Below, piece after piece: positions 1 to 64,000 of a stretch of 64,000 nt of DNA. Made by a program: the position numbers and the translations under genes. Where the stretch lies: positions 1 through 64,000 of IMG/VR virus record IMGVR_UViG_3300047472_000309; one strand, given 5' to 3'. Within the stretch, counting starts at the first letter, position 1, and the number at the start of each line of letters is the position of its first letter. The notes under the pieces are model-generated. The model was not told the origin of the DNA, ran no database searches, and saw only the letters and a list, made by a program, of their open reading frames with translations.

Positions 1-785
1 CGATTCATAACGTTGTCATAGTTCATTCCCAATGCAGCCATGGCTTCAAATACATTAGAATAGCGCACACCCTCAATCGAAACAGGCGGAGATTTAGCTC
101 GCTTTGTCTTGATAAGGGAATCACTTAACTTCCGGCGCGCTTCCTCCGAAAGCACGTGACCTATACTTGCGTGTCTAAGTTTCTCTATGTGGCTGTCGGA
201 GAAAACAATTCCTTTTCTCGCAGCAGAAAGATTTTTACGGTGTTCCTCGGACAAAACTTTGCCGACGTTAGCCTGGCGAAGTTTTTCGCGCGTTACTTCT
301 GAGACGTAGCGACCCTGCATCGCAGCACGAATCTTTTCTTTTGTCTCAGGAGAAAGCTTCTTACCAATATTCATCCGGCGCAACGCATCTTTAACTTCGA
401 AGGAATGCGTCATACCTAACATGGCATATCGTGCATTCGGTGCGCGATTAAAAAGCACTCCCAATGGCAGTAACGTATCAAGTAGCTCCTGTTCGTAGGC
501 TTGGGCCTCTTCTTCGGTTTGCGTAACGATGGTCTGAAAATAAATCTCCGGATCATCGTCGTATGCCGCTTGAAGCTCAGGAATTTCGTGAATTCCTTTT
601 CGGAGCAGATCCCGATGCTTGCGATGTCGTTCGTAAAGATGGGTAGTGCTGCCAACGTACATTTTCCCACTTTTCACATGAGTGATGACGTAAACTGCAT
701 TCAGTCTGACACTTTTGCGAAGCTGCGGCATATCTTCGAACTTCTGATGAGTAGATGTCATCAGATCAGAAACGTGAATTGTCAT
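1..785 (-). CDS. GIY-YIG homing endonuclease with NUMOD3 repeats (3' end runs off the window)
   Basis: Absent from the ORF track because there is no stop in the window. Manual translation from ATG 785 gives ...NAVYVITHVKSGKMYVGSTTHLYERHRKH (GIY-YIG motif), repeated S-x-E-x-K/R-x-K-L/I NUMOD3-like units, and a C-terminal PVSIEGVRYSNVFEA HTH. AT-richer than its neighbours. Confidence 0.9.
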   Translation of the reverse strand, partial: MTIHVSDLMTSTHQKFEDMPQLRKSVRLNAVYVITHVKSGKMYVGSTTHLYERHRKHRDLLRKGIHEIPELQAAYDDDPEIYFQTIVTQTEEEAQAYEQELLDTLLPLGVLFNRAPNARYAMLGMTHSFEVKDALRRMNIGKKLSPETKEKIRAAMQGRYVSEVTREKLRQANVGKVLSEEHRKNLSAARKGIVFSDSHIEKLRHASIGHVLSEEARRKLSDSLIKTKRAKSPPVSIEGVRYSNVFEAMAALGMNYDNVMN

Positions 786-805
786 GAGCTAATAACACCT
801 AAAGA

Positions 806-836
806 AGAAAAAAGAGGACGCCGTTAGACGCCCTCT
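806..836 (-). terminator. Intrinsic terminator after the 845-1483 gene
   Basis: Imperfect AGAGG...CCTCT stem with an A-run on the + strand, i.e. a U-run on the - strand. Confidence 0.5.
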
Positions 837-844
837 TAATCACA

Positions 845-1483
845 TCAGAGTTTACTTGCGTACGGCGATGTGGGATCTTCCCCGCCATCTGCGATCAAAG
901 CGTTCATGGCATCCCAGCACTTGAAAATGTCGTGCTGTTCGAGCAGATGCAAGTAACGATCGCCTTCGACCGGTTCGTCGAAGAAGAATTCCACATGGAA
1001 GTCCCCCTCTTCGTGACCGTCCTTATCTTTTACCACAGGCGTCTGGACGAAGCCATGCGCGGCCATCTGGTAATCATAGTGCTGCCATCCGATCTTGCCC
1101 GGATGCATGTCCACATAGGTTTCCGAATAGCCGTCAATCCGTTGGCCGTTATACATCTCCCGCACGACCGGATTAGCCACCAAGAAACGCTGCATCGAAA
1201 GGGGTGCCTGCTGAAAGGCGCCCATCTCCCAGATGCTACGAATCTCGTCGCGCTGCCACATGTGAGACACCATGCGCACCGCCGCCTTCGCGCGACGGAA
1301 TGCTTCGCTATTGCCAAAGCGCTCCCACGCACTACGGGCCGTTTCCATGAAACCCTGGCCAAACCCCGCCATCGAGCTCGACATGTTGTCGAACTGATTT
1401 TGCAGATAGCTCATGGTTCCCGGATGGGGCTCATGATAAATCACAGCGTCAAAGACGTCTGCACCTCCTGTAATTACTCGCAC
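845..1483 (-). CDS. Conserved phiKZ-like hypothetical protein (gp59-like by position)
   Basis: 212-aa ORF, GTG start with GAGGAGG RBS, directly downstream of the nvRNAP beta' gene. Confidence 0.7.
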   Translation of the reverse strand: MRVITGGADVFDAVIYHEPHPGTMSYLQNQFDNMSSSMAGFGQGFMETARSAWERFGNSEAFRRAKAAVRMVSHMWQRDEIRSIWEMGAFQQAPLSMQRFLVANPVVREMYNGQRIDGYSETYVDMHPGKIGWQHYDYQMAAHGFVQTPVVKDKDGHEEGDFHVEFFFDEPVEGDRYLHLLEQHDIFKCWDAMNALIADGGEDPTSPYASKL

Positions 1484-1496
1484 GATGTCCTCCTCG

Positions 1497-2966
1497 TTAA
1501 GCGGCTTCAGCCAACATCATCATCTTGTTCCACTTGGCTTGATCCACCGATTCGTCCGTGTCATGCAAGAAGTTCGCCGTGGTGGCAATCACCGGCTTGG
1601 GCTGCGCGAGGTTACTCGACACCTTCTTCGGCTGGTCGAGACCAAACGTGCTCTTATGCGGCGCAAGTGCCCGCAGTTCTTCCGTCGTGTAGTTATCCAG
1701 ACACGGCGTGAAGTTCAGCTGGTCACCATCGAAGTCCGCGTTCAGGCCCTTCACGTCCAGAATACTGATCGAGACGGTCGGGATCTCCACCACAGACTTC
1801 ACTTGCGTCACATACACGAGCTGCGCCGAGCCGCGTTCCAACGAGGGATTCCGCTGCATGATACACGGAATGCCTTTGTACGGGCACTCTGCAATCAGCT
1901 CCTGGAACAACTGATCCAGGTCCTCGTTGTAAATCGACGCGTGCTTGTTCAGGAACGCGATCCCTTCGTTCGGTGTATAGCCGCGCCGTATCAGCTTGTT
2001 CATCAAGTGGATACGGAACACCGACAGACCGATCCCCCACGGAATGTGGATTTCCTCGTAATCGTGCGCATCCGTCAACGACGAGATCACCGCACGGAAC
2101 GAGAAATGGGACCGAGAGCCGAACACGTGCTTACGGAAAATCCCCTGCTTCTTGGCGAGTGTGGTCTTATACAGACCCTCGTAAAACTCCGCCAATTGCG
2201 AGATCGTCTTCACGGTCCGATTCTCTTTCACACGCACGGTGTGAGAGGTCAGGGAGGAATCGATGCCTGCCATCATGCGAATCGCATCCACCGCACCGGT
2301 GATGATGGGGTCCACATAGGTGCCGACGTTGCTCTCCTCAATCACGAGAAGCGCCCGGTTCGGCAACGGCAGGTGATCGCTAAACACGCAGTCCCGTTGA
2401 TTGCGTATCGCCGTCATGAGCTCCAGATGCTCCTCACTCTTGCGATACTCCTTGAGATCCATGAGCAACGCCATGATCTCGTCGAACTTGTTCACGAAGT
2501 TGTTCAACCCACGCGGGCAGTTCAACTCCTCCAGCCGATACACGACCTGAGGTTTACGCACCGGCGGCGCGTAGTTCGTGTCACAAATCCAGCGAATGAT
2601 CTCATAACCACTGCGGGTGAATCGCTTCTTGAGCATCATCCACACGATCGGGTTGATCAGGCCATCAACGCCTTTCGGCCTTCTGATCCACACGATCGGT
2701 TCGAGGTCACGCTCCACATGCGAGCGCACTTCTGTGCCACAGGAGCTACATACCACACCGACGTTGTAGCCACCAACGATCTCGCCACATTCGCACGACG
2801 GCAGATTGCTCAGCAAATCGCCCGAATAGGTGGTATAGATCAGTCGGTTAAACTCTTGCCGATCCTTCTCCGATGATTCCGCAATCTCGTTGATGATCTT
2901 CGGCTCTCGCGTCGAGTGTTGGTAAAACAGCTCGTTGAAATTGATCAAACTGAGTCTTACGCCCAC
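1497..2966 (-). CDS. Non-virion RNA polymerase beta'-like catalytic subunit (phiKZ gp55-like)
   Basis: NADFDGD catalytic motif, N-terminal zinc-binding CECG...CSSC, QRNPSL motif; lies immediately after chimallin; AAACAAGGAG RBS. Confidence 0.95.
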   Translation of the reverse strand: MGVRLSLINFNELFYQHSTREPKIINEIAESSEKDRQEFNRLIYTTYSGDLLSNLPSCECGEIVGGYNVGVVCSSCGTEVRSHVERDLEPIVWIRRPKGVDGLINPIVWMMLKKRFTRSGYEIIRWICDTNYAPPVRKPQVVYRLEELNCPRGLNNFVNKFDEIMALLMDLKEYRKSEEHLELMTAIRNQRDCVFSDHLPLPNRALLVIEESNVGTYVDPIITGAVDAIRMMAGIDSSLTSHTVRVKENRTVKTISQLAEFYEGLYKTTLAKKQGIFRKHVFGSRSHFSFRAVISSLTDAHDYEEIHIPWGIGLSVFRIHLMNKLIRRGYTPNEGIAFLNKHASIYNEDLDQLFQELIAECPYKGIPCIMQRNPSLERGSAQLVYVTQVKSVVEIPTVSISILDVKGLNADFDGDQLNFTPCLDNYTTEELRALAPHKSTFGLDQPKKVSSNLAQPKPVIATTANFLHDTDESVDQAKWNKMMMLAEAA

Positions 2967-3045
2967 TCGTTTCTCCTTGTTTCCTGTTTACTCGGGTACG
3001 GAATACCACTAGCTAGATGATACTCCAATAGATACCTCACCCCTG

Positions 3046-3081
3046 TAAAAAGAAAAAAAAGAGGGACCCGAAGGCCCCTCT
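3046..3081 (-). terminator. Intrinsic terminator after chimallin
   Basis: GAGGG-ACCCGAAGGC-CCCTC hairpin preceded by a long A-run on the + strand. Confidence 0.8.
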
Positions 3082-3131
3082 TTCGACCGCTTACGCGGAA
3101 ATGGTTACTGCTGCGCTACGTGTTCAGCTGC

Positions 3132-5042
3132 TTACCAGCGCGAGCTGAAGCCCGTGCGGCCCCAGCCAGCGCCTTGGTTCGACTGACCGCCGAAGCCTGC
3201 CGCGAACAGACCGGTTGCACCCGGCGCCATGAGCAGGCCGTTGGCGAACTGCGCCGTTGCACGCTCTTGACCCGCGACGTCGCCGAACGGGTATTGTGCA
3301 CGCAGGACGAGACCCGCATCCACGCAGCCCTTGGCCAGCGCTTCCATGAACGCACCGTCCAGCGTTGCACGACGTGCGAAACCCGTGAAGGTTGCATCGC
3401 CGACCAGACCCTGGATGATGTTCTTGCGACGCGCGAGACGCTGCGCGGGCGAGATTTGCAGATTGACGAACGTGTCGCTCCAGTCCTTGATGACCGTCGG
3501 GTCCTTCTCGCCGATCAGGTTCGCTACCGCGAGGTAGTCGATGTCGCGGATGTCGCGCTTGCGACCTTGCTGGTCGACGTACCAACCCAGGTGAATGCGG
3601 TTGTTGTTGTCGAACGCAACGCGGCCCGTGCCGTTCGTGTAGTGCTTCAGGAAGTTGCCGTTCGTCAGCGTCTGCGCTGCTTCGATGATGAACTCGTTGG
3701 CCTTCGGGCTGCCTTCAGCAGCAGCCGCGAACACCGAGTTCGACCAGGTCGACGGACCGCATTCCGGCACGTCGATCGAGAGCAGCAGGCCCGGACGCAC
3801 GAAAGCTTGCAGCAGCTTGTGCAGCGTGCCTTGTGCCGTGAACGCGTCCGACTTCGTGTCGATGCGCGCGCCGATGCCGTTCGCGTTGCCTTCCGGATTC
3901 GCTTCGATACCGATTGCACCGATGTCGTGCATGTCGATGCCTTGCGCGTAAGGACGCGGTGCGAAACCACGTGCCCAGGCGTTGCCGTCGCGCAGCGTGA
4001 GCGCCTGAACCAGCGCGAACAGCTGTGCCGGAACGGTCATCAGCTCGAGCGTTTCCAGGTGCGTCATCACGAAGTGCGTGATGTACAGCGGGTTGAACTG
4101 CTGTTGCTGCGCTTGACCCCACTGCGCGTACGGGTTCGCGGTCGGCGCGACCGGGTCCCACACGAGGTCGAGGAAGCCGCCGACTTGCGAGACCTTCGTC
4201 GCGCGTGCGTCTGCGTTGGCGCCCTGGCCGGTCGTGATTGCCGTGGCGATCAGGTCGATCATCACGTCGGTGCGGATCGGCTCGCCGACCGGGTCGACCA
4301 GTTGGTCGTGGTTGAACGCGACGCGCGCGGTCAGGTTCGAGTCGCGTGCTGCGCCAGCCAGGTTCAGGTCGCGGAAGTCCGTGCGCATGCGGTTCAGTTC
4401 GTGGTTCGCGGCAAACAGGGCGTTCGCGGCGAGCTGGTACACGAGCTGTTCGTCTGCGACGTCGAACGAACGCGGCACGACTTCGGCTTCAGCGTCGATC
4501 AGACGCGCGCCGTTGAAGGTACGGGCCACGGCATCGGCCACGACTTCGCGGAACTTGTCGTCCCACACGTCGCCGTCGACACGCTGGATTTCGACGTTCT
4601 GGCCGTTGATCTGGTCGTACTTCGGCGGGAACGGTTCGCCCGAGCCTGCGAGGATCAGCGTGTGGTACGCGACGCCCAGGTCCAGGTCGTTCTTGTCGAA
4701 CAGCGCCACGATGAGCGCCGAGCGCGCGATCGCCGGGTTGTTGTTCATGTCGAGCGGCAGCAGCTTGATCTCGAAAGCCGGGTTCGCCGACTTGTACGTT
4801 TCGATCAGTGCCTTCTCGAGCTTGACGAGCACTTCAGCGGCCGGGTTGCGACCCATCGGTGCGTTGCCCAGGCGGCCGAGCGAGCGGAAGCTGAAGCCCG
4901 CCGGTGCGGATTGTTGTTGCTGGTTCATGGTGCCTCGCGGTTGAGAGTTCTGGTTGTCCTTGGCCCGGCTGAAGCCTGCTGCCATTTGCGTTTCTGCCGG
5001 AGCTGCTGCTTGGCCTTCTTGGCCCGGTTGTTCGATTGCCAT
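3132..5042 (-). CDS. chmA: Chimallin, major phage nuclear shell protein (phiKZ gp54-like)
   Basis: 636 aa, the typical size. Directly upstream of nvRNAP beta'. Extreme codon bias suggests very high expression. Q/G-rich flexible N- and C-tails; early promoter upstream. Confidence 0.9.
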   Translation of the reverse strand: MAIEQPGQEGQAAAPAETQMAAGFSRAKDNQNSQPRGTMNQQQQSAPAGFSFRSLGRLGNAPMGRNPAAEVLVKLEKALIETYKSANPAFEIKLLPLDMNNNPAIARSALIVALFDKNDLDLGVAYHTLILAGSGEPFPPKYDQINGQNVEIQRVDGDVWDDKFREVVADAVARTFNGARLIDAEAEVVPRSFDVADEQLVYQLAANALFAANHELNRMRTDFRDLNLAGAARDSNLTARVAFNHDQLVDPVGEPIRTDVMIDLIATAITTGQGANADARATKVSQVGGFLDLVWDPVAPTANPYAQWGQAQQQQFNPLYITHFVMTHLETLELMTVPAQLFALVQALTLRDGNAWARGFAPRPYAQGIDMHDIGAIGIEANPEGNANGIGARIDTKSDAFTAQGTLHKLLQAFVRPGLLLSIDVPECGPSTWSNSVFAAAAEGSPKANEFIIEAAQTLTNGNFLKHYTNGTGRVAFDNNNRIHLGWYVDQQGRKRDIRDIDYLAVANLIGEKDPTVIKDWSDTFVNLQISPAQRLARRKNIIQGLVGDATFTGFARRATLDGAFMEALAKGCVDAGLVLRAQYPFGDVAGQERATAQFANGLLMAPGATGLFAAGFGGQSNQGAGWGRTGFSSRW

Positions 5043-5127
5043 AGTGCTATTCCTTGTTTCAGAATTATCGTTTAATACACTCGAGTGTATGCTAGAAAAG
5101 AGCGATACTCTATTCCAACACAGGTTA

Positions 5128-5156
5128 GTAATATAGGTCTAACAAATCTTTGAATC
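5128..5156 (-). promoter_or_regulatory. Early (virion RNAP) promoter for chmA
   Basis: GATTCAAAGATTTGTTAGACCTATATTAC on the - strand. TATATTAC is the phiKZ early promoter core. 28/29 identical to 44334-44362. Confidence 0.85.
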
Positions 5157-5297
5157 GTGCCTTTATTACTAACTTCTGCTGGAACAAGATCAAACCTCGC
5201 TCATAGGGGGGTCCCCTAGCCAGTGGGTAAGACTGGCTAGGAGTAAAGACAGCGGTTTAGACTGTCTCTATACCATAGGCATTATCGCAGTAAGAAT

Positions 5298-5942
5298 TTA
5301 CTTCGCCAATTCTGCCTGGCGACGCTGCTTGCGCGGCATCGCTTTGTGCTGCTGGAGCTTCTGGGCGGCGAGCTCCGCGTCCGTGTACTGGACGTTGGTG
5401 GTAACACCAATGTAGGGTCGCTTCAGGGCCACCTTCACTTCGCCGTCGTCTTGACGATACACGGCGATGTTGCCGGTCATGATGCCGTGGTACCATTGGC
5501 CGTCGAAGAGTGCTGCGATTTCCGGCTGATGATCGAACTCGCGCTTCTCGTGACAAATGAGCAAGTACTTGACCAGTCCCCACTCACAGGTACGGGCCGA
5601 CGCCGGTTGCGGCCGGTGCGCCATGAACTGCCAAAAGCGTTGCTGCTTCAAGTAGTTCAGATAGGCTTCTTGCTGTTGCGCCATCTGCATGGCCTGCTCG
5701 ACCTGTTCCGGGGTTTGTTCCGGATTGGCAGCCAGGCCTTCGAGCGTGATCTGTTCCAGTTCGTCGGCGTTCATCACGTCGTCGAGTACCGGCACGCTTT
5801 TACGCGGTTCGGCTTCGGCTTGTTCCCGCATGGCTTGTTCGACCATGAGACCCTCTTGGATCTCAGCCAGTCGCGCAGCTTCTTCTTCCGAGACGGGCAA
5901 CGCAGCCGCGCTCTCTACCTTAACATCCATCATCAGTTCCAC
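5298..5942 (-). CDS. Hypothetical protein, acidic N-half and basic C-tail
   Basis: 214-aa ORF with phage-like codon usage; last gene of an overlapping operon. Confidence 0.75.
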   Translation of the reverse strand: MELMMDVKVESAAALPVSEEEAARLAEIQEGLMVEQAMREQAEAEPRKSVPVLDDVMNADELEQITLEGLAANPEQTPEQVEQAMQMAQQQEAYLNYLKQQRFWQFMAHRPQPASARTCEWGLVKYLLICHEKREFDHQPEIAALFDGQWYHGIMTGNIAVYRQDDGEVKVALKRPYIGVTTNVQYTDAELAAQKLQQHKAMPRKQRRQAELAK

Positions 5943-6418
5943 CGATCGCGTTTTCTGTTCTTGGGCAAGGCGGGCCGCTGGGAGCTTTTCCCAGGGTTAT
6001 TCACCTTGAATGCGGGCATAGCGTGTACAACTTCTGCCAAGCCCAATGGCTCGACGTCACTTCTCATGGGATGCACCATCCCAGTAAGTTTTTCCTGGAT
6101 CTTGCGCTCACTCATGCCGCGACTCTTAAGCTCAACGCGCAATTCTTCGGGTGAAGCAATCACAATCAGGGGCAACTTGGCAGCACGAATCGCCTCAATA
6201 ACGTGGGGTGCATGTAAGGCGTGCTCCACGTAAAGAATCGGCAACTCCCGGAAAGCACCTTTATGCTGGGACGTGAGCTCCATGACAGGGGTGCCATCCG
6301 GTAGCGCCACGGTGAGGGGTTCGATGCTCTGGTCGATCGGCTCCAAATAAGCCTTGGTCGCTTCGCGCAGCTGCTCGATGACCCGCGCGCATTCTTCATC
6401 CCGGTTCATTCCCACCAC
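5933..6418 (-). CDS. Hypothetical protein ending ...RKRDRWN
   Basis: 161-aa ORF overlapping both neighbours; GGGAGG RBS. Confidence 0.7.
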   Translation of the reverse strand: [161 protein letters not shown]

Positions 6419-6720
6419 CTCCCTTTCTTGTAGCGTGAGCCCGACTTCGGCCCATGCTTACGTTTCTTCTTACCCCGGCGTTCATCGCGTGAACGATAGT
6501 CTTCCATCGGACCCTGATTCATGTTGGTGTATGTCTTGGCTCCGGTGCTCGCGTTCCCGTACAACGCCACGCTACTGGTATCGTTAACTGCTGCCTGAAG
6601 GGCGATCTGAACCGCAGCGCTGCGTAAGAGCGAACGGGCGTAGCCTGTACGGCCACCCGGCAAGATATGGCCGATGGTGCCCACATTCACGTGCGGCTTG
6701 GTGCGCTCAAACTTCGCCAT
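6406..6720 (-). CDS. Small protein with an EF-Tu-identical N-terminal peptide
   Basis: ATG 6720 with GGAGGAG RBS. Starts [18 protein letters not shown], then unrelated sequence; basic tail ending GRWWE. Confidence 0.8.
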   Translation of the reverse strand: [104 protein letters not shown]

Positions 6721-6997
6721 CTTTCTTCTCCTCCGGCGCGCTCGCACAGACTTTACAACACATCCGGCGCTTGTAGCCCAGGAAGTGATGTCGGCAGTGT
6801 AGGCAGATACATTCGTACATGCCGTTTTCGTGCGGGAAGTCTTCCGGCCAGTGGCGTTCTTTACTGTCCGGATGCTTACGATTGAAGCCGGTGATAATCG
6901 CTGCGTCTAGCTTATCGCGCTGGGCTTCCAGCCGCTTGAGAATCGCGGCTTTAGCGATCTCGGCAGGAGTGGGTTGGAGTTGGATCTCGTCGCTCAT
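6707..6997 (-). CDS. Small zinc-ribbon protein
   Basis: Start MSDEIQ in an ATGA overlap; CICLHC...CCKVC cysteine pairs. Confidence 0.75.
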   Translation of the reverse strand: MSDEIQLQPTPAEIAKAAILKRLEAQRDKLDAAIITGFNRKHPDSKERHWPEDFPHENGMYECICLHCRHHFLGYKRRMCCKVCASAPEEKKDGEV

Positions 6998-7218
6998 GCT
7001 GCTTCTCGTTCTTGGTATCGTTCTAGTGTTGCTTCGGCTTCTTCGAGCGCCGCACGCACTTCCGCTAGGCGGTTGGCTGCTTCCTCGACCGTCCAAGCTT
7101 CGCCACCCCGTTGGGCACTGTGCGCTATCCGGCTAAACTGATGCTGGATAGCACGCGCACCCCGCTCTTGTTCTTGTCGCCATGACGGCGCCCATGGTTT
7201 ATTCTGACGCTTGGCCAT
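6994..7218 (-). CDS. Hypothetical coiled-coil protein
   Basis: 74-aa ORF whose stop overlaps the next start (ATGA). Confidence 0.7.
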   Translation of the reverse strand: MAKRQNKPWAPSWRQEQERGARAIQHQFSRIAHSAQRGGEAWTVEEAANRLAEVRAALEEAEATLERYQEREAA

Positions 7219-7224
7219 GCTAGT

Positions 7225-7473
7225 TCACCGGTGATTCCACCACTGACGACTACGTTGGTTCTTGGTTCGCTTGGCTTGTCGCTCACGTTGCGCTTGACGC
7301 TCTTCCGCAGGTGTGAGGGGCGCTGCCATGTAGCTCAGTTCTTCTTCCGAGTACGGGTTGGGGGTGGGCGGACAGATCTGATTGAACACCCGTTGCGCGG
7401 GACTGTGCGACTTCATAGGTGCGGCGTAAGGTGGCGAAGTGACGGGTTTCTTGTAATCGCGTGAATCAAACAT
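7225..7473 (-). CDS. Hypothetical basic protein ending RSRQWWNHR
   Basis: Start MFDSRDY at 7473 with AGGAG RBS; the longer 5' extension in the track overlaps the next gene. Confidence 0.65.
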   Translation of the reverse strand: [82 protein letters not shown]

Positions 7474-7481
7474 CTCGACTC

Positions 7482-7661
7482 CTAGAAGGCGTACCACATC
7501 AACCAAGCGACGGCGGAGATCAAGCAGCCGATTACCAAGAAGCCAGCCGCGGCAATGCTTTGGAACGGCACCCGCTCCGGCGTCGCCAGACCCAGGGCCG
7601 GTAGCCCCACACAAAACACCGTGATCCAGATCGGCAACCAGTAGGAATGAAAGGAGATCAT
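7482..7661 (-). CDS. Small two-TM membrane protein (59 aa, not in track)
   Basis: MISFHSYWLPIWITVFCVGLPALGLA...AAAGFLVIGCLISAVAWLMWYAF; ATGA overlap with the upstream gene; fills the operon gap. Confidence 0.7.
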   Translation of the reverse strand: MISFHSYWLPIWITVFCVGLPALGLATPERVPFQSIAAAGFLVIGCLISAVAWLMWYAF

Positions 7662-8014
7662 GTCGTGGTCAGAATGTTGGGCAAGGCGAGGAGGATGTTC
7701 TCGAGCGCCTTGGGCACACCTCGGTCACGGGCCGAACCGCGCGACATGACAAACGGAAAGTAGGCTTTGATCTTGTCGACCAATGCCGTATCGGCCACGT
7801 CGCACGTGTAGATGCTGGTATTGGCATCCGGCGTGCCTTGGAACATGTCGATCAAGAGCGCACAGGCGCGCGACATGTAGGGCTCGGCCGCGATGTCCTT
7901 CTCGTCGAAGACTTCCGGATGCTGACGGATAAAGCTGGTCCAACCACGGATAATCCCGACACTGGCGAGAAGGTTATTCGGCTCCACGGTTTCCCGTGTT
8001 TGATCGAAATTCAT
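7658..8014 (-). CDS. Hypothetical protein
   Basis: Start MNFDQ in an ATGA overlap with 8011-8265. Confidence 0.7.
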   Translation of the reverse strand: MNFDQTRETVEPNNLLASVGIIRGWTSFIRQHPEVFDEKDIAAEPYMSRACALLIDMFQGTPDANTSIYTCDVADTALVDKIKAYFPFVMSRGSARDRGVPKALENILLALPNILTTT

Positions 8015-8265
8015 TTGCGTTTTCTCCGACGTTCTTTCTTGGGGGTGTTCCACCACTCGCGCTGACGACTGTATTTAGTCTCGAAGATGTTACTCTTCGG
8101 CACGCCTTCGGTTTCAACACTGATATAGGAACTGTTAGCGAGGACTTCGACGATGGCTTTGGTGACGGTTGCGCTTGGCCCCACGTTCACCAGGAGAATC
8201 TTCTGCTGGCCTGTGATCGCATGACGAATCGCACGCAGGTCCTCATCATCGACGACGGCAGTCAT
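8011..8265 (-). CDS. Hypothetical protein with basic tail RQREWWNTPKKERRRKRK
   Basis: 84-aa ORF with AAGGA RBS; first gene of the operon. Confidence 0.7.
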   Translation of the reverse strand: MTAVVDDEDLRAIRHAITGQQKILLVNVGPSATVTKAIVEVLANSSYISVETEGVPKSNIFETKYSRQREWWNTPKKERRRKRK

Positions 8266-8484
8266 TCCACGATTCCTTCAAATACCCAGCGCCGCAGGGC
8301 AGCTTGAGCAGCAATCTGGCGATCCAATGCACCCCGACGGTAGCCGCTCACGCGCTGCGAATTTCCGTTTGCATTGGTATTACGAATGCGCACGGGATTC
8401 TTGATCGTCGTGCGTTTAACTACGTTTACCCCGAACATCAGCTGGCCTCATCGTATGCTTATCTGACTAATATAGGACGTTTCT

Positions 8485-9621
8485 ATGCACGGCCTTTTTA
8501 ATTTGTTGCCCGGTGTGAATCTGCCCACCATGTATGCAGCAAATTGGCATTACGCCAAAGAGGGACTCAGACACAACCTCAAAAAGGTCGTGGAGTTCTA
8601 CCACACGCATTCCATGGCCGTCGAATCGGAACACTTTCTGATTCGTTTGTTGCAGTCCATCAGCACACCTAAAGCCCTGAGCCTCGATCGGTATTACGCA
8701 ATCGTGGACGCACTGTCATTGAATCTTGGCATGGCGTTAAAAATGACTTCGTCGATTTCCAAGGGTCATGTGTTTTCCGGCGTGTTCTATGGGCCGGGTT
8801 GCACCGAAGTCTTGATTGCGGAAAATGCGGAGTTCGATCCTGTCGACGCCACTCGCAACTGGGAGCATGTCCAGGCGATCCGGGTACTGCGTCATCCGCG
8901 CAGTGATCTGATGCTCAATCTCCCCGATGGGAAGAAGACCGGTTCGGAAGAAGGCATCGCCGTGATTGCGATCAATATCCCGATGCTGGCGGTGCAGTAC
9001 CGGGCGTTTCGCCTACAGGAAGATGCGTATACGGCTCGCACCGGGGAGCCGGGTCGCACCATCCAGCAGTTTGTCCACATGCACGTACTGCCCAATATGC
9101 TCTACACGCATCTGGACTACGTGATCCTGAACCGGATCTGGAATCTGCTGCATGGTGCGCCGATGGGTGAAGGTAAACCCCACTCCTTCTACATCACGGA
9201 CTTCAATCAGAAGCTCAACGCAGTGCACACCACGATCCTCACGAATCTGCAGGCCGTGGGACAGGACTTTACCGGAGTGTTGCGCAGTATTCCGACCGTG
9301 ACCCAAGACAATCTGGATGAGGCCCTGGCGATTCCGGAGATGGCGCCCACCCGGCAAGTGGAATGGGCCTTGGCCTTGTCGCGCTTTCCGGCGCTGGATG
9401 TGATGGTGGATCTCACTGAAGGCGGTAACCAGGGCGGGGCGAATATCCGCAACCAGCAACAGTTGAATATCCTGATGCAAGCGGTGCGCCAGTATCGTTC
9501 AGGCGCTTACTTCTCGAGTGTGCTGACGGGCGATGTGTTGTACGACGTCAATACGGAAATCGACGAGCTGGTAGAGAAGATTCGTCAACGCGGTGGCACA
9601 GTGATGGCAACGCCACAATAA
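8485..9621 (+). CDS. Conserved phiKZ-like protein (gp52-like by position)
   Basis: 378-aa ORF between the DNA polymerase and chimallin genes, on the opposite strand; AGGA RBS and an upstream TATG. Confidence 0.75.
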   Translation: MHGLFNLLPGVNLPTMYAANWHYAKEGLRHNLKKVVEFYHTHSMAVESEHFLIRLLQSISTPKALSLDRYYAIVDALSLNLGMALKMTSSISKGHVFSGVFYGPGCTEVLIAENAEFDPVDATRNWEHVQAIRVLRHPRSDLMLNLPDGKKTGSEEGIAVIAINIPMLAVQYRAFRLQEDAYTARTGEPGRTIQQFVHMHVLPNMLYTHLDYVILNRIWNLLHGAPMGEGKPHSFYITDFNQKLNAVHTTILTNLQAVGQDFTGVLRSIPTVTQDNLDEALAIPEMAPTRQVEWALALSRFPALDVMVDLTEGGNQGGANIRNQQQLNILMQAVRQYRSGAYFSSVLTGDVLYDVNTEIDELVEKIRQRGGTVMATPQ

Positions 9622-9631
9622 CGACTAATAA

Positions 9632-9670
9632 CGGCATAAGGCCCGAGGGTTTCCCTCGGGCTCTATGACG
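9632..9670. repeat. CGGCATA-hairpin-TATGACG intergenic palindrome (probable bidirectional terminator)
   Basis: CGGCATAAGGCCCGAGGGTTTCCCTCGGGCTCTATGACG between convergent genes. Confidence 0.8.
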
Positions 9671-9679
9671 CTGAAACGT

Positions 9680-9961
9680 CTACTTCGTACACCGAGTAAT
9701 GACCCCGCGCTTCTTGCGCTCTTGAACTGCCAAACGCAAAACATCCACGCCCACAATCTTCTTGCAATACAACTGCTGTCCCGAGTAGGTGGCGGCGATA
9801 AATCCATCATCGCCTGCGTAAACGATTTTGGACAGGTACCCGTCGCGTACCAGGGTGTTTACGGCGAGTTTGTCCTCGACCTCGTCTTTATGCAAAGGAC
9901 CTTCCTCGACCATTTTCACCATGATCGCGATGTGACTGGTCTCCAACTGTGTTGCGGACAT
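9680..9961 (-). CDS. Hypothetical protein (possible winged helix)
   Basis: Likely start MSATQLE; the track extends it to 10030. Confidence 0.6.
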   Translation of the reverse strand: MSATQLETSHIAIMVKMVEEGPLHKDEVEDKLAVNTLVRDGYLSKIVYAGDDGFIAATYSGQQLYCKKIVGVDVLRLAVQERKKRGVITRCTK

Positions 9962-10196
9962 TATAACCCCAAAAGTAGCGTATTGTTTCCTTTTCTCGAG
10001 TGGCCCGAAACCCCACTCATAACGATGCACTATTTAACGGCATATGGGGTCGATCACCAACCTCGCCCGGTACAGGACGCGGTCAGTGATCTTTTGCGCC
10101 CCTCTCCAATTAACAGTGAGAGGAGCGCTCGCCCGTTCAGCTCAATAAGGGTAAGGGGTGACGACACTAAGCTGACGTGAATGTCCAGCCTACAAC

Positions 10197-12326
10197 TTAG
10201 TGTGAGTCTGACACCAAACGTGTCAATTTGTCGTTGGACAGATAAATGCCCAACGTTTCGAGGATAATGTAAAACACGCGCGTAGCATCCGCAACGATCT
10301 TACGCACCCCGGCCACCTGGAGGATCTCAGTCGGAATCCCCTTAGTCTGGAGATTCTGTTCCGGCAATTGCACGGAGCCCACATAGCGCTTACCCATTCG
10401 CTTCATGTACGCTTCCATGCGCCCTGCCAGTTCACGATCCTCAAGCGATTCCAACCACTCACGGGTCTTGGTCGGTGTGTCCAGCTCGGTGGCAATCTTG
10501 ACACACGTGTACGGTACAGGGGGGGCGATACCATACTTGGGACCAAATACCTCGTTCCACATTACGTACTGCTGATACGGTGATTCTTCCGCCGACTTCG
10601 CGTACGAATCGGGCGTTTTGATCTGACCCATCCGGAAGAACTGATAGCCACCTTCGCCAATCGCCGTAAAGATCTGGCGCTCGATGTCAGCAATCGTTTT
10701 CAGGATGTCGTGAATCTTGATCTTCTCGCCCTTTAGCACCGAGTTCATGATAAAGAGCATCATCTTCTCGGCTTCCTTAATCACAAAGCGTGGCGCATTC
10801 GACGCCTTCAAGTGCACGCCCTTGATTTCCTTCTTGTACTCCTTGAAGAGGTTGCCTTCCTGGCAGCCAATCAAGGCGAAGTAGTGCTTGGCCACCTGGG
10901 TCGCGACAAACACGTCGAACTTGAATTCGTTCTTCATGGCGACTTTGTGGATGTACTTCTCCACAATCCCAAAGTTCGCACTCATGCGCGCCAACACGTG
11001 AATGATAGTCTGCGCTGCCAGGTACACCATCGAGGCCGCTACCGCATTACACTTCTCATCAAAACCGAGCCAGCCCTGATGCCAGAGCACCCAGTCTTGC
11101 ACGGTAAAGATAGTCGAGTCCGTATCCGACGTAATCGCCGAACGACGAATCGAGTCCGGGAAAAACGCGAGAGAAGCAGGTACGTTGGTCGTCACCCAGA
11201 AGGCCGCGATCAGGTCCCGATACTCTTCCCCCACGTCGCCGATGTTCTTGGCTGTCGAGGCGAGAATACCGCGCGCCTCACCGACGATTTCATGCATCTG
11301 CAAGCCCTTGGTGTAGCGCTCACAGATTTGGGCTGCCAGGTGAACGTGTTCTTCTTGCACCGTCTTCAAGATGCTGTCAGGCTCCGGATGCGGCACTTCC
11401 ACCATCATCGACAACTTGCTGATGAAGGTCCGCACCACCTCGTCATTAAAGCGCATCAGGTGGTACAAGTCCCCCGTGTAGACAAAGGCAGAGCGCTGCT
11501 CGGGTGAGAGCGTCTTCACCAGGTCATACACCTTCTTCATCTTGAACTTGTCGCGCACATAGAAGTTGGTCGAGTACATGATGCATTCCATCGTCTCATC
11601 GACCGACGGATGACGAATGCCAAACTTGCGCATCGCCGCAGCTTGCGCTGCATAGTCCGTGTGGTTGATAATCGAGATGATATTCTGCATGCAGATCTCG
11701 ATCGACCAGTAATGGCGATTGCCCGAGAGGAACTTCTCGTTATTCGCATTGCCAAAGCCCGAGGTCGAGCGACAGTTCGAGGTGAGCGTCGAGTGGGCGG
11801 TCTTGTTGTACAGCGGCGTCGAAGGACTGACGTGCGCACCCGAGATCGAGTTATTCGCCAGCTTCTTATTGGTCTGCTCATTGTCCTTGATCTGCATCAG
11901 GACGACGTCGCCTTCCATTTCCGCTTTGAACTTGGCCTTCTTCGCCACCCCCCGTGCCTTCACGTTGCCCTCGATGTAATCAACGAGCGGTGACTGCTTC
12001 ACATCGGGATGCAAATACGTGGTAAGCGTCGGGGCAATGAGTTCTTTGTTACGGATCGAATCATTCAGGTAGGCTTGTAGCGTACCTTCCATCTGGACCC
12101 GGTCACCGTTTTCTTGGCGCTCCAGGTAGACGATCTTCGGGTCCTTGAATTCGAACTGTCCGCCAGGACGCATCTCTGTTTTCACAAAGGTGGTGCAGTC
12201 CTCGATCGGTGCCCCCGTCATTTGATGCAAATAGGTCGCGCAGTCCTGGACATAATAGCCCAGTACATTTAGATCGCGCTTGTACTGGGAAGGCGCCAGT
12301 ACAAATGGGTTGTTCGCTTCTGACAC
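10197..12326 (-). CDS. Family B DNA polymerase, polymerase-domain half (phiKZ gp50-like)
   Basis: Motif B KKLANNSISG, motif C SDTDS, KHY and IKGV motifs; no N-terminal exonuclease domain, consistent with the split polymerase of phiKZ-like phages. Confidence 0.92.
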   Translation of the reverse strand: MSEANNPFVLAPSQYKRDLNVLGYYVQDCATYLHQMTGAPIEDCTTFVKTEMRPGGQFEFKDPKIVYLERQENGDRVQMEGTLQAYLNDSIRNKELIAPTLTTYLHPDVKQSPLVDYIEGNVKARGVAKKAKFKAEMEGDVVLMQIKDNEQTNKKLANNSISGAHVSPSTPLYNKTAHSTLTSNCRSTSGFGNANNEKFLSGNRHYWSIEICMQNIISIINHTDYAAQAAAMRKFGIRHPSVDETMECIMYSTNFYVRDKFKMKKVYDLVKTLSPEQRSAFVYTGDLYHLMRFNDEVVRTFISKLSMMVEVPHPEPDSILKTVQEEHVHLAAQICERYTKGLQMHEIVGEARGILASTAKNIGDVGEEYRDLIAAFWVTTNVPASLAFFPDSIRRSAITSDTDSTIFTVQDWVLWHQGWLGFDEKCNAVAASMVYLAAQTIIHVLARMSANFGIVEKYIHKVAMKNEFKFDVFVATQVAKHYFALIGCQEGNLFKEYKKEIKGVHLKASNAPRFVIKEAEKMMLFIMNSVLKGEKIKIHDILKTIADIERQIFTAIGEGGYQFFRMGQIKTPDSYAKSAEESPYQQYVMWNEVFGPKYGIAPPVPYTCVKIATELDTPTKTREWLESLEDRELAGRMEAYMKRMGKRYVGSVQLPEQNLQTKGIPTEILQVAGVRKIVADATRVFYIILETLGIYLSNDKLTRLVSDSH

Positions 12327-12389
12327 TTTGTTTTACTCCTTGTCGACCTACATGATCAAGGCGCCCAATAAAAACGAATCGACGGCATA

Positions 12390-12846
12390 AAAAGGAAAAA
12401 AGGGCGAGGAGCGGTTTCGGGCCGCCACCTCGCCTAAATACAGGTCGTTACAAGTACCGAAAAGGAAAACCAGTCACTGAACATGCCCGAGCGATTCGGA
12501 GCCACAGAGACTCTACTACCACTACCACTTCAACCAAAATCGAGGTAGACAGGGGCCAGCTTACTCTTAATCCACGCGATCGACCAACTTCCACAGGAGA
12601 CTCCTATATTCGCCAAAGAGCGCTTGCGGAGGCGCAGAGCAGCGATAGGAGTAGGATCGATGTACGAGGAAACGCCGGTGCCAGGGGAAACAAGGAGGAA
12701 ACCCCAGCAGCGTGAATAAGCCAGCCCCGCGTCTAGGCATACGGCGCGGTAGCCCGCGGGAGGGCTCGCGCGAGAGTCCTTACCGGCACCAGTCAGGAGG
12801 AGGCCTGATGTCGATGAGGGTACAGGCTTGCCGGGCCTTTCTCTTC
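12390..12846 (+). ncRNA. Candidate structured RNA with GGA-rich loops
   Basis: No ORF of 60 aa or more. At least six stems whose mismatches are G-U on the + strand; about 16 GGA versus 4 TCC; ends in hairpin plus TTTCTCTT. Confidence 0.55.
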
Positions 12847-12893
12847 AGAACATTACGGATGGGCGATATAAATTAACTAGGGTAAACCCTGGC

Positions 12894-13295
12894 TTATTTG
12901 ATCGCTACCGTAACGAAGTTGTAACCGTTGGCGGCCAAAATAGCCTGAACCTTCGGAATGTCCTGTGGGGTCACCTGGGCGATGGTCGCCGTGATGGTCT
13001 GCGCGGTGATGAGCGTGACCGACGAGTCGTCGATCCATGCCACGCCCAAAATCTGCGTGTTGCCGTTTTGCGTCTTGACCTTGATGTACAGGTACGCGGC
13101 TGGATCGTTCGGTGTGTTGGTTTGCGGACCGAAGAGCGGGTAGAACTGCACGTGCAAGGACGTGACGTCCTCGTCCTTCATCGCGTCTTCATACGACATC
13201 ACCGAGGTGACCTTGACGTTCTGCCAGTCGCTGCCCAGCAGAGGCGGATAGACGTTAAACGAGTACGTCTGCCCGATAGCAAAATTGTAAGCCAT
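12894..13295 (-). CDS. Conserved phiKZ-like protein (gp49-like by position)
   Basis: Start MAYNFAIG; beta-rich; adjacent to the DNA polymerase gene. Confidence 0.7.
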   Translation of the reverse strand: MAYNFAIGQTYSFNVYPPLLGSDWQNVKVTSVMSYEDAMKDEDVTSLHVQFYPLFGPQTNTPNDPAAYLYIKVKTQNGNTQILGVAWIDDSSVTLITAQTITATIAQVTPQDIPKVQAILAANGYNFVTVAIK

Positions 13296-13328
13296 GGTTT
13301 CCCGTGCCCAAATGAACAAAAAAAAAGA

Positions 13329-13730
13329 TCAGAAGGGCAGGTGATCCAAAATCACGTCGTCACCGAGAAACTGGTGGACGTAGTACGGGAAGCCGTAGCC
13401 GCTACCGGCTGCTCCTGTACGTAGCCCACGCAGCCCCTCGAGACGCGCGTACACACTCTGTGCCAGATTTTGAACCGCTGCCCGCAATCGCTGATACTCG
13501 CTAGACGCCGTGTTTTCATAAACCGGGTCTACTATACGATTGGTAATGGGCAGCGCCTCAAGTCGGGCGGGACCGTTCGCTGAATAGTCCAAAAACACTT
13601 CGAAGATCTGCGTGAGGATTTCGCGCTTATCGTTGAAGTGAATAGGCAAACCTTGCACTTCAAACAGAAACTGCGCCCAGAGATCCGCGGTCTCAAAGAT
13701 CATGAGTCTGCTGTAATGCTCGTTTGCCAT
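13329..13730 (-). CDS. Hypothetical protein, tandem paralogue 7
   Basis: Start MANEHY; C-terminal FPYYVHQFLGDDVIL. Confidence 0.7.
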   Translation of the reverse strand: MANEHYSRLMIFETADLWAQFLFEVQGLPIHFNDKREILTQIFEVFLDYSANGPARLEALPITNRIVDPVYENTASSEYQRLRAAVQNLAQSVYARLEGLRGLRTGAAGSGYGFPYYVHQFLGDDVILDHLPF

Positions 13731-13737
13731 GGTCGAT

Positions 13738-14220
13738 TCACAGGTTAGGGATATGGTCAGCGTGCAGGTGGCGCAGCACCATGTCACGGCCAAGCCAGTC
13801 GTGGAACTGATAGTACAGGTAGCCGTTCTGGTAGGCGCGCATCAGCCGTAGCTTCTGGAGCACCGACTCACCAAACTTATTGATGAGGCCCGCCAGGCGC
13901 GTAAACGACTCTTCGCCGCTCGTGCCTAACTGTTCCTGAAACAGATCGACACAGGCAAAGTTCAGCTCATGCAGCGCCTGCTTCTCGTAGTGGATTGACT
14001 CCATCACGATCTGCGCGACCATGTCCATCACGGTGTGGGGGAACTTATCCACCACCATGATGGGGGTCGTGGCGGTAGCAATTAACGAATCCAACTCGCG
14101 CGCCTTCCACAGCAGCGCCGCCATGTCAGAGTCGGTATCCAGAACCAAAAAGGTCGAAGGGGGCTGGCTGTGGACCGAACTCCTCAAAATCGGCCTTGGC
14201 AAACCGGACAAGATGGTCAC
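13738..14220 (-). CDS. Hypothetical protein, tandem paralogue 6
   Basis: GTG 14220 preceded by GGAGG at 6-nt spacing; C-terminal YLYYQFHDWLGRDMVL. Confidence 0.65.
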   Translation of the reverse strand: MTILSGLPRPILRSSVHSQPPSTFLVLDTDSDMAALLWKARELDSLIATATTPIMVVDKFPHTVMDMVAQIVMESIHYEKQALHELNFACVDLFQEQLGTSGEESFTRLAGLINKFGESVLQKLRLMRAYQNGYLYYQFHDWLGRDMVLRHLHADHIPNL

Positions 14221-14581
14221 TGTGGACCTCCGCAAAATGATAGGGAAAATAGCCGTCAGGCGGCAGATAAGCGTTGTACTCAAAGCGCAACCGATCTCGC
14301 ATGGCGAGCCCCATCTTCATCACCGCTTCAAACATATCGCGATGAGGACCACGGGGAATATCGGCTTCCTCGATGCGGAACTCCTGGTAGCCGCAGTCGT
14401 ACGCCAGTACGATCGCCACTTCCGTAAGCTCAGACTCTGCACAATCATACACGCTAATTGCCGAGAACACGCTCGCCAGCACTTCGTTCAAATCAAAGGG
14501 CGGACGAAAAGGCTGGGTCGCCACGCGCAGAAACCCATGGATCTCTTGCGTGAAGTCGATCAATAGGTTTTCAGTATACAC
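14126..14581 (-). CDS. Hypothetical protein, tandem paralogue 5
   Basis: GTG start overlapping the upstream stop; YFPYHFAEVHSDHLV. Confidence 0.65.
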   Translation of the reverse strand: MYTENLLIDFTQEIHGFLRVATQPFRPPFDLNEVLASVFSAISVYDCAESELTEVAIVLAYDCGYQEFRIEEADIPRGPHRDMFEAVMKMGLAMRDRLRFEYNAYLPPDGYFPYHFAEVHSDHLVRFAKADFEEFGPQPAPFDLFGSGYRL

Positions 14582-15056
14582 GGCGTTTTCCCCAATTACT
14601 GGTGAGGACCTCGATGCCCACCACCAGATCTCGACCGATCCAGCGCGGACTTTGGTCGTCGATGTGGTAAGGTCGGCTGCTAAAGAGATCTTGCATGATG
14701 AGCAGTACTTGCTCTTCAATGGACTGCGTGATCATCTCGAGCTCACCCACGCGGCTCATGTATTCGCTTAAATCCACGGACGTATGTTTAATACGGCCCG
14801 TGCGCTCATCGAACTGTTCATGACGCCGGTTCACGTAACTGTCAAACTTCTTCAACACGAAATCCACCAGCTCACTGTGATGATGTTGCAGCGAGCGCTG
14901 GTACTCAGTGTACGGCGAGGTTTCCTGAAACGACGTGCCCAAGACGGCATTCTTCACGACGGAATGCACCCCGCCCCTCAGAAAGAGCTTGAACAACTCA
15001 TCGTACACCATGGATTCCGTGATCAAATCACACGTCGGCAATATGAAAACGGACAT
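14571..15056 (-). CDS. Hypothetical protein, tandem paralogue 4
   Basis: Start MSVFILP with AAACAAGGA RBS; PYHI...WIGRDLVV. Confidence 0.7.
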   Translation of the reverse strand: MSVFILPTCDLITESMVYDELFKLFLRGGVHSVVKNAVLGTSFQETSPYTEYQRSLQHHHSELVDFVLKKFDSYVNRRHEQFDERTGRIKHTSVDLSEYMSRVGELEMITQSIEEQVLLIMQDLFSSRPYHIDDQSPRWIGRDLVVGIEVLTSNWGKRRVY

Positions 15057-15094
15057 GGTTGCTATTCCTTGTTTCGATTGTAATGACCTGTTAC

Positions 15095-15538
15095 TTACAG
15101 TCTCACGGGCTCGTACACAGGATCGACGGGGCGGGCACGAAACTCCGTGACCACCACATCCCATGCGCCAGTAAGATCAGCGTACGCCTCTGTGGACGTA
15201 TCGCTTAACTTCAAGTGCGGCAACACCGCGCCGATGTAATCGACGATCATGTCAAACGCACGGTTACACAACTGGTGCGCAGCGTTATGGTTCATGCCTG
15301 AGTTCTGCAACAGGGCTTTAGCTGTGACCAGGTATTCAGAAGGATGCTCTTCGCAGGTGTTGTCAAACACGTCCTTGAGCAAAGCTTCCAGGAGCGGGCC
15401 ACTATCGTAGCTTCTCCAGTTCGGATCAAGTGCTGCTTCCGGATTGCGTGGGTTACGCTTGCGTGCTTGATACAGAGCCAGCTCGCGTTGCACGAACATG
15501 CCCACATCCAGCAGCGAAATCACCGTACTGCTTCTCAT
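15095..15538 (-). CDS. Hypothetical protein, tandem paralogue 3
   Basis: 147-aa ORF in the same-strand array. Confidence 0.7.
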   Translation of the reverse strand: MRSSTVISLLDVGMFVQRELALYQARKRNPRNPEAALDPNWRSYDSGPLLEALLKDVFDNTCEEHPSEYLVTAKALLQNSGMNHNAAHQLCNRAFDMIVDYIGAVLPHLKLSDTSTEAYADLTGAWDVVVTEFRARPVDPVYEPVRL

Positions 15539-15563
15539 CTACTCATCCCCGACACGCGCTCTG

Positions 15564-16373
15564 TTAATCTTCAAAATCGCGTCCGTGCTCCATCATCCAC
15601 GAGTAGATCCGATAGTCGATGGTCTTTTCCACCCGCACCGTCGTATTATCCACTTTCATGAAGTGCATGATCCAGCGATCTTGTCCCAAGAAGTCTGTCA
15701 ACTGATGTAGCATGTCGCTTAACTGCAGCGTGATGCTCTCACAGATCTCCTGAGAGGCGTAAAAAAGTTGCTTGTCCTGTTCCGTGATCCGCGAACGGCC
15801 CAGCTCATCAGTCGGTTCGTGCTCGAGCGCGATGATGTTGCCAGTCTCGCCCCAGGTGAATTTGGGATCAGTGGGATCTTTCGGATACTGGAATACCGAA
15901 TCGACCGTGATGCCGGAGCGCTGAAACTGCTCGAGCAGAAACGGCCGGATCACCGCATCAAAATTCAGCTTCTTGTGGCCACGACGAATGCGACCCTGAC
16001 TGGACCATTTTGCATGGTTGATCACCATGTGGTCAATCAGCTCGACGAGCAAGTTACGAGCACGCAGCGAATAGCGTGACTGCGGCTTCAGATACGGCAA
16101 GTGGACTTTGGGGACCACGAGATTGGCTTCCGCGTCGAACACCTCATCGCGCAGCGGCAATTCGAACGAGGTGATCGGAATCGGCACCGCCACACTCTTG
16201 ACTGCTTCACCTGCGTAGAAATACGGCTGCCCTGCGATCATCACCGGCTCACACTGAGTCGGCAGGTACAAGCCTTCCGGATTGGGCAACATGTAGGGAC
16301 CTGCGGCAGCTTCCACCGCGTCGACCCAGTCTCCCAGATCCAGCACCAGCGTTCCAGTGATTTTCAGTTCCAT
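15564..16373 (-). CDS. Hypothetical protein, tandem paralogue 2 (long form)
   Basis: Start MELKITG overlapping the upstream gene end. Confidence 0.7.
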   Translation of the reverse strand: MELKITGTLVLDLGDWVDAVEAAAGPYMLPNPEGLYLPTQCEPVMIAGQPYFYAGEAVKSVAVPIPITSFELPLRDEVFDAEANLVVPKVHLPYLKPQSRYSLRARNLLVELIDHMVINHAKWSSQGRIRRGHKKLNFDAVIRPFLLEQFQRSGITVDSVFQYPKDPTDPKFTWGETGNIIALEHEPTDELGRSRITEQDKQLFYASQEICESITLQLSDMLHQLTDFLGQDRWIMHFMKVDNTTVRVEKTIDYRIYSWMMEHGRDFED

Positions 16374-16771
16374 TTTCTTTGGTAGTCGTAGTTCGTATTG
16401 GCAGGACGATTGTGGATGTAGTACCACAAGTACAGATCAATCCCGCGGATTTCTAAATCGATGAAGCAGTTATCCCCGTACAACTGCGGCACCTTGATGT
16501 ACTGGCCCGTGTAGTAATCCAGATCCAACTGTGAACGGATCTGGTCATGCAGTCGGGCAAAGCGCCAATCCCGCGGATCGTGGTTCACAGAGAACAAATG
16601 ATACACCTGCTCAATCTGTTCTTTCACGATCCATTCGATCAAGCGCTCTTCGCTTAACCCGGAGAAGACCAGTTGACTCGCAACGGCCCTCGTAGCGCCC
16701 TTTAAGACGCTCAGGAAGTCATGGATCTCCTGGATCAATAGCGCCCTAGGTTCGACGGTTAAGAGGTTCAT
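16364..16771 (-). CDS. Hypothetical protein, tandem paralogue 1
   Basis: 135-aa ORF with AAGGAG RBS. Confidence 0.75.
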   Translation of the reverse strand: MNLLTVEPRALLIQEIHDFLSVLKGATRAVASQLVFSGLSEERLIEWIVKEQIEQVYHLFSVNHDPRDWRFARLHDQIRSQLDLDYYTGQYIKVPQLYGDNCFIDLEIRGIDLYLWYYIHNRPANTNYDYQRKWN

Positions 16772-16837
16772 GGCGGCTCCTTATACACAGTATCCAGCGG
16801 CTACGTTTGTTTTGACTATTTGTGTAACTGCGGCATA

Positions 16838-17246
16838 AAAAAATAATCAGTCCCTTTTGCACCCTCCTACTGGAAGGCATAAAAGGGACTCACCTCGTCC
16901 GATGCTCACCCAAACAGCGACCCGTAAAACGGACTGTGGGATTGTTGCGATCGGAACTGAGGTGGTCTGGACATCTCAAGATGCGAGCCAAGAGTTAGGC
17001 CCTATCGCTCATCCTTACCACGACCCATGGGTCTAGTAAACGATTGCCTCGGGTACTCCCTTGAAAACTGTCGCACTTATTGCCTCCTGCTCACCGGGGG
17101 TGGCAGGCCATTACTCACGGAATGTAAAAGACTGCCTAGCCCCTAAATGCACCCCCTGCGCCTGATGCGCGGTTCGGCTGGTATGGGACTAAGAGTCTGC
17201 GCATGGCCAAATCATCGGTCCGAATCAACGGGCCAAGCGCATCGCC
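16838..17246 (-). ncRNA. Candidate structured RNA or long 3' trailer downstream of phuZ
   Basis: No ORF of 60 aa or more. Consecutive long helices, then an AGTCCCTTTT/AAAAGGGACT hairpin and U-run on the - strand. Confidence 0.45.
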
Positions 17247-17471
17247 TCAATGGCTGAAGGTACTACGAGCACCCTTAGCTCGCGTTGCCTTCCCCAGCTG
17301 GGGACGTCGCGCATGATGTCTATTCACCCGAGCTTGCGCCAGCCGAGGTGAGGACCGATGAACTTTGCGATTGGCGGCCGCTTGGAGGGAAGGGAACCAT
17401 GAAAAATCATGGTAGAGCCACTTCATCTCCCGCAGCCACCATCGAGCCAGGTTTCTCACATGGCTAAACAT
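17247..17471 (-). CDS. Small basic hypothetical protein
   Basis: 74 aa, AAGGA upstream, directly after phuZ. Confidence 0.45.
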   Translation of the reverse strand: MFSHVRNLARWWLREMKWLYHDFSWFPSLQAAANRKVHRSSPRLAQARVNRHHARRPQLGKATRAKGARSTFSH

Positions 17472-17514
17472 CGGTTCTTATTGCTTTCCTTATCGTGTTT
17501 GCTGCGTTCTTGTT

Positions 17515-18519
17515 TTAGAGGATCAGCCCCGTTTCATCCGCACGGTCGCCTGCGCCCAAAATGGACTTGTGCGCGACGCGCGATTGCTGTTCCTCGCTCA
17601 GGTGCGTGAGCACCCGTTGCACGTTGTCCACGGCTTCGTGGATCACCCGGTCGCCCGTGATGTAATGCACCGGCGATTCCTTGGCGATGTTCTCGGGCAT
17701 GTCAGCCGGGAACAGACCCAGAAAGCGCACTTCCGGCATGAACGGCAGCGTTGCATCGGCACCCGCTTTCGCCAGCGTCGCGACGCTGATGACGTTGCCC
17801 ACGTGAGCGTGCGATTCGCCGTTCTTGACGATGTGCAATCCAGCGAGCATCGGCTGCTTGAAGGTGGTGACCTTGTCGAAGCGCAACCAGTTGTAGAGGT
17901 CACGCGTGTCGAGCTCGGTGTTCTCGCGGCTAAAGAGCGCAGCGAGGCCGACCACGACGGTTTCGATTTCAGCGTCCACCGCCGCACGCGGCGTGTCTTG
18001 CGTGTTCTGCAAATACGCGATGACGATCGGTGCACCCGCGGCCTTGGCGATGGCTTCGTAGGACTTGATCGTGTTGAGCGTGTTCTCCGCGTACAGACGC
18101 GTCGACGCATCACCCACCATGACCACAACCACCGGCACATCACGTGCGAGCAGCTCTTGCGTGAGGATCGGGCCGATCACCGAACCCGAACCGCCCGAGG
18201 CCGAATGCATCACCAGCGCCAGGTTGCCCGGCTTGTACGTGTGCAAGATTTCCTTGGCACGTTCTTTCACGACGGCAGCGTGTTCGCGACGCACTTGTCC
18301 AGCGCCATCGAGGCCCTGGAAGTGGTACACCGCATCGGCTGCGATGTCGGCGCTGAGTATGTTGGACTTGGAGGTGTCGATATAAACCGGATCGACGATC
18401 GCCATGCCTGCCTGACTCTTGCCGCGGTACTTCTCAAAGCGCGTCGCAATGTTCGTGCCAGCTCCGCCCGCTGCGTAGATGCTGATACGACCTTTGACTT
18501 TCTCGATGATTTCGGACAT
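17515..18519 (-). CDS. phuZ: PhuZ tubulin-like GTPase (phage spindle)
   Basis: GGAGTNI, IDTS, GAG and SGGSGS tubulin/FtsZ signatures; acidic-hydrophobic C-terminal knuckle DETGLIL. Confidence 0.96.
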   Translation of the reverse strand: MSEIIEKVKGRISIYAAGGAGTNIATRFEKYRGKSQAGMAIVDPVYIDTSKSNILSADIAADAVYHFQGLDGAGQVRREHAAVVKERAKEILHTYKPGNLALVMHSASGGSGSVIGPILTQELLARDVPVVVVMVGDASTRLYAENTLNTIKSYEAIAKAAGAPIVIAYLQNTQDTPRAAVDAEIETVVVGLAALFSRENTELDTRDLYNWLRFDKVTTFKQPMLAGLHIVKNGESHAHVGNVISVATLAKAGADATLPFMPEVRFLGLFPADMPENIAKESPVHYITGDRVIHEAVDNVQRVLTHLSEEQQSRVAHKSILGAGDRADETGLIL

Positions 18520-18602
18520 GTTTCTTTCCTAGTTTTTCAAAATGAAGCACTCCTACATAGTAGGGGATGTGCTCGTAAAAAATGCCTGGCGAAGCAGGCA
18601 CC

Positions 18603-19013
18603 TTAAACTGCGGCCAGGTGACCGTTGATGACCGCTTCGGTGATGATGGTGGTCGACATCGGCTTGTCTTCAGCGATGAAGAACTCTTCGAACTTCGATT
18701 CGTGGAAGTGCATTTCCAACGGCACGAGTTCGGTCGAGTTACGTTCCTTGGCGTTCAGGTACTCCATCACCTTGCGCTTGGAACCGGCCCACAGGACACC
18801 TGCTTCCAACTCGCCCTTGAACGTCTTGTGAGCGCCATCAGCCATCGAAGCACGGAAGCCTTCGACGATAAAGTCACCCAGCGCGTTTTGGCTCACGCGG
18901 TACAGGATGGTAGCGCCATTGCTGGACACTTCATCCATTGCATAGTGCTTGTTCATGTACACAAGAGCAGCCAGGTTAGCTGCGTAAGCCTTGATGTTAG
19001 CAACGTTGTTCAT
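18603..19013 (-). CDS. Early hypothetical protein
   Basis: Start MNNVAN with AGGAG RBS, below an early promoter. Confidence 0.75.
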   Translation of the reverse strand: MNNVANIKAYAANLAALVYMNKHYAMDEVSSNGATILYRVSQNALGDFIVEGFRASMADGAHKTFKGELEAGVLWAGSKRKVMEYLNAKERNSTELVPLEMHFHESKFEEFFIAEDKPMSTTIITEAVINGHLAAV

Positions 19014-19079
19014 GGTAATGCTCCTGAGAATAGACGAGATAGAATAGGTTGTCGAAGCTTCTTGCTTCAACTCAAGGAC

Positions 19080-19108
19080 GTAATATAGGTCTGAAATTGT
19101 TTTCAATC
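19080..19108 (-). promoter_or_regulatory. Early promoter
   Basis: GATTGAAAACAATTTCAGACCTATATTAC on the - strand. Confidence 0.8.
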
Positions 19109-19158
19109 GACTTTTAACACGCGATCCTATGTAGATTCTTTTTTAGCGGAGGCCAAGA

Positions 19159-19962
19159 GTGAATCCTATCACCCGAGCTGTGGATGATCTGAAGTTCAGG
19201 ATTCCACGGCGTGTATTGGAAGAGGTGTTTGTCGAGCGCACGGCCCGTTGGCGTACTGCCCCGCGCTCGATCGACGAGTGTATTTTGGAACAAGTGGTGC
19301 GCCCCCGTGTGCTGGTGGACTGTAACCTGGTGGGTGGCACCGAAGCGTTTGTGTATCTGGATGATATTCCGTACGAACGCATGAACGACTACACGTCGGT
19401 GTATCGCATCCCCAAGACCAAGACGCAGGGTCGCTCGATTCTGTCGGTGCTGAACATCACATTCGCTGACCCGACGAAAGTCTCGAGCTACGGGATTGCC
19501 GCAGGCGCGCAGAACACCACGATGCTGCAAGCCGGTCAGGCTGTGATGGATGCTTACGGTGCCTTGCCCGTGACCTCCACCCATCGCGTGCAGTTGATCG
19601 GGGAAAACACCATCATGGTGCGCGATACCATCGTGCTGCCGCCGGACGTGTATCTGCGTTGTATTCTGGCTAACGACGAGAACATGTCGCATATCCAGAT
19701 GCGCAGCTATCGGCCTTTCTGTCGGCTGGTGGAACTCGCGGTGAAAGCCTACATCTACAATGACCAAGTCATCGAGATGGACATCGGCAAGATTCGTGGC
19801 GGTCAGGAAATCGGTAAGTTCAAGGAAATCGTCGAGGAGTACAAGGACGCGGAAGAACAGTATCAGGAGTTCTTGGCGACCACCTGGCAGAAGGTGGCGT
19901 ATATGAACGACAATGAGACGTTCAACCGATTTGTCAGGTCCCTGATTGGCGGCTACCGGTAA
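19159..19962 (+). CDS. Conserved phiKZ-like protein (gp42-like, tentative)
   Basis: 267 aa, GGAGG RBS, GTG start, upstream TATG. Confidence 0.75.
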   Translation: MNPITRAVDDLKFRIPRRVLEEVFVERTARWRTAPRSIDECILEQVVRPRVLVDCNLVGGTEAFVYLDDIPYERMNDYTSVYRIPKTKTQGRSILSVLNITFADPTKVSSYGIAAGAQNTTMLQAGQAVMDAYGALPVTSTHRVQLIGENTIMVRDTIVLPPDVYLRCILANDENMSHIQMRSYRPFCRLVELAVKAYIYNDQVIEMDIGKIRGGQEIGKFKEIVEEYKDAEEQYQEFLATTWQKVAYMNDNETFNRFVRSLIGGYR

Positions 19963-19964
19963 CA

Positions 19965-20002
19965 CGGTCATAGCGGGCAGCCCCAGGGCTGCCCGTATGC
20001 CG
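19965..20002. repeat. CATA-hairpin-TATGCCG intergenic palindrome
   Basis: CGGTCATAGCGGGCAGCCCCAGGGCTGCCCGTATGCCG between convergent genes. Confidence 0.75.
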
Positions 20003-20012
20003 CTGTAGCGGC

Positions 20013-20612
20013 TTATGCGGCGTTGCGCAACTGGAGCTTCACGAAGGTTCCGGCCGCGGCTTCCTGGCCCTTAGCGAAGTCTACGAGACCCTTGGTGAGT
20101 GGCATGATGGTGAGCGTGAAACCTACGCCGTTCTCGTCGACCTTGAACACACAGGTGTTGGAGAGCTGGGAGACGAGGTTACGCATTTGGCTGAAGGCCG
20201 ACGCGTAGTCGAAGTCGATCCCAGCCGCTTTCTGCCAGCGCTTGCCGAATTCCTTCTTGGCAGCTTTTTCCAGACGCGGGTAGATGGCTTTGGCGTTCAC
20301 GTAGGTGCCTGCGTCTTCACCCATCTCGATCGTGACCTTCATCACGAGCTGATCGTCAACGTTCACCCGATAGCCTTCCAGCCGTCGGTACATGCCCTGA
20401 TGGGAGCCCGCGTCGAACACGAAGTCGGTCGCCAGCGCCGGATGGGCGCCCAATTCACGCACAGTACGACGCACGAGACGCATCACCGGTTGCTCGTCAG
20501 CGCTGTAGAGCGAATTGATGTGGTTTTCGATAAACCCTTCATCTGCGTTGGTCGCTTCGAAATTCTTGAAGTCGTAGTTGGCGAAGAAGAAGGAAAGAGC
20601 TTTGTGGTTCAT
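20013..20612 (-). CDS. Hypothetical protein
   Basis: 199-aa ORF with good codon bias. Confidence 0.8.
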   Translation of the reverse strand: MNHKALSFFFANYDFKNFEATNADEGFIENHINSLYSADEQPVMRLVRRTVRELGAHPALATDFVFDAGSHQGMYRRLEGYRVNVDDQLVMKVTIEMGEDAGTYVNAKAIYPRLEKAAKKEFGKRWQKAAGIDFDYASAFSQMRNLVSQLSNTCVFKVDENGVGFTLTIMPLTKGLVDFAKGQEAAAGTFVKLQLRNAA

Positions 20613-20670
20613 GTGAATCTCAGTGGTCTGTGTGGTACTTGGGCAAACCTGGCGTCGCCCCTGGTGTTTA

Positions 20671-20937
20671 TTAAAAGAGGACTAGCAACTGGTACGCGCG
20701 ATCGAACTGTTCGATGGCAAGCGAGAAGAGGTTAATCCTTCGCAGCACAACCCCCGAGCGAAAGTAGGCCGAAGCCAGGGCGTAAGCGGAATTCATCTCA
20801 AGCAACATTTGCGTGTGCTCGCGTTCAACGCGCTTACGTTCTCGTTTTGCCGCTACGTACATGTCACTGCACCGCTGACGTTCTTCCGTCCAAAAGGCAG
20901 GCGGTTGATTCTCGCGGGTTAAGGGGATAGAGTACAT
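20671..20937 (-). CDS. Hypothetical protein
   Basis: 88-aa ORF in a same-strand series. Confidence 0.6.
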   Translation of the reverse strand: MYSIPLTRENQPPAFWTEERQRCSDMYVAAKRERKRVEREHTQMLLEMNSAYALASAYFRSGVVLRRINLFSLAIEQFDRAYQLLVLF

Positions 20938-20945
20938 CGTCGGCC

Positions 20946-21230
20946 TTACGCAGCAAGTGCAGTAGCGCTACCTTCTTCGATAGCCTTGATAAAGGCTTTC
21001 ACCTCGTTGAGCATCGTCTGGTAGGTATTCAGTTGGTGGACCGTGTCGCCACCCAACGCTTCGGGATGCTTGAGCGTTTGCTCGATCTGAGCCAGGCGCA
21101 CGAGTTGCCCGATATTGGAGGTCAGTGCCTTGCATTCCCGGATCGCTCCGTGCAAGGAAATCTTGAGCTTATTCAGGATAGCCTGAAGCTCGGCTTCGGT
21201 AAAGCGCGCGTTAGGCATGCTAGTTCTCAC
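20946..21230 (-). CDS. Hypothetical helical protein
   Basis: 94-aa ORF; start may instead be ATG 21218. Confidence 0.6.
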   Translation of the reverse strand: MRTSMPNARFTEAELQAILNKLKISLHGAIRECKALTSNIGQLVRLAQIEQTLKHPEALGGDTVHQLNTYQTMLNEVKAFIKAIEEGSATALAA

Positions 21231-21314
21231 GCGGGTAGGTTGGGAAAATAAGAAGGGTCTCTCGTCCCCCTCTCATGTAATTTAGGTATCCCGACATACC
21301 AAAAAAGCATCACG

Positions 21315-21503
21315 TCATTTTTGTTTTGCAGGGGGCACTGGAGCGTCCACTTGACCAGGCCATTTCACCACACTGAGCTCTTTATTCTCATGCCGGGGGG
21401 CTTCCGGATACAGGGCATGCAGATTGTACAGGCAGTCCTTGTTAAAGAACGCACCCAGATGCCCGTGCGGGAGTTCCACCAGTGCCACTTCCTTTTTTGC
21501 CAT
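21315..21503 (-). CDS. Small hypothetical protein
   Basis: Start MAKKEVAL, below a terminator. Confidence 0.55.
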   Translation of the reverse strand: MAKKEVALVELPHGHLGAFFNKDCLYNLHALYPEAPRHENKELSVVKWPGQVDAPVPPAKQK

Positions 21504-21525
21504 CACAAACCTAAGAGAAAAGACC

Positions 21526-21567
21526 AAAAAAAAAGACTGAAAAAGAGAGGCCCCGAAGGGCCCCCTT
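21526..21567 (-). terminator. Intrinsic terminator
   Basis: GGCCCCGAAGGGCC hairpin with A-runs on the + strand. Confidence 0.6.
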
Positions 21568-21605
21568 AAACTCACCCCTCAGGCGAGGGGCAAGGGAGTT
21601 TTCGG

Positions 21606-21800
21606 TTAGCGCGGCAGATCCGCTTCGACCTCAATCATACCGGCCAGACGATACAGGAGCGTGGCGGCATGATTGGTGGAGCTCGCCGCGGCTGAGATTT
21701 CCTGGAAGGTCGGCTTATCGTCCAATGAGGCGAGAATATGCAGCGCTTGTTCCAGGCCGCTTTTAATCTCCTTCATCATGAGCTGCTTATTACGCGCCAT
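21606..21800 (-). CDS. Small hypothetical protein
   Basis: Start MARNKQL overlapping the upstream stop. Confidence 0.6.
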   Translation of the reverse strand: MARNKQLMMKEIKSGLEQALHILASLDDKPTFQEISAAASSTNHAATLLYRLAGMIEVEADLPR

Positions 21801-22323
21801 AGCGAGCCCCGTCGATAAAAGAGACTTCGAACTGACCATCAAAGCGCATCGTTACGCGCTCGTAGATCGGATGCTCACCCTCGTGCTCCACTTCACGCGG
21901 CTTCACAAAGCGGATCTTGCACTTGACGGCCGACTCATCGTCGATCACTTTGCACTCGCGCTTGAGGAGTTCTTCGAAACCGCGCTCAAGCGCGAAAGCA
22001 TACTGAGCGTCTTCGCCCAGCTTCACCATGATGACGTTCTGCATCAGCACACGCAGATTATCGACCACGACGTTGTAGGCGCGTTTGCGGCGCAGATCTG
22101 CGGGCTTCACCCCGGCCCGATCGGCCATGATGATAAGGTCAGCCATGGCGCGCAGACTGTCGCGCACCTTACCTGCCCAGAGCGTCGTGTCCAGGTCGCC
22201 ACCGGCGAACTTGAACTTACCGACGATGCGTTGATCGAGGCTCAGGTTAGCGATCTTGCGGATCTCTTCCGTGTGCGCCTTCAGGGACGTGACGGGAATT
22301 GCTGTAGTGTTAGTTTCGGCCAT
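21790..22323 (-). CDS. Hypothetical protein
   Basis: 177 aa, AAGGAG RBS. Confidence 0.8.
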   Translation of the reverse strand: MAETNTTAIPVTSLKAHTEEIRKIANLSLDQRIVGKFKFAGGDLDTTLWAGKVRDSLRAMADLIIMADRAGVKPADLRRKRAYNVVVDNLRVLMQNVIMVKLGEDAQYAFALERGFEELLKRECKVIDDESAVKCKIRFVKPREVEHEGEHPIYERVTMRFDGQFEVSFIDGARYGA

Positions 22324-22358
22324 TTTGGTTCTCCTTAGTTTCGGTAGGGGTGAACGAC

Positions 22359-22685
22359 TTACTGCGGTACATCGAGCAGATTGACGCTTGTTTCGCCGAT
22401 CGTGATATTGAACTGGTCAAAGAGCAACCAGTGATCTTGCCACTCGAGGTTGCCCAACACCGGATGCTGCGTCGCGCCTGCTTGCGGCAGAGTGAAACCA
22501 AAGAGCTCCGACAGGAATGTCTGGTTCGGCAACGCGATGACCTTACGTTTGCTGTGAGGGCCTTCGGGCAACACGTAACGCTGCAGTGCCTTCTTCAGCT
22601 CATTAACCGTGACTTCGGCGGGTGAATGCTGCGCTTCCTGATAGCGCAAGGTGAGCAAGTGGCTCACGATAGAGGTACCGTACAT
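22359..22685 (-). CDS. Hypothetical protein
   Basis: Start MYGTSIV with AAGGAG RBS. Confidence 0.7.
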   Translation of the reverse strand: MYGTSIVSHLLTLRYQEAQHSPAEVTVNELKKALQRYVLPEGPHSKRKVIALPNQTFLSELFGFTLPQAGATQHPVLGNLEWQDHWLLFDQFNITIGETSVNLLDVPQ

Positions 22686-22695
22686 TAAGCGCTCC

Positions 22696-22884
22696 TTAAT
22701 GACCTTGAGACTGGATTTCGTTGATGCGGGCCATTTGCAGCGAGTGACCCACTTCGCAGGTGGTGGCGATAACACCAGCGAACGTCATGAAGCACAGTGC
22801 CACGAAGGCACCCATCTTCACTTTATTCACGAGCTTCTGGCTTTGGCTCAGGTAATCTTTGCTGGCGTGGTCGATCATGGTCAT
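22696..22884 (-). CDS. Small single-TM protein
   Basis: MTMIDH...MGAFVALCFMTFAGVIA; GGAG RBS. Confidence 0.6.
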   Translation of the reverse strand: MTMIDHASKDYLSQSQKLVNKVKMGAFVALCFMTFAGVIATTCEVGHSLQMARINEIQSQGH

Positions 22885-22984
22885 GCTCCAAGAGATGAAA
22901 AGAGGGATGTAAAAACTGAGATTATTTAAACGGCACACTGGCTAGGGGTTGCCCCCTAGCCGCTATGTCGTTCTGTCACTTGCC

Positions 22985-23407
22985 TTAGAACCCGAAGCGT
23001 GCACGCGGGCGAGCCGTAGCACGCACAGAGATGCGCACTTCATCCACCTGACGGCCCGGCAGCGGGCGCGACACGCGCGGCGTACCCAGCATGGATTCGA
23101 TGCTCGACTGGATGCGCACCACAGTCGTGCTGTGGGTGCCGAAGATGGACGCGCGTTCTGACGTATCAGTCGACAGATTCAGGCCCAGACCATCCAGGCC
23201 TTCGACCACCATCGTGGTGACCTTCTGACCATGGATCGAGGGCATGACTTCCGTCTTACCGAGGATCGTGCCCGGCTTAAGCGTGATGTTTTCTTCCTGC
23301 GTCCAGCTACGGCTTTCGTGACCGAGAAGCGTATCTTCTTCGATCGAGTAGCGCACCATGGCGCGCACGGTGTTGGACGAGGCGATATTGAGATTGATCG
23401 TGAACAT
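22985..23407 (-). CDS. Hypothetical beta-rich protein
   Basis: 140 aa, AAACAAGGA RBS. Confidence 0.75.
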   Translation of the reverse strand: MFTINLNIASSNTVRAMVRYSIEEDTLLGHESRSWTQEENITLKPGTILGKTEVMPSIHGQKVTTMVVEGLDGLGLNLSTDTSERASIFGTHSTTVVRIQSSIESMLGTPRVSRPLPGRQVDEVRISVRATARPRARFGF

Positions 23408-23484
23408 GGCTTTGCTTCCTTGTTTAAATGTAGGGGGTCTTCAAACGCGGGGGAGCGTCTTCTCTCCCCCGCGGGTACTACCGG

Positions 23485-23748
23485 TTACTCGCCTGCGAAG
23501 AGCGCATCAAGGGCGTCACTCGACCAGGCTTCGGTGTAGCCAAAGGACGTCTCCTCTGCCAGGCCGAACTGCGCAGGCAGATTCAACTCATGGCGCAGCG
23601 AGACTTCCTGAACCTCCTCGAACACTGACATTTCTTCGATGTCGTAGATGTCCAGGAGTTGCCTGCGCTTCGGCGTATGGTCCTTCGCTTCAGACTTGCG
23701 AAAGACATGGGCCAGATTACCGAAGCGAAAGGGCTTGTTTTGCGACAT
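23485..23748 (-). CDS. Early hypothetical acidic protein
   Basis: Start MSQNKPF with GGAG RBS. Confidence 0.7.
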   Translation of the reverse strand: MSQNKPFRFGNLAHVFRKSEAKDHTPKRRQLLDIYDIEEMSVFEEVQEVSLRHELNLPAQFGLAEETSFGYTEAWSSDALDALFAGE

Positions 23749-23823
23749 GGTTTCTCCAATTGCTTGAGAAGAGGTTGAACTACGGGAGTGGTTAGAACTG
23801 GTTACTTGCTCTAACTCAGCCGG

Positions 23824-23852
23824 AGAATATATGGTTGAAATCTTTTTCAATC
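23824..23852 (-). promoter_or_regulatory. Early promoter (TATATTCT variant)
   Basis: GATTGAAAAAGATTTCAACCATATATTCT, same spacing as the other copies. Confidence 0.7.
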
Positions 23853-23879
23853 CACGTCACTCCGGCATAAAGGCCTGGG

Positions 23880-24095
23880 TCACCCCAGGCTCCTAGCGCG
23901 CTCCATGAGTCCGCAATTACACGGAGCGTTATAGCCGTGGATGGCCGAGAAGCTATCCTCGACACAGGTAGTCTGTTTGCCATCACGCATGATCCAGACC
24001 ATACCGTCTCGGGGTTGGGTGTGTTGCTCTTCTTGTTCGATACTCTCGTGAATCGCCTTGAAGTTAGCGAGGATATGTTTAAAGCGTTGTGGCAT
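23880..24095 (-). CDS. Early small hypothetical protein
   Basis: 71 aa, below a promoter; C/H residues near the C-terminus. Confidence 0.55.
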   Translation of the reverse strand: MPQRFKHILANFKAIHESIEQEEQHTQPRDGMVWIMRDGKQTTCVEDSFSAIHGYNAPCNCGLMERARSLG

Positions 24096-24156
24096 AAGTC
24101 TCTTCGTGGGGTTGAGGAACTGAGCTGCAAGTCTTTACTTGCTTGTGCTCGACGGG

Positions 24157-24185
24157 AGAATATAGGTTTGAATATTTCTAGCATC
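24157..24185 (-). promoter_or_regulatory. Early promoter (TATATTCT variant)
   Basis: GATGCTAGAAATATTCAAACCTATATTCT on the - strand. Confidence 0.7.
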
Positions 24186-24203
24186 CACGGATCGACGGCA
24201 TAA

Positions 24204-24798
24204 ACGCCAGGCTCTCTGCCCGGCGAGGAAGATCACTTTGTAATTAAATATTCTATTCTTACAGAGTATGACTCCAGGGAGTATTCCTTTCTAGGGAATA
24301 ATAAAGAGAGGGGCTCCGCCCCTCTCTACGCTTAATTCTCTTCCTCCGCTTCGCTCCGCGTCGCCTCCGCTCCTTGACACATATCTAAGTTCCTACACAG
24401 TATTTTTTTACTTTATGCTTATAAATCAAGTACTTAGCTTCTAAACCCGATATTAACATATCGGGAGAGGGGCTTAGTCCCCCTCTCCCTTTTTTAAAAA
24501 GTTTAGACCGGGGTTTGTCAACCTAGAGAGTGAGCGCGTAGCGCTAGGGAAAGGAACAAAGGCACGAGCGCAGCGACAGAGATGTTTGGATAGGTATTGG
24601 ATGGTATTGTTGATGAATGACACCGCATGGTCGAAAACCCGCCCAGCGTTGCAAACCATTCTTAGGGGCGCGGCGGGCGGCGGCTTTTTATCGTGTTCCC
24701 CTATCTTGTTATGCACCGCGCGCAGCAGGATCTTTTATCCTGTAGATAGCAATACTGTGAATCTCCAATTCCGTTCCTACTCCCTAAGGAAAGAACCC
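24204..24798. other. AT-rich, palindrome-dense non-coding region at a strand switch (possible replication origin)
   Basis: No credible ORF; several GC hairpins within AT-rich DNA; GAGCGAAGCG and GAGCGCAGCG motifs. Confidence 0.4.
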
Positions 24799-25875
24799 AT
24801 GAGCAAGAGCATGTTCCGAATGGCGCTGGAAGGCGAGACGGTCGAGATGACCTCGCGTCCTAATGAGCCGACCATCGTGATGAGCGGTCCGCTGTCCGAG
24901 ATCTTCACCAAGGCACTGGACGTGGCCTACGCCAAAGAGCCGAGCCAAGGTGAGGGTGTAGTGGCGACCGAGTCACAAGCCCAAGACGTGACGGTCATGC
25001 AAAAGATCGTCGAATCCATTAGCAACAACCAACAGCAGTCGGTGCAGCCGGTGAGCGAAGTCAACGGCGAAATCGGCGCGCCGGGTGCGCAAGGCGCTGA
25101 CCTGCAAGTCTACGGCGTGGCCAAGGCCGACATCACTGACGCTGACGTGGTCGACGTGGCCGACGCACTGATGAATGAAGACAGCGAAAGCCGTCCGAAG
25201 GAATTCGTGGTGGTGGTCGATGGCACGCTGCCCTCGGTCAACGGTCTGGGTGGCGCACCCAAGGAAGAAGTCGAATATCTGTCCGAAGCGATGGAAGCCC
25301 TGACCAAACGGCTAGGCGGTAAATTCTATCGTTCGTTCGAAGAATTCGTCGAAGGCGTCGTGAACCCGGAAACCGATCTCGGCAACGGTGGCAACGATGG
25401 CGCGGACGGTGTGGGGACGGCCGGTGACGTGACGGCCCAACAGGGCGGTGAAGGCGTTGCAGGCGATCCGGCCACCAATCCGTGTCCGCAAGATCCGTCG
25501 ATCACCTCGCGCGTGGTCGAGATCGCGAAGATCGCTGCTGAAGAAGCCGCCGCCGCTGCGGAAGCTCCGGCCGGTGACGACACGGGTGTCGCGCCCGCGT
25601 TGGAAGAAGGCAACACCGACACGGGTCAACCTGTGGTGCAAGCGGTCTCGGCCCTGCCGAACGATCCGGGCGCTTTGAGCCCCGAAGCGCAAGCCGCGAT
25701 CGGCGCGGGTGACGACAAGGTCCCCGCTCCCAAGAAGGAAGGTGAAGTGCCGCAGAACCAGGCTAACGGTGAAGACCCGACGGTGCCCGTCGCCAATGGC
25801 GATGCAGCGCTTGAAAGCTTCCGTGTTCGTCTCGTCACGTTGGCGCCGCGCCAACGCGTGCGCGCACGTAAGTAA
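24799..25875 (+). CDS. Putative virion head protein, acidic, protease-processed
   Basis: Start MSKSMFRMALE with AAGGA RBS; ALE and ATE motifs typical of phiKZ-like prohead protease substrates. Confidence 0.7.
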   Translation: MSKSMFRMALEGETVEMTSRPNEPTIVMSGPLSEIFTKALDVAYAKEPSQGEGVVATESQAQDVTVMQKIVESISNNQQQSVQPVSEVNGEIGAPGAQGADLQVYGVAKADITDADVVDVADALMNEDSESRPKEFVVVVDGTLPSVNGLGGAPKEEVEYLSEAMEALTKRLGGKFYRSFEEFVEGVVNPETDLGNGGNDGADGVGTAGDVTAQQGGEGVAGDPATNPCPQDPSITSRVVEIAKIAAEEAAAAAEAPAGDDTGVAPALEEGNTDTGQPVVQAVSALPNDPGALSPEAQAAIGAGDDKVPAPKKEGEVPQNQANGEDPTVPVANGDAALESFRVRLVTLAPRQRVRARK

Positions 25876-25978
25876 TCTCATCCCTGGAACGGATGGTGTA
25901 AACGGCGGGGCTTCGGCCCCGCCTTTATGCCGTTGATCCTAATTCTGTGTATCGTTGCCCTATCTGAGAGGATGCTAA

Positions 25979-27220
25979 ATGGTAGACGTTTCTATCAAGG
26001 GCGTGTTTGAAAGCGAGTGTGCTCACCTTGCTTTGGACGCGCAACTGGCCAAACGCATCCATTTGTATACTGTCGGTTTCGCCCACAAAAACCAGGACCA
26101 CATCGAGTTCTTTGGCGGGAACCTGACTGGTGTGCAAGTGGTGCGCTTTACCGACGCTGATCGGGACCACTGGTTTACAGAGATTGTTCAGGCCGATGAA
26201 GGTGCCCTCGAAGCTCGCCTTCTCGCCTTGCCCACCGTGAACGAAAATTTCAACGTGTCCTCGGATACGATGAACCTCTCGTGCGCGTGGCTGCTGCACG
26301 CACTCCTGCACAGCAAGAAACTGAGCGACGCTCAGCGCCATCAGGCGATGCTGGATGTCGTGCTGGTGATGCAATACAAGTTCCTCACATCCCGTCTGTA
26401 CCGGCACTTTAAGTATCCGGCGGATCGTGCGACTGCAGAGGCTACCTACGCAGCCCTCACGTTTAAGTACGCTATCAAACAGTACGGCTCTTGGGCCGCA
26501 GTGCTCAATGCCCGCGCTGAAGAAGTGATCAGCCCGACCGGTCTTCACCGCAAAGCCATCGAACTGATGGACCCCGATAGCACCGTCATCTATTTGCTCA
26601 ATGACACGCAAGGTCGAATTCGTGACATGTTGAAAAACATTTACGACGTCTTCTTGCAAGTGCATCGGCAGGGTATCAAGATCAGCTCGACGAGTTCTCT
26701 CGTGGAACACGACGGGGTCGAGATCTTGAAGGACAAGTCGAAAAACCTCCTGGCTTACACCAGGTATATCAACTCGATCATCACCGACCGGAACTCCTTC
26801 ATTCGCGAAGAGCTGCTCACCGTTATTGAGAAGCAGATGAAGACGATGCCGCCCCGTCTTTTTCGCGAATCGCTCGAATGGATGTCGGACAATTACCGCC
26901 AGTCCGGCGCGAGTATGATCGAAGAGCTGCTCAACGAAACCCTGATCCACAGTTTTGACTACCTCGCGGAGAATCGGAACTTGGTGAGGAATTCTACGGA
27001 CTTGGCCAGCCTACTCACACGCTTGCGTGGTGTGTACATGAGTTCGCGGTCCACGGACCCTGCTCTGTTCTCGCTGCGGGAGAAAGCAGAAAAGATCGTG
27101 AAGCTCGCGACTAACAATAAGAACTCCAGTGTGATTGCGGCTGTGCGCACCGGGATACTGCTGTACTTGATCGCCCGCGCGTATTCGATGCGGTATTACT
27201 CCCAGAGCGCCGCTGCATAA
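25979..27220 (+). CDS. Conserved virion structural protein (phiKZ gp32-like, tentative)
   Basis: 413 aa, GAGGA RBS, adjacent to the terminase module. Confidence 0.7.
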   Translation: MVDVSIKGVFESECAHLALDAQLAKRIHLYTVGFAHKNQDHIEFFGGNLTGVQVVRFTDADRDHWFTEIVQADEGALEARLLALPTVNENFNVSSDTMNLSCAWLLHALLHSKKLSDAQRHQAMLDVVLVMQYKFLTSRLYRHFKYPADRATAEATYAALTFKYAIKQYGSWAAVLNARAEEVISPTGLHRKAIELMDPDSTVIYLLNDTQGRIRDMLKNIYDVFLQVHRQGIKISSTSSLVEHDGVEILKDKSKNLLAYTRYINSIITDRNSFIREELLTVIEKQMKTMPPRLFRESLEWMSDNYRQSGASMIEELLNETLIHSFDYLAENRNLVRNSTDLASLLTRLRGVYMSSRSTDPALFSLREKAEKIVKLATNNKNSSVIAAVRTGILLYLIARAYSMRYYSQSAAA

Positions 27221-27247
27221 GGCTTGGTCGCACGACCAGGTTCTACC

Positions 27248-27658
27248 ATGTCGCTTTTGAAGAGGTTAGCTACCCGAGGGTTCCTGTGGCTGGAGCACGT
27301 AAAGGGTAACAGGTCGTTCCAGCAAGAGGTCGTGATCCAAACGAATCGCCGCAATACGCTTCGGGTGATTCATCATTCGGGTTACGACATCACCATCTAC
27401 TGTCAGCGCTTGCAGTTCGAGACGGGCTACTCGCTCTGGCAATGGCCGAAGAAGAAACACCTGGCTTACCAGTTGTTTTCCACGACGACCAATGATGCAC
27501 CGGAATTGATTCGTCGGGCCTGTGACTTAGCCGTTACCTTGCCTGCCCTGTGTCCCGGTTATGTAGAAGACGAAGTGCAAAAGCTCTACGCCATTGATGC
27601 GTACGTGGATTTGATCACGGACAAATTAAGAGCGCTCAAGCAAAGCAGCTTCATCTAG
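27248..27658 (+). CDS. Hypothetical protein
   Basis: Start MSLLKR; followed by a hairpin-TATGCCG element. Confidence 0.65.
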   Translation: MSLLKRLATRGFLWLEHVKGNRSFQQEVVIQTNRRNTLRVIHHSGYDITIYCQRLQFETGYSLWQWPKKKHLAYQLFSTTTNDAPELIRRACDLAVTLPALCPGYVEDEVQKLYAIDAYVDLITDKLRALKQSSFI

Positions 27659-27815
27659 CGCGTATGGGGGAGGCTTCGGCCTCCCTCTATGCCGCGCATC
27701 TGTTGCTTATCTTGTTATGAGACGTATTATCCAGTTTAAGCTGGTTTCTACGGGTCATCCCCGGTGAGACTATGATCTCAAACTGGCTGATCAATTAACG
27801 TAAACGGGTGACAAA

Positions 27816-30083
27816 ATTATACTGTTCGAACAGGATTGGTACCGTTATCCTACTGCGATCATCGACACCAAGACCACCAACAAAAGTTGGATTCGTCTGG
27901 CCGCAGTGTATCGCTCGATGGGTATTAAGAACCACGCATTCCTGCTTGCGCTCGTGAATCCGAAACTGCAAGGGGTGGACCCCTTCAGCAAAGATCTCAC
28001 ACCTGAGCAGATGTACATGATCGCGGTGGAGTGCAAGATCAATCCCTGGTACTTCTTCCGGGAAATCGCCCGCGCGCCGGGTAACTCCGGCTCCGACGCG
28101 GTACCGCTTGAAGCGAACCGGGCCAACATTGCACTTTATTGGTCTTTTTTTAACCACATCTTCTTTACGCTGATTCAGCCACGTCAGACGGGTAAGTCCT
28201 TCTCGACCGATACGTTGATGAGCTACCTGATGAACGTGGTCTGTACGGGCACCAGCATTAACCTGTTGACCAAGGACGACAACTTGCGCCGCAAGAACAT
28301 TGAGCGGATCAAGGAAATCATGTCGGAGTTGCCGCCGTACCTGAGCCAGCGTTCAAAGGACGATGCGCAAAACGGTGAAGAAATCACCGTCAAGGCGTTG
28401 AAGAACTCGTACAACACGCACGTGCCGCAATCGAGCCCGAAGCGTGCGTACAACATGGGACGTGGTCTGACGACAGCGATCTTCCACATCGACGAGCCGC
28501 CGTTCCAGCCGAATATCGCGATTGCGCTGCCTGCTGCGCTGGCTGCAACGGGTGCTGCAGTGGAGCGTGCCAAGGCCGCTGGCGCCCCGTACGGCACCAT
28601 CCTGACGACCACTGCCGGGAAGAAGGACGACAAGGACGGCCGCTTTATTTACAAGCTGCTGGAAGACTCGGCCTCGTGGACCGAGAAGTTCTTTGACTGC
28701 CAGAACTGGGCCGAACTGGATCGCATGGTGCGCCGCAATTCGCGCGCTGGGCTGTTCCGCATCAACGGTACCTTCAGTCACCGTCAGTTGGGTAAGAGCG
28801 ATGAGTGGCTCAAGCAGAAGATTGAAGAATCGCTGCAAACGGGGGACGACGCGAATCGAGATTACTTCAACCTGTGGACTTCGGGTACGGAAAGCTCACC
28901 GCTCTCCACCAGCACCGCCGAGATGATTGCCTCGTCGCGGCTGGATGAGCTCTACACCTCGATCAGTGATCCGGATGGCTACATCACGCGCTGGTATATC
29001 CCGGAAGAGGAGATTGCCACACGGATGGCAACAGGCAAGTTCGTGCTCGGCATGGATACGTCCGAAGCCGGTGGGGGCGATGACATCTCGCTCGTCTTGA
29101 TGGATGTGGAAACGCTCGAAGTGGTGGCAGCGGGCTCGTATAACGAAACCAACCTGATTACCTTCTCGAAGTGGGTGTGCGATACGCTTGTTAAGTACTC
29201 GAACATCACGGCCGTCATCGAGCGGCGTTCCACCGGGGCGATGTTGCTCGATTACCTGCTGCTGATGTTGCCTAACCATGGTGAAGATCCGTTTAAGCGC
29301 ATCTTTAACAAGGTGGTGCAGGATTACGACGAGTATCCGGATCGTTACAAGGAAATCAAGGTGCCGATCGGTCGGCGCCCGACCGACATCTACGTGCGCT
29401 ACAAGACCACGTTCGGCTTTGCCACCTCGGGTTCGGGGGCTAACAGTCGCAATGCCTTGTATGGTCAGGTGCTCCAGGCAGCTGCTCAGCGCAGTGGCAT
29501 GAAGGTGCACGACAAGATGCTGGCCGGTCAGATCCTGGGTCTCGTGTACAAGAACGGCCGGATCGACCACGAAGATGGCGAACACGATGACTTGGTGATT
29601 GGCTGGTTGCTCTGCCATTGGTTCCTCATGCATGGCAAGAACCTGCAACACTATGGCATCGATCCTCGCCAGGTCATGTGTGCAGTCAGGACCAAGCAAG
29701 CTGAGTCGCAAGAGGACTTCTTCCGGCGCATGGAGCAACAAACCGTGCGCAGTCGTATCGAGGAGATCTACAACGCGCTCACCGGCGAGCACGATGACTT
29801 TGTGGCCGCGCGTCTGGAGCAGGAGCTGCGTATGCTGGATAAGAAGATCATTCTCGAACAGGATGAAATCTATTCGGTGGATGAGCTCATCCGTAGCGCT
29901 CGGGAAACCAAGCGCAACAAGGTGCGTAACTCCAATCTGTATCAGCAGTCACAGCAGAATCAGTATCTCGGCCACAATACCGGAATGCTGGTGACGAGTG
30001 ACTTGCCGATCTCGCATGTGGATATGTTTGGTTCACCCGCGAACTACGGGGTGTACTCGACCGCCGCAGGCAGTCGTTGGTAA
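27816..30083 (+). CDS. terL: Terminase large subunit (phiKZ gp25-like); start probably at non-canonical ATT 27816
   Basis: Walker A QPRQTGKS, Walker B FHIDE, coupling motif TTT, nuclease motifs LGMDTS and HDDLVI. The frame is open upstream of the track's GTG 27906 through ILFEQDWYRYP to TAA 27801. Confidence 0.93.
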   Translation: MILFEQDWYRYPTAIIDTKTTNKSWIRLAAVYRSMGIKNHAFLLALVNPKLQGVDPFSKDLTPEQMYMIAVECKINPWYFFREIARAPGNSGSDAVPLEANRANIALYWSFFNHIFFTLIQPRQTGKSFSTDTLMSYLMNVVCTGTSINLLTKDDNLRRKNIERIKEIMSELPPYLSQRSKDDAQNGEEITVKALKNSYNTHVPQSSPKRAYNMGRGLTTAIFHIDEPPFQPNIAIALPAALAATGAAVERAKAAGAPYGTILTTTAGKKDDKDGRFIYKLLEDSASWTEKFFDCQNWAELDRMVRRNSRAGLFRINGTFSHRQLGKSDEWLKQKIEESLQTGDDANRDYFNLWTSGTESSPLSTSTAEMIASSRLDELYTSISDPDGYITRWYIPEEEIATRMATGKFVLGMDTSEAGGGDDISLVLMDVETLEVVAAGSYNETNLITFSKWVCDTLVKYSNITAVIERRSTGAMLLDYLLLMLPNHGEDPFKRIFNKVVQDYDEYPDRYKEIKVPIGRRPTDIYVRYKTTFGFATSGSGANSRNALYGQVLQAAAQRSGMKVHDKMLAGQILGLVYKNGRIDHEDGEHDDLVIGWLLCHWFLMHGKNLQHYGIDPRQVMCAVRTKQAESQEDFFRRMEQQTVRSRIEEIYNALTGEHDDFVAARLEQELRMLDKKIILEQDEIYSVDELIRSARETKRNKVRNSNLYQQSQQNQYLGHNTGMLVTSDLPISHVDMFGSPANYGVYSTAAGSRW

Positions 30084-30099
30084 GGCGTTGATGGCTTAA

Positions 30100-30139
30100 C
30101 GGCATAGAGCCCAGGGGGAAACCCCTGGGCCTTATGACG
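30100..30139. repeat. CGGCATA-hairpin-TATGACG palindrome
   Basis: CGGCATAGAGCCCAGGGGGAAACCCCTGGGCCTTATGACG between convergent genes. Confidence 0.8.
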
Positions 30140-30156
30140 CTTAGGATGCCACAGCG

Positions 30157-31923
30157 TTAGTTGGTTTGCCAGACCGCCATCGGGCACAGCGCCAGCTCGA
30201 GATCGTTCTCCGGCGTGCGGAAGAAGAACTTCACCACCAGCGTGCTGCCTGCCGCAATCGCCTGACCAATCGCCAGTTGAGAGGCCCACTGACTGATCGG
30301 GAACTCCACCGGCGCCTGGTTCGGGAGCAGGAGCGCGAACATGTTCGGCTCCGGTGCCTGCGTCTCGACGTTCGGATCGGTGAGCGGCTTGGCCGGGTAG
30401 TACACCTGATCGAGGAACGCGTCGAAGTCCGTGAGACCCTGATTGATGTACACCTGCATCAGGTTCTGGTTCACGAAGGTCGTCGATGCATGGGTGTTCA
30501 AGCCATACGCAGGCGTTTGACCCGGATCGTACGCGATGGTCCAGTTGGTGCCCGTCTTATCCGTCCCGTCACGATTGAGCACGAGACCGATGGTCTGCGT
30601 GAACTGCACGTTCTTGTAGGCGGGATTGACATCCGAGAGCTTCAACTGGACCTGCAACTGCTGATTCACCCCGTAGCCGTGCGGCAAGAAGGCCGGACTA
30701 TTGGGGGCGAACGTCACATACGGCGTGACCAGTTGCGCGAGGTTGCGATCGAGGTTAAAGAGGTACCAATCCAGATACCAGCCGTTGACCGAGTCAATGA
30801 AGCGCGGCACCGCAAAGAGCTTAAGCGTGTACGCGCCGTCGACATTCTCGGTCGTGGCGTTGTACGTTTCCTGGATAAAGGCTGCGCCACCCGAGCCGTC
30901 CACGTTCGCCGTAGCCCCGTACACCAGCTCGTCTTGCGACAGATTGTACTTGAGCACCAGCTTGAACTTCTGACCGACGATGGTCGCCACGTACGCATCC
31001 AGCCCGAAGAGCTGGAACTTGGTCCCATCCACCGGCATCGAGGCAGTGGTGCCATCCGAGTAATGGACCTGACCCATCAGGTTCAGACCATCCTTCGGCA
31101 CATTGATCGGGTAGACCAAGGTATTCGGATCGCTCGAGCTCATGAACGGCGAAGTCATCGAGATACCGGTGATGTACTTCTCGCTCGCATCGGTCGAGCG
31201 GATAAACGCCGTGTTCTCGATCAGCAGCTGACGCTTGGAGAGCACCGTACCATCCGCTGCGTAGATCACCACCGTAACAATCTCGCCATCGAGCAAGGCC
31301 ACTTTGGTGTAGCACTGCTTGACGACCTTCAGGGCCGTGGTGACCACGCCTTGTTGCGACGTTTGCACGACTTCCAGCGGCACGTTCTCGCCGAGCAGAT
31401 TGCCCGACTGATCGTAAAACGCCGAAATCACCGTGCCGTCGTCGCCCAGGATGGCGCCCTTGAAGATCTTCGCGTACGATGCCTGGCTACCCCCCACGAC
31501 CAGGCGCACGTCGACGGCCAACGAAAACGGCATCACGCTCTGATCGAGATAGCAGCGGTAGGTATCCGACTGCGTGCCAGGACCGACCCCCATTAAGAGA
31601 TCATCTTCGCTGAATTCCCCCGTGGCCGCGGTCGTGATGGAGACGAGCGTTGGAATGAGCGTGGTTTGGTCCAGAGCCGCGACCCGATACCACGCATTGG
31701 AGCCCGGTGAGTTATCCACCACGTAGTCGCCGACATTGGGGACGTACATGTTGGTGCCCGCCAGACCACGATAGATCTCGGACAATGCCCAGATCCGAAA
31801 CCCGCTGTCCGGGTTATAGACGGGGACACCCCCGTCCGTGCCCGTGACGCTGGTATTCCCAATGGATGCGCCGAGGGTAGCCCCCAGCGGCATCGTTAGG
31901 GTTGATTTACCCAAGACGTCCAT
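30157..31923 (-). CDS. Virion structural protein (phiKZ gp26-like)
   Basis: 588 aa, beta-rich; start overlaps the upstream stop (TAATG); synteny. Confidence 0.8.
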   Translation of the reverse strand: MDVLGKSTLTMPLGATLGASIGNTSVTGTDGGVPVYNPDSGFRIWALSEIYRGLAGTNMYVPNVGDYVVDNSPGSNAWYRVAALDQTTLIPTLVSITTAATGEFSEDDLLMGVGPGTQSDTYRCYLDQSVMPFSLAVDVRLVVGGSQASYAKIFKGAILGDDGTVISAFYDQSGNLLGENVPLEVVQTSQQGVVTTALKVVKQCYTKVALLDGEIVTVVIYAADGTVLSKRQLLIENTAFIRSTDASEKYITGISMTSPFMSSSDPNTLVYPINVPKDGLNLMGQVHYSDGTTASMPVDGTKFQLFGLDAYVATIVGQKFKLVLKYNLSQDELVYGATANVDGSGGAAFIQETYNATTENVDGAYTLKLFAVPRFIDSVNGWYLDWYLFNLDRNLAQLVTPYVTFAPNSPAFLPHGYGVNQQLQVQLKLSDVNPAYKNVQFTQTIGLVLNRDGTDKTGTNWTIAYDPGQTPAYGLNTHASTTFVNQNLMQVYINQGLTDFDAFLDQVYYPAKPLTDPNVETQAPEPNMFALLLPNQAPVEFPISQWASQLAIGQAIAAGSTLVVKFFFRTPENDLELALCPMAVWQTN

Positions 31924-34496
31924 TAACTTCCACCTGTGTAGTTTTGGATGTTGACAAAGTTGGCCAGATTCACCAACCCATTCAGATACAGGTTGACTGC
32001 GCGCAGCAAGAACTTGTAGTGGTAGATCGAGGTGCCAATCACCGTCATCAAGTCATGCGGATGGATTTCGACAAAGCGCAGGTCCGGTGTATTGGCCGGT
32101 TGTGTCGGGTCCATCGTGAGCAGGTACTCGTACGGCGCACACAGCTCGCGCACCACGTCGTCGTTGTACTGCAGGTACATGCGCGGATCATCCAGCAAGC
32201 CATTGTTCATGTCGTACAACAGCTTGCAGGCAAAGGGACTGTAGACTGCCCACTTCTGTTCGATCTGATCCGGCCCGTCCGGTTGCGGCATCGGGTAGTA
32301 CTGCGACATGTAGTCGCTCACCACCTGATCCGTTTCCATGGCGATTGCCCGCAACGAATACGTGTCAGTCGTGGTCAGTCCACGCAACGGCACCACGAGG
32401 TCGCGCACCAAGTACGGCGTACCATTCAGGGCATTGGGGGCCGAGACCCCCGCATTGCCTTCCTGGAACAGCAGCGCTGAACGATCGAGCGTCGCCCCAT
32501 TCACCTGGATGCGCAACACCTTATCGTCACGGATGTCAAAGCGGTTGTTATCCGACAGAAGCCCGTACTGGATAAAACCCTTGTCATCTTGCGGCGTGCG
32601 TGACTGGTCGGCATTGCAAAAGCCCGTGAAGCGAATGTCCACATGCTGCGTGCTGTTGCTCGCCATCCGAAACGCCTTGTTGACGATCACGATCTGCGGG
32701 AAATTGACGTAGTAGTCAATATTCTCCACCAGCGCCTTGCCATTTAACCACAGGTCCAGCTCCCCCATCGGGATCTGCATGGTCCAGTTGGTCGTCTGGT
32801 TATTGCGATGCATGCGGTGCGAGAGCGTGAATTCCAACAAGCCGTCGGTGGTGGTCAGATCCAGCGAATACGCTAAGAAGAAGCGATCTCCGCGTACCAG
32901 CGTATAGAACTTGGTCGGGTCCACCAGCCAGGTGAGCTTGCCATTCGCGTCCACTGCGTACGCACCCGAGCCCGTTACATCGGTCCAGACGTTGGTTGGC
33001 ACTCCACCCACGATCGGACAGGTATACATCCGGTAATCGGTCGCTGAATCAAGCGTTTGCGACGTGATCCCGTAGGTCTCATCGAGCTGGGTATTGCCTG
33101 TGCCCGAAATGAGCTCCACCAGCGTTGCATTCGAGTAACCGCACGCGTAGATCGAGCCTGCCTGGTGTGAGGTCCAGCCCAGCAGCGTGCCAGTGCTGTC
33201 GTACTCGTAGCCAGTGGACTTTACCTGCAAGCCATATGGCACATCTACCACGTTCTGGCTGGATTCGACCCGCACTTGCTGCGGCGTATCACCCAGCAGC
33301 TTACTGATCGCGTTGTAGCCCAGCGCATCTTCGACTTCGGCCTTGGAGAGCACCGGCATGAGCGAGCCCATGATCTGCGTATAGGTCGACGACTCCAGGT
33401 TCGCTGCTTTCCAGTTCTCGACGTTCGAGTTGATCCCGAGCATCGCCCCGCGGATCAAGTTATCCGGCAGCTTGTAGAGCTCGTGGATGCGGTTATGCTC
33501 GAATACCAGTGAACGGTTCCAGCCGCCGTTGCGAATGTGCAGCCGCACGTAGCACTGCATCGGGTCCCAGCCCTGGTCCGAACAGAAGGCATTTACATAG
33601 GCCGGAACGATCGCATAGTCTTTGTGTGTGACCATGCGCAGACTATCGCCTGCATTGCGATGGTAATACACGCCCTTCCAGCGATTGGAGGGTTGCGGCT
33701 GGCAGACGTACACGTCGATGTCGTCTTCGTAGTCGATCTCGTTGACGTTACCCGCGTAGTGGAGGAGCCACTTTTGCTTGGTGTCGAGCGTGCTGGTGAA
33801 CGACTGCAGGTCACTGACCTTAAAATCCACCACCTTGTAGATTGAGGCGTCATAAACGAATTCGACCACATCGCCGACGTTGACCGTGAACAGATCGATC
33901 TGACTGACCTTGTAGCCATTCACGTACGCATACACCACACCTTGCTTGGCGCTGTACGCAGCCAGATCGTTTTGCAACGTCAGGATCGCGTCGGTGTTCA
34001 GTGGGGTACGGCCCTCGACATAGACCTTTGCACTCGCATCAGTGGCCGCTTGCGACTTGTAATACGCGTTGCTATAGACCCGCAAGAAAAGCGGCTCGGT
34101 GTCGAGGTTGATGTTGATCTTCGGCTGCACTTGCACCGCGACGATCAGGTTGTGATTCTCCGTGATCATGTACCAACTTTGCGTACGTGGCATTTGCAGG
34201 CCACTGTTCGCATATAGGTCCACCATCAGGTTCTCTTTGTTGCACGCGGCAGCAAACGTATTCCAGGTCCACTTGGGGTAGATCCCCAGCAGCATCGGGT
34301 TGACTTGGCCGATCGAGTAGACATGAAAGCGCGTCTTCTTGACCGGGAACCAGACCGTATTGTTCTGAACCTTGAAATAATTGAACGCACCCCCCACCGG
34401 AGTCAGACGAGCCAGTTCAAGGATCGCCTGATTATCCTGGTAGGGAGCACACCACACGTTTGACAGCGCGTATGCTTCGAGGTAATCGTAAGCCAT
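31923..34496 (-). CDS. Virion structural / baseplate protein (phiKZ gp27-like)
   Basis: 857 aa, N-terminal NVWCAPYQD; located between terminase and sheath. Confidence 0.8.
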   Translation of the reverse strand: MAYDYLEAYALSNVWCAPYQDNQAILELARLTPVGGAFNYFKVQNNTVWFPVKKTRFHVYSIGQVNPMLLGIYPKWTWNTFAAACNKENLMVDLYANSGLQMPRTQSWYMITENHNLIVAVQVQPKININLDTEPLFLRVYSNAYYKSQAATDASAKVYVEGRTPLNTDAILTLQNDLAAYSAKQGVVYAYVNGYKVSQIDLFTVNVGDVVEFVYDASIYKVVDFKVSDLQSFTSTLDTKQKWLLHYAGNVNEIDYEDDIDVYVCQPQPSNRWKGVYYHRNAGDSLRMVTHKDYAIVPAYVNAFCSDQGWDPMQCYVRLHIRNGGWNRSLVFEHNRIHELYKLPDNLIRGAMLGINSNVENWKAANLESSTYTQIMGSLMPVLSKAEVEDALGYNAISKLLGDTPQQVRVESSQNVVDVPYGLQVKSTGYEYDSTGTLLGWTSHQAGSIYACGYSNATLVELISGTGNTQLDETYGITSQTLDSATDYRMYTCPIVGGVPTNVWTDVTGSGAYAVDANGKLTWLVDPTKFYTLVRGDRFFLAYSLDLTTTDGLLEFTLSHRMHRNNQTTNWTMQIPMGELDLWLNGKALVENIDYYVNFPQIVIVNKAFRMASNSTQHVDIRFTGFCNADQSRTPQDDKGFIQYGLLSDNNRFDIRDDKVLRIQVNGATLDRSALLFQEGNAGVSAPNALNGTPYLVRDLVVPLRGLTTTDTYSLRAIAMETDQVVSDYMSQYYPMPQPDGPDQIEQKWAVYSPFACKLLYDMNNGLLDDPRMYLQYNDDVVRELCAPYEYLLTMDPTQPANTPDLRFVEIHPHDLMTVIGTSIYHYKFLLRAVNLYLNGLVNLANFVNIQNYTGGS

Positions 34497-34513
34497 AGCC
34501 TGCCTTGGAGAAG

Positions 34514-35431
34514 TTACTTGCCCATCGCCACGTTCACGAGGTTCACGATCTGGCGCGCGAACTGCTGGTTCACCGACATGCTCGAGCGCTCAGCAATCTT
34601 GGCGATCTGCGAGTTCTTGAAGGTGCGTTCGCTGGTTGCTGCCATCATGATGGAGAGCCAGGTGGGCGGATGTTCGAGGGCCACGGCAATGAGTTCCGGT
34701 GCGTTCGGTCCGAACCAGGTACGGCCCAGAATCTGGTAAAGCACCCCGACGTTAAAATCTTGCAGGCGGATCGACCCCGTCACTTCTTCAGCACGATCAC
34801 AGAACTCTTTGATGCCTGTGAGCGGTGCGGTGAACTGATCGAGCACGTCGAGCACGTCCGTGTTTTTCGCGTGCGTGTTCTTCGCAATCGACTGCACCAT
34901 GCGCAGCTTATCGCGCTCGGTAAGCTCCTTCATGTCGGTGAAGAGCGACTGATAGAAAAAGCCCGTGTAGACCGCCAGCTTCATCTGTTCGAGCGGATCG
35001 AGCGCAAAGCGACGCGCGACGTTCTCGCTCACCCAGGCACAGAACACCTGCATGGCAAAGGGCGACACATCGCGCAGCACTTCGGCCGGGTGCGACAGCC
35101 AGATGGAGTTCAGCTTGGCGCGAAACACCAGCAGATCGTATTCGATCGGGTTGCGTACGACGAACTCGCGCTGATGCGGATTCCATTTGCCAAAGGGTCG
35201 CGTGTCGATGACGAGATCGAGTTGGCTGCCTTCACGCTCGATGAGGAGCGGATGCAAAAAGCTCGGGATGGTGGAGGTGAGCGTATCGCTGCCGTCGACC
35301 TGACGGATGGGCGTATCGGCTACCGGGCTCAGCCAGCCCACGGTCATTGCTTTGGCGACTTCGCCTTGGAGCTTACTGACCGCGAAGCCTTCGCAAGCTT
35401 TCGTGTCGTAGGCTGTTCTGAAGATACTCAT
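34514..35431 (-). CDS. Conserved protein (phiKZ gp28-like)
   Basis: 305 aa, ALEHPPTW motif; divergent from the tail sheath gene. Confidence 0.75.
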   Translation of the reverse strand: MSIFRTAYDTKACEGFAVSKLQGEVAKAMTVGWLSPVADTPIRQVDGSDTLTSTIPSFLHPLLIEREGSQLDLVIDTRPFGKWNPHQREFVVRNPIEYDLLVFRAKLNSIWLSHPAEVLRDVSPFAMQVFCAWVSENVARRFALDPLEQMKLAVYTGFFYQSLFTDMKELTERDKLRMVQSIAKNTHAKNTDVLDVLDQFTAPLTGIKEFCDRAEEVTGSIRLQDFNVGVLYQILGRTWFGPNAPELIAVALEHPPTWLSIMMAATSERTFKNSQIAKIAERSSMSVNQQFARQIVNLVNVAMGK

Positions 35432-35714
35432 GTTTCATCCCAGAGTGGTTGGGGTCGCGTGGACCAAAGTGTCTATTCATAGTGAAAACTTACTGCCCAT
35501 CCTATGGCGATTTTTACTTGGGCGCTTTGCAGCTCGAAAGTCCCCGTCTGTAGCAGCCCCGGCGAATTAAATTTTAAATACTTATGACTGACATTTTCCT
35601 GCAGCTGGTGTTTTTGGCCAACTGATTTGGAGGGATACGGTCAGCCTCACCAGAGGACGCCAGGATGTTCAGCATCGTCTTCGAAACCATACCATTCAAC
35701 TAAGGAATCGCGAA

Positions 35715-37853
35715 ATGGCGAATGCAATTATCAACGCCGCTCCGATGACGAACTTCCTCGGCGTGCAGGATAACAGCACCCGAGCACTGGTTCCGATTCC
35801 GGAGAACCTGCCGACCCACCTGGCGAAGGTCTATCTGTATACGCAGACTGGCCCTGGCCCGAATCAGCCGATGCTGGTTGGCGGTGACGGCATGACCCAG
35901 ATGTACGGTGCCGACTCGTTCGACTATTTGAAGTCGTACGCGAACCACCAAACCGTGCTGGCCAATACGCTCAATGCAGCGGGCAACCAGATGATGATCG
36001 AGCGGGTCATTCCGACGGACGCAGCGCCGCGCGCGAACCTGCGCGTCTACCTCGATGTGCTGCCGACCAACGTGCCGGACTATGTCCGTAACGTGGACGG
36101 CTCGATCAAGCTCGACACGGGCGGCAACCCGGTGCAAGTGACCGGCGAAGGCGCCACGATCGCAGGCTACCAAGTGAAGTGGGTCACGGCCTACATCACC
36201 CCGGAAGAAGACGGCACGACCACCTTCGGCGCGGGCACGATCATTCCGGGCGACATGACCGATGGCACGTCCGCTCAATCGCAGCGCTACCCGATCCTCG
36301 ATCTGGAAGTGCCGCATATCGGTGCCGAAGGCAACTGGCACGGCTTCCGTATGTGGGCGCCCACCTCGGTGTCGAGCACGCCGATCAACGACGCGTATAT
36401 CACGGATGACTTGATGTATCCGTTCCGCTTCGCGTTCGCTAACAAGCCGAGCGCCAACGGTACGGCTGCCATTGTGGCAGGCCGCGATGGCTCGCAGTAC
36501 TACGATCTCGGCTTCAAGCCGGGCGTGATCGACAAGTCGACGACGCAGAAAATGTACGTCGGCGATCGCCTGATCCAGGCTTACCAGAATCTGCAACCGA
36601 CCGACGGTACGCCGCCGGTGTGGGGTCCGTTCGGCAAGCTCAAAGTGTACGACGACAATGTCGCCACGGTGCTGGCGCTGTTCTACGCAGCCGAGTTCCC
36701 GGTGGCGGGTGCCTTCAGCGACTTCACGGGCGCAGCAGGCGAGCAGTATCTGTTCAACTTCGTCTCGGGCGTGTCGAGCCAGAACGTGCCGTATCATTCG
36801 TTCCAGGTCGTCACGCAAGCGGCCAATGCCGTGCGCTTCACGCAGAATTCGACGATCTACGCATCGGGCGGATCGGACGGCACGATGAATGATGCGTCGT
36901 TCGCCACGCTGGTCTCTGCTGCAGTCGCCGGTTACGCTGATCCGAATGCGTACCTGCAAGATACGGCCACGTATCCGGAATCGATCCTGTACGACACGGG
37001 CTTCCCGCTCGCAACGAAGTACGATCTGTGCCAGTTCATCTCGGTCCGTAAGGATACCGCGGTGGTGCTCTCCGTCTACGACGGCAGCGGCCAGGTGATG
37101 ACGGCGGCTCAGGAATCGGCGCTCGCGATCGCACTGCGCACGCGTTTGCAGATGTACCCGGAGTCGGACTACTTCGGCACCGCCACGATGCGCGGCATGA
37201 TCATCGGTCGCTCCGGTACGTTGATCAACAGCCTGTACGGCAAGCGTTTGCCGCTCACCATCGAGTTCGCCGCGAAGGCAGCGAAGTACATGGGTTCGGG
37301 CGACGGCGTGTGGAAGTCGGTGTACTCGTTCGACAGCGACCCGTTGAATCAAGTCACGCTGATGACGGACATCAACGTGACCTTCACGCCTGCCTCGGTG
37401 CGCAACAGCGACTGGGACAACGGTCTCGTGTGGGTGGAATCGTACGGCCGTCGCTCGTACTACTTCCCGGCGTTCAAGACGGTGTACGACGACGACACCT
37501 CGGTGCTCACCAGCTTCTTCACCATGATGGGCTGCGTGGAACTCGAGAAGGTCGGCGACCGTATTCGGCGCAAATTCAGCGGCAACAGCAAGCTGAAGCC
37601 TGGCCAGTTGGTCGACCAGGTGAACAAGGAAGCGGTGAAGCAGACGAACCAGCGCTTCGATGGTCGCTTCACGATCATCCCGAACTGCTACTTCACGGCA
37701 GACGACACGCAACGCGGCTACAGCTGGACGCTGATGCTGAAGATCTACGCGGACAACATGGATACGGTGGAAACACTGATCATCCAGGCGAACCGTTCGT
37801 CGGATCTGTCGACCACCTCGGGTGGTACGGCCCAGCAGCTGATCGCGACCTAA
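35715..37853 (+). CDS. Contractile tail sheath protein (phiKZ gp29-like)
   Basis: 712 aa, YDTGFP and SDYFGT motifs, strong codon bias, followed by the tube gene. Confidence 0.92.
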   Translation: MANAIINAAPMTNFLGVQDNSTRALVPIPENLPTHLAKVYLYTQTGPGPNQPMLVGGDGMTQMYGADSFDYLKSYANHQTVLANTLNAAGNQMMIERVIPTDAAPRANLRVYLDVLPTNVPDYVRNVDGSIKLDTGGNPVQVTGEGATIAGYQVKWVTAYITPEEDGTTTFGAGTIIPGDMTDGTSAQSQRYPILDLEVPHIGAEGNWHGFRMWAPTSVSSTPINDAYITDDLMYPFRFAFANKPSANGTAAIVAGRDGSQYYDLGFKPGVIDKSTTQKMYVGDRLIQAYQNLQPTDGTPPVWGPFGKLKVYDDNVATVLALFYAAEFPVAGAFSDFTGAAGEQYLFNFVSGVSSQNVPYHSFQVVTQAANAVRFTQNSTIYASGGSDGTMNDASFATLVSAAVAGYADPNAYLQDTATYPESILYDTGFPLATKYDLCQFISVRKDTAVVLSVYDGSGQVMTAAQESALAIALRTRLQMYPESDYFGTATMRGMIIGRSGTLINSLYGKRLPLTIEFAAKAAKYMGSGDGVWKSVYSFDSDPLNQVTLMTDINVTFTPASVRNSDWDNGLVWVESYGRRSYYFPAFKTVYDDDTSVLTSFFTMMGCVELEKVGDRIRRKFSGNSKLKPGQLVDQVNKEAVKQTNQRFDGRFTIIPNCYFTADDTQRGYSWTLMLKIYADNMDTVETLIIQANRSSDLSTTSGGTAQQLIAT

Positions 37854-37919
37854 GCAATCCACGGGTGGGGGAGCCACGGCTCCCTCTCTAGCTGACATTC
37901 TTAAGAACAGGAGTTTTAC

Positions 37920-38840
37920 ATGAGCCGTATCGCACAAACGCTGTTGCCGCAAGGTTACGCGTTCGGCGCTGGCGTGAATATCCCGATGGCGGATCTGCAG
38001 TATTCCGCGCAAATGGGTTACGCACCGGATCTGACGGAGTGGGTCGGTAATCAGGCGTACGTGCGCCGGAACCTGATCGCTCTGTTGATCGAAGCCCCGA
38101 CCGCTTTCTCGGACCTGCCGAACCCGGACTACTGGATCGGCACGCTGCGCGCCCTGGTCGAGCTGCACCCGCTCACCATCACGGGCCTGAGCTCCACGCT
38201 CACGGTCGACACCACGGACGGCAACCCCGTCGGCGGTGGCGGTCAGGTGCAAGAAGAATTCACCGACGTGAAGGAAAGCCGTTCGCAGCCGAACTTCCGC
38301 TGGAACGAAAAGTACGGCATGCCGATCAACCGCTTCCTGCGCGGCTGGATTCAGTACTGCATGATGGACCCGAACAGCAAGGTCGCCTCGATCAACACGA
38401 TCGCGGGCAACCAAGTCACCGACATGCTGCCGGACCGTTACACGATGACCTGCGCGTTCATCGAACCGGACCCGACCCACACCAAGGTCAACAAGTCCTG
38501 GCTCGTGACGAACATGTTCCCGAAGACCTCGGGCGAAGTCACTGGTCAGCGCGATCTGAACAGCGGCGGCGAAATCGTGGCATACGACGTCGAGTTCGCA
38601 GGTATTGCGCAGTTCGGTCTGGGTGTCGACGCGTTCAACCAGACGCTGCTCAACGGCATCAACATCACTGGCGCGAACCCGTACGAGCGGGCACCGTTCG
38701 TCGATTCGATCGCCGCTGACGTGGCCAACTGGGGCACCTCGAACTACGCGCAAGGCATCAGCGACCTCGCTGCTGGCGCTGCGCAAGTTCAAGCCGGTCT
38801 GACCGGTAGCGACTCCCTCTCGGTGAACGTCACGTTCTAA
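37920..38840 (+). CDS. Tail tube protein (phiKZ gp30-like)
   Basis: 306 aa, FIEPDPT and NMFPK motifs; directly after the sheath gene. Confidence 0.88.
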   Translation: MSRIAQTLLPQGYAFGAGVNIPMADLQYSAQMGYAPDLTEWVGNQAYVRRNLIALLIEAPTAFSDLPNPDYWIGTLRALVELHPLTITGLSSTLTVDTTDGNPVGGGGQVQEEFTDVKESRSQPNFRWNEKYGMPINRFLRGWIQYCMMDPNSKVASINTIAGNQVTDMLPDRYTMTCAFIEPDPTHTKVNKSWLVTNMFPKTSGEVTGQRDLNSGGEIVAYDVEFAGIAQFGLGVDAFNQTLLNGINITGANPYERAPFVDSIAADVANWGTSNYAQGISDLAAGAAQVQAGLTGSDSLSVNVTF

Positions 38841-38867
38841 GACGCGAACCAAAAAAAGATGGATTAG

Positions 38868-38916
38868 CGGCATAGAGCCCAAGAGACCCGCAAAGGTCTC
38901 TTGGGCTTTTATGCTG
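38868..38916. repeat. CGGCATA-hairpin-TATG palindrome / bidirectional terminator
   Basis: AGCCCAAGAGACC-CGCAAA-GGTCTCTTGGGCT stem between convergent genes. Confidence 0.8.
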
Positions 38917-38924
38917 TTATGCCA

Positions 38925-39158
38925 TTAACGCGGGTAGAGGCGTTTGAACTGATCGGTGCGCTTGTAGCACTTTTCCTTCAGGCTGTACTCCATGTTGCCA
39001 GGAGCGAGCTGGTTGTACAACCCCAGATCGTTAGAAGCCTGCGGTTTCGAGATACCGAAGTAATCTTCGATCAAGCGCCGCCGAACACTGCCATAGTGGT
39101 CCAGCACTGTATCGATCAGGCGAATGCGTTGCTCAACCGCATAGTTCAGTTTGTCCAT
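38925..39158 (-). CDS. Standalone winged-helix protein resembling the N-terminal DNA-binding domain of CapW/BrxR WYL regulators
   Basis: QRIRLID...G.V.R..I..YFGISKPQASNDL..Y..LAPGNMEY matches the recalled CapW/BrxR wHTH pattern; GGAGGA RBS; no WYL domain. Confidence 0.8.
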   Translation of the reverse strand: MDKLNYAVEQRIRLIDTVLDHYGSVRRRLIEDYFGISKPQASNDLGLYNQLAPGNMEYSLKEKCYKRTDQFKRLYPR

Positions 39159-39182
39159 ATTCCTCCAGTTGTTCGCGTTGTA

Positions 39183-40580
39183 TTAAGCCGTTTCGACTTC
39201 TTCCTCTTCCTCGAGCGGCTGATTTTCCAGCCACTTGTTGGAGATCACCTTGAACGAGCGACCGGTGACGTGGTTCTTCATTACGAGGCCTTCACGCAGC
39301 TTGGTGGACCCTGCAGCGAGCAGCGCTGACGGGCCGTCGGCGAGCTTCAGCAGTGCCTTGATATCAGCGGGCAGCTTGATGCGAGTCAGCTTCGGATCAA
39401 CCGGGATGTAATTCAAACCCAGGTAAGCAGCGATCGCTTTGGTTTCATCCGGCGTGAACCGGTAAGTGCCGTTGCCATAAGCACGGTACACAAAGAACTG
39501 ATCGACTGGGAAGCCTTCCGCACCGCCATTGAACGATGGCCCCACCATTTCACCCTGGACTGCAACGATCTTGCCGTGGGCGAATTCCAGCCCGATACCC
39601 TTGGCAATCGACACATCCATCATCAACGCCTTGTTCAGCGCTTTCAGATTGGCAGTAATGTCGTTGTTGATCATCCAACGCACGAGTGGTACACACTTCG
39701 GATCGTACTCGGTCTTCCAGGTCGGTACCGGACAGGCACCACCGCGCAGTCGCCGCGGCACGAAGCGCATCCAGTCCGACAGATAGACACGGAACGATTC
39801 TTTCCAGGTATAAGGGACGGTTTCGGTACGTAGCGAGAAGTTACGTTGCGCCAGACCAATGGAGCCGTCGTCCAGATCCTGGTAGGCCATGGCCGACTCA
39901 CCGTCGAGCTTGATCGAGCCCTCCCAGTCGTCGCCTTCTTTCACGAGCCGTGGGTATTCCTTGCCCAGGTTCTGTACGCGCTCTTCGTCTGACTTCACGT
40001 GACCACGCGGGAAGTCTTGCAGACCATCGACGAGAATCCCCTTGATCAACCGCATGCGTAGCTTCCACCACCAGCTGTTCGTACCGCGCCCGCCTGCACC
40101 AGATTCTTCGGCTAGACGCCGTAGGTATTGCTTGTACTCGACCGGGTTCACGTACTTCAGAATGCCGAGCTCCTGCGTGATGTTGACTTCATCTTCGCTA
40201 TGTACGGCCTGCGTGACCTTCATAAGCAACGCCGGAATGCTCTGCAGGTTCTTCAGCTGCATGAGTAGTCCCTGCGAGAGCGTCGAGCGCAGCTTGAGCG
40301 TCTTGATCACGGCATACTCCTTCTCGCCGTTTTCCATGTCCTTCTTCACCAGCAGGTACTTCTTATCGAAGTCTCCCCAGACCGGCGAGTCAAGCGGCAC
40401 GGCTGCATCGATCTCGAAGTACACAGCCGTCTGTCCGACCTGATACAGGTCTTTCTCGACCACGCACTCCCAACCCCCGACGACCGCGATCTCCAGCCGA
40501 TCGGCCTTCTTGATCGGCTTGATCTCATCGATCTTGACGATACGGGCGAGCGCCCGCGTTTCTTCTTTTACGAACGGCAT
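39183..40580 (-). CDS. RNA ligase (Rnl2/DRB0094-like) with N-terminal OB fold
   Basis: Start MPFVKEE; ADRLE..V.GW OB domain; nucleotidyltransferase motifs KLDGES, QGEMVG, REGLVMK and FKVIS. Confidence 0.9.
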   Translation of the reverse strand: MPFVKEETRALARIVKIDEIKPIKKADRLEIAVVGGWECVVEKDLYQVGQTAVYFEIDAAVPLDSPVWGDFDKKYLLVKKDMENGEKEYAVIKTLKLRSTLSQGLLMQLKNLQSIPALLMKVTQAVHSEDEVNITQELGILKYVNPVEYKQYLRRLAEESGAGGRGTNSWWWKLRMRLIKGILVDGLQDFPRGHVKSDEERVQNLGKEYPRLVKEGDDWEGSIKLDGESAMAYQDLDDGSIGLAQRNFSLRTETVPYTWKESFRVYLSDWMRFVPRRLRGGACPVPTWKTEYDPKCVPLVRWMINNDITANLKALNKALMMDVSIAKGIGLEFAHGKIVAVQGEMVGPSFNGGAEGFPVDQFFVYRAYGNGTYRFTPDETKAIAAYLGLNYIPVDPKLTRIKLPADIKALLKLADGPSALLAAGSTKLREGLVMKNHVTGRSFKVISNKWLENQPLEEEEEVETA

Positions 40581-40591
40581 TGTAATTCTCT

Positions 40592-40993
40592 TTAGATAAG
40601 TACGTCGCGAATAAACGGAACGCGAAACTGCGCCTGCTCTTTCAGCCAAGCGCGGGTCTGCCAGTAGTCCTTGTGCCAGATCGAATCAATCTTACAATCG
40701 TGATCGACACTCAGCGTAAAGCCAAACTCATCCCCCGTCTCTAACACAAAGACGAGATGATAGCCGAGCTGCCAGCATTGGTCCCACCATTCATCTTGCT
40801 GATCAATGATGGCGGGCGTGAAGTACCAGGAGGCGGCTTGCGCGCCAGAGTCAAACGACAGATGCAGTCGCTGAAGGGCGCGCAGATAACCCATCTGAAT
40901 CTCGAGCATCATGAAGTTATACGTTGCTTCATCACGCGCATGGTGATGCAAGAATAACTGCAAACGAGTATCGAGATTAAGATGACGTGCCAT
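40592..40993 (-). CDS. Hypothetical protein
   Basis: Start MARHLNL with GGAG RBS. Confidence 0.7.
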   Translation of the reverse strand: MARHLNLDTRLQLFLHHHARDEATYNFMMLEIQMGYLRALQRLHLSFDSGAQAASWYFTPAIIDQQDEWWDQCWQLGYHLVFVLETGDEFGFTLSVDHDCKIDSIWHKDYWQTRAWLKEQAQFRVPFIRDVLI

Positions 40994-41432
40994 CAGGGAG
41001 CTCCGGTTTCGGAAAATGATCTTTGGTGATCTCACCCATGATCCGTACGCGCCAACCCATGGATTCAAGATGATTCTTCGCGTGCTGGATGAATAAGTGA
41101 CGGTGGCAAAACACCCCCGCCGGGCAGTAGCACCCATACGCAGCGTATGGGTACACGGAGAGGCGATCCCACACTGCTCGATGCAGGTCACGGGACTCCA
41201 CCATCTTGTCTTCGTAAAGCTCCGTGTAGCTCTGCTCGTTCAGGCGCCCTTCCTTGTACGCCTTCACATTCTCCCAGTCGGGCGCAAATGCCAGGACCCC
41301 GTCCTTCGCAGTAGTATTAATGAGTTTTATTTTTTGCTTGCCACGAGCAGTTTCGATTTCCTCATTCTCGATTCGTCGCCATTGGGCTATCTGAATCGTC
41401 CAGAGGAAGAACTGGGGAGGTTTCTCTTCCAT
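40977..41432 (-). CDS. DUF488-like protein (intact copy with a replaced N-terminus)
   Basis: FAPDW and CYCPAGVFCHRHL motifs; AAGGA RBS inside the endonuclease gene. Confidence 0.75.
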   Translation of the reverse strand: MEEKPPQFFLWTIQIAQWRRIENEEIETARGKQKIKLINTTAKDGVLAFAPDWENVKAYKEGRLNEQSYTELYEDKMVESRDLHRAVWDRLSVYPYAAYGCYCPAGVFCHRHLFIQHAKNHLESMGWRVRIMGEITKDHFPKPELPDGTSS

Positions 41433-42198
41433 TTAATTCCTTGTAGATCCCTGCGTTAACGCGATTGGTGATCGTTGTGGTGGTTAGCCCAAGCTCTTTA
41501 GCGGCTAACCCTCGGCTGGCATAGACAACATCGTCTATAACGACTGGTTTAGCGCGATAAAGCATACCCAGGTGTTTGTTAAGCACAGTCTCAGGAGGAT
41601 CTTTTCTCCCTAGGGCTACCTCACTCAGTTTCTTTTTGTGTTCTTCACTGAGATGACCACCAAGTTTTGCTTGTCGCATAACCTCTTTGGCTTCTGGCGA
41701 AACTACGTGCGTTCGGCCAGTACTGCTGAGTCTGAATTTTTCGATTGCTTCTGGAGAATGTCTGTAGCCTTTGTTGTAGCCGGGATTATTCTGATGCTCC
41801 TGAAGCAAAGCTTGTCGCAATTTCTCGACATGTTCAGGAGACAGTTTTCTTCCTACTAATTTCTCCTTCATTCTTTTTATTGAATCCGGAGATTGGCCTA
41901 CAGAACAATGCCGCGCATCATCAGACAAGTTCAAGAAAAGCGGACTCCCATAGAACTCATCAATGATAGATTGTTCAAGGTCAAACGCCGCTTCTCTGTT
42001 CTCAACTTCTACAGACACGAAGTCAAAATTGGGATTACGATTATACGCTCGTTGAAATTTATAATTCGGATGCCGCTTATTCCTCAGAGCACTCCTATGT
42101 TTACTCTCTCGATAAACATCATCTTTCGTACTACCCGCATAAACCTCGTCAGTCTCGGGATTGTGAAAGATGTAGACTTTGTGGTTTTCTTCAGGCAT
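41362..42198 (-). CDS. GIY-YIG homing endonuclease with NUMOD3 repeats
   Basis: KVYIFHNPETDEVYAGST, HPNYKFQRAYN, repeated S-P/E-E units, PVVIDDVVYAS HTH; AT-rich insert. Confidence 0.9.
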   Translation of the reverse strand: MPEENHKVYIFHNPETDEVYAGSTKDDVYRESKHRSALRNKRHPNYKFQRAYNRNPNFDFVSVEVENREAAFDLEQSIIDEFYGSPLFLNLSDDARHCSVGQSPDSIKRMKEKLVGRKLSPEHVEKLRQALLQEHQNNPGYNKGYRHSPEAIEKFRLSSTGRTHVVSPEAKEVMRQAKLGGHLSEEHKKKLSEVALGRKDPPETVLNKHLGMLYRAKPVVIDDVVYASRGLAAKELGLTTTTITNRVNAGIYKELNGRETSPVLPLDDSDSPMATNRE

Positions 42199-42214
42199 CT
42201 CTCATAATCCCTTC

Positions 42215-42544
42215 TTAATGTCGGAACCCCAGCCCCACCCCTGACTTGGCCGTGGTGTCAATCAGCTTGATGTGATCCACATCCCGACCCATCAGGTAGG
42301 GGTTTTCAGCCCCAGCTGGGTCGGCGGTAGCCGGTGATGGGATCGATGACGTCGTGCTTGACGGTGCCGAATCCGAGGGTGGGGTCGACGATGCCGTCGG
42401 GGTTGACGTCAACGCGGCGTTCGATGTCGCGCTTCGTGCGCGCAGCAGCCTGTGCTGCCCAAGCTGAATTGTCCAGAGAAAGAACTGCGGGGTAGGACTT
42501 GGGGATGCTGGTGTGTCGGTAGACGAGATGGCGGATGCGTCCAC
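42215..42544 (-). pseudogene. Orphaned original 5' part of the DUF488-like gene
   Basis: PQFFLWTIQ...IKLIDTTAKSGV duplicates the N-terminus of 40977-41432, then stops just before the endonuclease. Confidence 0.7.
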
Positions 42545-43079
42545 AGGTCGGACCTCCCGTACGGTAGTTAAGGGATTCCCAGTCCGTGCGCTCGAGCACG
42601 TAACCGTTTGCGTCCAGCGACGCTTCGTCGAAGAGGACCGCGCCGACGACCGCGCCTTCGGGGGCCTTCTGGTTAAAGAGCTGGGCGATGTGGATGCGGC
42701 TCGCGAAGCCCATCAGGCTCGGCGTATTACTGCGTTGCACCAGACGGTGGATCGCGCTGTGATGATAGTCGACCATGAAGTGGCCGATCTCGTGGTTATG
42801 CAGCCCAGCCTGGTAATCGAAGTTGTCTTCCCGATACATCTTCGTGATGTCGTCGATATGACTTCCGTTCATGTCCAGCAGATGCGGTGCAACGTGAAAC
42901 TCTTTACAGGCGCTATACGCCTCTTCTGCGCAATGCAGCACCTGACCCTGCAAGACGTTCTTCAGACGGCTCAGAGCGTGGTTTAAGAGCGCCGGAGCAC
43001 CATCCTTGTACACGGGGCGACCCGCTTGGTCCAAAGTGATGATCAACTGCACGTTTTCTTTGCGGTTTTGTTCTTTCAT
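42306..43079 (-). CDS. Hypothetical protein, possibly a degenerate DHFR-like fold
   Basis: LIITLDQAG and RIHIAQL...GAVLF loosely follow the DHFR strand pattern; start may be GTG 43052. Confidence 0.5.
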   Translation of the reverse strand: MKEQNRKENVQLIITLDQAGRPVYKDGAPALLNHALSRLKNVLQGQVLHCAEEAYSACKEFHVAPHLLDMNGSHIDDITKMYREDNFDYQAGLHNHEIGHFMVDYHHSAIHRLVQRSNTPSLMGFASRIHIAQLFNQKAPEGAVVGAVLFDEASLDANGYVLERTDWESLNYRTGGPTCGRIRHLVYRHTSIPKSYPAVLSLDNSAWAAQAAARTKRDIERRVDVNPDGIVDPTLGFGTVKHDVIDPITGYRRPSWG

Positions 43080-43094
43080 GGTCCCTGCAACAAC

Positions 43095-43141
43095 AAAAAA
43101 TAAAGATGTCACAAACTCCCAGGGGCCGAAACCCCTGGGAG
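43095..43141 (-). terminator. Intrinsic terminator
   Basis: CTCCCAGGGG-CCGAAA-CCCCTGGGAG stem with an A-rich flank. Confidence 0.7.
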
Positions 43142-43182
43142 CGTTCTCAGCTACTGCCCCCATAAACGGAAGTGGCGCTCGC

Positions 43183-43668
43183 TTAGTCGCTCAGCGCCGA
43201 CGCGGCGATGTCCGTCAGGTGATCGCGCACCTTCTTGAATTCGCCACGCGATTGCGACGCGCCGTAGAAGTCGAGCTTCATCGAGCCCGTGCCGAACTTG
43301 GTGGTCGGCTCTTGGCCCGGTGCACGCACTTGCGACGAGCGCTCGAAGACGCCTTCGAACTTCGACTTGCCGACCGTCGGGAACACAGCTTGCACTTCGT
43401 TGACGGTCTTGTGCTTCTTGAAGAAGTCGACGCCGGTTTCGCCGAGTGCCAGGAACGATGCTGCGGCGAAGCGCGTGTTGTGGTTGTCGATCGCGAGCAC
43501 CGTGTCGGCGCTCACGCCTTCGGGCAGCAGTTCGACGTACACGCCCTTCAGCTTTTCCGGATCGGCCAAGCCAGTCTTCGGATCGAGGTGGATGTGCTTC
43601 TTGATCTTGTCGGCCAGTTCACGCGTTTCCGGCTTGAAGACGATGGATTCTTTAACAGTCGTGGTCAT
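43183..43668 (-). CDS. Highly expressed early hypothetical protein
   Basis: 161 aa, chimallin-like codon bias, AAACAAGGA RBS. Confidence 0.85.
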   Translation of the reverse strand: MTTTVKESIVFKPETRELADKIKKHIHLDPKTGLADPEKLKGVYVELLPEGVSADTVLAIDNHNTRFAAASFLALGETGVDFFKKHKTVNEVQAVFPTVGKSKFEGVFERSSQVRAPGQEPTTKFGTGSMKLDFYGASQSRGEFKKVRDHLTDIAASALSD

Positions 43669-43736
43669 GATACGTTTCCTTGTTTATCGGATTTAAGAAA
43701 GAGAGTGACTACTGGAGTCCTTGAGCTCAAGAACTA

Positions 43737-44222
43737 CTATTTGCTTCGAGCGTACTGGTTGCCGCCGGAAGGCTGCCGAGAAATCGTCGGGCGGCTCCCG
43801 TACGGCTTCCGCGGCGTTCTCACCTCAGTGCGGTTGGAGGGCACCGAGTTGAACTTGTCGACCAATGCTTCCACTGCCGCCGGGGCTACTGCCACCGGCG
43901 TGTCGATGCGCGCAGCTTTGAGCGCGGGACTGGAAAGGATGTGGCCGGAGATGTGGGTTTTGCCCTTTTGCAGGTCGCGACTGACTTGATCGCGCCCGCC
44001 GAAGACGATGAACTTGCCTTCGAGTTTGAAGAAACTGATCGTGCCGCCATGGAACTGCGGACAGTCTTGCGAGAGGTCGATCATGGCAAGCGCTGCGTCG
44101 GAGAAGTTGATGTCTTTCACCGCGACAGAAGCGATGCTACCGGAGCCAGCTTTGGCCATGACTTTGGTCAGCGAGTACTGCTGGTCTTTGAAGGTCAGGA
44201 TGACTTTCGAAATATCTTCCAT
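43737..44222 (-). CDS. Early hypothetical protein
   Basis: Likely start MEDISK below an early promoter; the track's longer start runs through the promoter. Confidence 0.7.
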   Translation of the reverse strand: MEDISKVILTFKDQQYSLTKVMAKAGSGSIASVAVKDINFSDAALAMIDLSQDCPQFHGGTISFFKLEGKFIVFGGRDQVSRDLQKGKTHISGHILSSPALKAARIDTPVAVAPAAVEALVDKFNSVPSNRTEVRTPRKPYGSRPTISRQPSGGNQYARSK

Positions 44223-44333
44223 GATAGATGCAGAGAATTCCTCGTGTTTAGGGACGATACTGTTATCGCATAGCAGGAGTCGCACACGTAAAATAATTCG
44301 CGTATTTGAATGCTTCTGTTTCTGCTCAATGTA

Positions 44334-44362
44334 GTAATATAGGTCCAACAAATCTTTGAATC
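44334..44362 (-). promoter_or_regulatory. Early promoter, near-identical to the chmA promoter
   Basis: GATTCAAAGATTTGTTGGACCTATATTAC. Confidence 0.85.
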
Positions 44363-44418
44363 ATGCGGATCAACGGCATAAGCCCCAGGGTTTCCCCTGG
44401 GGCTCGCTTACGGTGGTG

Positions 44419-45219
44419 TCACCACTGCAAGAAGGCGGGCTTCTTCGCCCCTTCGGTTTCGGTTGTGTCCCAGCCCATCGCTTGAAACAGTTCCTGTCCC
44501 GTCAAGATGGCTGATTCCTGAGCTACCCCGTACATCGAGTTACGCTTGATGCCGCGCTCGATCTGACCCCGGCTAAACAGGTGGTCGAAGTCCTGCGTGT
44601 TGCGATCGCTCGCGCCCACGTGGGCTCCTTCCAGTGCCGGTGCCTTGAACTTCTCCGCCGCTGCCAGTCCGGGTTCCAACACTTGGTCCCAGGTGACGAT
44701 GGTGCGCAAAATGCGCTTGCAGGTGCCACGCTCCATGAAGTCGTCAGTGAACGCCCGGATCGAGAAGCAGACGTTCTCGTTCGGATTGTCCAGCGATCGA
44801 CGCAGCTGCTCGCCATGGGGACCCGACGGATAGACGCGCGAGATGATAGCGATCACGGGGTTCCCGTGGTCATCTTTCACCCGATCGAAATCCAGGTAGA
44901 TCTCCTTGTGGTGGCAGCACACGTTGTCTTCATAGATCGACATCACGCGCTGTGCAAACTGCTCTTCACTCATGCCAGGCAGTGGCTTGGGATGACCCAG
45001 CTCACCACGCAGCACGCCGCGCTTCACGCGTCGCATGAAGGTGCTCGAGCCCTCGAACAGATCACGGGCTTGGTCGTACACGTAGTACTGACCAATTGAG
45101 TTGAAGACGTTCAGCGCCCCGACCACTAGCTCGTAGTAGCCGTTCTCGTCTTTCTTCAACACCCCGCTCTTGTTCGATGCCGCGAGTGCCGTACACGCGA
45201 ATCGAATTTGATTGCCCAT
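44419..45219 (-). CDS. Prohead (head maturation) serine protease (phiKZ gp175-like)
   Basis: Start MGNQIRF; GELGHP, FSIR and TWD.V.EPG motifs; C-terminal ALE and AQE sites. Confidence 0.9.
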   Translation of the reverse strand: MGNQIRFACTALAASNKSGVLKKDENGYYELVVGALNVFNSIGQYYVYDQARDLFEGSSTFMRRVKRGVLRGELGHPKPLPGMSEEQFAQRVMSIYEDNVCCHHKEIYLDFDRVKDDHGNPVIAIISRVYPSGPHGEQLRRSLDNPNENVCFSIRAFTDDFMERGTCKRILRTIVTWDQVLEPGLAAAEKFKAPALEGAHVGASDRNTQDFDHLFSRGQIERGIKRNSMYGVAQESAILTGQELFQAMGWDTTETEGAKKPAFLQW

Positions 45220-45239
45220 TGTGTTCTCGACTTGTTGAC

Positions 45240-45965
45240 TTATGCTCGCAAGAGAGACTCGATGCGCTCCACGCGATCCGCCGGATTCACGAGAGCAGAC
45301 ACCAGAGCATCTCCAAAGTACGACCCGGCGAGCTTGTTGGTCGTATTGGTCGCTGCGTACTGCACTGAGCGCAGCGGAATGAACGCAGGCTTCACGACGC
45401 TTAGCTGGGAGAGGTCTTCGATCGTGGTCCGGTAATACTGGTTGCGATCTTTCTCCGAGCGCGAGATCATCGAAATGATCAGCTCCGTGACTTCCTGGTT
45501 GGCCCCGATGTTGGCTCCGGCATGATACAGCGCCGTGTCGAAGATTTTCCCGAGCTCCAGATAGCCCAAGTACCAAGGTACCCGACCCTTCGAGATGATC
45601 TCGTCGTAGATTTTGTACACCAACACGTCGGTCTTCACCAGATCCGTGCTTGTGACCACGACGCTACCCGCATCGAAGCTGAACTCGTAATACTCATCCC
45701 CGTCGATTTGTATCTTCAGGGTCGCCGTCGGTTCGATGGGCAACATGGCATTCACCATGGAGACGCCATAGTACACATCCTCTACGACAATCGCATAGAT
45801 TCCCACAATGTAGGTTTCAATGCCGATCTGAGCGAGGCCTCGTTCTGCGAAGCGCGCCGGAATATAGATCTTCACCGGTTTCTTGCAGACGAGGCTCCCA
45901 TTTGGAAGTTCTTCGAGGTAAGCCTGGACCCGTTTGGGATCGCGAATGAGTTTACTCACGTCCAT
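45240..45965 (-). CDS. Conserved protein (phiKZ gp176-like)
   Basis: 241 aa; synteny between protease and vRNAP. Confidence 0.75.
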   Translation of the reverse strand: MDVSKLIRDPKRVQAYLEELPNGSLVCKKPVKIYIPARFAERGLAQIGIETYIVGIYAIVVEDVYYGVSMVNAMLPIEPTATLKIQIDGDEYYEFSFDAGSVVVTSTDLVKTDVLVYKIYDEIISKGRVPWYLGYLELGKIFDTALYHAGANIGANQEVTELIISMISRSEKDRNQYYRTTIEDLSQLSVVKPAFIPLRSVQYAATNTTNKLAGSYFGDALVSALVNPADRVERIESLLRA

Positions 45966-45980
45966 GACTTACCCCCGCGC

Positions 45981-47435
45981 TTAGATGGATTGCTTGAAAC
46001 CCGCGTCGACCACTTGCAGCTGCGAGCCGACCCACCAGGCGACGTATTCGATCACCGAGATAGCGGCCGCTTCACGCACTTCGAGCGACGGGTTCTTCTT
46101 CTTGATGCGATCGATCCCGGCGAGGATACGCTCGGCTTCGGTCTTCGAGAAACGCGAGCGGCACACGAGCTTCAGACCCAGCGTGTAGAGGCATTCCAGA
46201 TCCGACTCGACCACCTCATCGAGCAGCTCATCGAACTTGGCCGTCGCTGCCCCCACGTCGAGGTTCGCGAGATCTTCCTCGGTAAGCTCGCGCAGCTGAC
46301 GACGAAATACCGTCGAGAGCGCTTCCTTGGTACGGGCGAACTTGCGGTTCGCTTCGACCGTGGCCGTCAGCGCAGCATGGTTGTCCCACGCACGCTTGAG
46401 CGTCCCGGCGTTAGCTTCGATGTCCTCGAGCATCACGTACGGGTTCGACTGCAGCAGGTTGCCGAAGAGCACTTCGTTCTCGCCGCCGTTCTCGATGTAC
46501 TGCTTGTAGAGCTGCGGGTTGACGACGATCTCGTTGCTGCTCAGGCTGATCACCAGCGCGCCTGCCGATTCGGCTTGCTCGTAGGCATTCAGTTCCCGGC
46601 ACAGGAAGGCCGCGGCTTGATCACGGAAGTCCGCCATCAGCGTTTCGTACTGCTGCAGGCTCATCGTGATCCCGTCGAGCGGGTTGTCGATCAGCTTGCG
46701 TGCGAGCAAGAAGATGATGAGGGCGTTGTCCACGCCGCAGTCGGGCGAATTGAGCAGATCGACGAAGCGATGCACCCGTGCGTCGTTGATGTCGGCTTGC
46801 TGTTGCTGGAAGGCTTTCGCCCACACGTCAATCAGGCAGCCGTCGCCCAGCGTTGCCGCAAACTGTTCGATGTCAGCATCCAGCGAAGCCGACCCGGTCT
46901 TCATCAGTTCGACGATTTCCGCACCGGTTTGATCCGGCAGGTTGAAATTCAGCGCCGGGGAATCCAGCGGCGTTTCTTCGAACTTGCGCACCATCGCGTC
47001 GAATGCAGCGTTCGTGAGCGGCGCGGGCAGTTCGTCGATGCGCACTTCCATGCCGAGCAGTTGGCTCGGGGTGTGCTGCGACAGAATGTCAGTCACACGG
47101 GTCACCAGATCATCCACGGCCGGAGCCACGACTTCCTTGGCAAACTTCACATGCGATTGGACTGCCGGGATACAGACTTCGGCGATCTGGTCGAACACGT
47201 TGTCGTGATCCGAGTCCCCAAAGACCGGATCTTTGATCGCAGCCGAAGCCGCGAGTTGTTGCAGGTCGACCTTGATCGTCACGCCATCGTGCGAGGACGT
47301 GACGGTTTCGGGACTGCGGGTGCGGTTCACCAGCATTTCCAGCGGCGTGTCCGCACGCGGCAGCACCAGCAGCTTGCGCTGGTCGAAGCGTTCGGCCAGC
47401 GGCAATGCGCTCTCGAGGGCTTGAATGCTCAGCAT
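45981..47435 (-). CDS. Conserved virion/head protein (phiKZ gp177-like)
   Basis: 484 aa; synteny; N-terminal QALES. Confidence 0.75.
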   Translation of the reverse strand: MLSIQALESALPLAERFDQRKLLVLPRADTPLEMLVNRTRSPETVTSSHDGVTIKVDLQQLAASAAIKDPVFGDSDHDNVFDQIAEVCIPAVQSHVKFAKEVVAPAVDDLVTRVTDILSQHTPSQLLGMEVRIDELPAPLTNAAFDAMVRKFEETPLDSPALNFNLPDQTGAEIVELMKTGSASLDADIEQFAATLGDGCLIDVWAKAFQQQQADINDARVHRFVDLLNSPDCGVDNALIIFLLARKLIDNPLDGITMSLQQYETLMADFRDQAAAFLCRELNAYEQAESAGALVISLSSNEIVVNPQLYKQYIENGGENEVLFGNLLQSNPYVMLEDIEANAGTLKRAWDNHAALTATVEANRKFARTKEALSTVFRRQLRELTEEDLANLDVGAATAKFDELLDEVVESDLECLYTLGLKLVCRSRFSKTEAERILAGIDRIKKKNPSLEVREAAAISVIEYVAWWVGSQLQVVDAGFKQSI

Positions 47436-47436
47436 G

Positions 47437-47634
47437 TTAATCAGCTCCCAGAACTTTGCCCGCGCTCTCTTGGAACTTGAGCTGAGCCAGATTGAAAATC
47501 GTGCCGCGCGTGAGGGGCGACCCGTCGATGGTGTCCGCTACGTCGTTACCGACGACTCCCTGGACAATAGCCGCAACCAACTCAGCGGCATTGCCAAGTG
47601 TTGCGACGGTCCGATGCGAATCTTGCAATTGCAT
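47437..47634 (-). CDS. Small hypothetical protein
   Basis: 65 aa, AGGA RBS, abuts the next gene. Confidence 0.65.
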   Translation of the reverse strand: MQLQDSHRTVATLGNAAELVAAIVQGVVGNDVADTIDGSPLTRGTIFNLAQLKFQESAGKVLGAD

Positions 47635-47726
47635 AGCTTTTCCTGTCTAGTAGACGTAAACGTTGAAAGGACGTGAAAAAAGGCCGAGTAGGTCACCCTC
47701 ACCGCAATGAGGGCAACCACACTCAG

Positions 47727-50700
47727 TTAGCTCTTGTAGGCAGCGACTGCTCGTTGGGCAATCACGTCCAGCAGGGTAGTGGTGGTGCCAATGATCGCAG
47801 GGCTATTCACAATACGATCGTAGACACTCTTGTAACCGAATACGCAGTCGATGACTGTGCCCGACTCCGTCTTCAGTTCGTTCTCCATCACCTTACCGAA
47901 CACCGTCTTCATCTGGTTGGCAAACACACCCTTGTCACCGACCCCTGCGCTCACATCAGCCGTGATGTAGATCTGAATCGCCACTGTATCCAACGCCAGT
48001 GGTTCTCCATCGACCCGGAAGCCCTCATCGGTACTTCCCGTGAAGCCCTTTCGTCCAGCGGACTTATGGCGCTTCGCCATCTCACGATCCGACATGTTCG
48101 TCAGTTGCCGCAGCGACTCCGACATGTCCTCTTTGTCCCCGTGATAGAAGACTTCAATACGCTCAACCACACCCTTGGTCTTGGAGAGCGGCACCTGAGC
48201 AGACAGATTGCGCAAGGTGTCCAGCGACTCCTCATCAAAGAGGTGATTGTTCGCGGTGACCGCGTCCTCGATTATGCATAAGATGTCCTCGCTGCCCACG
48301 CGCTGGCCGGTTTTCACCAACCGATGCACGGCTTGATCGAAGTTCACCACGATCTTACGCACCTTGGTGGTCTTCGTGGTCAAGAGACCCGACACCCGTT
48401 TGCTAATCGCCGAGGAGTCTTCCAGGGTATCGGTCGACTCCAACAGAACCGTCTTGACAATCGTCCCAGCCTTCCACACCACCTGATTCGGATTCAACGT
48501 ATCGCGCTCGAAGAATCCGGTGTTGTGACACAAGAGGTCGCCTGCCTTAAACACTTGACCTTCAACGACGTCAGCGACTACTTCATGCGCGACGGTAAGA
48601 CCCGCTGCGTTGCCATAACGACGACCCAGTTCGATCCCTTTGCGCGTACCATCGGCGTACTCGATCACCATGCCGGTGTCCGAGACGCTGATCACCTTGC
48701 CGTCCTTCTTGGCCGTATAGGCGTAGAGGTCTGAAGTCCGATGCGCGAGCACCTGTTCATAGCCGGTACGCACCGAGGCTTGCGTGTAACCCGCGCAGGC
48801 AATCCCGTGAGAATGCTGAATACCCACGAAGTTCACCCGCTTCGCATCATCGCGATCCGAGCCCGGTGACAAGAGCGCCGCAGTTGAGAGCAGGGCCGTC
48901 GCACCCGTCACTCCAATCTCGTACGGATTAGAGGTCCCGCGCAGTGAGTTAAACTGCGGGTCCGCCGACAGGTAGGTGTTGATCGCCACGTCGGAGGAGT
49001 CCTTGGTCGACTCGGAGATGGTCCCCATGTCGTTGCGATGGTACTGACGCGTGCGCTTGGTCATCGAGCGCGACCCCCGTCCACCGGTCCCCGAGAACGT
49101 GACGGCCTCGACGTCTTTCAGGTTTTCCACCGGATTGATGTCCGATACCTGGTTCTTGGCCGGGTCGGTCTGAATCGCCGTCCAGACAGCGTACGGGTTC
49201 AGGTCGATCGGATGCTTGTTCTTGCCCGGGCGGCCGTTATGAATCCGAATCGCCCGAATCAGTTCCGCATACACCGCCCCTGCCATACGCTCGTAGCCCT
49301 TGATCCGCATGTACTTCGGATCGAGCTCGTCGGGGTGGGTATCCGAGAGTAGCATCTCCACCGAGCGCACCAACAGCCCCTGGAACGTCAGCGGCTCTTT
49401 CATGCCCTGCAAGATTTCCCGTGTGATCGGATCGATAAACATCTGGTACATCAAATCGATCTCACGCAGGTAACGCTCCGAGCGACCATTGCCTTCGAGG
49501 ATGTTCAGATAGACGCCGCGCCGATCAAACTCGAACACACTGTAGTTACGGATCTGTCGATGGAACTCGTTAAAGCCGCCGAGGATCATCGCCGCGAAGG
49601 TGTTATCGCGCGGGAAGATCAGCGTCTCATCCGAGAACGCAATCGCGTACTCGTTATCTTGCAGGTTCAGACGCTGGCCCGCGTTCACACGGCGTGCCGT
49701 CACCTTCAGCGCCCGCATGAGCTTTTCCAAGCCCATTTGGTAGCCCAATACCACCGCCAGCGGAATCGTCCGACCCAGTACCTTGAGCTCCGCAAACTCC
49801 ACCGGGGCTTTCTTGGCTTCCAGATCCAGCAACTGCTCAAAGCCCGGCAGAGCGTCATCGGTATTCTGAATCACACCATCGATCAAACCGACCAGGGCCA
49901 TCGAGTTATCCGGATACATGACGATATACTCACCGCCTTCCGCCTGCCCGCAGATGATCTTACCTTCGCTTTCGAGCGCCGCCAAGACGTCCGGTCCGTA
50001 GAGCTTCTCACGCTTTGAGTGATCAAAGAGGAAGTTGAGCTTCTTCGAGAAATGGGCCGAATCCACCGTGAAACCCCGAAAGCCCATCGCCATGGATGAA
50101 TACAGACGCGGCGCTTCAAAGAGGTTGTCGAACACGTCGCCCGGATGCAGATTCACCACCGTGGTGTTCTCGTTATCCAGTCCCATCGCCATGATCGCAT
50201 TACGCATCCACTGCGAACGATCGTTCACGCGTTTTTCGCTCCGTGACACAAACACCTTACCGTAGTAAGACGTCAGCGCCACCCGATCCGGTGCAATCTT
50301 ACGAATCGGCATGTCACCCTTTTGCTTACGGATGCGATAGCGCGTACCGTTGGCCATGTAAGTGCCATCGTCTTGCAACAGCGGCAGCTTAAAGTGCAAG
50401 GTAGAGGCCGTGCCCTGCACCGGCACAATCCGTACGTGGTACATCACGTACGAGCCCATCACATCCTCCACTTCTTCACGCTCGTAGGACGTCACGCAGA
50501 TCCCGGCGTTTTGCAACGCCAGTACCATGCCTGCCACATCCTTTTCCAGCAGCGTCTCGATGTAGCGCTGGTCGAACTCCAGCAGCGACGATTTTAACAT
50601 CGTCTTATCCAGCACGGTCGGAATGTCCTTGATGGCGGGCGATTCCACGATCTTGGTTTCGTGTGGCTGGACTTGCGAGAAGTCGTGCAGGTTACCTTCG

Positions 50701-52265
50701 CCCTTGGGCGCAGGCAGGTTCTTGGGCGACTGTGCCAGTTGCGTGAAACGACGATACTCCGCCGCACTGACCATCCCGTCATCCGCCAGGCGATTGAGCA
50801 AAGCAATCACGCCGTCTTCCGGTTGCGGCACGTCATTCAGCTCGACCACTTCCGCCGGATGCGGAATCTCACCCGCGCTCACCGCGACGGCTTGACGACT
50901 GAGCTTATCGAGCGTTTGCAGATCCTTTTCAATCTGCGCGTCTTCAGTCGGATCAAAGACAAAGTCCTCGGCCTTCTCGGTCGGGGTGAATTCATCGGTC
51001 GGGGTGCTCTTGACCGAGTTGGTCTTCACTGCCGTCGGCTTCAGAATTGCTTCGCCCGTAATCGGATCGACCTTGGGGAGACTGCCCGTTTGCTTGAAGG
51101 TCGGCAAGAGACTCTCGTCTTCCTCGTCGTCCTTGTTTGCATCGAACTGCTCATCGGGATCGTAATGCTGCGCTTCCGGTACGCCATCGGCGCTCGCGTC
51201 TTGCGCATCCGCCGCCTGGATCGACTCTTCGTCTTGGGCGGCGTCTTCAGCTTCCGGACCCACATCCGTTCGCACTTGGAAGAGCGACATCGACATGCGC
51301 AGCAAGCGACGCTGCATCTGCACCGGCGACAGTCCCTTTTGATTCGCCTGCGGATTCGCCGCGAGCTCTTCCTCGGTCGCCACGCGCCAGCGATTGATGA
51401 CACCCAGATTCACCACGAACCACCGACCCGATTCCGTGAAGATCAGATTCACGCGATCCAGATGCTCATCATTGACGTTGGCAATCAGCGAGCTATGGCG
51501 GGCGTCGCCTGCCCACTTCCACAGCTCGAGCAGCATCAGGGCTTCGGGCGTATGGAACACCTTGAGCGTACGCTGGTTCATTGCTTCCATCGCTACGCTA
51601 TCCACATAGTGGGGCGAGGCTTGCACCAGATCCAGATACTCCTGATCGACGGACTCTAGCGCCAGCTTGATACCTTCGGCGGCATGGCTCAGCACGTCGC
51701 CTTCGATAAGCGACTCCGAGGCAATGCGCAAATCCGTCAAGCCCGGCAAAATCTTCGGCAGCCGGATTTCGATGAACTGATGCCGGGTCGAGTCTTTCGC
51801 CAGATCGCCAATGCGCTTCCAGACCGTGGCTGCAATATTGTACCAGCGGTTGTACTCCGCAAACATCGAGCGCTGATAACGGTAGAGCCCCGCCAGAAAG
51901 CCGTAGTTCATCACGAACGGGACATTCACATCGCGCAGCGCAGCGTTCAGGTTGATCTGACGACGAAACCGGCGATGATGCTGGTGGTACTTGCGAATCT
52001 CGGTTTCCACCGGCACTGCGACCCGCCGTGGCATGCCCTTGTCCGAGAGCAACTCGATCTGATGCATGATCGGGATGGGACGCGCCACATGCCGAAAGAG
52101 AAACTCATCCGAACGCGGGCCGATATCCACCGCGCTTTCACTCACGTAGTGAAAGATCGACTCACGCGGCAGCTCCAGCAAATCGAGCTTGGGCATGGGT
52201 GGGTTCGTCAACTGCGAAGCCGTGCGCACACCAAAGCGTCGAAAGAAGTTGTTGTAGAAAATCAT
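47727..52265 (-). CDS. Virion RNA polymerase beta-like subunit (phiKZ gp178-like)
   Basis: 1512 aa; GTGGR, DDAKRVNF..IQ, EDSSAIS and GDK....QMK beta motifs; acidic N-terminal region. Confidence 0.93.
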   Translation of the reverse strand: MIFYNNFFRRFGVRTASQLTNPPMPKLDLLELPRESIFHYVSESAVDIGPRSDEFLFRHVARPIPIMHQIELLSDKGMPRRVAVPVETEIRKYHQHHRRFRRQINLNAALRDVNVPFVMNYGFLAGLYRYQRSMFAEYNRWYNIAATVWKRIGDLAKDSTRHQFIEIRLPKILPGLTDLRIASESLIEGDVLSHAAEGIKLALESVDQEYLDLVQASPHYVDSVAMEAMNQRTLKVFHTPEALMLLELWKWAGDARHSSLIANVNDEHLDRVNLIFTESGRWFVVNLGVINRWRVATEEELAANPQANQKGLSPVQMQRRLLRMSMSLFQVRTDVGPEAEDAAQDEESIQAADAQDASADGVPEAQHYDPDEQFDANKDDEEDESLLPTFKQTGSLPKVDPITGEAILKPTAVKTNSVKSTPTDEFTPTEKAEDFVFDPTEDAQIEKDLQTLDKLSRQAVAVSAGEIPHPAEVVELNDVPQPEDGVIALLNRLADDGMVSAAEYRRFTQLAQSPKNLPAPKGEGNLHDFSQVQPHETKIVESPAIKDIPTVLDKTMLKSSLLEFDQRYIETLLEKDVAGMVLALQNAGICVTSYEREEVEDVMGSYVMYHVRIVPVQGTASTLHFKLPLLQDDGTYMANGTRYRIRKQKGDMPIRKIAPDRVALTSYYGKVFVSRSEKRVNDRSQWMRNAIMAMGLDNENTTVVNLHPGDVFDNLFEAPRLYSSMAMGFRGFTVDSAHFSKKLNFLFDHSKREKLYGPDVLAALESEGKIICGQAEGGEYIVMYPDNSMALVGLIDGVIQNTDDALPGFEQLLDLEAKKAPVEFAELKVLGRTIPLAVVLGYQMGLEKLMRALKVTARRVNAGQRLNLQDNEYAIAFSDETLIFPRDNTFAAMILGGFNEFHRQIRNYSVFEFDRRGVYLNILEGNGRSERYLREIDLMYQMFIDPITREILQGMKEPLTFQGLLVRSVEMLLSDTHPDELDPKYMRIKGYERMAGAVYAELIRAIRIHNGRPGKNKHPIDLNPYAVWTAIQTDPAKNQVSDINPVENLKDVEAVTFSGTGGRGSRSMTKRTRQYHRNDMGTISESTKDSSDVAINTYLSADPQFNSLRGTSNPYEIGVTGATALLSTAALLSPGSDRDDAKRVNFVGIQHSHGIACAGYTQASVRTGYEQVLAHRTSDLYAYTAKKDGKVISVSDTGMVIEYADGTRKGIELGRRYGNAAGLTVAHEVVADVVEGQVFKAGDLLCHNTGFFERDTLNPNQVVWKAGTIVKTVLLESTDTLEDSSAISKRVSGLLTTKTTKVRKIVVNFDQAVHRLVKTGQRVGSEDILCIIEDAVTANNHLFDEESLDTLRNLSAQVPLSKTKGVVERIEVFYHGDKEDMSESLRQLTNMSDREMAKRHKSAGRKGFTGSTDEGFRVDGEPLALDTVAIQIYITADVSAGVGDKGVFANQMKTVFGKVMENELKTESGTVIDCVFGYKSVYDRIVNSPAIIGTTTTLLDVIAQRAVAAYKS

Positions 52266-53890
52266 GAATCGTAACCTGTCAGATTGTGGAACACCAAGGA
52301 CACGGTCGAGACTTCGATACTGGACATGAAGGAGCCGTCGGTACCGACGTAGGCGCGCTTCTTACTCAGGTGTGCCTTGACTTCCGCGATGGATTCGTCC
52401 GAGTACGTGACGTTACCCGAAGCGGTATCGCCGTCAAAGTCCGCGCCCAGTTTGCCAAGCTTGGCTGAGTGCGGCACCAGCGAGTTGATAAACGCACCGC
52501 CCGTAATCGGGAACTGATACGCCACCGGCGCATCCAGTCGTAGTTGCCACTGCTCATCGAGCTCCTTGCGAACCTCAGCCTTAATCGTCGTCTTCACATA
52601 GGCGAGCGACGGATAGATCGAGCCCACCCCGGTCACCGGGTAACGCGTCACAAAGAGCGGCAAGCCATTGATGGCCTGGAAGGTCGACAGATAGAGCAGC
52701 TCACAAAAGGTGAGCGGCGTCACATCTTTGCGACTGCGCTCAATGGGCACATCACCAATGTCCTGGAAGATCTTGTAGGTCCCGTCCGGGCCCTTGTAAA
52801 TGAGACCGAGGTAATAGCCTTCAATCTCCAGCGGCTTATGGCGCAGGTCCTCGTCTCCAAACGACGTGATCACCTTCTCGATGCCTTCGTTGGTCATCCA
52901 GCGATCGTAGCTTTGCGTCTTGAGTGTGACTTCGACTGGGCGCAGCGTCTTCTTGTCAATCAGCTTTACCGGCCGACCCACTTCAAAGAACACCTTGGAG
53001 AGAAAGCCGTTGCGAATGTTGTACATCGCAATCGGACGCGCCGCTTTCAACATCTGGTACAGGCCGATCACGGTGTTATTAAAGCCCACCGCGTCGGGTG
53101 CCCCCAGATAGGGACTGGACGTATCCATCGCCGTAATCACGTTTCGCGTGCCGTCCTGAATCCGCCGACTGGCCCACTTGCCCATCAGCAGCTTCTTCTT
53201 GCCCTGCACCATGTTTTCCAGCATGTCGTACAACTGGTTAAAGGTGAGCTGCAAGTTGTAGCGTGCGGTGTTGATCACTTCCGGTGCAGTCTTGACCGAC
53301 GCTTCGGAGATGGTGTTGGAGATCGCCAGCAGCTTGCGGTAAAAGGTGTTGATTTCATCCATCTGCACCCGACCGCCATCGAGCTCCACGTCACGCATCC
53401 CCGCAGGCATCACAATCACTTTGCTGGTGAGCGCCACGCTCTGGAACTTCTTCAAGAGCGACACATTCATTTCCCGTGTCACACTCTTGGTGTCACCGAA
53501 TTCGATGAGCTTCCAGTATTCCAGAAAGAATGCGTAGCCGGTACGGCCGGTAATTGAATTGCTGCGCTCAAAGTCTTTGGTTTCCGGATTCCACACCGCG
53601 TACTCAGTGCCTGCCATAATCGCAGCATAGAGGCGCTTGAGCTGGGCGAGTGCCCGATAGATCACCGGATGGAACACCGGGGCCTTGATGTCAACAAACG
53701 AAAAGCGCTGACTCCGGCGCTCATCCCCGACTTTGCCGAAGATGCTCACCGAGAAGAGTCCGCCTTCGTCGAAGTTGTGGGTCGCGCCATCGAAGATGTC
53801 TTGCTTCGTAACAGGTTTCACACCCACGAGCTTTTTCTCCGTGAGTTCAAGGATACTCACGTTAAATGGGACTTCGCTTTTCTGGGGCAT
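52262..53890 (-). CDS. Virion RNA polymerase beta'-like catalytic subunit (phiKZ gp180-like)
   Basis: GLFS..IFG, TRNVIT, TRYP and GADFDGD motifs; ATGA overlap with the beta gene. Confidence 0.95.
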   Translation of the reverse strand: MPQKSEVPFNVSILELTEKKLVGVKPVTKQDIFDGATHNFDEGGLFSVSIFGKVGDERRSQRFSFVDIKAPVFHPVIYRALAQLKRLYAAIMAGTEYAVWNPETKDFERSNSITGRTGYAFFLEYWKLIEFGDTKSVTREMNVSLLKKFQSVALTSKVIVMPAGMRDVELDGGRVQMDEINTFYRKLLAISNTISEASVKTAPEVINTARYNLQLTFNQLYDMLENMVQGKKKLLMGKWASRRIQDGTRNVITAMDTSSPYLGAPDAVGFNNTVIGLYQMLKAARPIAMYNIRNGFLSKVFFEVGRPVKLIDKKTLRPVEVTLKTQSYDRWMTNEGIEKVITSFGDEDLRHKPLEIEGYYLGLIYKGPDGTYKIFQDIGDVPIERSRKDVTPLTFCELLYLSTFQAINGLPLFVTRYPVTGVGSIYPSLAYVKTTIKAEVRKELDEQWQLRLDAPVAYQFPITGGAFINSLVPHSAKLGKLGADFDGDTASGNVTYSDESIAEVKAHLSKKRAYVGTDGSFMSSIEVSTVSLVFHNLTGYDS

Positions 53891-53967
53891 ATATCTTATC
53901 CTGCGGGTTTTAAGCCCAAACCTATGAGGGGCTCACGTGCAGCCCGACATCATTGGAGCCTGTGTTT

Positions 53968-56900
53968 ATGGCCAAGCAACAAAAATTCACGTTGAACGAT
54001 TTCCAGTTCGACAAGAACCTTGACGTGCCTGATTTCGATTTCGATCTCAAGCCGCCGAAGGATAACCGCAAGCCGGTTACCAAAGTCGCTGCGGGCCTGA
54101 AAGAAGGCATCAGCCTGTCGGCGAAGAACTCCGAGTTTATCAAGGGCGTCATTGAGAAAGCACTGCCTCGGGGATACGGCTCCGCGTATGATCTCGCCGA
54201 GAAATCGTTCGGATCGATAAAAAGTCTATACGATGATACGACCAAGGAAATCCGGCCGTTCATGAACGACTTGAAGCGCACGACGGCACGCTTGCTCCCG
54301 AAGGTGGAGCAGGCGATGCCGGACAAGCTCAAGAAGCAAGTGAAGGACTGGACTGAGACGGCGGACGCCAAACCGGGCAGCTCGAACTATGATCCTCGCG
54401 AAGCCGAGATCAGTGCGATGCTTGCAGGCTTCGCCCAGGTTCAGTCCGAACTCCAATACAAACAAACCACTGAATCAGACACCAAGGATCGACTCCGTGA
54501 AGGCCTCGAACAAGTCCGCCATCGGGACAAGCTTAAGCAGATGGACTCGCTGCGCGTTGGCATTGCTCAGCTTGTGGATTACCAGTCCAACGTTACCGCT
54601 AACTACCATCGCAAGTCGCTCGAGCTCCAGTACCGCCATTACTTCGTTGCTGTAGACGCACTGGAAGAAACCAAGCGCAGCAACGCAGAGATGCGCCTGC
54701 TCTTGCAAAGCGTGGTGCACAATACGGCGCTACCCGAGCAAGCCAAGCTCAAGGCTTCGGACACCTTCAAGGACATGGCCAAGCAACAGGCCATGAAGCT
54801 GATTGGCGGCACCATTCTTGGGCGCGGCCAGGAGTTCTTGAACAATCTCACCGGGAACCTGAAGAAGAACGCCTTGCGCACGGTGAAGGGCGGGCTGGGT
54901 CATGGTCGCTCAGGGATGGACATGTTAAACGGCGTCCTGGATGCTGATGACATGGCGCGTGCAATGGGCATGCAAACCGATCCGTATCATGCTGGCGGGA
55001 TGGTGGCCGGTGCGTTTGGCACAGGCATCATCGGGCAGTGGCTCGCTAAGAAGATGGCGCCGCACTTGCAAAAGATGCCAGGTGTAAAGAAGTTCGGTAA
55101 CAAATTGCAGTACGGCGTTGAGAACGTGCCGCAGATGCTCGGCGAATGGGCGCGCTCGAACAAGCACGAGAATGGTGGCATCACCGACGGTCTGGTACGC
55201 TTCTTGAAGATGAACGTCAGGAGCTCGCAGAAGATGCAAACCGGTCTGCAAAAGGATACCGTTGAAGGCATGGGGGAGCCGTCCTACTTTAGCCGTCAGT
55301 CGGCAAAGTCGTTGAACGAGATCATTCCTGGCTACCTCGCCCGGATTCTGCGTGAGTTGCAAGTCACCCGCACCGGGGACCCGAACGTCGAGATGACGCA
55401 TTATGACTACACCAAGAACAAGTTCGACACGCAAAGCAATGTGCGTACGAACGCGTTTAAGTCCCTGGTCAAAGACAACGAGCGCAAGTGGACCACCGAG
55501 TCGATCGATAGCCTGATCGATGAAGTTACCACTAAGACGGGCAAAACCCTCACCCCGGAACAGAAGAAGATTCTCGGTAGTCAGCTCTTGCGTAACAACG
55601 TCAAGGGTCGCCTAGGTGGGGAAGAGGTGCTCGGTAACCGGCGCCGTTATGATGGTGATGCCGCACCGCACGCTGATGCGTTTGCCGATCTGTTTAAGAC
55701 GTACTTCCGCAACGATCACGATAACGAGCGCAAGCACTCGTTTGCCAATGCGTACAATGCATTTGGTCAGTATGCGTCCGCCTCGCGTGAAAAGGTCCAG
55801 CATTTTTCCAATCTGGGCATGAACGACTTCTTGAATGAGGCGGGCCTGCTTAATGATGACGAAGATGGCGTGAAGCTCGAGCAGTTCTTTGACTACTATT
55901 ACGGCAAGGACTTTAACCCGGCCGCGGGGAGTACTGCGAATGGTTTTCGTCCCGCTCAGGCTGGGGCAGCCGCGGCTGCTGTGGGTCCGCGTCGTCGTCG
56001 GCGGCGCGGCAATGCAGGCAGTATTGGTCGCGCAAATCGCGGTGGGGTGCATCAAGCCCTGTCTCAATTGGCAGCGGGTCCGGTCCCGTCCTTTGCAACG
56101 CCTGGTCTGATTACGCCGAGCTTTGTACCGACGACCGCTAATGCGGGTGCCTATAGCCCGCAACCGAACGCCGCCGTCGGCACGCCCAAGTATCGTCAGC
56201 AGTTGGCGAACTACTTGCAAAAGCTGGGAGTACCGGTTCAGCAAGTCAATGCGCTGGTGGAGCAAACTGTTTCTGCCATGGGAGCAACGGCGCACGGTGC
56301 AGTACAAGGTGCGGCAGGTTTGCAAGCCGCGGGTACGCAACGCGCTGGCGGGTTCTTTAGCAATGCACGAGATCACGCGCGTGAGTTTGCTAACCGGACG
56401 GCTTCGGGTGCACGCGCGCTGCATGAGAATGCCAAGAACCACATCGAGACGTTGCTCGAGAAGCTCTCTGAAGGTGTAGGGTCCATTAGCGATGGGATCA
56501 AGGCCATCCAGGAACGTTTCGCCGAAGCGCTGCCAGTGATGGTGGTCGGTAACGCCGCAGATGGTTCGATCCCGACGGGTGCCGCAGGTACGGGTCGCAA
56601 GGTACGCTGGTGGAACAAGTCCATCAAGGACGGTGTCAAGAGCCTCGCCTCGGGCGCATGGGGCGGCATGAAGAGTGCAGGCAAGCTGGGTAACTGGTTG
56701 GTCGGCAGCAGCTTCGGTGGTCTCTTCGGCACGGCCAAGGCGGTGGGCGGTATGGCAACCGGTCTCGCAGGCAAGGTGATTGACAAGGCCCGCGGCTTTA
56801 AGGATGTGTATTCAGAAGAGACAGGTCCGCGTAAGGTCCTGCTCTATGCGGCACGTCTGAAGGCTGGTGAATACTTCGATGTCAAGACGGGCAAACCCGT

Positions 56901-59900
56901 CAAGACCTGGCGAGATATTCAAGGCGCAGTGGCCGATGCCTCAGGCATTGTCATGACCGAGGAGCAAGCGTCGACCGCCTATGTGCGAGAAGGGCTCGCT
57001 AAGAAGGCCCTAAGGGGGCTGGGTGCCGGTGTCAAGGTCGCCAGCAAGCTCGGTAGCTTCCTCGGTGGCAACCTCTTGGGTGGCCCTCTGGCGGGCTACA
57101 AAGCGATCGCTAAACTCGGTGAGCTGGCCATCAAAGGCGCGCTGGGTTATGCCAATGGTCCGCAAGATGTGTACGTATTCGACAAGGATCATCCGAAGCG
57201 ACTGCGTAAGGCTCTGGACGCGAAGACCATGCGCGCAGGTGGCTATCACTCGGCAGTCAATGACAAAGCCATCAAGAGTCCGAAAGACATTGATGGCGAA
57301 GTCTACAACTACAAGGGTGTTACGGTACTCGACGAAGAGGAATTCAAGCGCGGTCTCTATGACAAGAACGGCAACCCGCTCAAACACGGGGTGGCACGAC
57401 TTCTGTCAGGCGCCACGAAGATTCTCGGCGGTGGGTTCGGCGCGCTTAAGTGGTTGGCTGGGGGTGTGAACCAAGGTATCGGTCATGCGTTCGGCCTGGG
57501 CAAGGGCATGTTCAGTGGACTGGGTTCCCTCTTTGGCAAGACGGGGATTTTCTTTGGTGGTGGCAAGAAGTTGATGTCCGCTGTGGAAGAGATTCGTGAC
57601 TTGCTCAAGGACCGGCTACCTGAACGGCACAGAATCCGCAAGGGTTCGATCGAGGACCAGCACAAGTCGCGTAAGGAACAGCTCGAAGAGGAATGGAAGA
57701 AGCACCTGGGTCAGAACGGCCAAGGTGATGACAGCCAGAAGAAGGGCGGTATTCTCAGCCTGCTCAGTGGTCTGTTCAAGCGCAAGAAAAAGAAGGACGA
57801 TGACGAAGACGACTCCAAGGGTGGTCTGGTTGATGGGGTCGAGTCCGCAGTCGAACAAACGATTGCTGATAAGATCCTCGGCAAGATTCCTGGAGGCAAG
57901 CTCCTGCGCAAGATTCCGGGCCTAGGACGACTCTTCGGTAAGGGCGGCGCGGGTGCAGCAGCCGGTGCCGCTGAAAACATCGTGGGCGGCGCGGCTAAGC
58001 AGGGTCTCGGTACCCGCATCATGGGCGGTCTGAAGTGGGGCAAAGGCCTGGGTGCCGGTATGGCGCTCACGGGTGCCTCGGCGCTGGCCAATGCCACGGG
58101 CCACGATACCATTGGAAAGGGGTTGGGTTATGCAGGTGATGCTGCGACTGGGTGGTCTCTTGCTTCTGGGGCTGCTGGTCTACTCGGTGTTGAAGGTGGA
58201 GCATTGGGCCTTGCAGGCGCTGCAGGCGGGACACTCCTTACTGGACTTGGGGCGGTGCTTGCTTCGCCTGTGCTCTTGCCTGCTCTCGGTATTGCGGCTG
58301 CTGGGGCTGCAGTGTACAGCGGCTATCGGCTCCTGACCCGTAACAAGCTCGATGCGCTCTCAAAGATCCGTTACGCTCAGTATGGTTGGAAGCCCGAGGA
58401 CGACGGCAATGTGCACAAGGTGTTTGCGTTGGAAAACGCACTGATGCCGGGTGTCACGTACGTCGGTGGTCAGGCGCAGATTGATCCCAAGAAGGTGGAC
58501 ATTAAGAGCGCAGTCGAAGGCCTGGGTGTCGATCTGAAGGATAAGGATCAGGTGCAGAACTTTGCCACCTGGTACGTGCGTCGCTTTAAGCCGGTCTTTA
58601 TCACCCACCTGACCATCTTGAATAACATCAAGAAGGGTACGGCGTTGTCGGATGCCAACGACAAGCTGTCCTCAGCGGAGAAGAAGACTTTCCTGCAAGG
58701 GATTCGCATGCCTGCCGACCCGTATAACTCGATGGTCTCGCCGATTCCGGGCGAGAAGCAATTGAGTGCAGGGGCTGACGACGTGAAGGCCGTGATGGAC
58801 GAGGTGCAAGCCGCCAACGATAAGGAGGTCGAGAAAGATAAGGACAAGAAGACCAACGACAAGGCGGACAAAGCCAAGGACGAGGCTAAGCACGACGCAG
58901 CGACGAAGGGCGATAACAAGCCTGAGCCGAGCTGGATGGATAATCTTAAGTCAGGGATCAGTAACGCCTGGGATAAGACCAAACAGTTTGCAGGCAATGC
59001 GTGGGACGCGACGAAGAGTGCTGCCAGCTCAGTAGGTTCGGCGGCGTCGAGTCTCATCTCGGGTGCAGGCGATGCCCTGAAGTCCGGCTACCAAGCGGCG
59101 AAGGGAGCAGCGGGTAAGATTGGTGCCACCCTCACGGCTTCGGCCTCGGCTATTAAGGGTGCGTTGATTGCGGCGATGAAAACCGCAGGCATGAGTGACC
59201 CGACCGAGCAAGCGATGTTCATGGCACAGATGGACCACGAGAGTGGCGGCTTTAAGTCCCTCTCGGAAAATCTGAACTATCGACCCTCGGTGCTCGCGAG
59301 TCTCTTTAAGTCGCACTTTAATGGCGAGGGGGATGCCGCTAATGTGGCTGCGGCCGGTCCGCAAGCGATTGCGAATCGGATCTACGGTGGTCGCATGGGG
59401 AACACGGGGCCTGATGATGGCTGGAACTATCGGGGTCGCGGGGTCGTCCAGTTGACGGGTAAAGCCAACTACGCCAAGTACGGCAAGATGACTGGTCTGG
59501 ATCTGGTGAACAATCCGGATCTCGCCTCTGACCCGGCCAATGCCGCTAAGATTGCGCTGGCGTACTGGAAGGATCGAGTGTCTTCAGCGGCTGCGAAAGC
59601 AGGCGATGTGCTCTCGGTCACCAAGGCGATCAACGGTGGCACGAACGGCCTGAGCGATCGGCAGGCGAAGTTCCAGGCTTACCTCGGTCAGGCGCAGCAA
59701 GGCCAGTTGGGTGGCAAACCGGACCCGAATGCCAAGGCAGGGGAGGCGGGTACCCAAGTCGCCTCGACCGGTGGTGCTCCGGCCACGGGTAGTGCAGGTG
59801 GTGCGGGCGCAGCGGGTGCGACAGGCGCAGCAGCAGGCGGGATCATCAAGGTCGCGGATCAGACTCCTGGTCCGGCTCCGGCACTGAAGTCAACCCCGGC

Positions 59901-60282
59901 AACTGCTCCGGATGCAGCGCCGGTGGATAATGGTGCGAGCGCAGCAGTTAGCGCCCTGCCTGACTCCATCAATAGCCAAACCGCGGCAGCCATGGGGGGC
60001 TTCCAGAATCGCAGTAAGGATCTGGCAGCCCAAAGCCAAGCCCAGTCGCAAGATCTGGCCAAAACACTCGGCCCGGTCTCTGATGTGCTCAAGCAATCGC
60101 TCGATGTCCAAAAGCAGATGCTGACGGCGTTGCAACAACTCGTGGGTTTTGCCGGTAAGCAAGGGAGCAATTCTCAAGCGAACGCGAAGACTCCGACGGG
60201 GACACTCTCGCCTGATGCTATGCAAAGGAAGACACCGCAGCCGATGACGTCTGCTCCGGTTTCCATGTCCAAAGTGGCTTAA
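53968..60282 (+). CDS. Tail-associated lysozyme / tape-measure-like protein (phiKZ gp181-like) with GH19 domain
   Basis: About 2100 aa; G/A-rich hydrophobic segments; two DVY...G.Y...DI.G repeats; FMAQMDHESG, YRGRG..QLTG..NY and INGG.NG GH19 motifs. Confidence 0.9.
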   Translation: MAKQQKFTLNDFQFDKNLDVPDFDFDLKPPKDNRKPVTKVAAGLKEGISLSAKNSEFIKGVIEKALPRGYGSAYDLAEKSFGSIKSLYDDTTKEIRPFMNDLKRTTARLLPKVEQAMPDKLKKQVKDWTETADAKPGSSNYDPREAEISAMLAGFAQVQSELQYKQTTESDTKDRLREGLEQVRHRDKLKQMDSLRVGIAQLVDYQSNVTANYHRKSLELQYRHYFVAVDALEETKRSNAEMRLLLQSVVHNTALPEQAKLKASDTFKDMAKQQAMKLIGGTILGRGQEFLNNLTGNLKKNALRTVKGGLGHGRSGMDMLNGVLDADDMARAMGMQTDPYHAGGMVAGAFGTGIIGQWLAKKMAPHLQKMPGVKKFGNKLQYGVENVPQMLGEWARSNKHENGGITDGLVRFLKMNVRSSQKMQTGLQKDTVEGMGEPSYFSRQSAKSLNEIIPGYLARILRELQVTRTGDPNVEMTHYDYTKNKFDTQSNVRTNAFKSLVKDNERKWTTESIDSLIDEVTTKTGKTLTPEQKKILGSQLLRNNVKGRLGGEEVLGNRRRYDGDAAPHADAFADLFKTYFRNDHDNERKHSFANAYNAFGQYASASREKVQHFSNLGMNDFLNEAGLLNDDEDGVKLEQFFDYYYGKDFNPAAGSTANGFRPAQAGAAAAAVGPRRRRRRGNAGSIGRANRGGVHQALSQLAAGPVPSFATPGLITPSFVPTTANAGAYSPQPNAAVGTPKYRQQLANYLQKLGVPVQQVNALVEQTVSAMGATAHGAVQGAAGLQAAGTQRAGGFFSNARDHAREFANRTASGARALHENAKNHIETLLEKLSEGVGSISDGIKAIQERFAEALPVMVVGNAADGSIPTGAAGTGRKVRWWNKSIKDGVKSLASGAWGGMKSAGKLGNWLVGSSFGGLFGTAKAVGGMATGLAGKVIDKARGFKDVYSEETGPRKVLLYAARLKAGEYFDVKTGKPVKTWRDIQGAVADASGIVMTEEQASTAYVREGLAKKALRGLGAGVKVASKLGSFLGGNLLGGPLAGYKAIAKLGELAIKGALGYANGPQDVYVFDKDHPKRLRKALDAKTMRAGGYHSAVNDKAIKSPKDIDGEVYNYKGVTVLDEEEFKRGLYDKNGNPLKHGVARLLSGATKILGGGFGALKWLAGGVNQGIGHAFGLGKGMFSGLGSLFGKTGIFFGGGKKLMSAVEEIRDLLKDRLPERHRIRKGSIEDQHKSRKEQLEEEWKKHLGQNGQGDDSQKKGGILSLLSGLFKRKKKKDDDEDDSKGGLVDGVESAVEQTIADKILGKIPGGKLLRKIPGLGRLFGKGGAGAAAGAAENIVGGAAKQGLGTRIMGGLKWGKGLGAGMALTGASALANATGHDTIGKGLGYAGDAATGWSLASGAAGLLGVEGGALGLAGAAGGTLLTGLGAVLASPVLLPALGIAAAGAAVYSGYRLLTRNKLDALSKIRYAQYGWKPEDDGNVHKVFALENALMPGVTYVGGQAQIDPKKVDIKSAVEGLGVDLKDKDQVQNFATWYVRRFKPVFITHLTILNNIKKGTALSDANDKLSSAEKKTFLQGIRMPADPYNSMVSPIPGEKQLSAGADDVKAVMDEVQAANDKEVEKDKDKKTNDKADKAKDEAKHDAATKGDNKPEPSWMDNLKSGISNAWDKTKQFAGNAWDATKSAASSVGSAASSLISGAGDALKSGYQAAKGAAGKIGATLTASASAIKGALIAAMKTAGMSDPTEQAMFMAQMDHESGGFKSLSENLNYRPSVLASLFKSHFNGEGDAANVAAAGPQAIANRIYGGRMGNTGPDDGWNYRGRGVVQLTGKANYAKYGKMTGLDLVNNPDLASDPANAAKIALAYWKDRVSSAAAKAGDVLSVTKAINGGTNGLSDRQAKFQAYLGQAQQGQLGGKPDPNAKAGEAGTQVASTGGAPATGSAGGAGAAGATGAAAGGIIKVADQTPGPAPALKSTPATAPDAAPVDNGASAAVSALPDSINSQTAAAMGGFQNRSKDLAAQSQAQSQDLAKTLGPVSDVLKQSLDVQKQMLTALQQLVGFAGKQGSNSQANAKTPTGTLSPDAMQRKTPQPMTSAPVSMSKVA

Positions 60283-60285
60283 CAC

Positions 60286-60314
60286 GAGGGGAGCTTCGGC
60301 TCCCCTCTTTATTT
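60286..60314 (+). terminator. Intrinsic terminator
   Basis: GAGGGGAGC-TTCG-GCTCCCCTC-TTTATTT. Confidence 0.85.
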
Positions 60315-60327
60315 CGTAGGAGCAGCC

Positions 60328-62439
60328 GTGGCTTCAACAGTCTCGCTGAATAATCTTGAAAAAGACGCCTCGTGGGTACGGCAGTCTTTTCTGGTGAACC
60401 TGTCGCACCTGCAACCGGTGGATCAGCAAAACCGGATCTTCACGCCGGTGAGTCTGGACTTTCAGGACACCCGCCCAGGCGGGAGTTTGTGTATCAACCC
60501 GCCCCCGCAGTTTACCCGCAACGCGGATCTGAAACCCCGCGCGCCCAACGGGAGCTGGAACCCCAACCAGGTCAATCGGGCCGGGAATACTGGTTATGGT
60601 CGCTATTACGGGGAAGCCATCGCCGCGAACTCGCAGATCATCAATATCCGTTGTGGTCTGCCCTCGTTCAATTCGTTGACGACCTTCTTCACGGGCTTCT
60701 ATAACACCAGCGCAGGTACCCTGGCACGCACCGGACGAGCACCCTCAGCGTTTTATGAGCTGGGCCGCGCCGCAGGCTTTGTAGTCTCGATCCTGTCGTG
60801 GAAGTTGCTGGCCGTGACGCTCCTGGGTAATGCAGCACGCTTCTTCTTGCAAAAGCCCTCGAGCAAGTTCTACTACTCGAAGCCTGCCATGCCACTTTAC
60901 TGGAACGCGGTGCAAACCATCGTCAACCAGATTGCGGTGAACATGGGGATTGTGCCACGGATTGGCGGCACCTCGCTTGCCCAACAACTGGGGGAAGGCT
61001 ATCAGTTCGATGCTAAAGCACAAACGCAGCTGCATCAGCTCTTGCCCGACATCATCAACGAAGGCGGTTCGATCAACGTCTACGCGATGGCCAACCGGGC
61101 GCAGCGCCTGGCGACCCTGCATCAGAACAACCTGAAGCAGGCGTTTAATGCCGATAACCTCGATCTAACGAGCGCGGTGCAGAAGGCCTATAGCCAGTCC
61201 TTGAAAGATAACGGTGGCACGGGTTGGAGTGATTACCTGAAGAAGTGGCTGGGTTCGTCTCAGGCCGTTCCGCAAGCCGCCGGGGGTGGGGGTGAGAGTT
61301 CGACCACGGAGTCGCTCAATAACGACGACAATGGCACGACCGCTCCGAATCAGGCTTACGATGCAGGCTTCTTCGAATTCCTTGGCTCAGAGATCAATGA
61401 CGGCTCGGCCTTTGTGGGCTTTCGGGTCAATGCAACTGGTCCAGTGGGTGAGTCGTTTTCCAGTCAGGCGCAGGAATCGGAAATCGCGCAGAAGATCAAT
61501 AGCATCTCCTCGCAGGCCCGCTCGGCTGAGTTTGATCTGGCCAATGGTAACCTGGGGGGTGGGGCGATCGGCGGCATGATCACCAGCGCCTTCGGTGCGG
61601 TGGGCAATTTCATCAAAGGCGGGCTGGACTCCTTGCATTTGTCGGGTCTGGCCGCTCTGGGCGGTGCAGCGTTTGTGGACATCCCGCGTTCCTGGCAGTC
61701 GTCCGCCGCGTCCTTGCCCCGTATGAGCTACACCATCAACTTGGTGAGCCCGTATGGCAATCGCGTCTCGCAGCTGCTTAATCTCTACGTGCCGCTGGCG
61801 ATGCTGCTCGCCATGACCTTGCCGATTGCAACCGGTAAGCAGTCCTACACCAGTCCGTTCCTGTGTGAGATCTTTGACCGGGGTCGTTGCCAGTCGCGTT
61901 TGTCCATGGTGGAGAGCTTGTCAATTACCCGCGGTACGGGCAACACAGGCTTTAACAACAAGGGCCACGCGATGGGCATTGAAGTGAGCATTACGTTCAT
62001 GGACATGTCCACGGTGCTCGCGATGCCGATCAGTCAGGGCTTCTCCTCCAATGCCATGGCAGCAGGCAGTGAGATTGGCGCCGTCGCAGGTGGGGTGGTG
62101 GGTGCAGGCGGGGGTCCGCTGACGGCGATCGGGGGTGCAGCACTCGGCGGGGCAGTCGGCGGCGCACTCGGTGCGGGTGCCGATGCCTTGAACAATGCCG
62201 CGCAAACCATCGGCTCGATGTTCGACGATGACAATACCTTCACGGATTACATGGCGGTGTTGTCAGGCATGGGTCTTACGGACCAGATCTACTCGATGAA
62301 CAAGTTCAAGCTTAACTTGACTCGCGCCATGACGAGCTGGAAGACCTGGTATAGCACGGCGCATTTTGCCAGCTTTGCCGGAGATACCTTGCCGGGCAGT
62401 TTAGTTTCCGCGATCTTTGGTCGCACCGTCCGTAACTAA
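60328..62439 (+). CDS. Baseplate / tail-tip structural protein (phiKZ gp182-like)
   Basis: 703 aa; NPPPQFT..AD, SPYGN and SYTSPF motifs; follows the gp181-like gene. Confidence 0.8.
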   Translation: MASTVSLNNLEKDASWVRQSFLVNLSHLQPVDQQNRIFTPVSLDFQDTRPGGSLCINPPPQFTRNADLKPRAPNGSWNPNQVNRAGNTGYGRYYGEAIAANSQIINIRCGLPSFNSLTTFFTGFYNTSAGTLARTGRAPSAFYELGRAAGFVVSILSWKLLAVTLLGNAARFFLQKPSSKFYYSKPAMPLYWNAVQTIVNQIAVNMGIVPRIGGTSLAQQLGEGYQFDAKAQTQLHQLLPDIINEGGSINVYAMANRAQRLATLHQNNLKQAFNADNLDLTSAVQKAYSQSLKDNGGTGWSDYLKKWLGSSQAVPQAAGGGGESSTTESLNNDDNGTTAPNQAYDAGFFEFLGSEINDGSAFVGFRVNATGPVGESFSSQAQESEIAQKINSISSQARSAEFDLANGNLGGGAIGGMITSAFGAVGNFIKGGLDSLHLSGLAALGGAAFVDIPRSWQSSAASLPRMSYTINLVSPYGNRVSQLLNLYVPLAMLLAMTLPIATGKQSYTSPFLCEIFDRGRCQSRLSMVESLSITRGTGNTGFNNKGHAMGIEVSITFMDMSTVLAMPISQGFSSNAMAAGSEIGAVAGGVVGAGGGPLTAIGGAALGGAVGGALGAGADALNNAAQTIGSMFDDDNTFTDYMAVLSGMGLTDQIYSMNKFKLNLTRAMTSWKTWYSTAHFASFAGDTLPGSLVSAIFGRTVRN

Positions 62440-62443
62440 TCGA

Positions 62444-62481
62444 CGGCATAGAGGCCAGGGGAAACCCTGGCCCTTATGACG
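62444..62481. repeat. CGGCATA-hairpin-TATGACG palindrome
   Basis: CGGCATAGAGGCCAGGGGAAACCCTGGCCCTTATGACG between convergent genes. Confidence 0.8.
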
Positions 62482-62500
62482 TTGAAATAGACGATGAAGC

Positions 62501-64000
62501 TTAGTCGAACGTAATGCTCTTAGCCACGTAGCCTTGGCCGGTATCCTTGTTCGTGTAGACCCCACCAATCTGCCAGTGACCGTCGGGCCAGATGTAGTAG
62601 CCGTTCTGGTTCTTGACACCCGGATCGCTCAGGTCATAAGCCTGACCGGTATCCGGATTGATCGTCTTCGGGTCCGGAGCCGGGTTGACCGTTTGTCCCG
62701 TATTGGGCGAAACATTCGAGTAGCCGGTCGGCACTGTGATCGGTTGAGCCCCCGAAGCCAGTGCCAAGGGGTCTTGTGTGGAGGCCGACTGACTGTTGCC
62801 CTCAAACACCGTCATCGGAAACTGCGAGGCCAGTTTGTCCGCCACGGTGGATTGCTGCACCACCCCTGCCAAAGCCATCACGTTGTTGGTGCGATCCGTG
62901 GTGCTCGTCACGCCCTGCTGAATCACCTTCTTAAAATCATCCGAGCCATTGGTGATCGCATTCAGATTAAATGCCGGATCGTTTTGTGTCACGTCATTAC
63001 CGTCGGCATCGGTAATGGTGGTTTCCCGATTCAGCGTGGCCCAGTCTGGATCAACGCTACTGTACGCACTGGTCAGATTGCTAAAACAGTCCGCATAATC
63101 CACCTGGTTCGTATTGGACGAGGGTGGCGGCAAATAGTACGACGAACTGAAGTCCGCCAGGATGTTCGGGTTATAGGCGTAGGCGCCACGCGCCCCCAGG
63201 CTCGCACCAATTGACATTAGGCTGTGCACATCACCACTGGCAATCACTGAAGGCAATACCCTGGCCGTAATCTGCGCGAGCATGCCGCGATCCGTAATGG
63301 CTGCTGTGAGCGAGCCGAACGAATTCGGAATCCCGTAGCCGCACGAGGTTTGAATCAGGCCCGCATACAGACCGACCTTCACCCCAACGTCGTTGATATT
63401 GAAGTTCGCACTGATACCCAGCGAGTTAATACATTCCCCGAGCGCCTGCATGCCGCCCGCGTACGCCTGGTCCACTTGCTGCATCACCCCGCCTAGCTCA
63501 GCGTAGATCTGACTACCTACCTGACCCACGGCCTGGCCTACTGCGCCCTCGGCTGCACCAATTCCGGCATTGATGGAACTGGCGATATTGTCTAGTCCTG
63601 CTAGACCGAGCGCATTGAGCGCCCCTTTGGTGACGAGCGACGCCCCGAGGATGCGCGCCATGATGTCACCCTTTTGCAGCATGGTGACACCGCGCTGAAT
63701 CTGACCCGCTACGCGCAAGCCAGCGCGCAAGCCTGCCATCACCGCCCCGGCTTCCTGGGCGATAAACTTCCCCCCGCGCAAGACGTCGGAGATGGAGAAG
63801 TCAAACTTCTGAAACAGATTCTGGACGTCCGTGATGATGGCATTGCCACCAGGGGGATTGTAGACGTCCGCGGTAGCCAGCGCGTTATCCGCTGAGCCGA
63901 CCCAGGCATTTTGCGCCAGCGCGGCTTGCTGCGCAGACATTGCACCATTGACACCCGTCAGTGCCGTGCTGGTGCTCGCGGCCACAGCGTTAGTAGCGCT
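62501..64000 (-). CDS. Putative virion structural protein (5' end probably outside the window)
   Basis: The frame stays open upstream of the track's GTG 63985 to the window edge; G/A/S-rich. Confidence 0.7.
   Translation of the reverse strand, partial: SATNAVAASTSTALTGVNGAMSAQQAALAQNAWVGSADNALATADVYNPPGGNAIITDVQNLFQKFDFSISDVLRGGKFIAQEAGAVMAGLRAGLRVAGQIQRGVTMLQKGDIMARILGASLVTKGALNALGLAGLDNIASSINAGIGAAEGAVGQAVGQVGSQIYAELGGVMQQVDQAYAGGMQALGECINSLGISANFNINDVGVKVGLYAGLIQTSCGYGIPNSFGSLTAAITDRGMLAQITARVLPSVIASGDVHSLMSIGASLGARGAYAYNPNILADFSSSYYLPPPSSNTNQVDYADCFSNLTSAYSSVDPDWATLNRETTITDADGNDVTQNDPAFNLNAITNGSDDFKKVIQQGVTSTTDRTNNVMALAGVVQQSTVADKLASQFPMTVFEGNSQSASTQDPLALASGAQPITVPTGYSNVSPNTGQTVNPAPDPKTINPDTGQAYDLSDPGVKNQNGYYIWPDGHWQIGGVYTNKDTGQGYVAKSITFD

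What the first reader, a model, noticed from the sequence alone, without database searches (positions are those of the whole stretch)
27740..27906. Terminase appears to start at ATT within a structured leader containing a uORF
Seen: upstream of GTG 27906 the frame reads ATT-ATA-CTG-TTC-GAA-CAG-GAT-TGG (x-I-L-F-E-Q-D-W...YP.AIIDT.T.N.S). An in-frame TAA lies at 27801, with no ATG, GTG or TTG in between. As I recall, homologues start M-I-L-F-x-x-D-W, which puts ATT 27816 at the Met position, 5 nt after GGGTG. An out-of-frame uORF (ATG 27772, MISNWLIN*) has its ATG in a TGAGA/TCTCA hairpin loop, and GTCATCC can pair with the GGGTGAC RBS. Inference: deliberately low, possibly IF3-sensitive, terminase translation, or reinitiation or bypassing from the uORF.
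Basis: partly seen in the sequence, partly recalled or inferred. Interest (0 to 1): 0.6.

Follow-up and report, generated by a model that had tools for sequence, protein, structure and literature searches.

The report
Jumbo-phage terminase gene starting at ATT
The DNA-packaging enzyme gene of this uncultured giant phage has no normal start codon and most likely begins at a weak ATT codon behind a good ribosome-binding site, which is a rare but known way to keep a protein scarce.

Summary
The large terminase (TerL) frame is open from TAA 27801. Its conserved N-terminus starts at ATT 27816. The first canonical in-frame start is GTG 27906, 30 codons later. All relatives outside the window's close clade have ATG at or just upstream of this position.

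ATT is not an assembly error. Eight other viral contigs in three further sequence variants lack ATG here: ATT-ATA, ATC-ATA, ATT-ATC and ATT-ATT. All keep a GGTG SD-like motif (GGTGA in three of the four variants) 4-5 nt upstream. Codons 2-30 differ almost only synonymously between these lineages, and the AF2 model places them in confidently folded helices. The ATT allele is a swapped patch of about 37 nt (SD, spacer, first five codons) in an otherwise ~94% identical gene.

Best reading: near-cognate AUU initiation, which lowers TerL output.

The "structured leader" is not supported (fold z -0.53, no conserved structure). The uORF's ATG is conserved but also occurs in ATG alleles, and it may be a phiKZ-type TATG late promoter. 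Bypassing and frameshifting do not fit. Reads could not be checked.

This is a new example of a known kind and of moderate interest.

The parts
27816..30083 (+). Large terminase subunit (TerL) coding sequence, 755 codons plus stop, as proposed with the ATT start
   Evidence: phrog_2 terminase large subunit, E 3e-56. The AF2 model of residues 1-295 matches the T4 gp17 ATPase domain at E 3.7e-10. The Walker A residues Q124-T-G-K-S128 are invariant in 26 relatives.
27816..27818 (+). ATT, the proposed initiation codon, aligned with the ATG of homologues
   Evidence: FLC9, L011, L014, L016 and 19 more loci have ATG in this column. L007-L009 have ATC. L012, L013 and L015 have ATT.
27806..27811 (+). 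GGGTGA Shine-Dalgarno-like element, 4 nt before ATT
   Evidence: Duplex with the 16S 3' end is -6.8 kcal/mol with a 4-nt spacer. A GGTG core is kept in all four non-ATG variants (GGTGA in three, GGTGC in L012/13) and absent from the ATG alleles.
27794..27830 (+). Swapped initiation-region cassette: SD, spacer and the first five codons
   Evidence: Window versus L011 identity is 36% at -22..0 and 67% at 0..+15, against 88-92% upstream and 94-96% downstream.
27801..27803 (+). In-frame TAA that closes the TerL frame upstream
27906..27920 (+). First canonical in-frame starts (GTG 27906, ATG 27918). These are the default gene-caller start, which gives a protein truncated by 30-34 residues
   Evidence: They fall inside or after helix 23-34 of the model.
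27772..27798 (+). Out-of-frame uORF MISNWLIN*. Its ATG sits in a conserved TATGA(T/C)CT block (TATG at 27771-27774)
   Evidence: The TATG motif with G as transcription start is the phiKZ late promoter consensus (PMC4666361). Applying it here is inference.
27710..27740 (+). Conserved upstream block, a possible promoter or regulatory element. It also opens a 16-codon frame, 27717-27767
   Evidence: Conserved in all window-type leaders. The mini-ORF is listed. It occurs once in the genome.
27666..27687 (+). GC-rich stem-loop after the upstream 144-aa gene (27224-27658)
   Evidence: Read. A near copy lies at G000 64058-64083 on the minus strand.
27808..27957 (+). Out-of-frame 49-codon ORF opening at the GTG inside the SD. 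Considered as a frameshift donor and rejected

Best explanation
TerL of this phiKZ-related jumbo phage is translated from the near-cognate codon AUU at 27816. The neighbouring AUA 27819 cannot be told apart from it. Initiator tRNA reads the codon, positioned by the GGGUGA Shine-Dalgarno element 4 nt upstream, so the protein begins M-I-L-F-E-Q-D-W like its homologues. The ATT is part of a ~37-nt initiation-region allele (SD, spacer, first five codons). This allele circulates by recombination among close relatives alongside a normal ATG allele. Its effect is inferred to be several-fold lower, possibly IF3-sensitive, synthesis of an enzyme needed in few copies. Shown here: no canonical start exists, the codons after ATT are conserved and under selection, the allele recurs in independent assemblies, and an SD is present. 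Inferred: that AUU itself is the initiation codon, that output is lowered, and that this is adaptive.
For: No ATG, GTG or TTG lies between TAA 27801 and GTG 27906.

Homologues have ATG exactly at the ATT column.

Eight other viral contigs from different metagenomes lack ATG at this column, in three further variants: ATC-ATA, ATT-ATC and ATT-ATT. L006 and L010 repeat the window's version. Codon 1 is always ATY, codon 2 always an Ile codon and codon 3 always a Leu codon.

Between non-ATG lineages, codons 2-30 show synonymous:nonsynonymous codon differences of 7:0, 13:2 and 9:2. The rest of the gene shows 79:1, 92:8 and 83:9.

Residues 1-40 are modelled at pLDDT 93-96 with helices 5-10 and 23-34, so a start at residue 31 or 35 would cut the fold.

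The non-ATG alleles all keep a GGTG core (GGTGA in three of four) 4-5 nt upstream. Their anti-SD duplex energies are -6.1 to -9.9 kcal/mol, against -2.4 to -6.4 for the nearest ATG alleles.

In two rough genome-wide screens, TerL is the only long gene in the 310-kb genome with this defect.

The genome encodes no special initiator tRNA, only tRNA-Tyr.

AUU starts are functional in E. coli (infC, pcnB) at about 4-8-fold below AUG (PMC3592434).
Against: The synonymous pattern in codons 6-30 could partly be inherited from a time under an ATG start if the cassette spread recently. Only codons 1-3 have clearly diversified within the cassette.

The four non-ATG variants probably share one origin, so they are not four independent events.

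L015 has an in-frame GTG three codons upstream and a TTG at codon 3, so it may use a canonical start.

The SD-strength contrast rests on few, related sequences.

The host and its anti-SD sequence are unknown.
Confidence: 0.65

Rival explanations
1. The start codon is still ATT or ATC, but most initiation is reinitiation by ribosomes that have just finished an upstream ORF. In the window that ORF is the 8-codon uORF ending 17 nt before ATT. In L007-L009 it is the homing-endonuclease ORF ending 9 nt before ATC. This would resemble the thrS-infC junction.
For: The uORF has its own GGTGA 4 nt before its ATG. In L007-L009 the endonuclease stop TGA overlaps the SD and lies 9 nt before ATC in the same frame. 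In L016 an upstream frame ends 3 nt before the TerL ATG, and read the FLC9 upstream frame appears to end in a TGA overlapping it. At the infC junction UAA-GGU-AUU, reinitiation and de novo initiation contribute about equally (PMC3592434).
Against: The uORF differs in frame, length and stop distance between relatives, and in L012 it runs on past the TerL start. It is equally present in ATG alleles (L011). Its SD is not conserved. If the conserved TATG is a phiKZ-type late promoter with G 27774 as the transcription start (PMC4666361), the uORF ATG is not in the mRNA.
Confidence: 0.17
2. TerL is made from GTG 27906 or ATG 27918 as an N-terminally truncated but functional protein. The upstream 30 codons would be a recently orphaned remnant.
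For: These are the first canonical starts in frame. Default gene callers would choose them.
Against: Almost all changes in codons 2-30 between non-ATG lineages are synonymous. Codons 1-3 stay I-I-L through at least five substitutions within the cassette. Residues 1-40 are confidently structured, and D7, W8 and A14 are nearly invariant in 26 relatives. No SD-like element is apparent in the bases just before 27906.
Confidence: 0.08
3. Translation starts at GTG 27808, inside the SD-like motif and out of frame, and shifts -1 on the A-AAA run at 27813-27816 into the TerL frame.
For: GTG sits at -8 in the window, L007 and L012, and in frame at -9 in L015. An AAAA run spans the junction in the window and L012.
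Against: L007-L009 have no slippery run there. There is no X-XXY-YYZ heptamer and no SD upstream of the GTG. The SD-like element is too close for known -1 stimulators, which is established knowledge from dnaX.
Confidence: 0.04
4. The ATT is an assembly or sequencing artefact, or the gene is dead in a defective genome.
For: The record is a metagenome assembly, and reads could not be inspected.
Against: The same bases occur in L006 and L010 from other metagenomes. Three further non-ATG variants occur in six more contigs, two of them in complete genomes with terminal repeats or ~100% completeness. The 755-codon frame is intact and under purifying selection.
Confidence: 0.03

Closest known systems
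E. coli infC (IF3) and pcnB, chromosomal genes initiated at AUU
   Same: A near-cognate AUU sits at the position of the initiator codon behind a usable SD. The expected consequence is reduced, IF3-discriminated initiation. In the L007-L009 relatives the junction (stop, GGU, GAC, AUU, AUC) resembles the thrS-infC junction UAA-GGU-AUU (PMC3592434).
   Different: No autoregulatory logic is evident, because TerL is not a translation factor. One variant uses AUC. The ATY allele co-circulates with an ATG allele as a swapped ~37-nt cassette. Nothing here has been tested experimentally.
Large terminase genes of phiKZ-related jumbo phages (Burkholderia phage FLC9, Ralstonia phages RP12 and RP31, Xanthomonas phage LucasX)
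   Same: The same protein family and the same N-terminus M-I-L-F-x-x-D-W. FLC9 is ~80% identical in DNA, and that identity reaches into the leader.
   Different: Those genes start with ATG. The window's clade has ATT or ATC.
Free-standing HNH (I-HmuI-like) homing endonuclease insertions next to essential phage genes
   Same: Relatives L007-L009 and L014 carry a 272-aa HNH_3 / I-HmuI NUMOD-like gene inserted directly upstream of TerL. The mosaic sequence patches around the insertion point are what homing-associated gene conversion produces, which is established knowledge.
   Different: The window itself has no endonuclease at this site. ATG and ATY alleles occur both with and without the endonuclease, so no simple link to the start codon is shown.
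Translational bypassing (T4 gene 60) and programmed frameshifting (dnaX, prfB)
   Same: A short ORF ends just upstream of a downstream frame that lacks a start.
   Different: No matched take-off and landing codons put the ribosome in the TerL frame. There is no slippery heptamer. The candidate elements are not conserved in relatives that share the missing start.

Membership tests
Genes with near-cognate AUU-type initiation (infC/pcnB kind) | No canonical start codon in frame between the upstream stop and the conserved N-terminus | tested here: met
   TAA 27801 to GTG 27906 holds no ATG, GTG or TTG.
Genes with near-cognate AUU-type initiation (infC/pcnB kind) | A near-cognate codon (AUU, AUC or AUA) exactly where homologues have AUG | tested here: met
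   Alignment of 40 loci plus FLC9.
Genes with near-cognate AUU-type initiation (infC/pcnB kind) | A Shine-Dalgarno element at functional spacing | tested here: met
   GGGTGA with a 4-nt spacer and -6.8 kcal/mol. The host's 16S 3' end was assumed to be generic.
Genes with near-cognate AUU-type initiation (infC/pcnB kind) | The codons directly after the near-cognate codon are translated | tested here: met
   Synonymous:nonsynonymous 7:0, 13:2 and 9:2 in codons 2-30. High-confidence fold of residues 1-40. The caveat on recent cassette spread is stated in the Against line.
Genes with near-cognate AUU-type initiation (infC/pcnB kind) | Initiation by fMet-tRNA at that codon, and dependence on IF3 level | not testable with these tools
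   This needs N-terminal proteomics, ribosome profiling or reporters in IF3 mutants.
Large terminase subunit (TerL) | ASCE ATPase domain with a Walker A motif, related to known terminases | tested here: met
   phrog_2 at E 3e-56. Foldseek match to the T4 gp17 ATPase at 3.7e-10. Invariant Q-T-G-K-S. The C-terminal nuclease domain was not examined separately.
uORF-dependent reinitiation / translational coupling | An upstream ORF that is translated and ends within a few to ~20 nt of the start, co-occurring with the weak start | tested here: inconclusive
   An ORF end lies 17 nt upstream in the window and 9 nt upstream in L007-L009. The uORF is also present in ATG alleles, varies in frame and may lie outside the transcript.
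Programmed -1 frameshift | A slippery heptamer with a stimulator, conserved among sequences that need it | tested here: not met
   There is only an AAAA run in the window and L012, and none in L007-L009.
Translational bypassing (gene 60 type) | Matching take-off and landing codons that restore the downstream frame | tested here: not met
   Take-off AAT 27793 would land at AAC 27803, followed by TGA, or at AAT 27815, which is the wrong frame (sequence).
Structured regulatory leader (RBS-sequestering hairpin) | Stability above shuffled controls and pairing conserved or covarying in relatives | tested here: not met
   z -0.53. RNAalifold consensus -1.56 kcal/mol with no pairs at the RBS. The pairing partners are absent or changed in L011, L012, L015 and L007.

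The most novel reading that the evidence does not exclude
The ATY-start initiation cassette is a maintained low-output allele of an essential packaging gene. It is kept in the phage population alongside the ATG allele and shuffled by gene conversion driven by the homing endonuclease that inserts exactly at its 5' edge. In endonuclease-carrying genomes TerL synthesis would then depend on termination-reinitiation after the endonuclease ORF, tying the selfish gene's translation to an essential gene.
Probability: 0.12. Interest if true: 0.6.

Novelty: new member of a known kind. Interest (0 to 1): 0.4.

Why it matters
Gene callers will annotate this terminase 30 residues too short, at GTG 27906. 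Anyone expressing or modelling it would then lose a conserved, structured N-terminus. Natural AUU starts are few and natural AUC starts fewer. This clade offers a matched set of ATG, ATT and ATC alleles of one essential gene in otherwise ~90-99% identical backgrounds. That set is a ready-made natural experiment on start-codon strength, SD compensation and IF3 discrimination during phage infection. The same site is a homing-endonuclease insertion point, which may explain how initiation regions are exchanged between phages.

Tried and rejected
Independent assemblies served as the check instead.

Special initiator tRNA: the 310-kb genome holds only tRNA-Tyr.

Structured leader: single-sequence fold z -0.53, and the alignment fold found no conserved structure.

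Genome-wide habit of non-canonical starts: the first tblastn screens were noisy. The refined screens left TerL as the only convincing case. Three other candidates (ORFs at 42946, 211779 and 290631) looked like off-frame ORFs or paralogue matches, not lost starts.

More non-ATG alleles in metagenome contigs: a degenerate pattern scan returned 71 loci. Most were an unrelated K-I-L-F-E-Q-D-W protein, and the TerL relatives among them all had ATG.

Repeated promoter motif: the conserved leader blocks occur once or only a few times in the genome, so no promoter consensus could be derived. The sigma-70 scan gave nothing above chance.

Literature: a search for terminase genes with ATT starts found nothing relevant. 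One search call failed on term length.

Also rejected: bypassing, -1 frameshift from GTG 27808, and truncated start (see Rival explanations). A link between endonuclease presence and start-codon type is rejected because all four combinations exist.

The large protein searches were not needed and not used.

Full report
**What the window is.** The window is the first 64 kb of a 310,654-bp IMG/VR virus record with direct terminal repeats. DNA relatives are phiKZ-related jumbo phages: Burkholderia phage FLC9 (~80% identity here), Ralstonia phages RP12 and RP31, and Xanthomonas phage LucasX. The gene in question is the large terminase subunit. It matches PHROG 2 "terminase large subunit" at E 3e-56. 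An AlphaFold model of residues 1-295 (pLDDT 84) matches the T4 gp17 ATPase domain at E 3.7e-10. The Walker A residues Q-T-G-K-S are invariant in 26 relatives.

**The observation.**
- An in-frame TAA lies at 27801.
- ATT 27816, ATA 27819 and CTG 27822 follow, and the first canonical in-frame start is GTG 27906.
- GGGTG ends 5 nt before ATT.
- The out-of-frame uORF runs 27772-27798.
- The two possible pairings can be drawn as described.

The recalled homologue N-terminus is right. FLC9 reads ATG-ATT-CTC-TTT-GAA-GAA-GAT-TGG at the aligned place, and LucasX reads ATG-ATC-CTT-TTT. Among 40 related viral loci, 23 have ATG in exactly this column and 9 have ATG 1-7 codons upstream.

**ATT is real and recurrent.** Independent assemblies give the answer instead.
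- L006 and L010, from other metagenomes, repeat the window's version.
- L007-L009 read ATC-ATA-CTC.
- L012 and L013 read ATT-ATC-CTC.
- L015 reads ATT-ATT-TTG.

All of these keep a GGTG core (GGTGA in all but L012/13, which read GGTGC) 4-5 nt before the ATY codon. The close relatives L011, L014, L016/17 and FLC9 have ATG behind a different, weaker purine motif. Two of the non-ATG genomes, the window's own and G002, are complete with terminal repeats.

**The 30 codons before GTG 27906 are translated.** Between non-ATG lineages, codons 2-30 differ by synonymous:nonsynonymous codon changes of 7:0, 13:2 and 9:2. This is like the gene body, which shows 79:1, 92:8 and 83:9. Within the cassette itself, codons 1-3 have changed at least five times yet remain Ile-Ile-Leu. 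Residues 1-40 are modelled at pLDDT 93-96, with helices at 5-10 and 23-34. D7, W8 and A14 are nearly invariant across 26 relatives. A start at residue 31 or 35 would cut this unit. One caveat applies. If the cassette spread recently, part of the signal in codons 6-30 was inherited from ATG times.

**The ATT is part of a swapped cassette, not a lone point mutation.** Identity between the window and L011 runs as follows:

| Region relative to ATT | Identity |
|---|---|
| -120..-22 | 88-92% |
| -22..0 | 36% |
| 0..+15 | 67% |
| +15..+885 | 94-96% |

L012 (ATT) and L014 (ATG) show the same pattern, with 96-99% identity in the gene body. Two alleles of the translation initiation region therefore circulate in this clade.

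The site is also a mobile-element hotspot. In L007-L009 and L014, a 272-aa HNH_3 / I-HmuI-like homing endonuclease gene replaces the window's 27697-27806 and ends 9 nt before the TerL start. Homology between the window's genome and G002 begins exactly at 27807. All four combinations of endonuclease presence or absence with ATG or ATY exist, so no direct link to the start codon is shown.

**TerL is unique in the genome in this respect.** Three related genomes were fetched whole, at 93% and 90% nucleotide identity plus one more distant, together with a 98.8-kb partial record (G003). Screens for conserved N-termini lying upstream of the first canonical start were noisy. A direct screen then looked for ATG replaced by a non-start codon. 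TerL was the only long gene (755 codons) with no canonical start within 30 codons. The genome encodes only one tRNA, tRNA-Tyr, so no altered initiator tRNA is involved.

**Mechanism.** The best reading is initiation by initiator tRNA at AUU 27816, directed by GGGUGA. AUA 27819 cannot be excluded as the actual codon. AUU starts work in E. coli for infC and pcnB. In reporter tests they gave 6-8-fold less protein than AUG, and 4-fold less at the natural infC junction (PMC3592434). Their use depends on context, temperature and nutrient state (PMC5499595 abstract). The SD duplexes of the non-ATG alleles are -6.1 to -9.9 kcal/mol, somewhat stronger than the -2.4 to -6.4 of the nearest ATG alleles. 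This suggests compensation, but the sequences are few and related. Lower terminase output is plausible for an enzyme needed in few copies. That step is inference.

**The leader and the uORF.** The leader is not unusually stable (z -0.53). Relatives share no consensus structure (-1.56 kcal/mol). The TGAGA/TCTCA stem and the GTCATCC:GGGTGAC pairing are lost in L011, L012, L015 and FLC9.

The uORF's ATG lies in an invariant TATGA(T/C)CT block. The peptide, its frame relative to TerL and its stop position all vary. The uORF is present in ATG alleles and absent where the endonuclease sits.

In phiKZ, late promoters have the consensus TATG, with the G as the transcription start (PMC4666361). If that holds here, the block is a promoter and the uORF ATG is not in the mRNA. 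This is an analogy only, because no repeated motif could be derived from the genome.

Reinitiation after an upstream ORF remains a possible contributor. It is most plausible in L007-L009, where the endonuclease stop overlaps the SD.

Bypassing fails on frame. A -1 shift from GTG 27808 fails because L007-L009 lack any slippery run.

**Verdict.** The ATT-start reading is well supported by comparative evidence but unproven biochemically. The structured-leader, uORF and bypassing parts are not supported. This is a new natural example of a known mechanism. Two added points of interest are that it is an exchangeable allele coexisting with ATG and that it lies next to a homing-endonuclease insertion site.

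Noticed in passing
L008:673-1491 (also L007, L009, L014:482-1300); corresponds to window 27697-27806: A 272-aa HNH_3 / I-HmuI NUMOD-like homing endonuclease gene is inserted directly upstream of TerL in some close relatives. It replaces the window's leader. It ends 9 nt before the TerL start, in the same frame in L008.
   Followed up: partly
window 27710-27740 and 27771-27778: Two sequence blocks in the TerL leader are conserved across window-type relatives. The first opens a 16-codon frame (27717-27767, MRRIIQFKLVSTGHPR) that has no SD. The second contains TATG, the phiKZ late-promoter consensus. Neither is repeated as an extended motif elsewhere in the genome.
   Followed up: partly
window 27666-27687; G000:C1:64058-64083 (-): A GC-rich stem-loop follows the 144-aa gene upstream of TerL and is not followed by a T run. 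It has a 96%-identical copy on the other strand just beyond the window's end.
   Followed up: no
G000:C1:138703-138787 (-), outside the window: The 310-kb genome encodes a single tRNA, tRNA-Tyr(GTA). A distantly HNH-like ORF lies next to it at 138977-139150.
   Followed up: no
G001:C1 about 222833 (relative genome, not the window): A 756-codon ORF in the relative G001 has ACG where the window's genome and G002 have ATG behind an AAGGA motif. A canonical start lies 3 codons downstream, so this looks like a small start shift.
   Followed up: no
window 27808-27957 (+): The GTG inside the SD opens a 49-codon out-of-frame ORF overlapping the TerL 5' end. The same frame stays open for 49 and 63 codons in L007 and L012. 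This is probably incidental.
   Followed up: partly
window 25979-27220 and 27224-27658 (+): The two genes upstream of TerL are a conserved 413-aa protein of unknown function (phrog_2921, E 2e-141) and a 144-aa protein with no family hit. FLC9 has the same gene order.
   Followed up: no

Follow-up and report, generated by a model that had tools for sequence, protein, structure and literature searches.

A predicted CapW/BrxR-type DNA-binding domain without a sensor, encoded as a stand-alone protein by a nucleus-forming jumbo phage

A nucleus-forming jumbo phage carries a small gene whose 77-aa product corresponds only to the DNA-binding head of the bacterial repressors CapW and BrxR, which keep anti-phage operons switched off. 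The same stand-alone head is found in many unrelated phages. It may therefore be a means by which phages hold host defences off, a function that is inferred here from sequence and structure prediction alone. The gene lies on the minus strand at positions 38925..39158 of a 64,000-nt stretch (positions 1 to 64,000 of IMG/VR record IMGVR_UViG_3300047472_000309, hereafter the window). A chimallin gene at window positions 3132-5042 supports the assignment to the nucleus-forming, phiKZ-like phages. A preceding sequence-only reading had described an intact 77-aa gene with a strong ribosome-binding site ending cleanly at a terminator element, without naming the strand, and this observation was confirmed. 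It had further proposed that the phage kept only the operator-binding module of a CapW/BrxR-type repressor, which could hold defence promoters off or interfere with the host regulator. This interpretation is supported only in part, namely for the homology, the missing sensor and dimerisation parts, and the nucleus-forming character of the phage.

The gene is a single ATG-initiated open reading frame with its stop codon at 38925-38927. The start codon is unambiguous, since an in-frame stop lies 8 codons upstream and no other start is present, as seen in an identical copy (locus L015). The motifs RIRLID, FGISKPQASNDL and LAPGNMEY are located at residues 11-16, 34-45 and 51-58, respectively. A strong Shine-Dalgarno sequence, GGAGGA (39161..39166, minus strand), is separated from the ATG by only 2 nt and thus has a short spacer. 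A perfect 13-bp stem with a 6-nt loop (38876..38907) starts 18 nt after the stop codon, between this gene and the convergent tail-tube gene. Its adjacent T-run (TTTTAT) is on the plus-strand side, so it is first of all the terminator of the tube gene, while on the minus strand a T7 run follows only about 18 nt beyond the stem. The claim that the gene ends at a terminator element is therefore right as anatomy and looser as function. Only 84 nt separate the gene from the tube gene, and no degraded WYL remnant lies downstream. Upstream, a co-directional RNA ligase gene (39183..40649, minus strand; PHA02142 OB-fold plus RNA_ligase) is separated by only 24 nt without an intervening hairpin, so both genes are probably on one transcript. 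The true start of the ligase gene is probably near 40583, because the homologue is 466 aa. Copies of the 77-aa gene in sister phages differ mostly at synonymous sites (pN/pS 0.06-0.19), indicating purifying selection. Together with the homologues described below, this shows that the open reading frame is more than a chance reading frame.

To identify the protein, it was compared with known sequences and structures. A phmmer search of the PDB returned only CapW and BrxR above noise: CapW 7tb5 (E = 1e-11), 7tb6 (4e-11) and 9c5g (7e-6), and BrxR 7qfz (1e-4). In addition, 21 short homologues were found at E-values of 1e-11 to 1e-43, and a 96%-identical homologue carries the precomputed Pfam hit PF26109 (WHD_BrxR). 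Profile searches of Pfam, PHROGs, PADLOC and NCBIfam gave nothing for the 77-aa protein, with no PADLOC hit even at E up to 10. For Pfam the reason is that the copy searched lacks PF26109, not absence of homology. The AlphaFold2 model (pLDDT 95.2) was compared with the PDB by Foldseek. The top 15 hits are all CapW or BrxR winged helices (TM 0.81-0.95, rmsd 0.5-1.3 Å), followed by a gap to the next folds (IdeR, IclR) at about 0.55.

The predicted structure was then mapped onto residues with a described role in DNA binding. Helix alpha-1 (residues 6-22; 39093..39143, minus strand) contains R11, which corresponds to the BrxR DNA contact R11 and is 99-100% conserved in both stand-alone and full-length proteins. 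Helix alpha-2 (residues 27-34; 39057..39080, minus strand) starts with R27, the equivalent of S. maltophilia CapW R32 (alignment offset +5). Arginine is present here in 92% of stand-alone and 100% of full-length sequences. The recognition helix alpha-3 (residues 38-51; 39006..39047, minus strand) is preceded by one residue of the S37-K38-P39-Q40-A41-S42 motif, in which S37, Q40 and S42 correspond to CapW S42, Q45 and S47. The CapW exchanges R32A and S42/Q45/S47-to-AAA abolish operator binding, and all four equivalent residues are kept in the phage protein. Within the clade, conservation of these contact residues together with R11 is 55-99%. K38 sits at the position of the base-reading R38 of Acinetobacter BrxR. 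The beta-hairpin wing (residues 56-67, strands 56-59 and 64-67; 38958..38993, minus strand) has conserved Y58, K63 and Y65, compared to the BrxR wing contacts H59, K64 and Y66. This last mapping is approximate, since the ungapped alignment covers residues 9-52 only. The protein carries a net charge of +4.

Compared to CapW (7TB6 from S. maltophilia, 7TB5 from P. aeruginosa PA17 and 9C5G from R. leguminosarum), the domain superposes at TM 0.86-0.92 and rmsd 0.5-1.0 Å with 40-41% identity. The conserved residues include R32, described as typical of CapW rather than BrxR. Compared to BrxR (7QFZ from E. fergusonii, 7T8K/7T8L from Acinetobacter), the fold is the same (TM 0.83-0.95) and R11, S37 and Q40 are conserved position for position. 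However, identity is only 27-28%, position 38 is K instead of R, and K46 and R47 are replaced by G and L. Both CapW and BrxR are wHTH-WYL-WCX repressors that bind a palindrome of about 20 bp overlapping the -10 element, whereas the phage protein ends at residue 77, where the CapW linker begins. The BrxR dimer core is formed by helices 71-119 plus the swapped WYL domains. The phage protein thus has no linker helix, no WYL domain that binds ssDNA and releases the repressor, no WCX domain and no known dimerisation element. Two full-length relatives (P0094 and P0162) hit Pfam WYL, while the 77-aa proteins do not. CapW/BrxR genes lie beside, and usually divergent from, the defence operon they control, whereas the neighbours here are the tail sheath, tail tube and RNA ligase genes of a phiKZ-like phage.

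A survey of homologues, which the sequence-only reading had asked for, revealed a stand-alone clade of 73-90 aa (WHD_BrxR only) encoded in phage or prophage DNA. In these proteins the domain runs to the C-terminus and ends in F-K/A-R-x-Y/W-P, with the alpha-1 signature Y-A-V-E-Q-R-L/I-R-x-I-D. In all 59 additional loci the reading frame stops 0-4 residues after the domain. In a profile search the top ~70 hits are nearly all shorter than 230 aa, and full-length proteins (282-308 aa) first appear at ~78 bits and stay a minority below. Only 3 switches between full-length and short forms are needed on the tree. Most residues that distinguish the clade from full-length proteins are on alpha-1 (Y6, A7, Q10, R13, L18, H21 and Y22, against W, G, R, E, R, W and E). 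Identity to the nearest full-length proteins is only 37-46%, and the idea of a recent capture from the host regulator was rejected for this reason.

Carriers are unrelated phages (phiKZ-like, SU10-like, Mu-like, lambdoid prophage and siphophage), and the gene is mostly located in early or accessory gene blocks. Homologues occur in phiKZ-like, SU10-like and Mu-like phages (between MuB and GemA/Mor), in a roughly 65-kb phage with ParA and lysis genes, in a Luteimonas prophage early operon downstream of the CI/Cro pair, and in Stenotrophomonas phage Sonora. The 75-aa Sonora protein (CPT_Sonora_088), which was left out of alignment A2, is 59% identical to the window protein and lies in a block of small early genes of a 64-kb siphophage. 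The 97-aa protein A0A411AW77 of the myophage Pantoea phage vB_PagM_LIET2 is only 29% identical but matches the model at TMq 0.89. Both are stand-alone proteins in cultured phages and are annotated as hypothetical or uncharacterized. A phiKZ-like relative as distant as FLC9 keeps the gene at the same locus with 65% identity. The gene is an accessory gene of this jumbo phage, being absent from the close relative FLC9, where the tube gene abuts the RNA ligase gene. Among deposited phage genomes the family is rare (1 of 50,697). No conserved neighbour gene was found across 48 non-redundant loci, and the flanking proteins on the other large viral contigs carrying the gene were uninformative as to phage type. 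On plasmids the same domain was found in 354 records at 39-45% identity, and nearly all of the 30 listed are annotated as full-length "WYL domain-containing protein". One example, the full-length gene on plasmid pKP4, lies divergent from the cyclase gene of a type III CBASS operon. A related, distant sensor-less variant (P0112) lies two genes from an Acb2/Tad1-family gene (33.1 bits, cut-off 27). Full-text literature searches and papers on CapW and BrxR, not covering all journals, gave no description of a phage-encoded stand-alone CapW/BrxR domain.

Inverted repeats and promoters were searched around the gene cluster. Only terminator-like hairpins and one unexplained 21-bp palindrome inside a coding region were found, and no operator-like inverted repeat was detected next to the gene or at the head of its cluster. 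The promoter of a plasmid CapW shows only an imperfect palindrome that the repeat finder missed. Aca proteins, small HTH autorepressors of anti-CRISPR operons, are dimers that act on a palindrome in their own promoter, next to acr genes. Neither such a palindrome nor an acr gene was found here, and the upstream RNA ligase has no proven role in counter-defence. Like the Aca proteins, which tune counter-defence genes, phage-encoded copies of host regulators, such as phage VqmA or LuxR-type receptors, are small phage-encoded DNA-binding proteins. These copies read or rewrite host regulation but keep their sensor domain, which this protein has lost.

Taken as established by the analysis are the CapW/BrxR-type fold, the retention of the described DNA-contact residues, the end of the protein exactly before the linker, WYL and WCX parts, and the membership in an old, selected clade carried singly by many unrelated phages. 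Everything on function, including operator binding and repression, is inferred. In our favoured but tentative view, the protein would be made in the cytoplasm early in infection and bind CapW/BrxR-type operator half-sites on host or other resident-element DNA, which overlap the -10 element of defence promoters. Lacking a WYL sensor, it could not be released by the ssDNA signal that removes the host repressor, and operons such as CBASS or BREX would stay at basal level when infection or DNA damage would otherwise induce them. A host target would fit this phage, as it encodes chimallin and multisubunit RNA polymerases. In phiKZ-like phages the DNA sits inside a protein shell and is transcribed by phage polymerases, so a repressor that occludes a sigma-70 -10 element has its natural targets on host DNA. 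Several points speak against this view. The missing dimerisation, a caveat already raised in the sequence-only reading, is real, and since dimeric CapW itself binds at only 0.2-3 µM, a monomer on one half-site might be too weak. The base-reading position 38 is K here, but A or V in the CapW structures and variable across the clade, and parallel WYL repressors show no crosstalk. Moreover, according to published work CapW- or BrxR-dependent induction is not needed to stop a first infection, so that the benefit to a lytic phage is indirect at best. The clade is only 37-46% identical to the nearest full-length proteins and has its own alpha-1 residues, and it is not a recent copy of a host regulator. 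The family is also rare among deposited phage genomes.

Only slightly less favoured, although itself rather unlikely, is an ordinary phage transcription regulator derived from the WHD_BrxR family that binds the phage's own genome, as an Aca-like autoregulator of an early or accessory operon or as a timing switch. Small HTH proteins are common in phage early regions, and the homologues sit in early operons of temperate phages. One variant is fused to a Cro/CI-type HTH_3 domain in a temperate phage's early region. The recognition-helix residues vary between subgroups (SxPQAS against GxATATR), as expected if each phage has its own sites. On the other hand, neither an operator-like repeat nor a conserved partner gene was found, shell-enclosed DNA transcribed by phage polymerases fits poorly with a -10-occluding repressor, and the clade occurs in lytic and temperate phages with unrelated regulatory circuits.

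Other readings appear unlikely. The retained DNA contacts together with lost dimerisation, and the presence in some prophages, would be compatible with a competitor that evicts the dimeric host repressor from one half-site without blocking RNA polymerase and thereby switches defence operons on, for example to raise the defences of a lysogen. However, the gene lies in lytic or early operons rather than in lysogeny-expressed positions, and for strictly lytic carriers such as this jumbo phage and Sonora the induction of abortive-infection systems would be harmful. A free wHTH domain might also dock on the host repressor, in which each WYL domain packs against the wHTH of the other chain, or on another host factor. 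Alpha-1 is indeed the most conserved part of the stand-alone clade, but the residues invariant in full-length proteins on this helix (W21 at 100%, R18, W6) are exactly the ones replaced, which argues against mimicry of that surface, while the DNA-contact residues stay conserved. A decaying remnant of a captured full-length CapW gene is very unlikely. The lower GC content of the gene (about 51-52%, compared to 58-65% in neighbouring structural genes) suggests foreign origin, but the low pN/pS, the retention at the same locus in a diverged relative, the same precise C-terminal end in 59 loci and the absence of a WYL remnant speak against decay.

CapW and BrxR-type WYL repressors control many defence systems, including CBASS and BREX, and recent work shows that their release by ssDNA primes survivors against phages that carry inhibitors. 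Known phage counter-defences act on the defence proteins or on their signalling molecules. It is possible, though doubtful on present evidence, that stand-alone WHD_BrxR proteins are a new class of counter-defence, phage-made "super-repressors" that would lock WYL-controlled operons in the off state and block the induction or priming response to infection or DNA damage, including during prophage induction, a strategy that would have spread horizontally among unrelated phages. Silencing of the defence promoter by mimicry of the repressor's DNA-binding head would be a transcription-level mechanism, and would give a direct handle on why these operons are inducible at all. Even if the protein turns out to regulate phage genes, it documents a sensor-less offshoot of a defence-regulator family that phages have kept and exchanged for a long time.

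The region 38925-39158 of the window was found to hold a single ORF on the minus strand, running from ATG to TAA and encoding 77 aa. The three motifs that the sequence-only reading had singled out are present, with RIRLID at residues 11-16, a second motif at residues 34-45 and LAPGNMEY at residues 51-58. The start is unambiguous, because an in-frame stop lies 8 codons upstream, as determined in the identical copy of the gene at locus L015. A GGAGGA Shine-Dalgarno sequence is located at 39161-39166, only 2 nt from the ATG. A perfect 13-bp hairpin at 38876-38907 starts 18 nt after the stop codon. However, the T-run next to this hairpin is on the plus-strand side, and the hairpin is therefore primarily the terminator of the convergent tail-tube gene and may serve both genes. 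Only 84 nt separate the two genes, so there is no room for a degraded continuation. Three sister-phage copies differ from the window mostly at synonymous sites (pN/pS of 0.06-0.19). The observation made by the sequence-only reading is thus confirmed: this is a real, selected gene.

The window comes from a phiKZ-like, nucleus-forming jumbo phage. The tail sheath (phiKZ_gp29PR) lies at 35715-37853 and the tail tube at 37920-38840. A 1,060-aa ORF running antisense to both genes (35700-38882, minus strand) is an artefact of high GC content and not a gene. Phage RNA polymerase beta-type subunits lie at 47727-53890, and a DNA polymerase and a head protease are encoded elsewhere. The shell protein of the phage nucleus is encoded at 3132-5042 on the minus strand, where a 636-aa ORF matches the Pfam model Chimallin_Phikzvirus (E = 9e-55); a 651-aa ORF on the opposite strand (3120-5075) is a GC-driven shadow ORF. 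At 53953-60282 on the plus strand, a 2,109-aa protein has a tail-fibre-like N-terminal part (phrog_3201) and an endolysin or chitinase-like domain near residues 1700-1950, and is probably a virion-associated cell-wall hydrolase. An IMG/VR contig of 310,654 bp carries the 77-aa gene and its flanking sheath, tube and RNA ligase genes at 100% protein identity. The nearest deposited phage is Burkholderia phage FLC9, with 84% nucleotide identity over parts of the region.

The 77-aa gene follows an RNA ligase gene (39183-40649, minus strand; PHA02142 OB-fold plus RNA_ligase) after a gap of 24 nt without a hairpin, and the two are probably co-transcribed. The ligase is only 57% identical to its FLC9 homologue and is far less conserved than the sheath and tube genes. 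In FLC9 the tube gene abuts the RNA ligase gene with a 74-bp spacer, and the small gene is absent. A second phiKZ-like lineage (loci L017 and L070) is about as far from the window phage as FLC9 is (tube 86%, sheath 79%), and keeps the gene at the same position, but at only 65% identity. The gene is thus an old accessory gene of this lineage, which evolves faster than its neighbours and has been lost, or was never gained, in FLC9. Its GC content (about 51-52%) is below that of the flanking structural genes. Further upstream, two overlapping ORF calls on the minus strand (40977-41432 and 40592-41191), which include a DUF488-N3a-like gene (phrog_2450), resolve by comparison with another locus, L003, into genes of about 123 aa and 133 aa. 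Inside the DUF488-like coding region, at 41132-41152, lies a perfect 10+10-bp palindrome with a 1-nt centre (ACCCATACGC-G-GCGTATGGGT). We estimate that about 0.07 such repeats are expected by chance in this 5.7-kb stretch; the loop is too short for a terminator. A GIY-YIG homing endonuclease with NUMOD3 and an I-TevI-like DNA-binding tail (41362-42198, minus strand) sits in a markedly AT-richer patch (GC 0.41-0.48 against about 0.58 around it), and is probably a recent mobile insertion 2.2 kb upstream of the 77-aa gene.

To identify the protein, all PDB sequences were searched with phmmer. This search returned CapW from P. aeruginosa PA17 (7tb5, E = 1e-11), S. maltophilia (7tb6, 4e-11) and R. 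leguminosarum (9c5g, 7e-6), and BrxR from E. fergusonii (7qfz, 1e-4), whereas nothing else was significant. The matches cover residues 3-76 of the query and roughly the first 90 residues of proteins of about 300 residues. An AlphaFold2 model built on 22 family members has a mean pLDDT of 95.2 and comprises helices at residues 6-22, 27-34 and 38-51 and a beta hairpin at 56-67. A Foldseek search of the PDB with this model gave 15 hits with E below 1e-3. These are all CapW or BrxR chains, with query-normalised TM of 0.81-0.95 and rmsd of 0.5-1.3 A, while the next folds, IdeR, IclR and DtxR, score about 0.55. An unrelated HTH as best structural match, which had been set beforehand as an outcome speaking against the assignment, was therefore not found. 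Close homologues carry the precomputed Pfam hit PF26109, named WHD_BrxR. A scan of the window protein against a Pfam copy was empty, which is explained by the absence of this model from that copy.

In S. maltophilia CapW, R32A as well as the triple change of S42/Q45/S47 to alanine each abolish operator binding, and R32 is noted to be typical of CapW rather than BrxR (PMC9122588). In the ungapped phmmer alignment these residues correspond to R27, S37, Q40 and S42 of the phage protein, and all four are present. The Acinetobacter BrxR-DNA structure lists the contacts S37, R38, Q39, Q40, R11, K46, R47, H59, K64 and Y66 (PMC9122589). After correction of a 3-residue offset in the deposited chain, BrxR numbering equals that of the phage protein over residues 9-52. 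R11, S37 and Q40 are conserved, the base-reading R38 is K38, and K46 and R47 are replaced by G and L. The protein has a net charge of +4. Judged from its sequence, it therefore looks fully competent to bind DNA, but since position 38 is variable its sequence specificity need not equal that of any characterised CapW. In CapW and BrxR the dimer is held by linker helices (BrxR residues 71-119), by WYL domains swapped onto the wHTH of the partner, and by WCX domains. Binding of ssDNA to the WYL domain pushes the two wHTH domains apart and releases the operator. The phage protein ends at residue 77 and has neither the sensor nor any known dimer contact.

We next asked how widely such stand-alone domains occur. 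A word-indexed search limited to proteins of 42-135 aa found 21 homologues of 73-86 aa, at 47-96% identity. A profile of these was searched against 1.84 billion representative proteins without a length limit and gave 2,110 hits. The top ~70 are nearly all shorter than 230 aa, and full-length proteins of 282-308 aa first appear at ~78 bits and remain a minority of the listed hits below that. Scans of IMG/VR and of one genome per species gave 56 and 3 loci, respectively, and in all 59 the reading frame stops 0-4 residues after the domain. On a tree of 217 domain sequences only 3 changes separate clear full-length from clear short proteins, although the alignment is short and deep branches are weak. 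A position-by-position comparison of 146 short and 22 full-length domains showed that the DNA-contact residues are retained in both classes, while a set of alpha-1 and C-terminal positions is class-specific. At positions 6, 7, 10, 13, 18, 21, 22 and 73 the short clade has Y, A, Q, R, L, H, Y and R, where the full-length proteins have W, G, R, E, R, W (invariant), E and P, respectively. This is what one expects if the surface that packs on the linker or WYL domain in the full-length protein has been free, or re-used, for a long time.

Contexts with gene calls revealed a variety of carriers. The clade is found in the phiKZ-like lineage, with the same synteny as the window, in an SU10-like podophage, and in a phage of about 65 kb with ParA, TrfA or RepL, and a lysis cassette. 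It is also found in a Mu-like prophage, between the MuB-like ATPase and DUF3164/GemA/Mor, in a block of small phage ORFs, in the early rightward operon of a Luteimonas terrae prophage, downstream of a divergent CI/Cro-type pair, and in a block of small genes in Stenotrophomonas phage Sonora. No neighbouring family is conserved among the loci compared; the neighbours are recombination and replication genes and small unknown proteins. In two unrelated loci, one with the domain at L007:8225-8554 and the other a member of the alignment A3, phage-encoded H-NS or MvaT-type xenogeneic-silencer domains lie within a few genes of the stand-alone WHD gene. These are another class of protein that silences horizontally acquired host genes. 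Among 50,697 deposited phage genomes only Sonora carries a member, and BFVD adds a more distant 97-aa protein of Pantoea phage LIET2. On plasmids the picture is the opposite. Here, 354 records have hits at 39-45% identity, and nearly all of the 30 listed are annotated as 'WYL domain-containing protein'. On Klebsiella plasmid pKP4 the gene lies divergent from a type III CBASS operon and is followed by a purine phosphorylase gene.

Two architectural variants were observed. Protein P0024 (145 aa; locus L076, 4863-5300) is a natural fusion of a Cro/CI-type HTH_3 domain with a WHD_BrxR domain and lies in the early region of a temperate phage of about 45 kb. The other variant, a 171-aa protein, carries a CapW-like wHTH plus a 90-aa C-terminal part that is unknown (locus L079, 4205-4720). 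It sits in a phage block with a Dam-like methyltransferase, a ParB-like protein and a metallopeptidase (PhageMetallopep), two genes upstream of an Acb2/Tad1-family protein (L079, 5379-5789; 33.1 bits, Pfam cut-off 27). This link to a known anti-CBASS/anti-Thoeris family is a single case and only suggestive.

The domain family itself is known and has a Pfam model. In contrast, full-text literature searches and the papers on the family that were consulted gave no description of the stand-alone phage clade or of its possible use against defence regulation. The phage protein shares the winged helix of CapW and BrxR, but it is not a member of this repressor family in the strict sense, because it lacks the WYL domain and the WCX/linker dimer parts and does not lie beside a defence operon.

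The analysis establishes the identity and predicted fold of the protein, the retention of the DNA-contact residues, the absence of the sensor and dimer parts, selection on the gene, and a phage-specific distribution, mostly in early or accessory regions. Binding to CapW/BrxR-type operator half-sites is inferred, as is the idea that the protein, being insensitive to ssDNA, would keep the promoter occupied when the host repressor leaves. The interpretation offered by the sequence-only reading, an uninducible repressor of host defence operons, is therefore partly supported: homology and absence of the sensor are confirmed, while the functional claim is plausible and testable but unproven. A host target would fit this particular phage, since the DNA of phiKZ-like phages is inside the chimallin shell and is transcribed by phage polymerases, for which genes are present here, and since CapW-type repression works by covering a sigma-70 -10 element. 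On the other hand, dimeric CapW binds at only 0.2-3 uM, so a monomer may be weak. WYL repressors show no crosstalk, so the phage protein would have to match a specific operator. Moreover, induction through CapW or BrxR is not needed to stop a first infection. We hold the super-repressor reading only tentatively. An ordinary regulator of phage genes is somewhat less likely but remains a serious alternative, whereas a competitor that derepresses the host operons and a decoy acting by protein-protein contact both seem unlikely, and a functionless remnant can be nearly discounted.

If the super-repressor reading is correct, we infer that the most coherent benefit to the phage would be either a block of the priming response described for these repressors or, for temperate carriers, a block of the DNA-damage-triggered induction of abortive systems at the moment of prophage induction.

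What the first reader, a model, noticed from the sequence alone, without database searches (positions are those of the whole stretch)
40977..42544. Homing endonuclease that splits its target gene and supplies a replacement 5' end
Seen: upstream of the GIY-YIG gene is PQFFLWTIQL...IKLIDTTAKSGV followed by a stop, in GC-rich native codons (ATC AAG CTG ATT GAC ACC ACG). Downstream is MEEKPPQFFLWTIQI...IKLINTTAKDGV-LAFAPDW, where the duplicated part is AT-rich (ATA AAA CTC ATT AAT ACT ACT). It switches to GC-rich codons at about A-K-D-G-V (about 41310). The new start and RBS lie inside the last 71 nt of the endonuclease ORF, and a TATG sits just before the endonuclease. Inference: a splicing-free insertion strategy in which the element carries a recoded, cleavage-resistant N-terminus that restores the host gene.
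Basis: partly seen in the sequence, partly recalled or inferred. Interest (0 to 1): 0.75.

Follow-up and report, generated by a model that had tools for sequence, protein, structure and literature searches.

The report
Endonuclease insertion carrying replacement gene start
A selfish homing-endonuclease gene sits inside a gene of a giant soil phage and has brought a foreign copy of that gene's beginning, so the gene very probably stays whole without splicing; this mirrors a trick known from fungal mitochondria.

Summary
On the minus strand, a 941-bp, low-GC block (41296-42236) lies inside a DUF488-N3a gene of a phiKZ-like jumbo phage. The block holds an intact GIY-YIG homing endonuclease gene (HEG) and a foreign 5' end of the same DUF488 gene. 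The same five bases, GGGGT, lie at both junctions.

The imported 5' end has its own ribosome-binding site and ATG. It supplies five conserved family residues and gives a complete ORF, modelled at pLDDT 95. There are no intron signatures.

Two points of the interpretation need revising. First, this HEG clade normally sits just upstream of an intact DUF488 gene. Three other phage contigs show this, one as an in-frame fusion, and none has a duplication. Second, the imported end is a different allele from a lower-GC donor, not a recoded copy.

The split probably arose because the native 5' end overlaps the upstream gene. Repair then had homology on one side only.

The closest precedents are T4 seg-type intronless homing and fungal mitochondrial mobile ORFs that carry foreign gene ends. 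Cleavage, immunity and lack of splicing are untested.

The parts
42306..43079 (-). Upstream gene, homologue of FLC9 gp33 (257 aa, no family match). It is intact, and its last ~80 codons overlap the native DUF488 5' end in another frame.
   Evidence: ORF list. There is no Pfam or PHROG hit. The C-terminal motif TGYRRPxW[GA] followed by a stop is conserved in most relatives (window, L008, L009, L010/L011, FLC9; lost in L007 by a 36-nt deletion).
42553..42558 (-). GGGAGG Shine-Dalgarno-like site inside the gp33-like gene, 8 nt upstream of the GTG start of the native long-form DUF488.
   Evidence: GGAGG plus a GTG or TTG start at the same spacing is conserved in L007-L010 and FLC9. Whether it functions as a start signal is inferred.
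42215..42544 (-). Truncated native DUF488 5' fragment ORF (109 aa). Native sequence runs down to 42237. The last six codons and the stop come from the insert.
   Evidence: The stretch 43300..42237 is 91.5% identical to L008. The 35 nt next to the junction match L008 at 34/35.
42237..42241 (-). Left copy of the GGGGT microhomology, at the left junction.
   Evidence: Three-way alignment. The HEG-less contig in run X3 joins 41295 to 42237, with 5 letters that fit either side.
41296..42236 (-). The 941-bp inserted cassette. It holds a 38-nt leader, the HEG, and the imported DUF488 5' end.
   Evidence: It is absent from L007, L008, L009, L010 and FLC9. It is also absent from contigs of runs X3 and X4, which skip exactly 941 nt. 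Its GC is 44.8%, against 56.2% for the window.
41362..42198 (-). GIY-YIG homing endonuclease gene (278 aa). Its last ~23 codons read through the start of the DUF488 gene in another frame.
   Evidence: Pfam GIY-YIG E 1.8e-5, above its cut-off, with weak NUMOD3 and I-TevI DNA-binding hits. PHROG 314 'homing endonuclease' E 1e-31. I-TevI catalytic domain 1mk0 E 0.005. The catalytic residues are invariant across 8 family members.
41438..41442 (-). AAGGA ribosome-binding site, 5 nt upstream of the ATG of the chimeric DUF488 gene and inside the HEG ORF.
   Evidence: Read from the sequence. Function is inferred.
41296..41432 (-). Imported (foreign) 5' end of DUF488: residues 1 to about 46, ending in the right-hand GGGGT (41300..41296).
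   Evidence: It matches L008 at 25/35 next to the junction, where the native copy matches at 34/35. GC3 is 0.51 against 0.68 for the native 3' part. It carries family-conserved T12, Q14, R19, T41 and G45.
40977..41432 (-). Chimeric, complete DUF488-N3a gene (151 aa): imported residues 1-46 joined to native residues 47-151.
   Evidence: Pfam PF22751 E 1.7e-5, 25.5 bits, just under the cut-off of 27. PHROG 2450 E 1e-21. 567 homologues at E<=1e-3. The AF2 model has pLDDT 95.3 and pTM 0.88, with the imported strand at residues 8-14. It is the only complete copy in the genome.

Best explanation
This is a free-standing, seg-like GIY-YIG homing endonuclease gene whose lineage lives immediately 5' of DUF488-N3a genes in phiKZ-like jumbo phages.

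Proposed sequence of events:
1. During a mixed infection the enzyme cut a HEG-less DUF488 allele. The cut fell in or near the conserved …TAKSG-x3-FAP… coding block (inferred).
2. The right-hand end of the break found homology in the donor's DUF488 gene. Repair synthesis copied leftwards through the donor's 5' end of DUF488 and then the HEG (inferred).
3. In this recipient lineage the native 5' end is a long form. Its first ~80 codons are overprinted on the end of the upstream gp33-like gene (shown). The donor therefore offered no homology on the left.
4. The left end was sealed non-homologously at a 5-nt microhomology, GGGGT (the junction is shown; the mechanism is inferred).

The result is a precise 941-bp insertion. 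The native 5' fragment stays in place, and it must, because it also encodes the end of gp33. The HEG follows it. The imported short-form 5' end, with its own ribosome-binding site and ATG inside the HEG's 3' end, is fused in frame to the native 3' two-thirds of the gene.

The gene is thus kept whole at the DNA level and needs no RNA or protein splicing.

The intact target sequence no longer exists in the genome. The left junction has lost the 3' half of the site. At the right junction 11 of the 35 bases on the 5' side differ. This should protect the genome from its own enzyme (inferred).
For: HEG identity:
- Pfam, PHROG and I-TevI matches, with an invariant catalytic set Y9, G22/S23, R30, H34, H43, N45, E75, N90.

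Sporadic presence at a fixed site:
- L007, L008 and L009 are 85-91% identical in the flanks, lack the cassette and read …TTAKSGVLAFAPDW….
- Run X3 holds HEG+ and HEG-less forms at equal depth (15.8 and 16). Run X4 holds only the HEG-less form. Both HEG-less contigs skip exactly 941 nt.

Foreign origin:
- GC and GC3 drop across the cassette.
- The imported end lacks the ~50-residue loop of the native form.

Home position of the HEG clade:
- P0009 (56% identical) overlaps the start of a short-form DUF488 gene by 8 nt.
- P0010 (50%) is an in-frame HEG-DUF488 fusion on a phiKZ-like contig.
- P0011 (37%) lies 7 nt upstream of a DUF488-NADAR gene.
- None of these loci has an upstream DUF488 remnant.
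- Many phiKZ-like DUF488 genes have no HEG at all.

Completeness of the chimera:
- Conserved T12, Q14, R19, T41 and G45 come from the imported part.
- The AF2 model has pLDDT 95.3.
- It is the only complete copy in the genome.

Native overlap with gp33:
- An internal GGAGG plus a GTG or TTG start is conserved in all relatives.
- A 188-nt run is invariant among four relatives.
- An AF2 model of the long form shows a confident first strand, then a disordered stretch at about residues 41-90.

No intron:
- The Rfam scan at E<=1 gives nothing relevant.
Against: - No cleavage, homing or expression data exist. No RNA run was listed that holds the locus.
- The donor was not found. The nearest HEG is only 56% identical.
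- There is only one independent instance of the split arrangement, so the order of events is reconstructed from a single end state.
- Tight HEG-DUF488 linkage, including one in-frame fusion, could also mean that the two proteins work together.
- The cut site is inferred only from the junction. T4 free-standing enzymes can cut hundreds of base pairs from their own gene (PMC2988022).
Confidence: 0.7

Rival explanations
1. Dedicated cassette. The HEG and the 5' gene end form an evolved mobile unit. It regularly inserts inside DUF488 genes at the GGGGT site, needs homology on the 3' side only, and carries an immunity-conferring variant of the target.
For: The insertion is precise, with 5-nt microhomology. 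HEG and DUF488 5' end are physically welded in all four HEG-plus loci, by a 71-nt overlap, an 8-nt overlap, a 7-nt gap or an in-frame fusion. A rare Asp before the invariant Gly (…AKDG…) occurs in two of the four HEG-linked alleles. In the family at large the position is Ser in 89 of 110 members and Asp in 1 of 110.
Against: The three other HEG-plus loci show no split and no remnant. The Asp association was chosen after seeing the data and rests on two cases. Those two HEGs are only 37% identical to each other. There is only one independent split instance.
Confidence: 0.17
2. Functional module. The GIY-YIG nuclease and DUF488 act together, for example in nucleic-acid repair or in a conflict system. 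The pair was acquired as a unit by ordinary illegitimate recombination, without homing.
For: The adjacency is conserved across HEGs 37-56% identical, and one is an in-frame fusion. An RNA ligase gene lies two genes downstream.
Against: The architecture is the classical homing type: GIY-YIG, NUMOD3 repeats and an I-TevI-like helix-turn-helix. Relatives about 40% identical sit beside unrelated genes, one next to the major capsid gene and one next to a DNA polymerase gene. Most DUF488 genes in phiKZ-like phages lack the nuclease. Presence and absence vary among relatives with 85-91% identical flanks.
Confidence: 0.08
3. Self-splicing intron. The 941 nt are removed from the RNA, which restores the native long-form gene. 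The second 5' end is then irrelevant.
For: Precise removal would be in frame, but that holds for any precise insertion. I-TevI-type enzymes are often intron-encoded.
Against: No Rfam intron family matches at E<=1. Only 38 nt and 66 nt of the insert lie outside the HEG ORF, too little for a group I core. The only boundary that leaves a U at the end of the upstream exon makes the intron end in …GGGGU, so there is no terminal G. The imported end keeps a ribosome-binding site, an ATG, an open frame and the conserved residues. Related HEGs have no upstream exon at all.
Confidence: 0.03
4. Artefact or internal duplication. Either the arrangement is an assembly chimera, or it is a tandem duplication within this lineage that later diverged.
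For: None beyond the repeat itself.
Against: Contigs from three runs are identical across both junctions, and so is a second IMG/VR contig. The composition shift and the missing 50-residue loop rule out a recent internal duplication.
Confidence: 0.02

Closest known systems
Free-standing seg-type GIY-YIG homing endonucleases of T4-like phages (intronless homing or marker exclusion; SegB, SegF, SegG), as reviewed in PMC2988022 and PMC2330249
   Same: The gene encodes a GIY-YIG enzyme that is not inside an intron or intein. It lies next to the gene it presumably cuts. Its presence among relatives is sporadic. Flanking donor sequence is co-converted along with the HEG.
   Different: Here the co-converted flank did not replace the recipient's sequence but was added to it. 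This leaves a partial gene duplication and places the HEG inside the gene. The host is a phiKZ-like jumbo phage. No cleavage or cross data exist.
Fungal mitochondrial mobile endonuclease ORFs (mORFs) that carry a foreign gene end: Allomyces macrogynus atp6, and Glomus sp. atp6, atp9 (GIY-YIG), cox2 and nad3 (PMC3630166)
   Same: An endonuclease ORF is inserted in a gene together with a diverged, horizontally acquired copy of the gene's end, and that copy is read in frame with the rest of the gene. The native end is left beyond the ORF as a remnant. The remnant is closer to relatives than the inserted copy is (34/35 against 25/35 here).
   Different: This is the mirror image. The 5' end is replaced, so new translation start signals are needed, and they lie inside the HEG's 3' end. 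It is in a phage rather than an organelle. The native remnant cannot be lost because it also encodes the end of the upstream gene.
Genes-in-pieces made by HEG insertion: mobE in nrdA of Aeromonas phage Aeh1, mobA in T4 gene 39/60, and a seg-like gene in gene 43 (PMC2988022)
   Same: A free-standing HEG lies inside a phage gene and no splicing occurs.
   Different: In those cases the two gene halves are translated separately and reassemble as subunits. Here one complete polypeptide is encoded downstream of the HEG, and the upstream piece is redundant.
I-TevI, the intron-encoded GIY-YIG endonuclease of the T4 td intron (PDB 1mk0 and 1ln0)
   Same: The catalytic domain and catalytic residues match, and the C-terminal DNA-binding module is of the same type.
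   Different: No intron is present. The match to the I-TevI catalytic domain is weak, at E 0.005.

Membership tests
GIY-YIG homing endonucleases (I-TevI / Seg type) | GIY-YIG catalytic domain with the Tyr, Tyr, Arg, His, Glu and Asn set | tested here: met
   Pfam PF01541 scores 25.4 bits against a cut-off of 22.6. The alignment to I-TevI 1mk0 pairs Y9, Y19, R30, H34 and H43. Y9, G22, S23, R30, H34, H43, N45, E75 and N90 are invariant across 8 family members.
GIY-YIG homing endonucleases (I-TevI / Seg type) | C-terminal DNA-binding module (NUMOD3 repeats and an I-TevI-like helix-turn-helix) | tested here: inconclusive
   NUMOD3 (E 0.007) and I-TevI_DNA-bd (E 0.007) both fall below their Pfam cut-offs in this protein. 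The precomputed domains of close homologues do list PF07460 and PF20987.
GIY-YIG homing endonucleases (I-TevI / Seg type) | Presence or absence at one fixed site among close relatives | tested here: met
   L007-L009, L010 and FLC9 lack it. HEG-less contigs in runs X3 and X4 skip exactly 941 nt.
GIY-YIG homing endonucleases (I-TevI / Seg type) | Site-specific cleavage of the HEG-less allele and biased inheritance in mixed infection | not testable with these tools
   This needs purified enzyme and phage crosses.
Group I intron | Conserved catalytic RNA core | tested here: not met
   The Rfam 15 scan of 40000-44000 at E<=1 gave only one irrelevant weak hit. Only 38 nt and 66 nt of the insert lie outside the HEG ORF.
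Group I intron | U at the end of the upstream exon and G at the end of the intron | tested here: not met
   The only boundary with an exon-terminal U is GGGGU|. With that boundary the intron would end in …GGGGU rather than G (sequence; junction).
Group I intron | Spliced RNA product | not testable with these tools
   No RNA run holding the locus was listed.
mORF-type gene-end replacement (fungal mitochondria) | Endonuclease ORF inside a gene, adjoined by a diverged second copy of the gene end that is in frame with the rest of the gene | tested here: met
   Here it is the 5' end, not the 3' end.
mORF-type gene-end replacement (fungal mitochondria) | The displaced native end is closer to relatives than the inserted end is | tested here: met
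   Against L008, the native copy matches 34/35 and the imported copy 25/35. The imported end also has a different length and composition.
mORF-type gene-end replacement (fungal mitochondria) | The hybrid gene is the expressed form | not testable with these tools
   No RNA or protein data are available.
DUF488-N3a (PF22751) | Profile match and the conserved CxC…CHR motif | tested here: inconclusive
   Pfam scores 25.5 bits against a cut-off of 27. However, homologues carry PF22751. C101, C103 and C109-H110-R111 are invariant. PHROG 2450 matches at E 1e-21.

The most novel reading that the evidence does not exclude
The HEG and the adjoining DUF488 5' end form a dedicated 'start-carrying' homing cassette. 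It can invade any DUF488 allele using homology on the 3' side only. It supplies new translation signals and an immunity variant of its own target (…AKDG… in place of …AKSG…). It may also borrow the displaced native start to drive its own translation. This would be a general splicing-free way for phage endonuclease genes to live inside genes.
Probability: 0.17. Interest if true: 0.65.

Novelty: new variant of a known kind. Interest (0 to 1): 0.5.

Why it matters
It shows, with empty-site controls from the same soils, a third way for a homing endonuclease gene to sit inside a phage gene without harm. The known ways are splicing (introns and inteins) and splitting the protein into subunits. Here a ready-made gene end is imported instead. 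I found this described only for the 3' ends of fungal mitochondrial genes.

The case also shows how gene overlap in the recipient can turn an ordinary flank co-conversion into a partial duplication and a chimeric gene. That matters for annotating jumbo phages. FLC9's copy of this gene is annotated only from an internal ATG. DUF488 proteins in Erwinia phages carry a misleading 'GIY-YIG' label.

The conserved pairing of this HEG clade with DUF488-N3a gives an experimentally tractable system, because FLC9 is a cultured relative with the empty site.

Tried and rejected
- **Intron.** The Rfam scan at E<=1 found nothing relevant. The boundary bases do not fit a group I intron. Rejected.
- **RNA evidence.** No RNA run was listed, so reads could not be used to test splicing.
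- **Donor search.** Nucleotide search of GenBank phages found only the flanks, in FLC9. The nearest HEG among 5.8 billion proteins is 56% identical. Cultured phages reach only about 30%. The donor was not found.
- **Target fragment in the leader.** I asked whether the 38-nt leader of the insert is a decayed piece of the target, which would point to an earlier intragenic stage. Its local alignment score is no better than shuffles, with 1148 of 2000 shuffles scoring as high. Rejected.
- **Upstream remnants elsewhere.** None were found in the other HEG-plus loci.
- **Erwinia phages.** The DUF488 homologues in Wellington and Kwan are annotated 'GIY-YIG'. Wellington gp150 is a plain 116-aa DUF488 with no nuclease beside it (Kwan not inspected), so this looks like annotation carry-over, not another HEG-linked locus.
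- **Fold search.** The search of the DUF488 model against the PDB gave no match at E<=0.001, so it says nothing about function.
- I reran it without that row.
Full report
**What is there**

All features are on the minus strand. In 5'→3' order they are:
- a gp33-like gene, 43079..42306;
- an ORF in another frame, 42544..42215 (109 aa), which overlaps the last ~80 codons of that gene and reads …PQFFLWTIQLGQ…IKLIDTTAKSGV, then GLGFRH and a stop;
- a GIY-YIG endonuclease gene, 42198..41362 (278 aa);
- a 151-aa ORF, 41432..40977, whose ATG lies 71 nt inside the endonuclease ORF, 5 nt downstream of an AAGGA. It begins MEEKPPQFFLWTIQIAQ…IKLINTTAKDGVLAFAPDW…;
- a 133-aa ORF, and then an RNA ligase gene.

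The window belongs to a 310,654-bp virus record with terminal repeats. The nearest cultured relative is Burkholderia phage FLC9. Related contigs carry phiKZ-type virion genes.

- The two N-terminal blocks are duplicated. BLASTP gives 11/16 identical at E 8e-7 for the first block, and the second block matches at 10/12.
- GC falls from 56% in the window to 44.8% across 42236..41296. GC3 is 0.41 in the endonuclease gene, 0.51 in the second 5' end and 0.68 in the rest of the gene.
- The arrangement is not an assembly artefact. Contigs from three sequencing runs cross both junctions with no differences, one at depth 542. A second IMG/VR contig is identical.

**Empty sites**

Three IMG/VR relatives (L007, L008, L009) are 85-91% identical in the flanks and lack the block. 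FLC9 and L010 read the same with AAF in place of LAF.

Window 43300..42237 aligns to L008 3191..4254, and window 41330..41005 aligns to L008 4220..4545. So 35 nt of L008 match twice.

The native copy follows the relatives up to GGGGT (42241..42237) and then diverges. The second copy rejoins them after its own GGGGT (41300..41296). The insert is therefore 941 nt, with five bases of microhomology at its ends.

Contigs from runs X3 and X4 skip exactly these 941 nt. In X3 the HEG-plus and HEG-less forms occur at equal depth, 15.8 and 16. The two kinds of phage therefore occur together in one sample.

**The endonuclease**

- Pfam GIY-YIG scores above its cut-off, with weak NUMOD3 and I-TevI DNA-binding hits.
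- PHROG 314 'homing endonuclease' matches at E 1e-31.
- The I-TevI catalytic domain matches at E 0.005.
- Y9, G22/S23, R30, H34, H43, N45, E75 and N90 are invariant in an alignment with seven relatives.

The enzyme looks intact. The genome has three more GIY-YIG matches elsewhere.

**Where this endonuclease clade normally lives**

This is the result that changes the interpretation. The closest homologues among 5.8 billion proteins are as follows.

| Homologue | Identity | Position relative to DUF488 |
|---|---|---|
| P0009 | 56% | On a low-GC contig; its stop overlaps the ATG of a short-form DUF488 gene by 8 nt |
| P0010 | 50% | A 405-aa in-frame fusion of the endonuclease and a complete DUF488. 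The contig is filed under Caballeronia arationis but carries phiKZ-type genes |
| P0011 | 37% | On a 273-kb contig, 7 nt upstream of a DUF488-NADAR gene |

- None of these loci has a second DUF488 5' fragment upstream.
- Relatives about 40% identical sit beside unrelated genes.
- Many phiKZ-like DUF488 genes have no endonuclease at all.

The clade is thus a free-standing homing endonuclease whose home is immediately 5' of DUF488-N3a genes. Its presence there is sporadic.

**The imported 5' end is a different allele, not a recoded copy**

- Family members typically start only 2-10 residues before the WTIQ strand. The imported end has that canonical short form.
- It supplies conserved T12, Q14, R19, T41 and G45. 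The CxC…CHR motif lies in the native part.
- The chimeric protein is modelled with pLDDT 95.3 and pTM 0.88, and the imported strand (residues 8-14) is part of the model's strand set.
- It is the only complete DUF488 gene in the genome.

**Why the gene is split here**

In this lineage and in FLC9 the native gene is a long form.
- A conserved GGAGG, followed 8 nt later by GTG or TTG, lies inside the gp33-like gene.
- The frame then runs through the WTIQ strand and about 50 Ser/Thr/Pro-rich residues. These are encoded on the same DNA as the conserved C-terminus of gp33.
- The frame returns to ordered sequence at …IKLIDTTAKSGV…
- The AF2 model of the L008 long form shows a confident first strand (residues 21-27), a low-confidence stretch at about residues 41-90, and a confident remainder.
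- Four relatives share a 188-nt invariant run (42608..42421) over the internal start region. Elsewhere about 18% of alignment columns vary.

A donor with a short-form gene offers no homology to the left of a break in this gene. I therefore infer one-sided homologous repair on the 3' side and microhomology joining at GGGGT on the 5' side. This adds the cassette instead of replacing the native 5' end. The native fragment also has to stay because it encodes the end of gp33.

**Splicing**

No intron family matches at E<=1. Only 38 nt and 66 nt of the insert lie outside the endonuclease ORF. The one boundary that gives an exon-terminal U would leave an intron ending in U rather than G. No RNA run holding the locus was listed, so the absence of splicing rests on sequence alone.

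**Self-immunity**

This is inference. The left junction has lost the 3' half of the site. At the right junction 11 of 35 bases on the 5' side differ between the copies.

There is one lead. The imported end and the HEG-linked allele in L079 both have Asp before the invariant Gly. The family has Ser there in 89 of 110 members and Asp in 1 of 110. The position was picked after seeing the data, and only two cases support it.

**Comparison with known systems**

The element works like T4 seg-type intronless homing, in which flanking donor DNA is co-converted (PMC2988022, PMC2330249).

The outcome is the mirror image of fungal mitochondrial mORFs. These carry a foreign C-terminal gene end and leave the native one as a remnant (PMC3630166).

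It differs from the genes-in-pieces cases, such as Aeh1 nrdA/mobE, where both halves are needed (PMC2988022).

My literature searches turned up no phage case of 5'-end replacement. They were not exhaustive.

I rate it a new variant of a known kind, with interest 0.5.

Noticed in passing
window 42306-42544 (minus strand); also L001 3767-3999, L008 3947-4182: The native long-form DUF488 gene appears to start at a conserved internal GGAGG plus GTG or TTG inside the gp33-like gene and to overlap it by about 240 nt in another frame. The overlapped part encodes a roughly 50-residue low-confidence loop between the first two strands. A 188-nt run (42608..42421) is invariant among four relatives.
   Followed up: partly
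L001 (FLC9, LC667451) 3767-4336: FLC9 gp32 is annotated as only 89 aa, starting from an internal ATG (locus 4073-4339). The open frame with the conserved N-terminal strand and start signals extends about 100 codons further upstream into gp33.
   Followed up: partly
L007 about 1760-1800: One relative has a 36-nt deletion that removes the gp33 stop and its conserved RRPSWG end. The gp33 frame then runs on to …GYRSGCRSH. The DUF488 frame stays open.
   Followed up: no
window 40594-41004: A 411-nt segment holding a 133-aa ORF with no family match and 51% GC is present in the window, L007 and L009. It is absent from L008, L010 and FLC9. Where present, it changes the DUF488 C-terminus from …DHFPKP to …DHFPKPELPDGTSS. 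This is a second insertion/deletion difference next to the same gene.
   Followed up: partly
L075 6001-7218 (GCA_001544975 contig FCOG02000011): A 143.7-kb contig filed under Caballeronia arationis carries phiKZ-type virion genes and an in-frame GIY-YIG-DUF488 fusion ORF (405 aa). It is probably a jumbo-phage contig within a bacterial assembly.
   Followed up: partly
L090 2516-2866 (Erwinia phage Wellington gp150); also Kwan: A plain 116-aa DUF488 homologue is annotated 'putative GIY-YIG catalytic domain protein'. The label was probably carried over from the fused Caballeronia protein.
   Followed up: partly
L079 3402-4307: A DUF488-N3a domain is fused to a NADAR domain (301 aa), directly downstream of a related HEG in a 273-kb phage contig. 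Together with the RNA ligase gene near the window's copy, this hints at a nucleic-acid repair or ADP-ribose-related role for the family.
   Followed up: no
window 42150-42215 (minus strand): The truncated native fragment ORF stops 16 nt before the HEG ATG. A 4-codon mini-ORF (ATGAGAGATGCCTGA) overlaps the HEG start. A predicted RNA hairpin pairs the HEG start region with codons about 10-15 (z = -2.4). This may mean translational coupling or control of the HEG.
   Followed up: partly
window 41362-41432 (minus strand): The HEG ORF extends about 23 codons past the family's usual end (…GIYKE) by reading the DUF488 start region out of frame. A TAA directly followed by the DUF488 ATG sits in another frame at that point. 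This suggests that an ancestral stop-start abutment was lost.
   Followed up: no
window 75-698 (minus strand); G000 67986-68204 and 75447-75710: The same genome has three further GIY-YIG matches. One is at the very start of the window (30% identical), and one lies inside a 765-aa open frame. Their contexts were not examined.
   Followed up: no
runs X3 and X4 laid on window 40500-43300: HEG-plus and HEG-less relatives, about 88% identical, occur at equal depth in one rhizosphere sample. Only the HEG-less form is seen in a soil sample. This is a natural setting in which mixed infection and homing could occur.
   Followed up: partly
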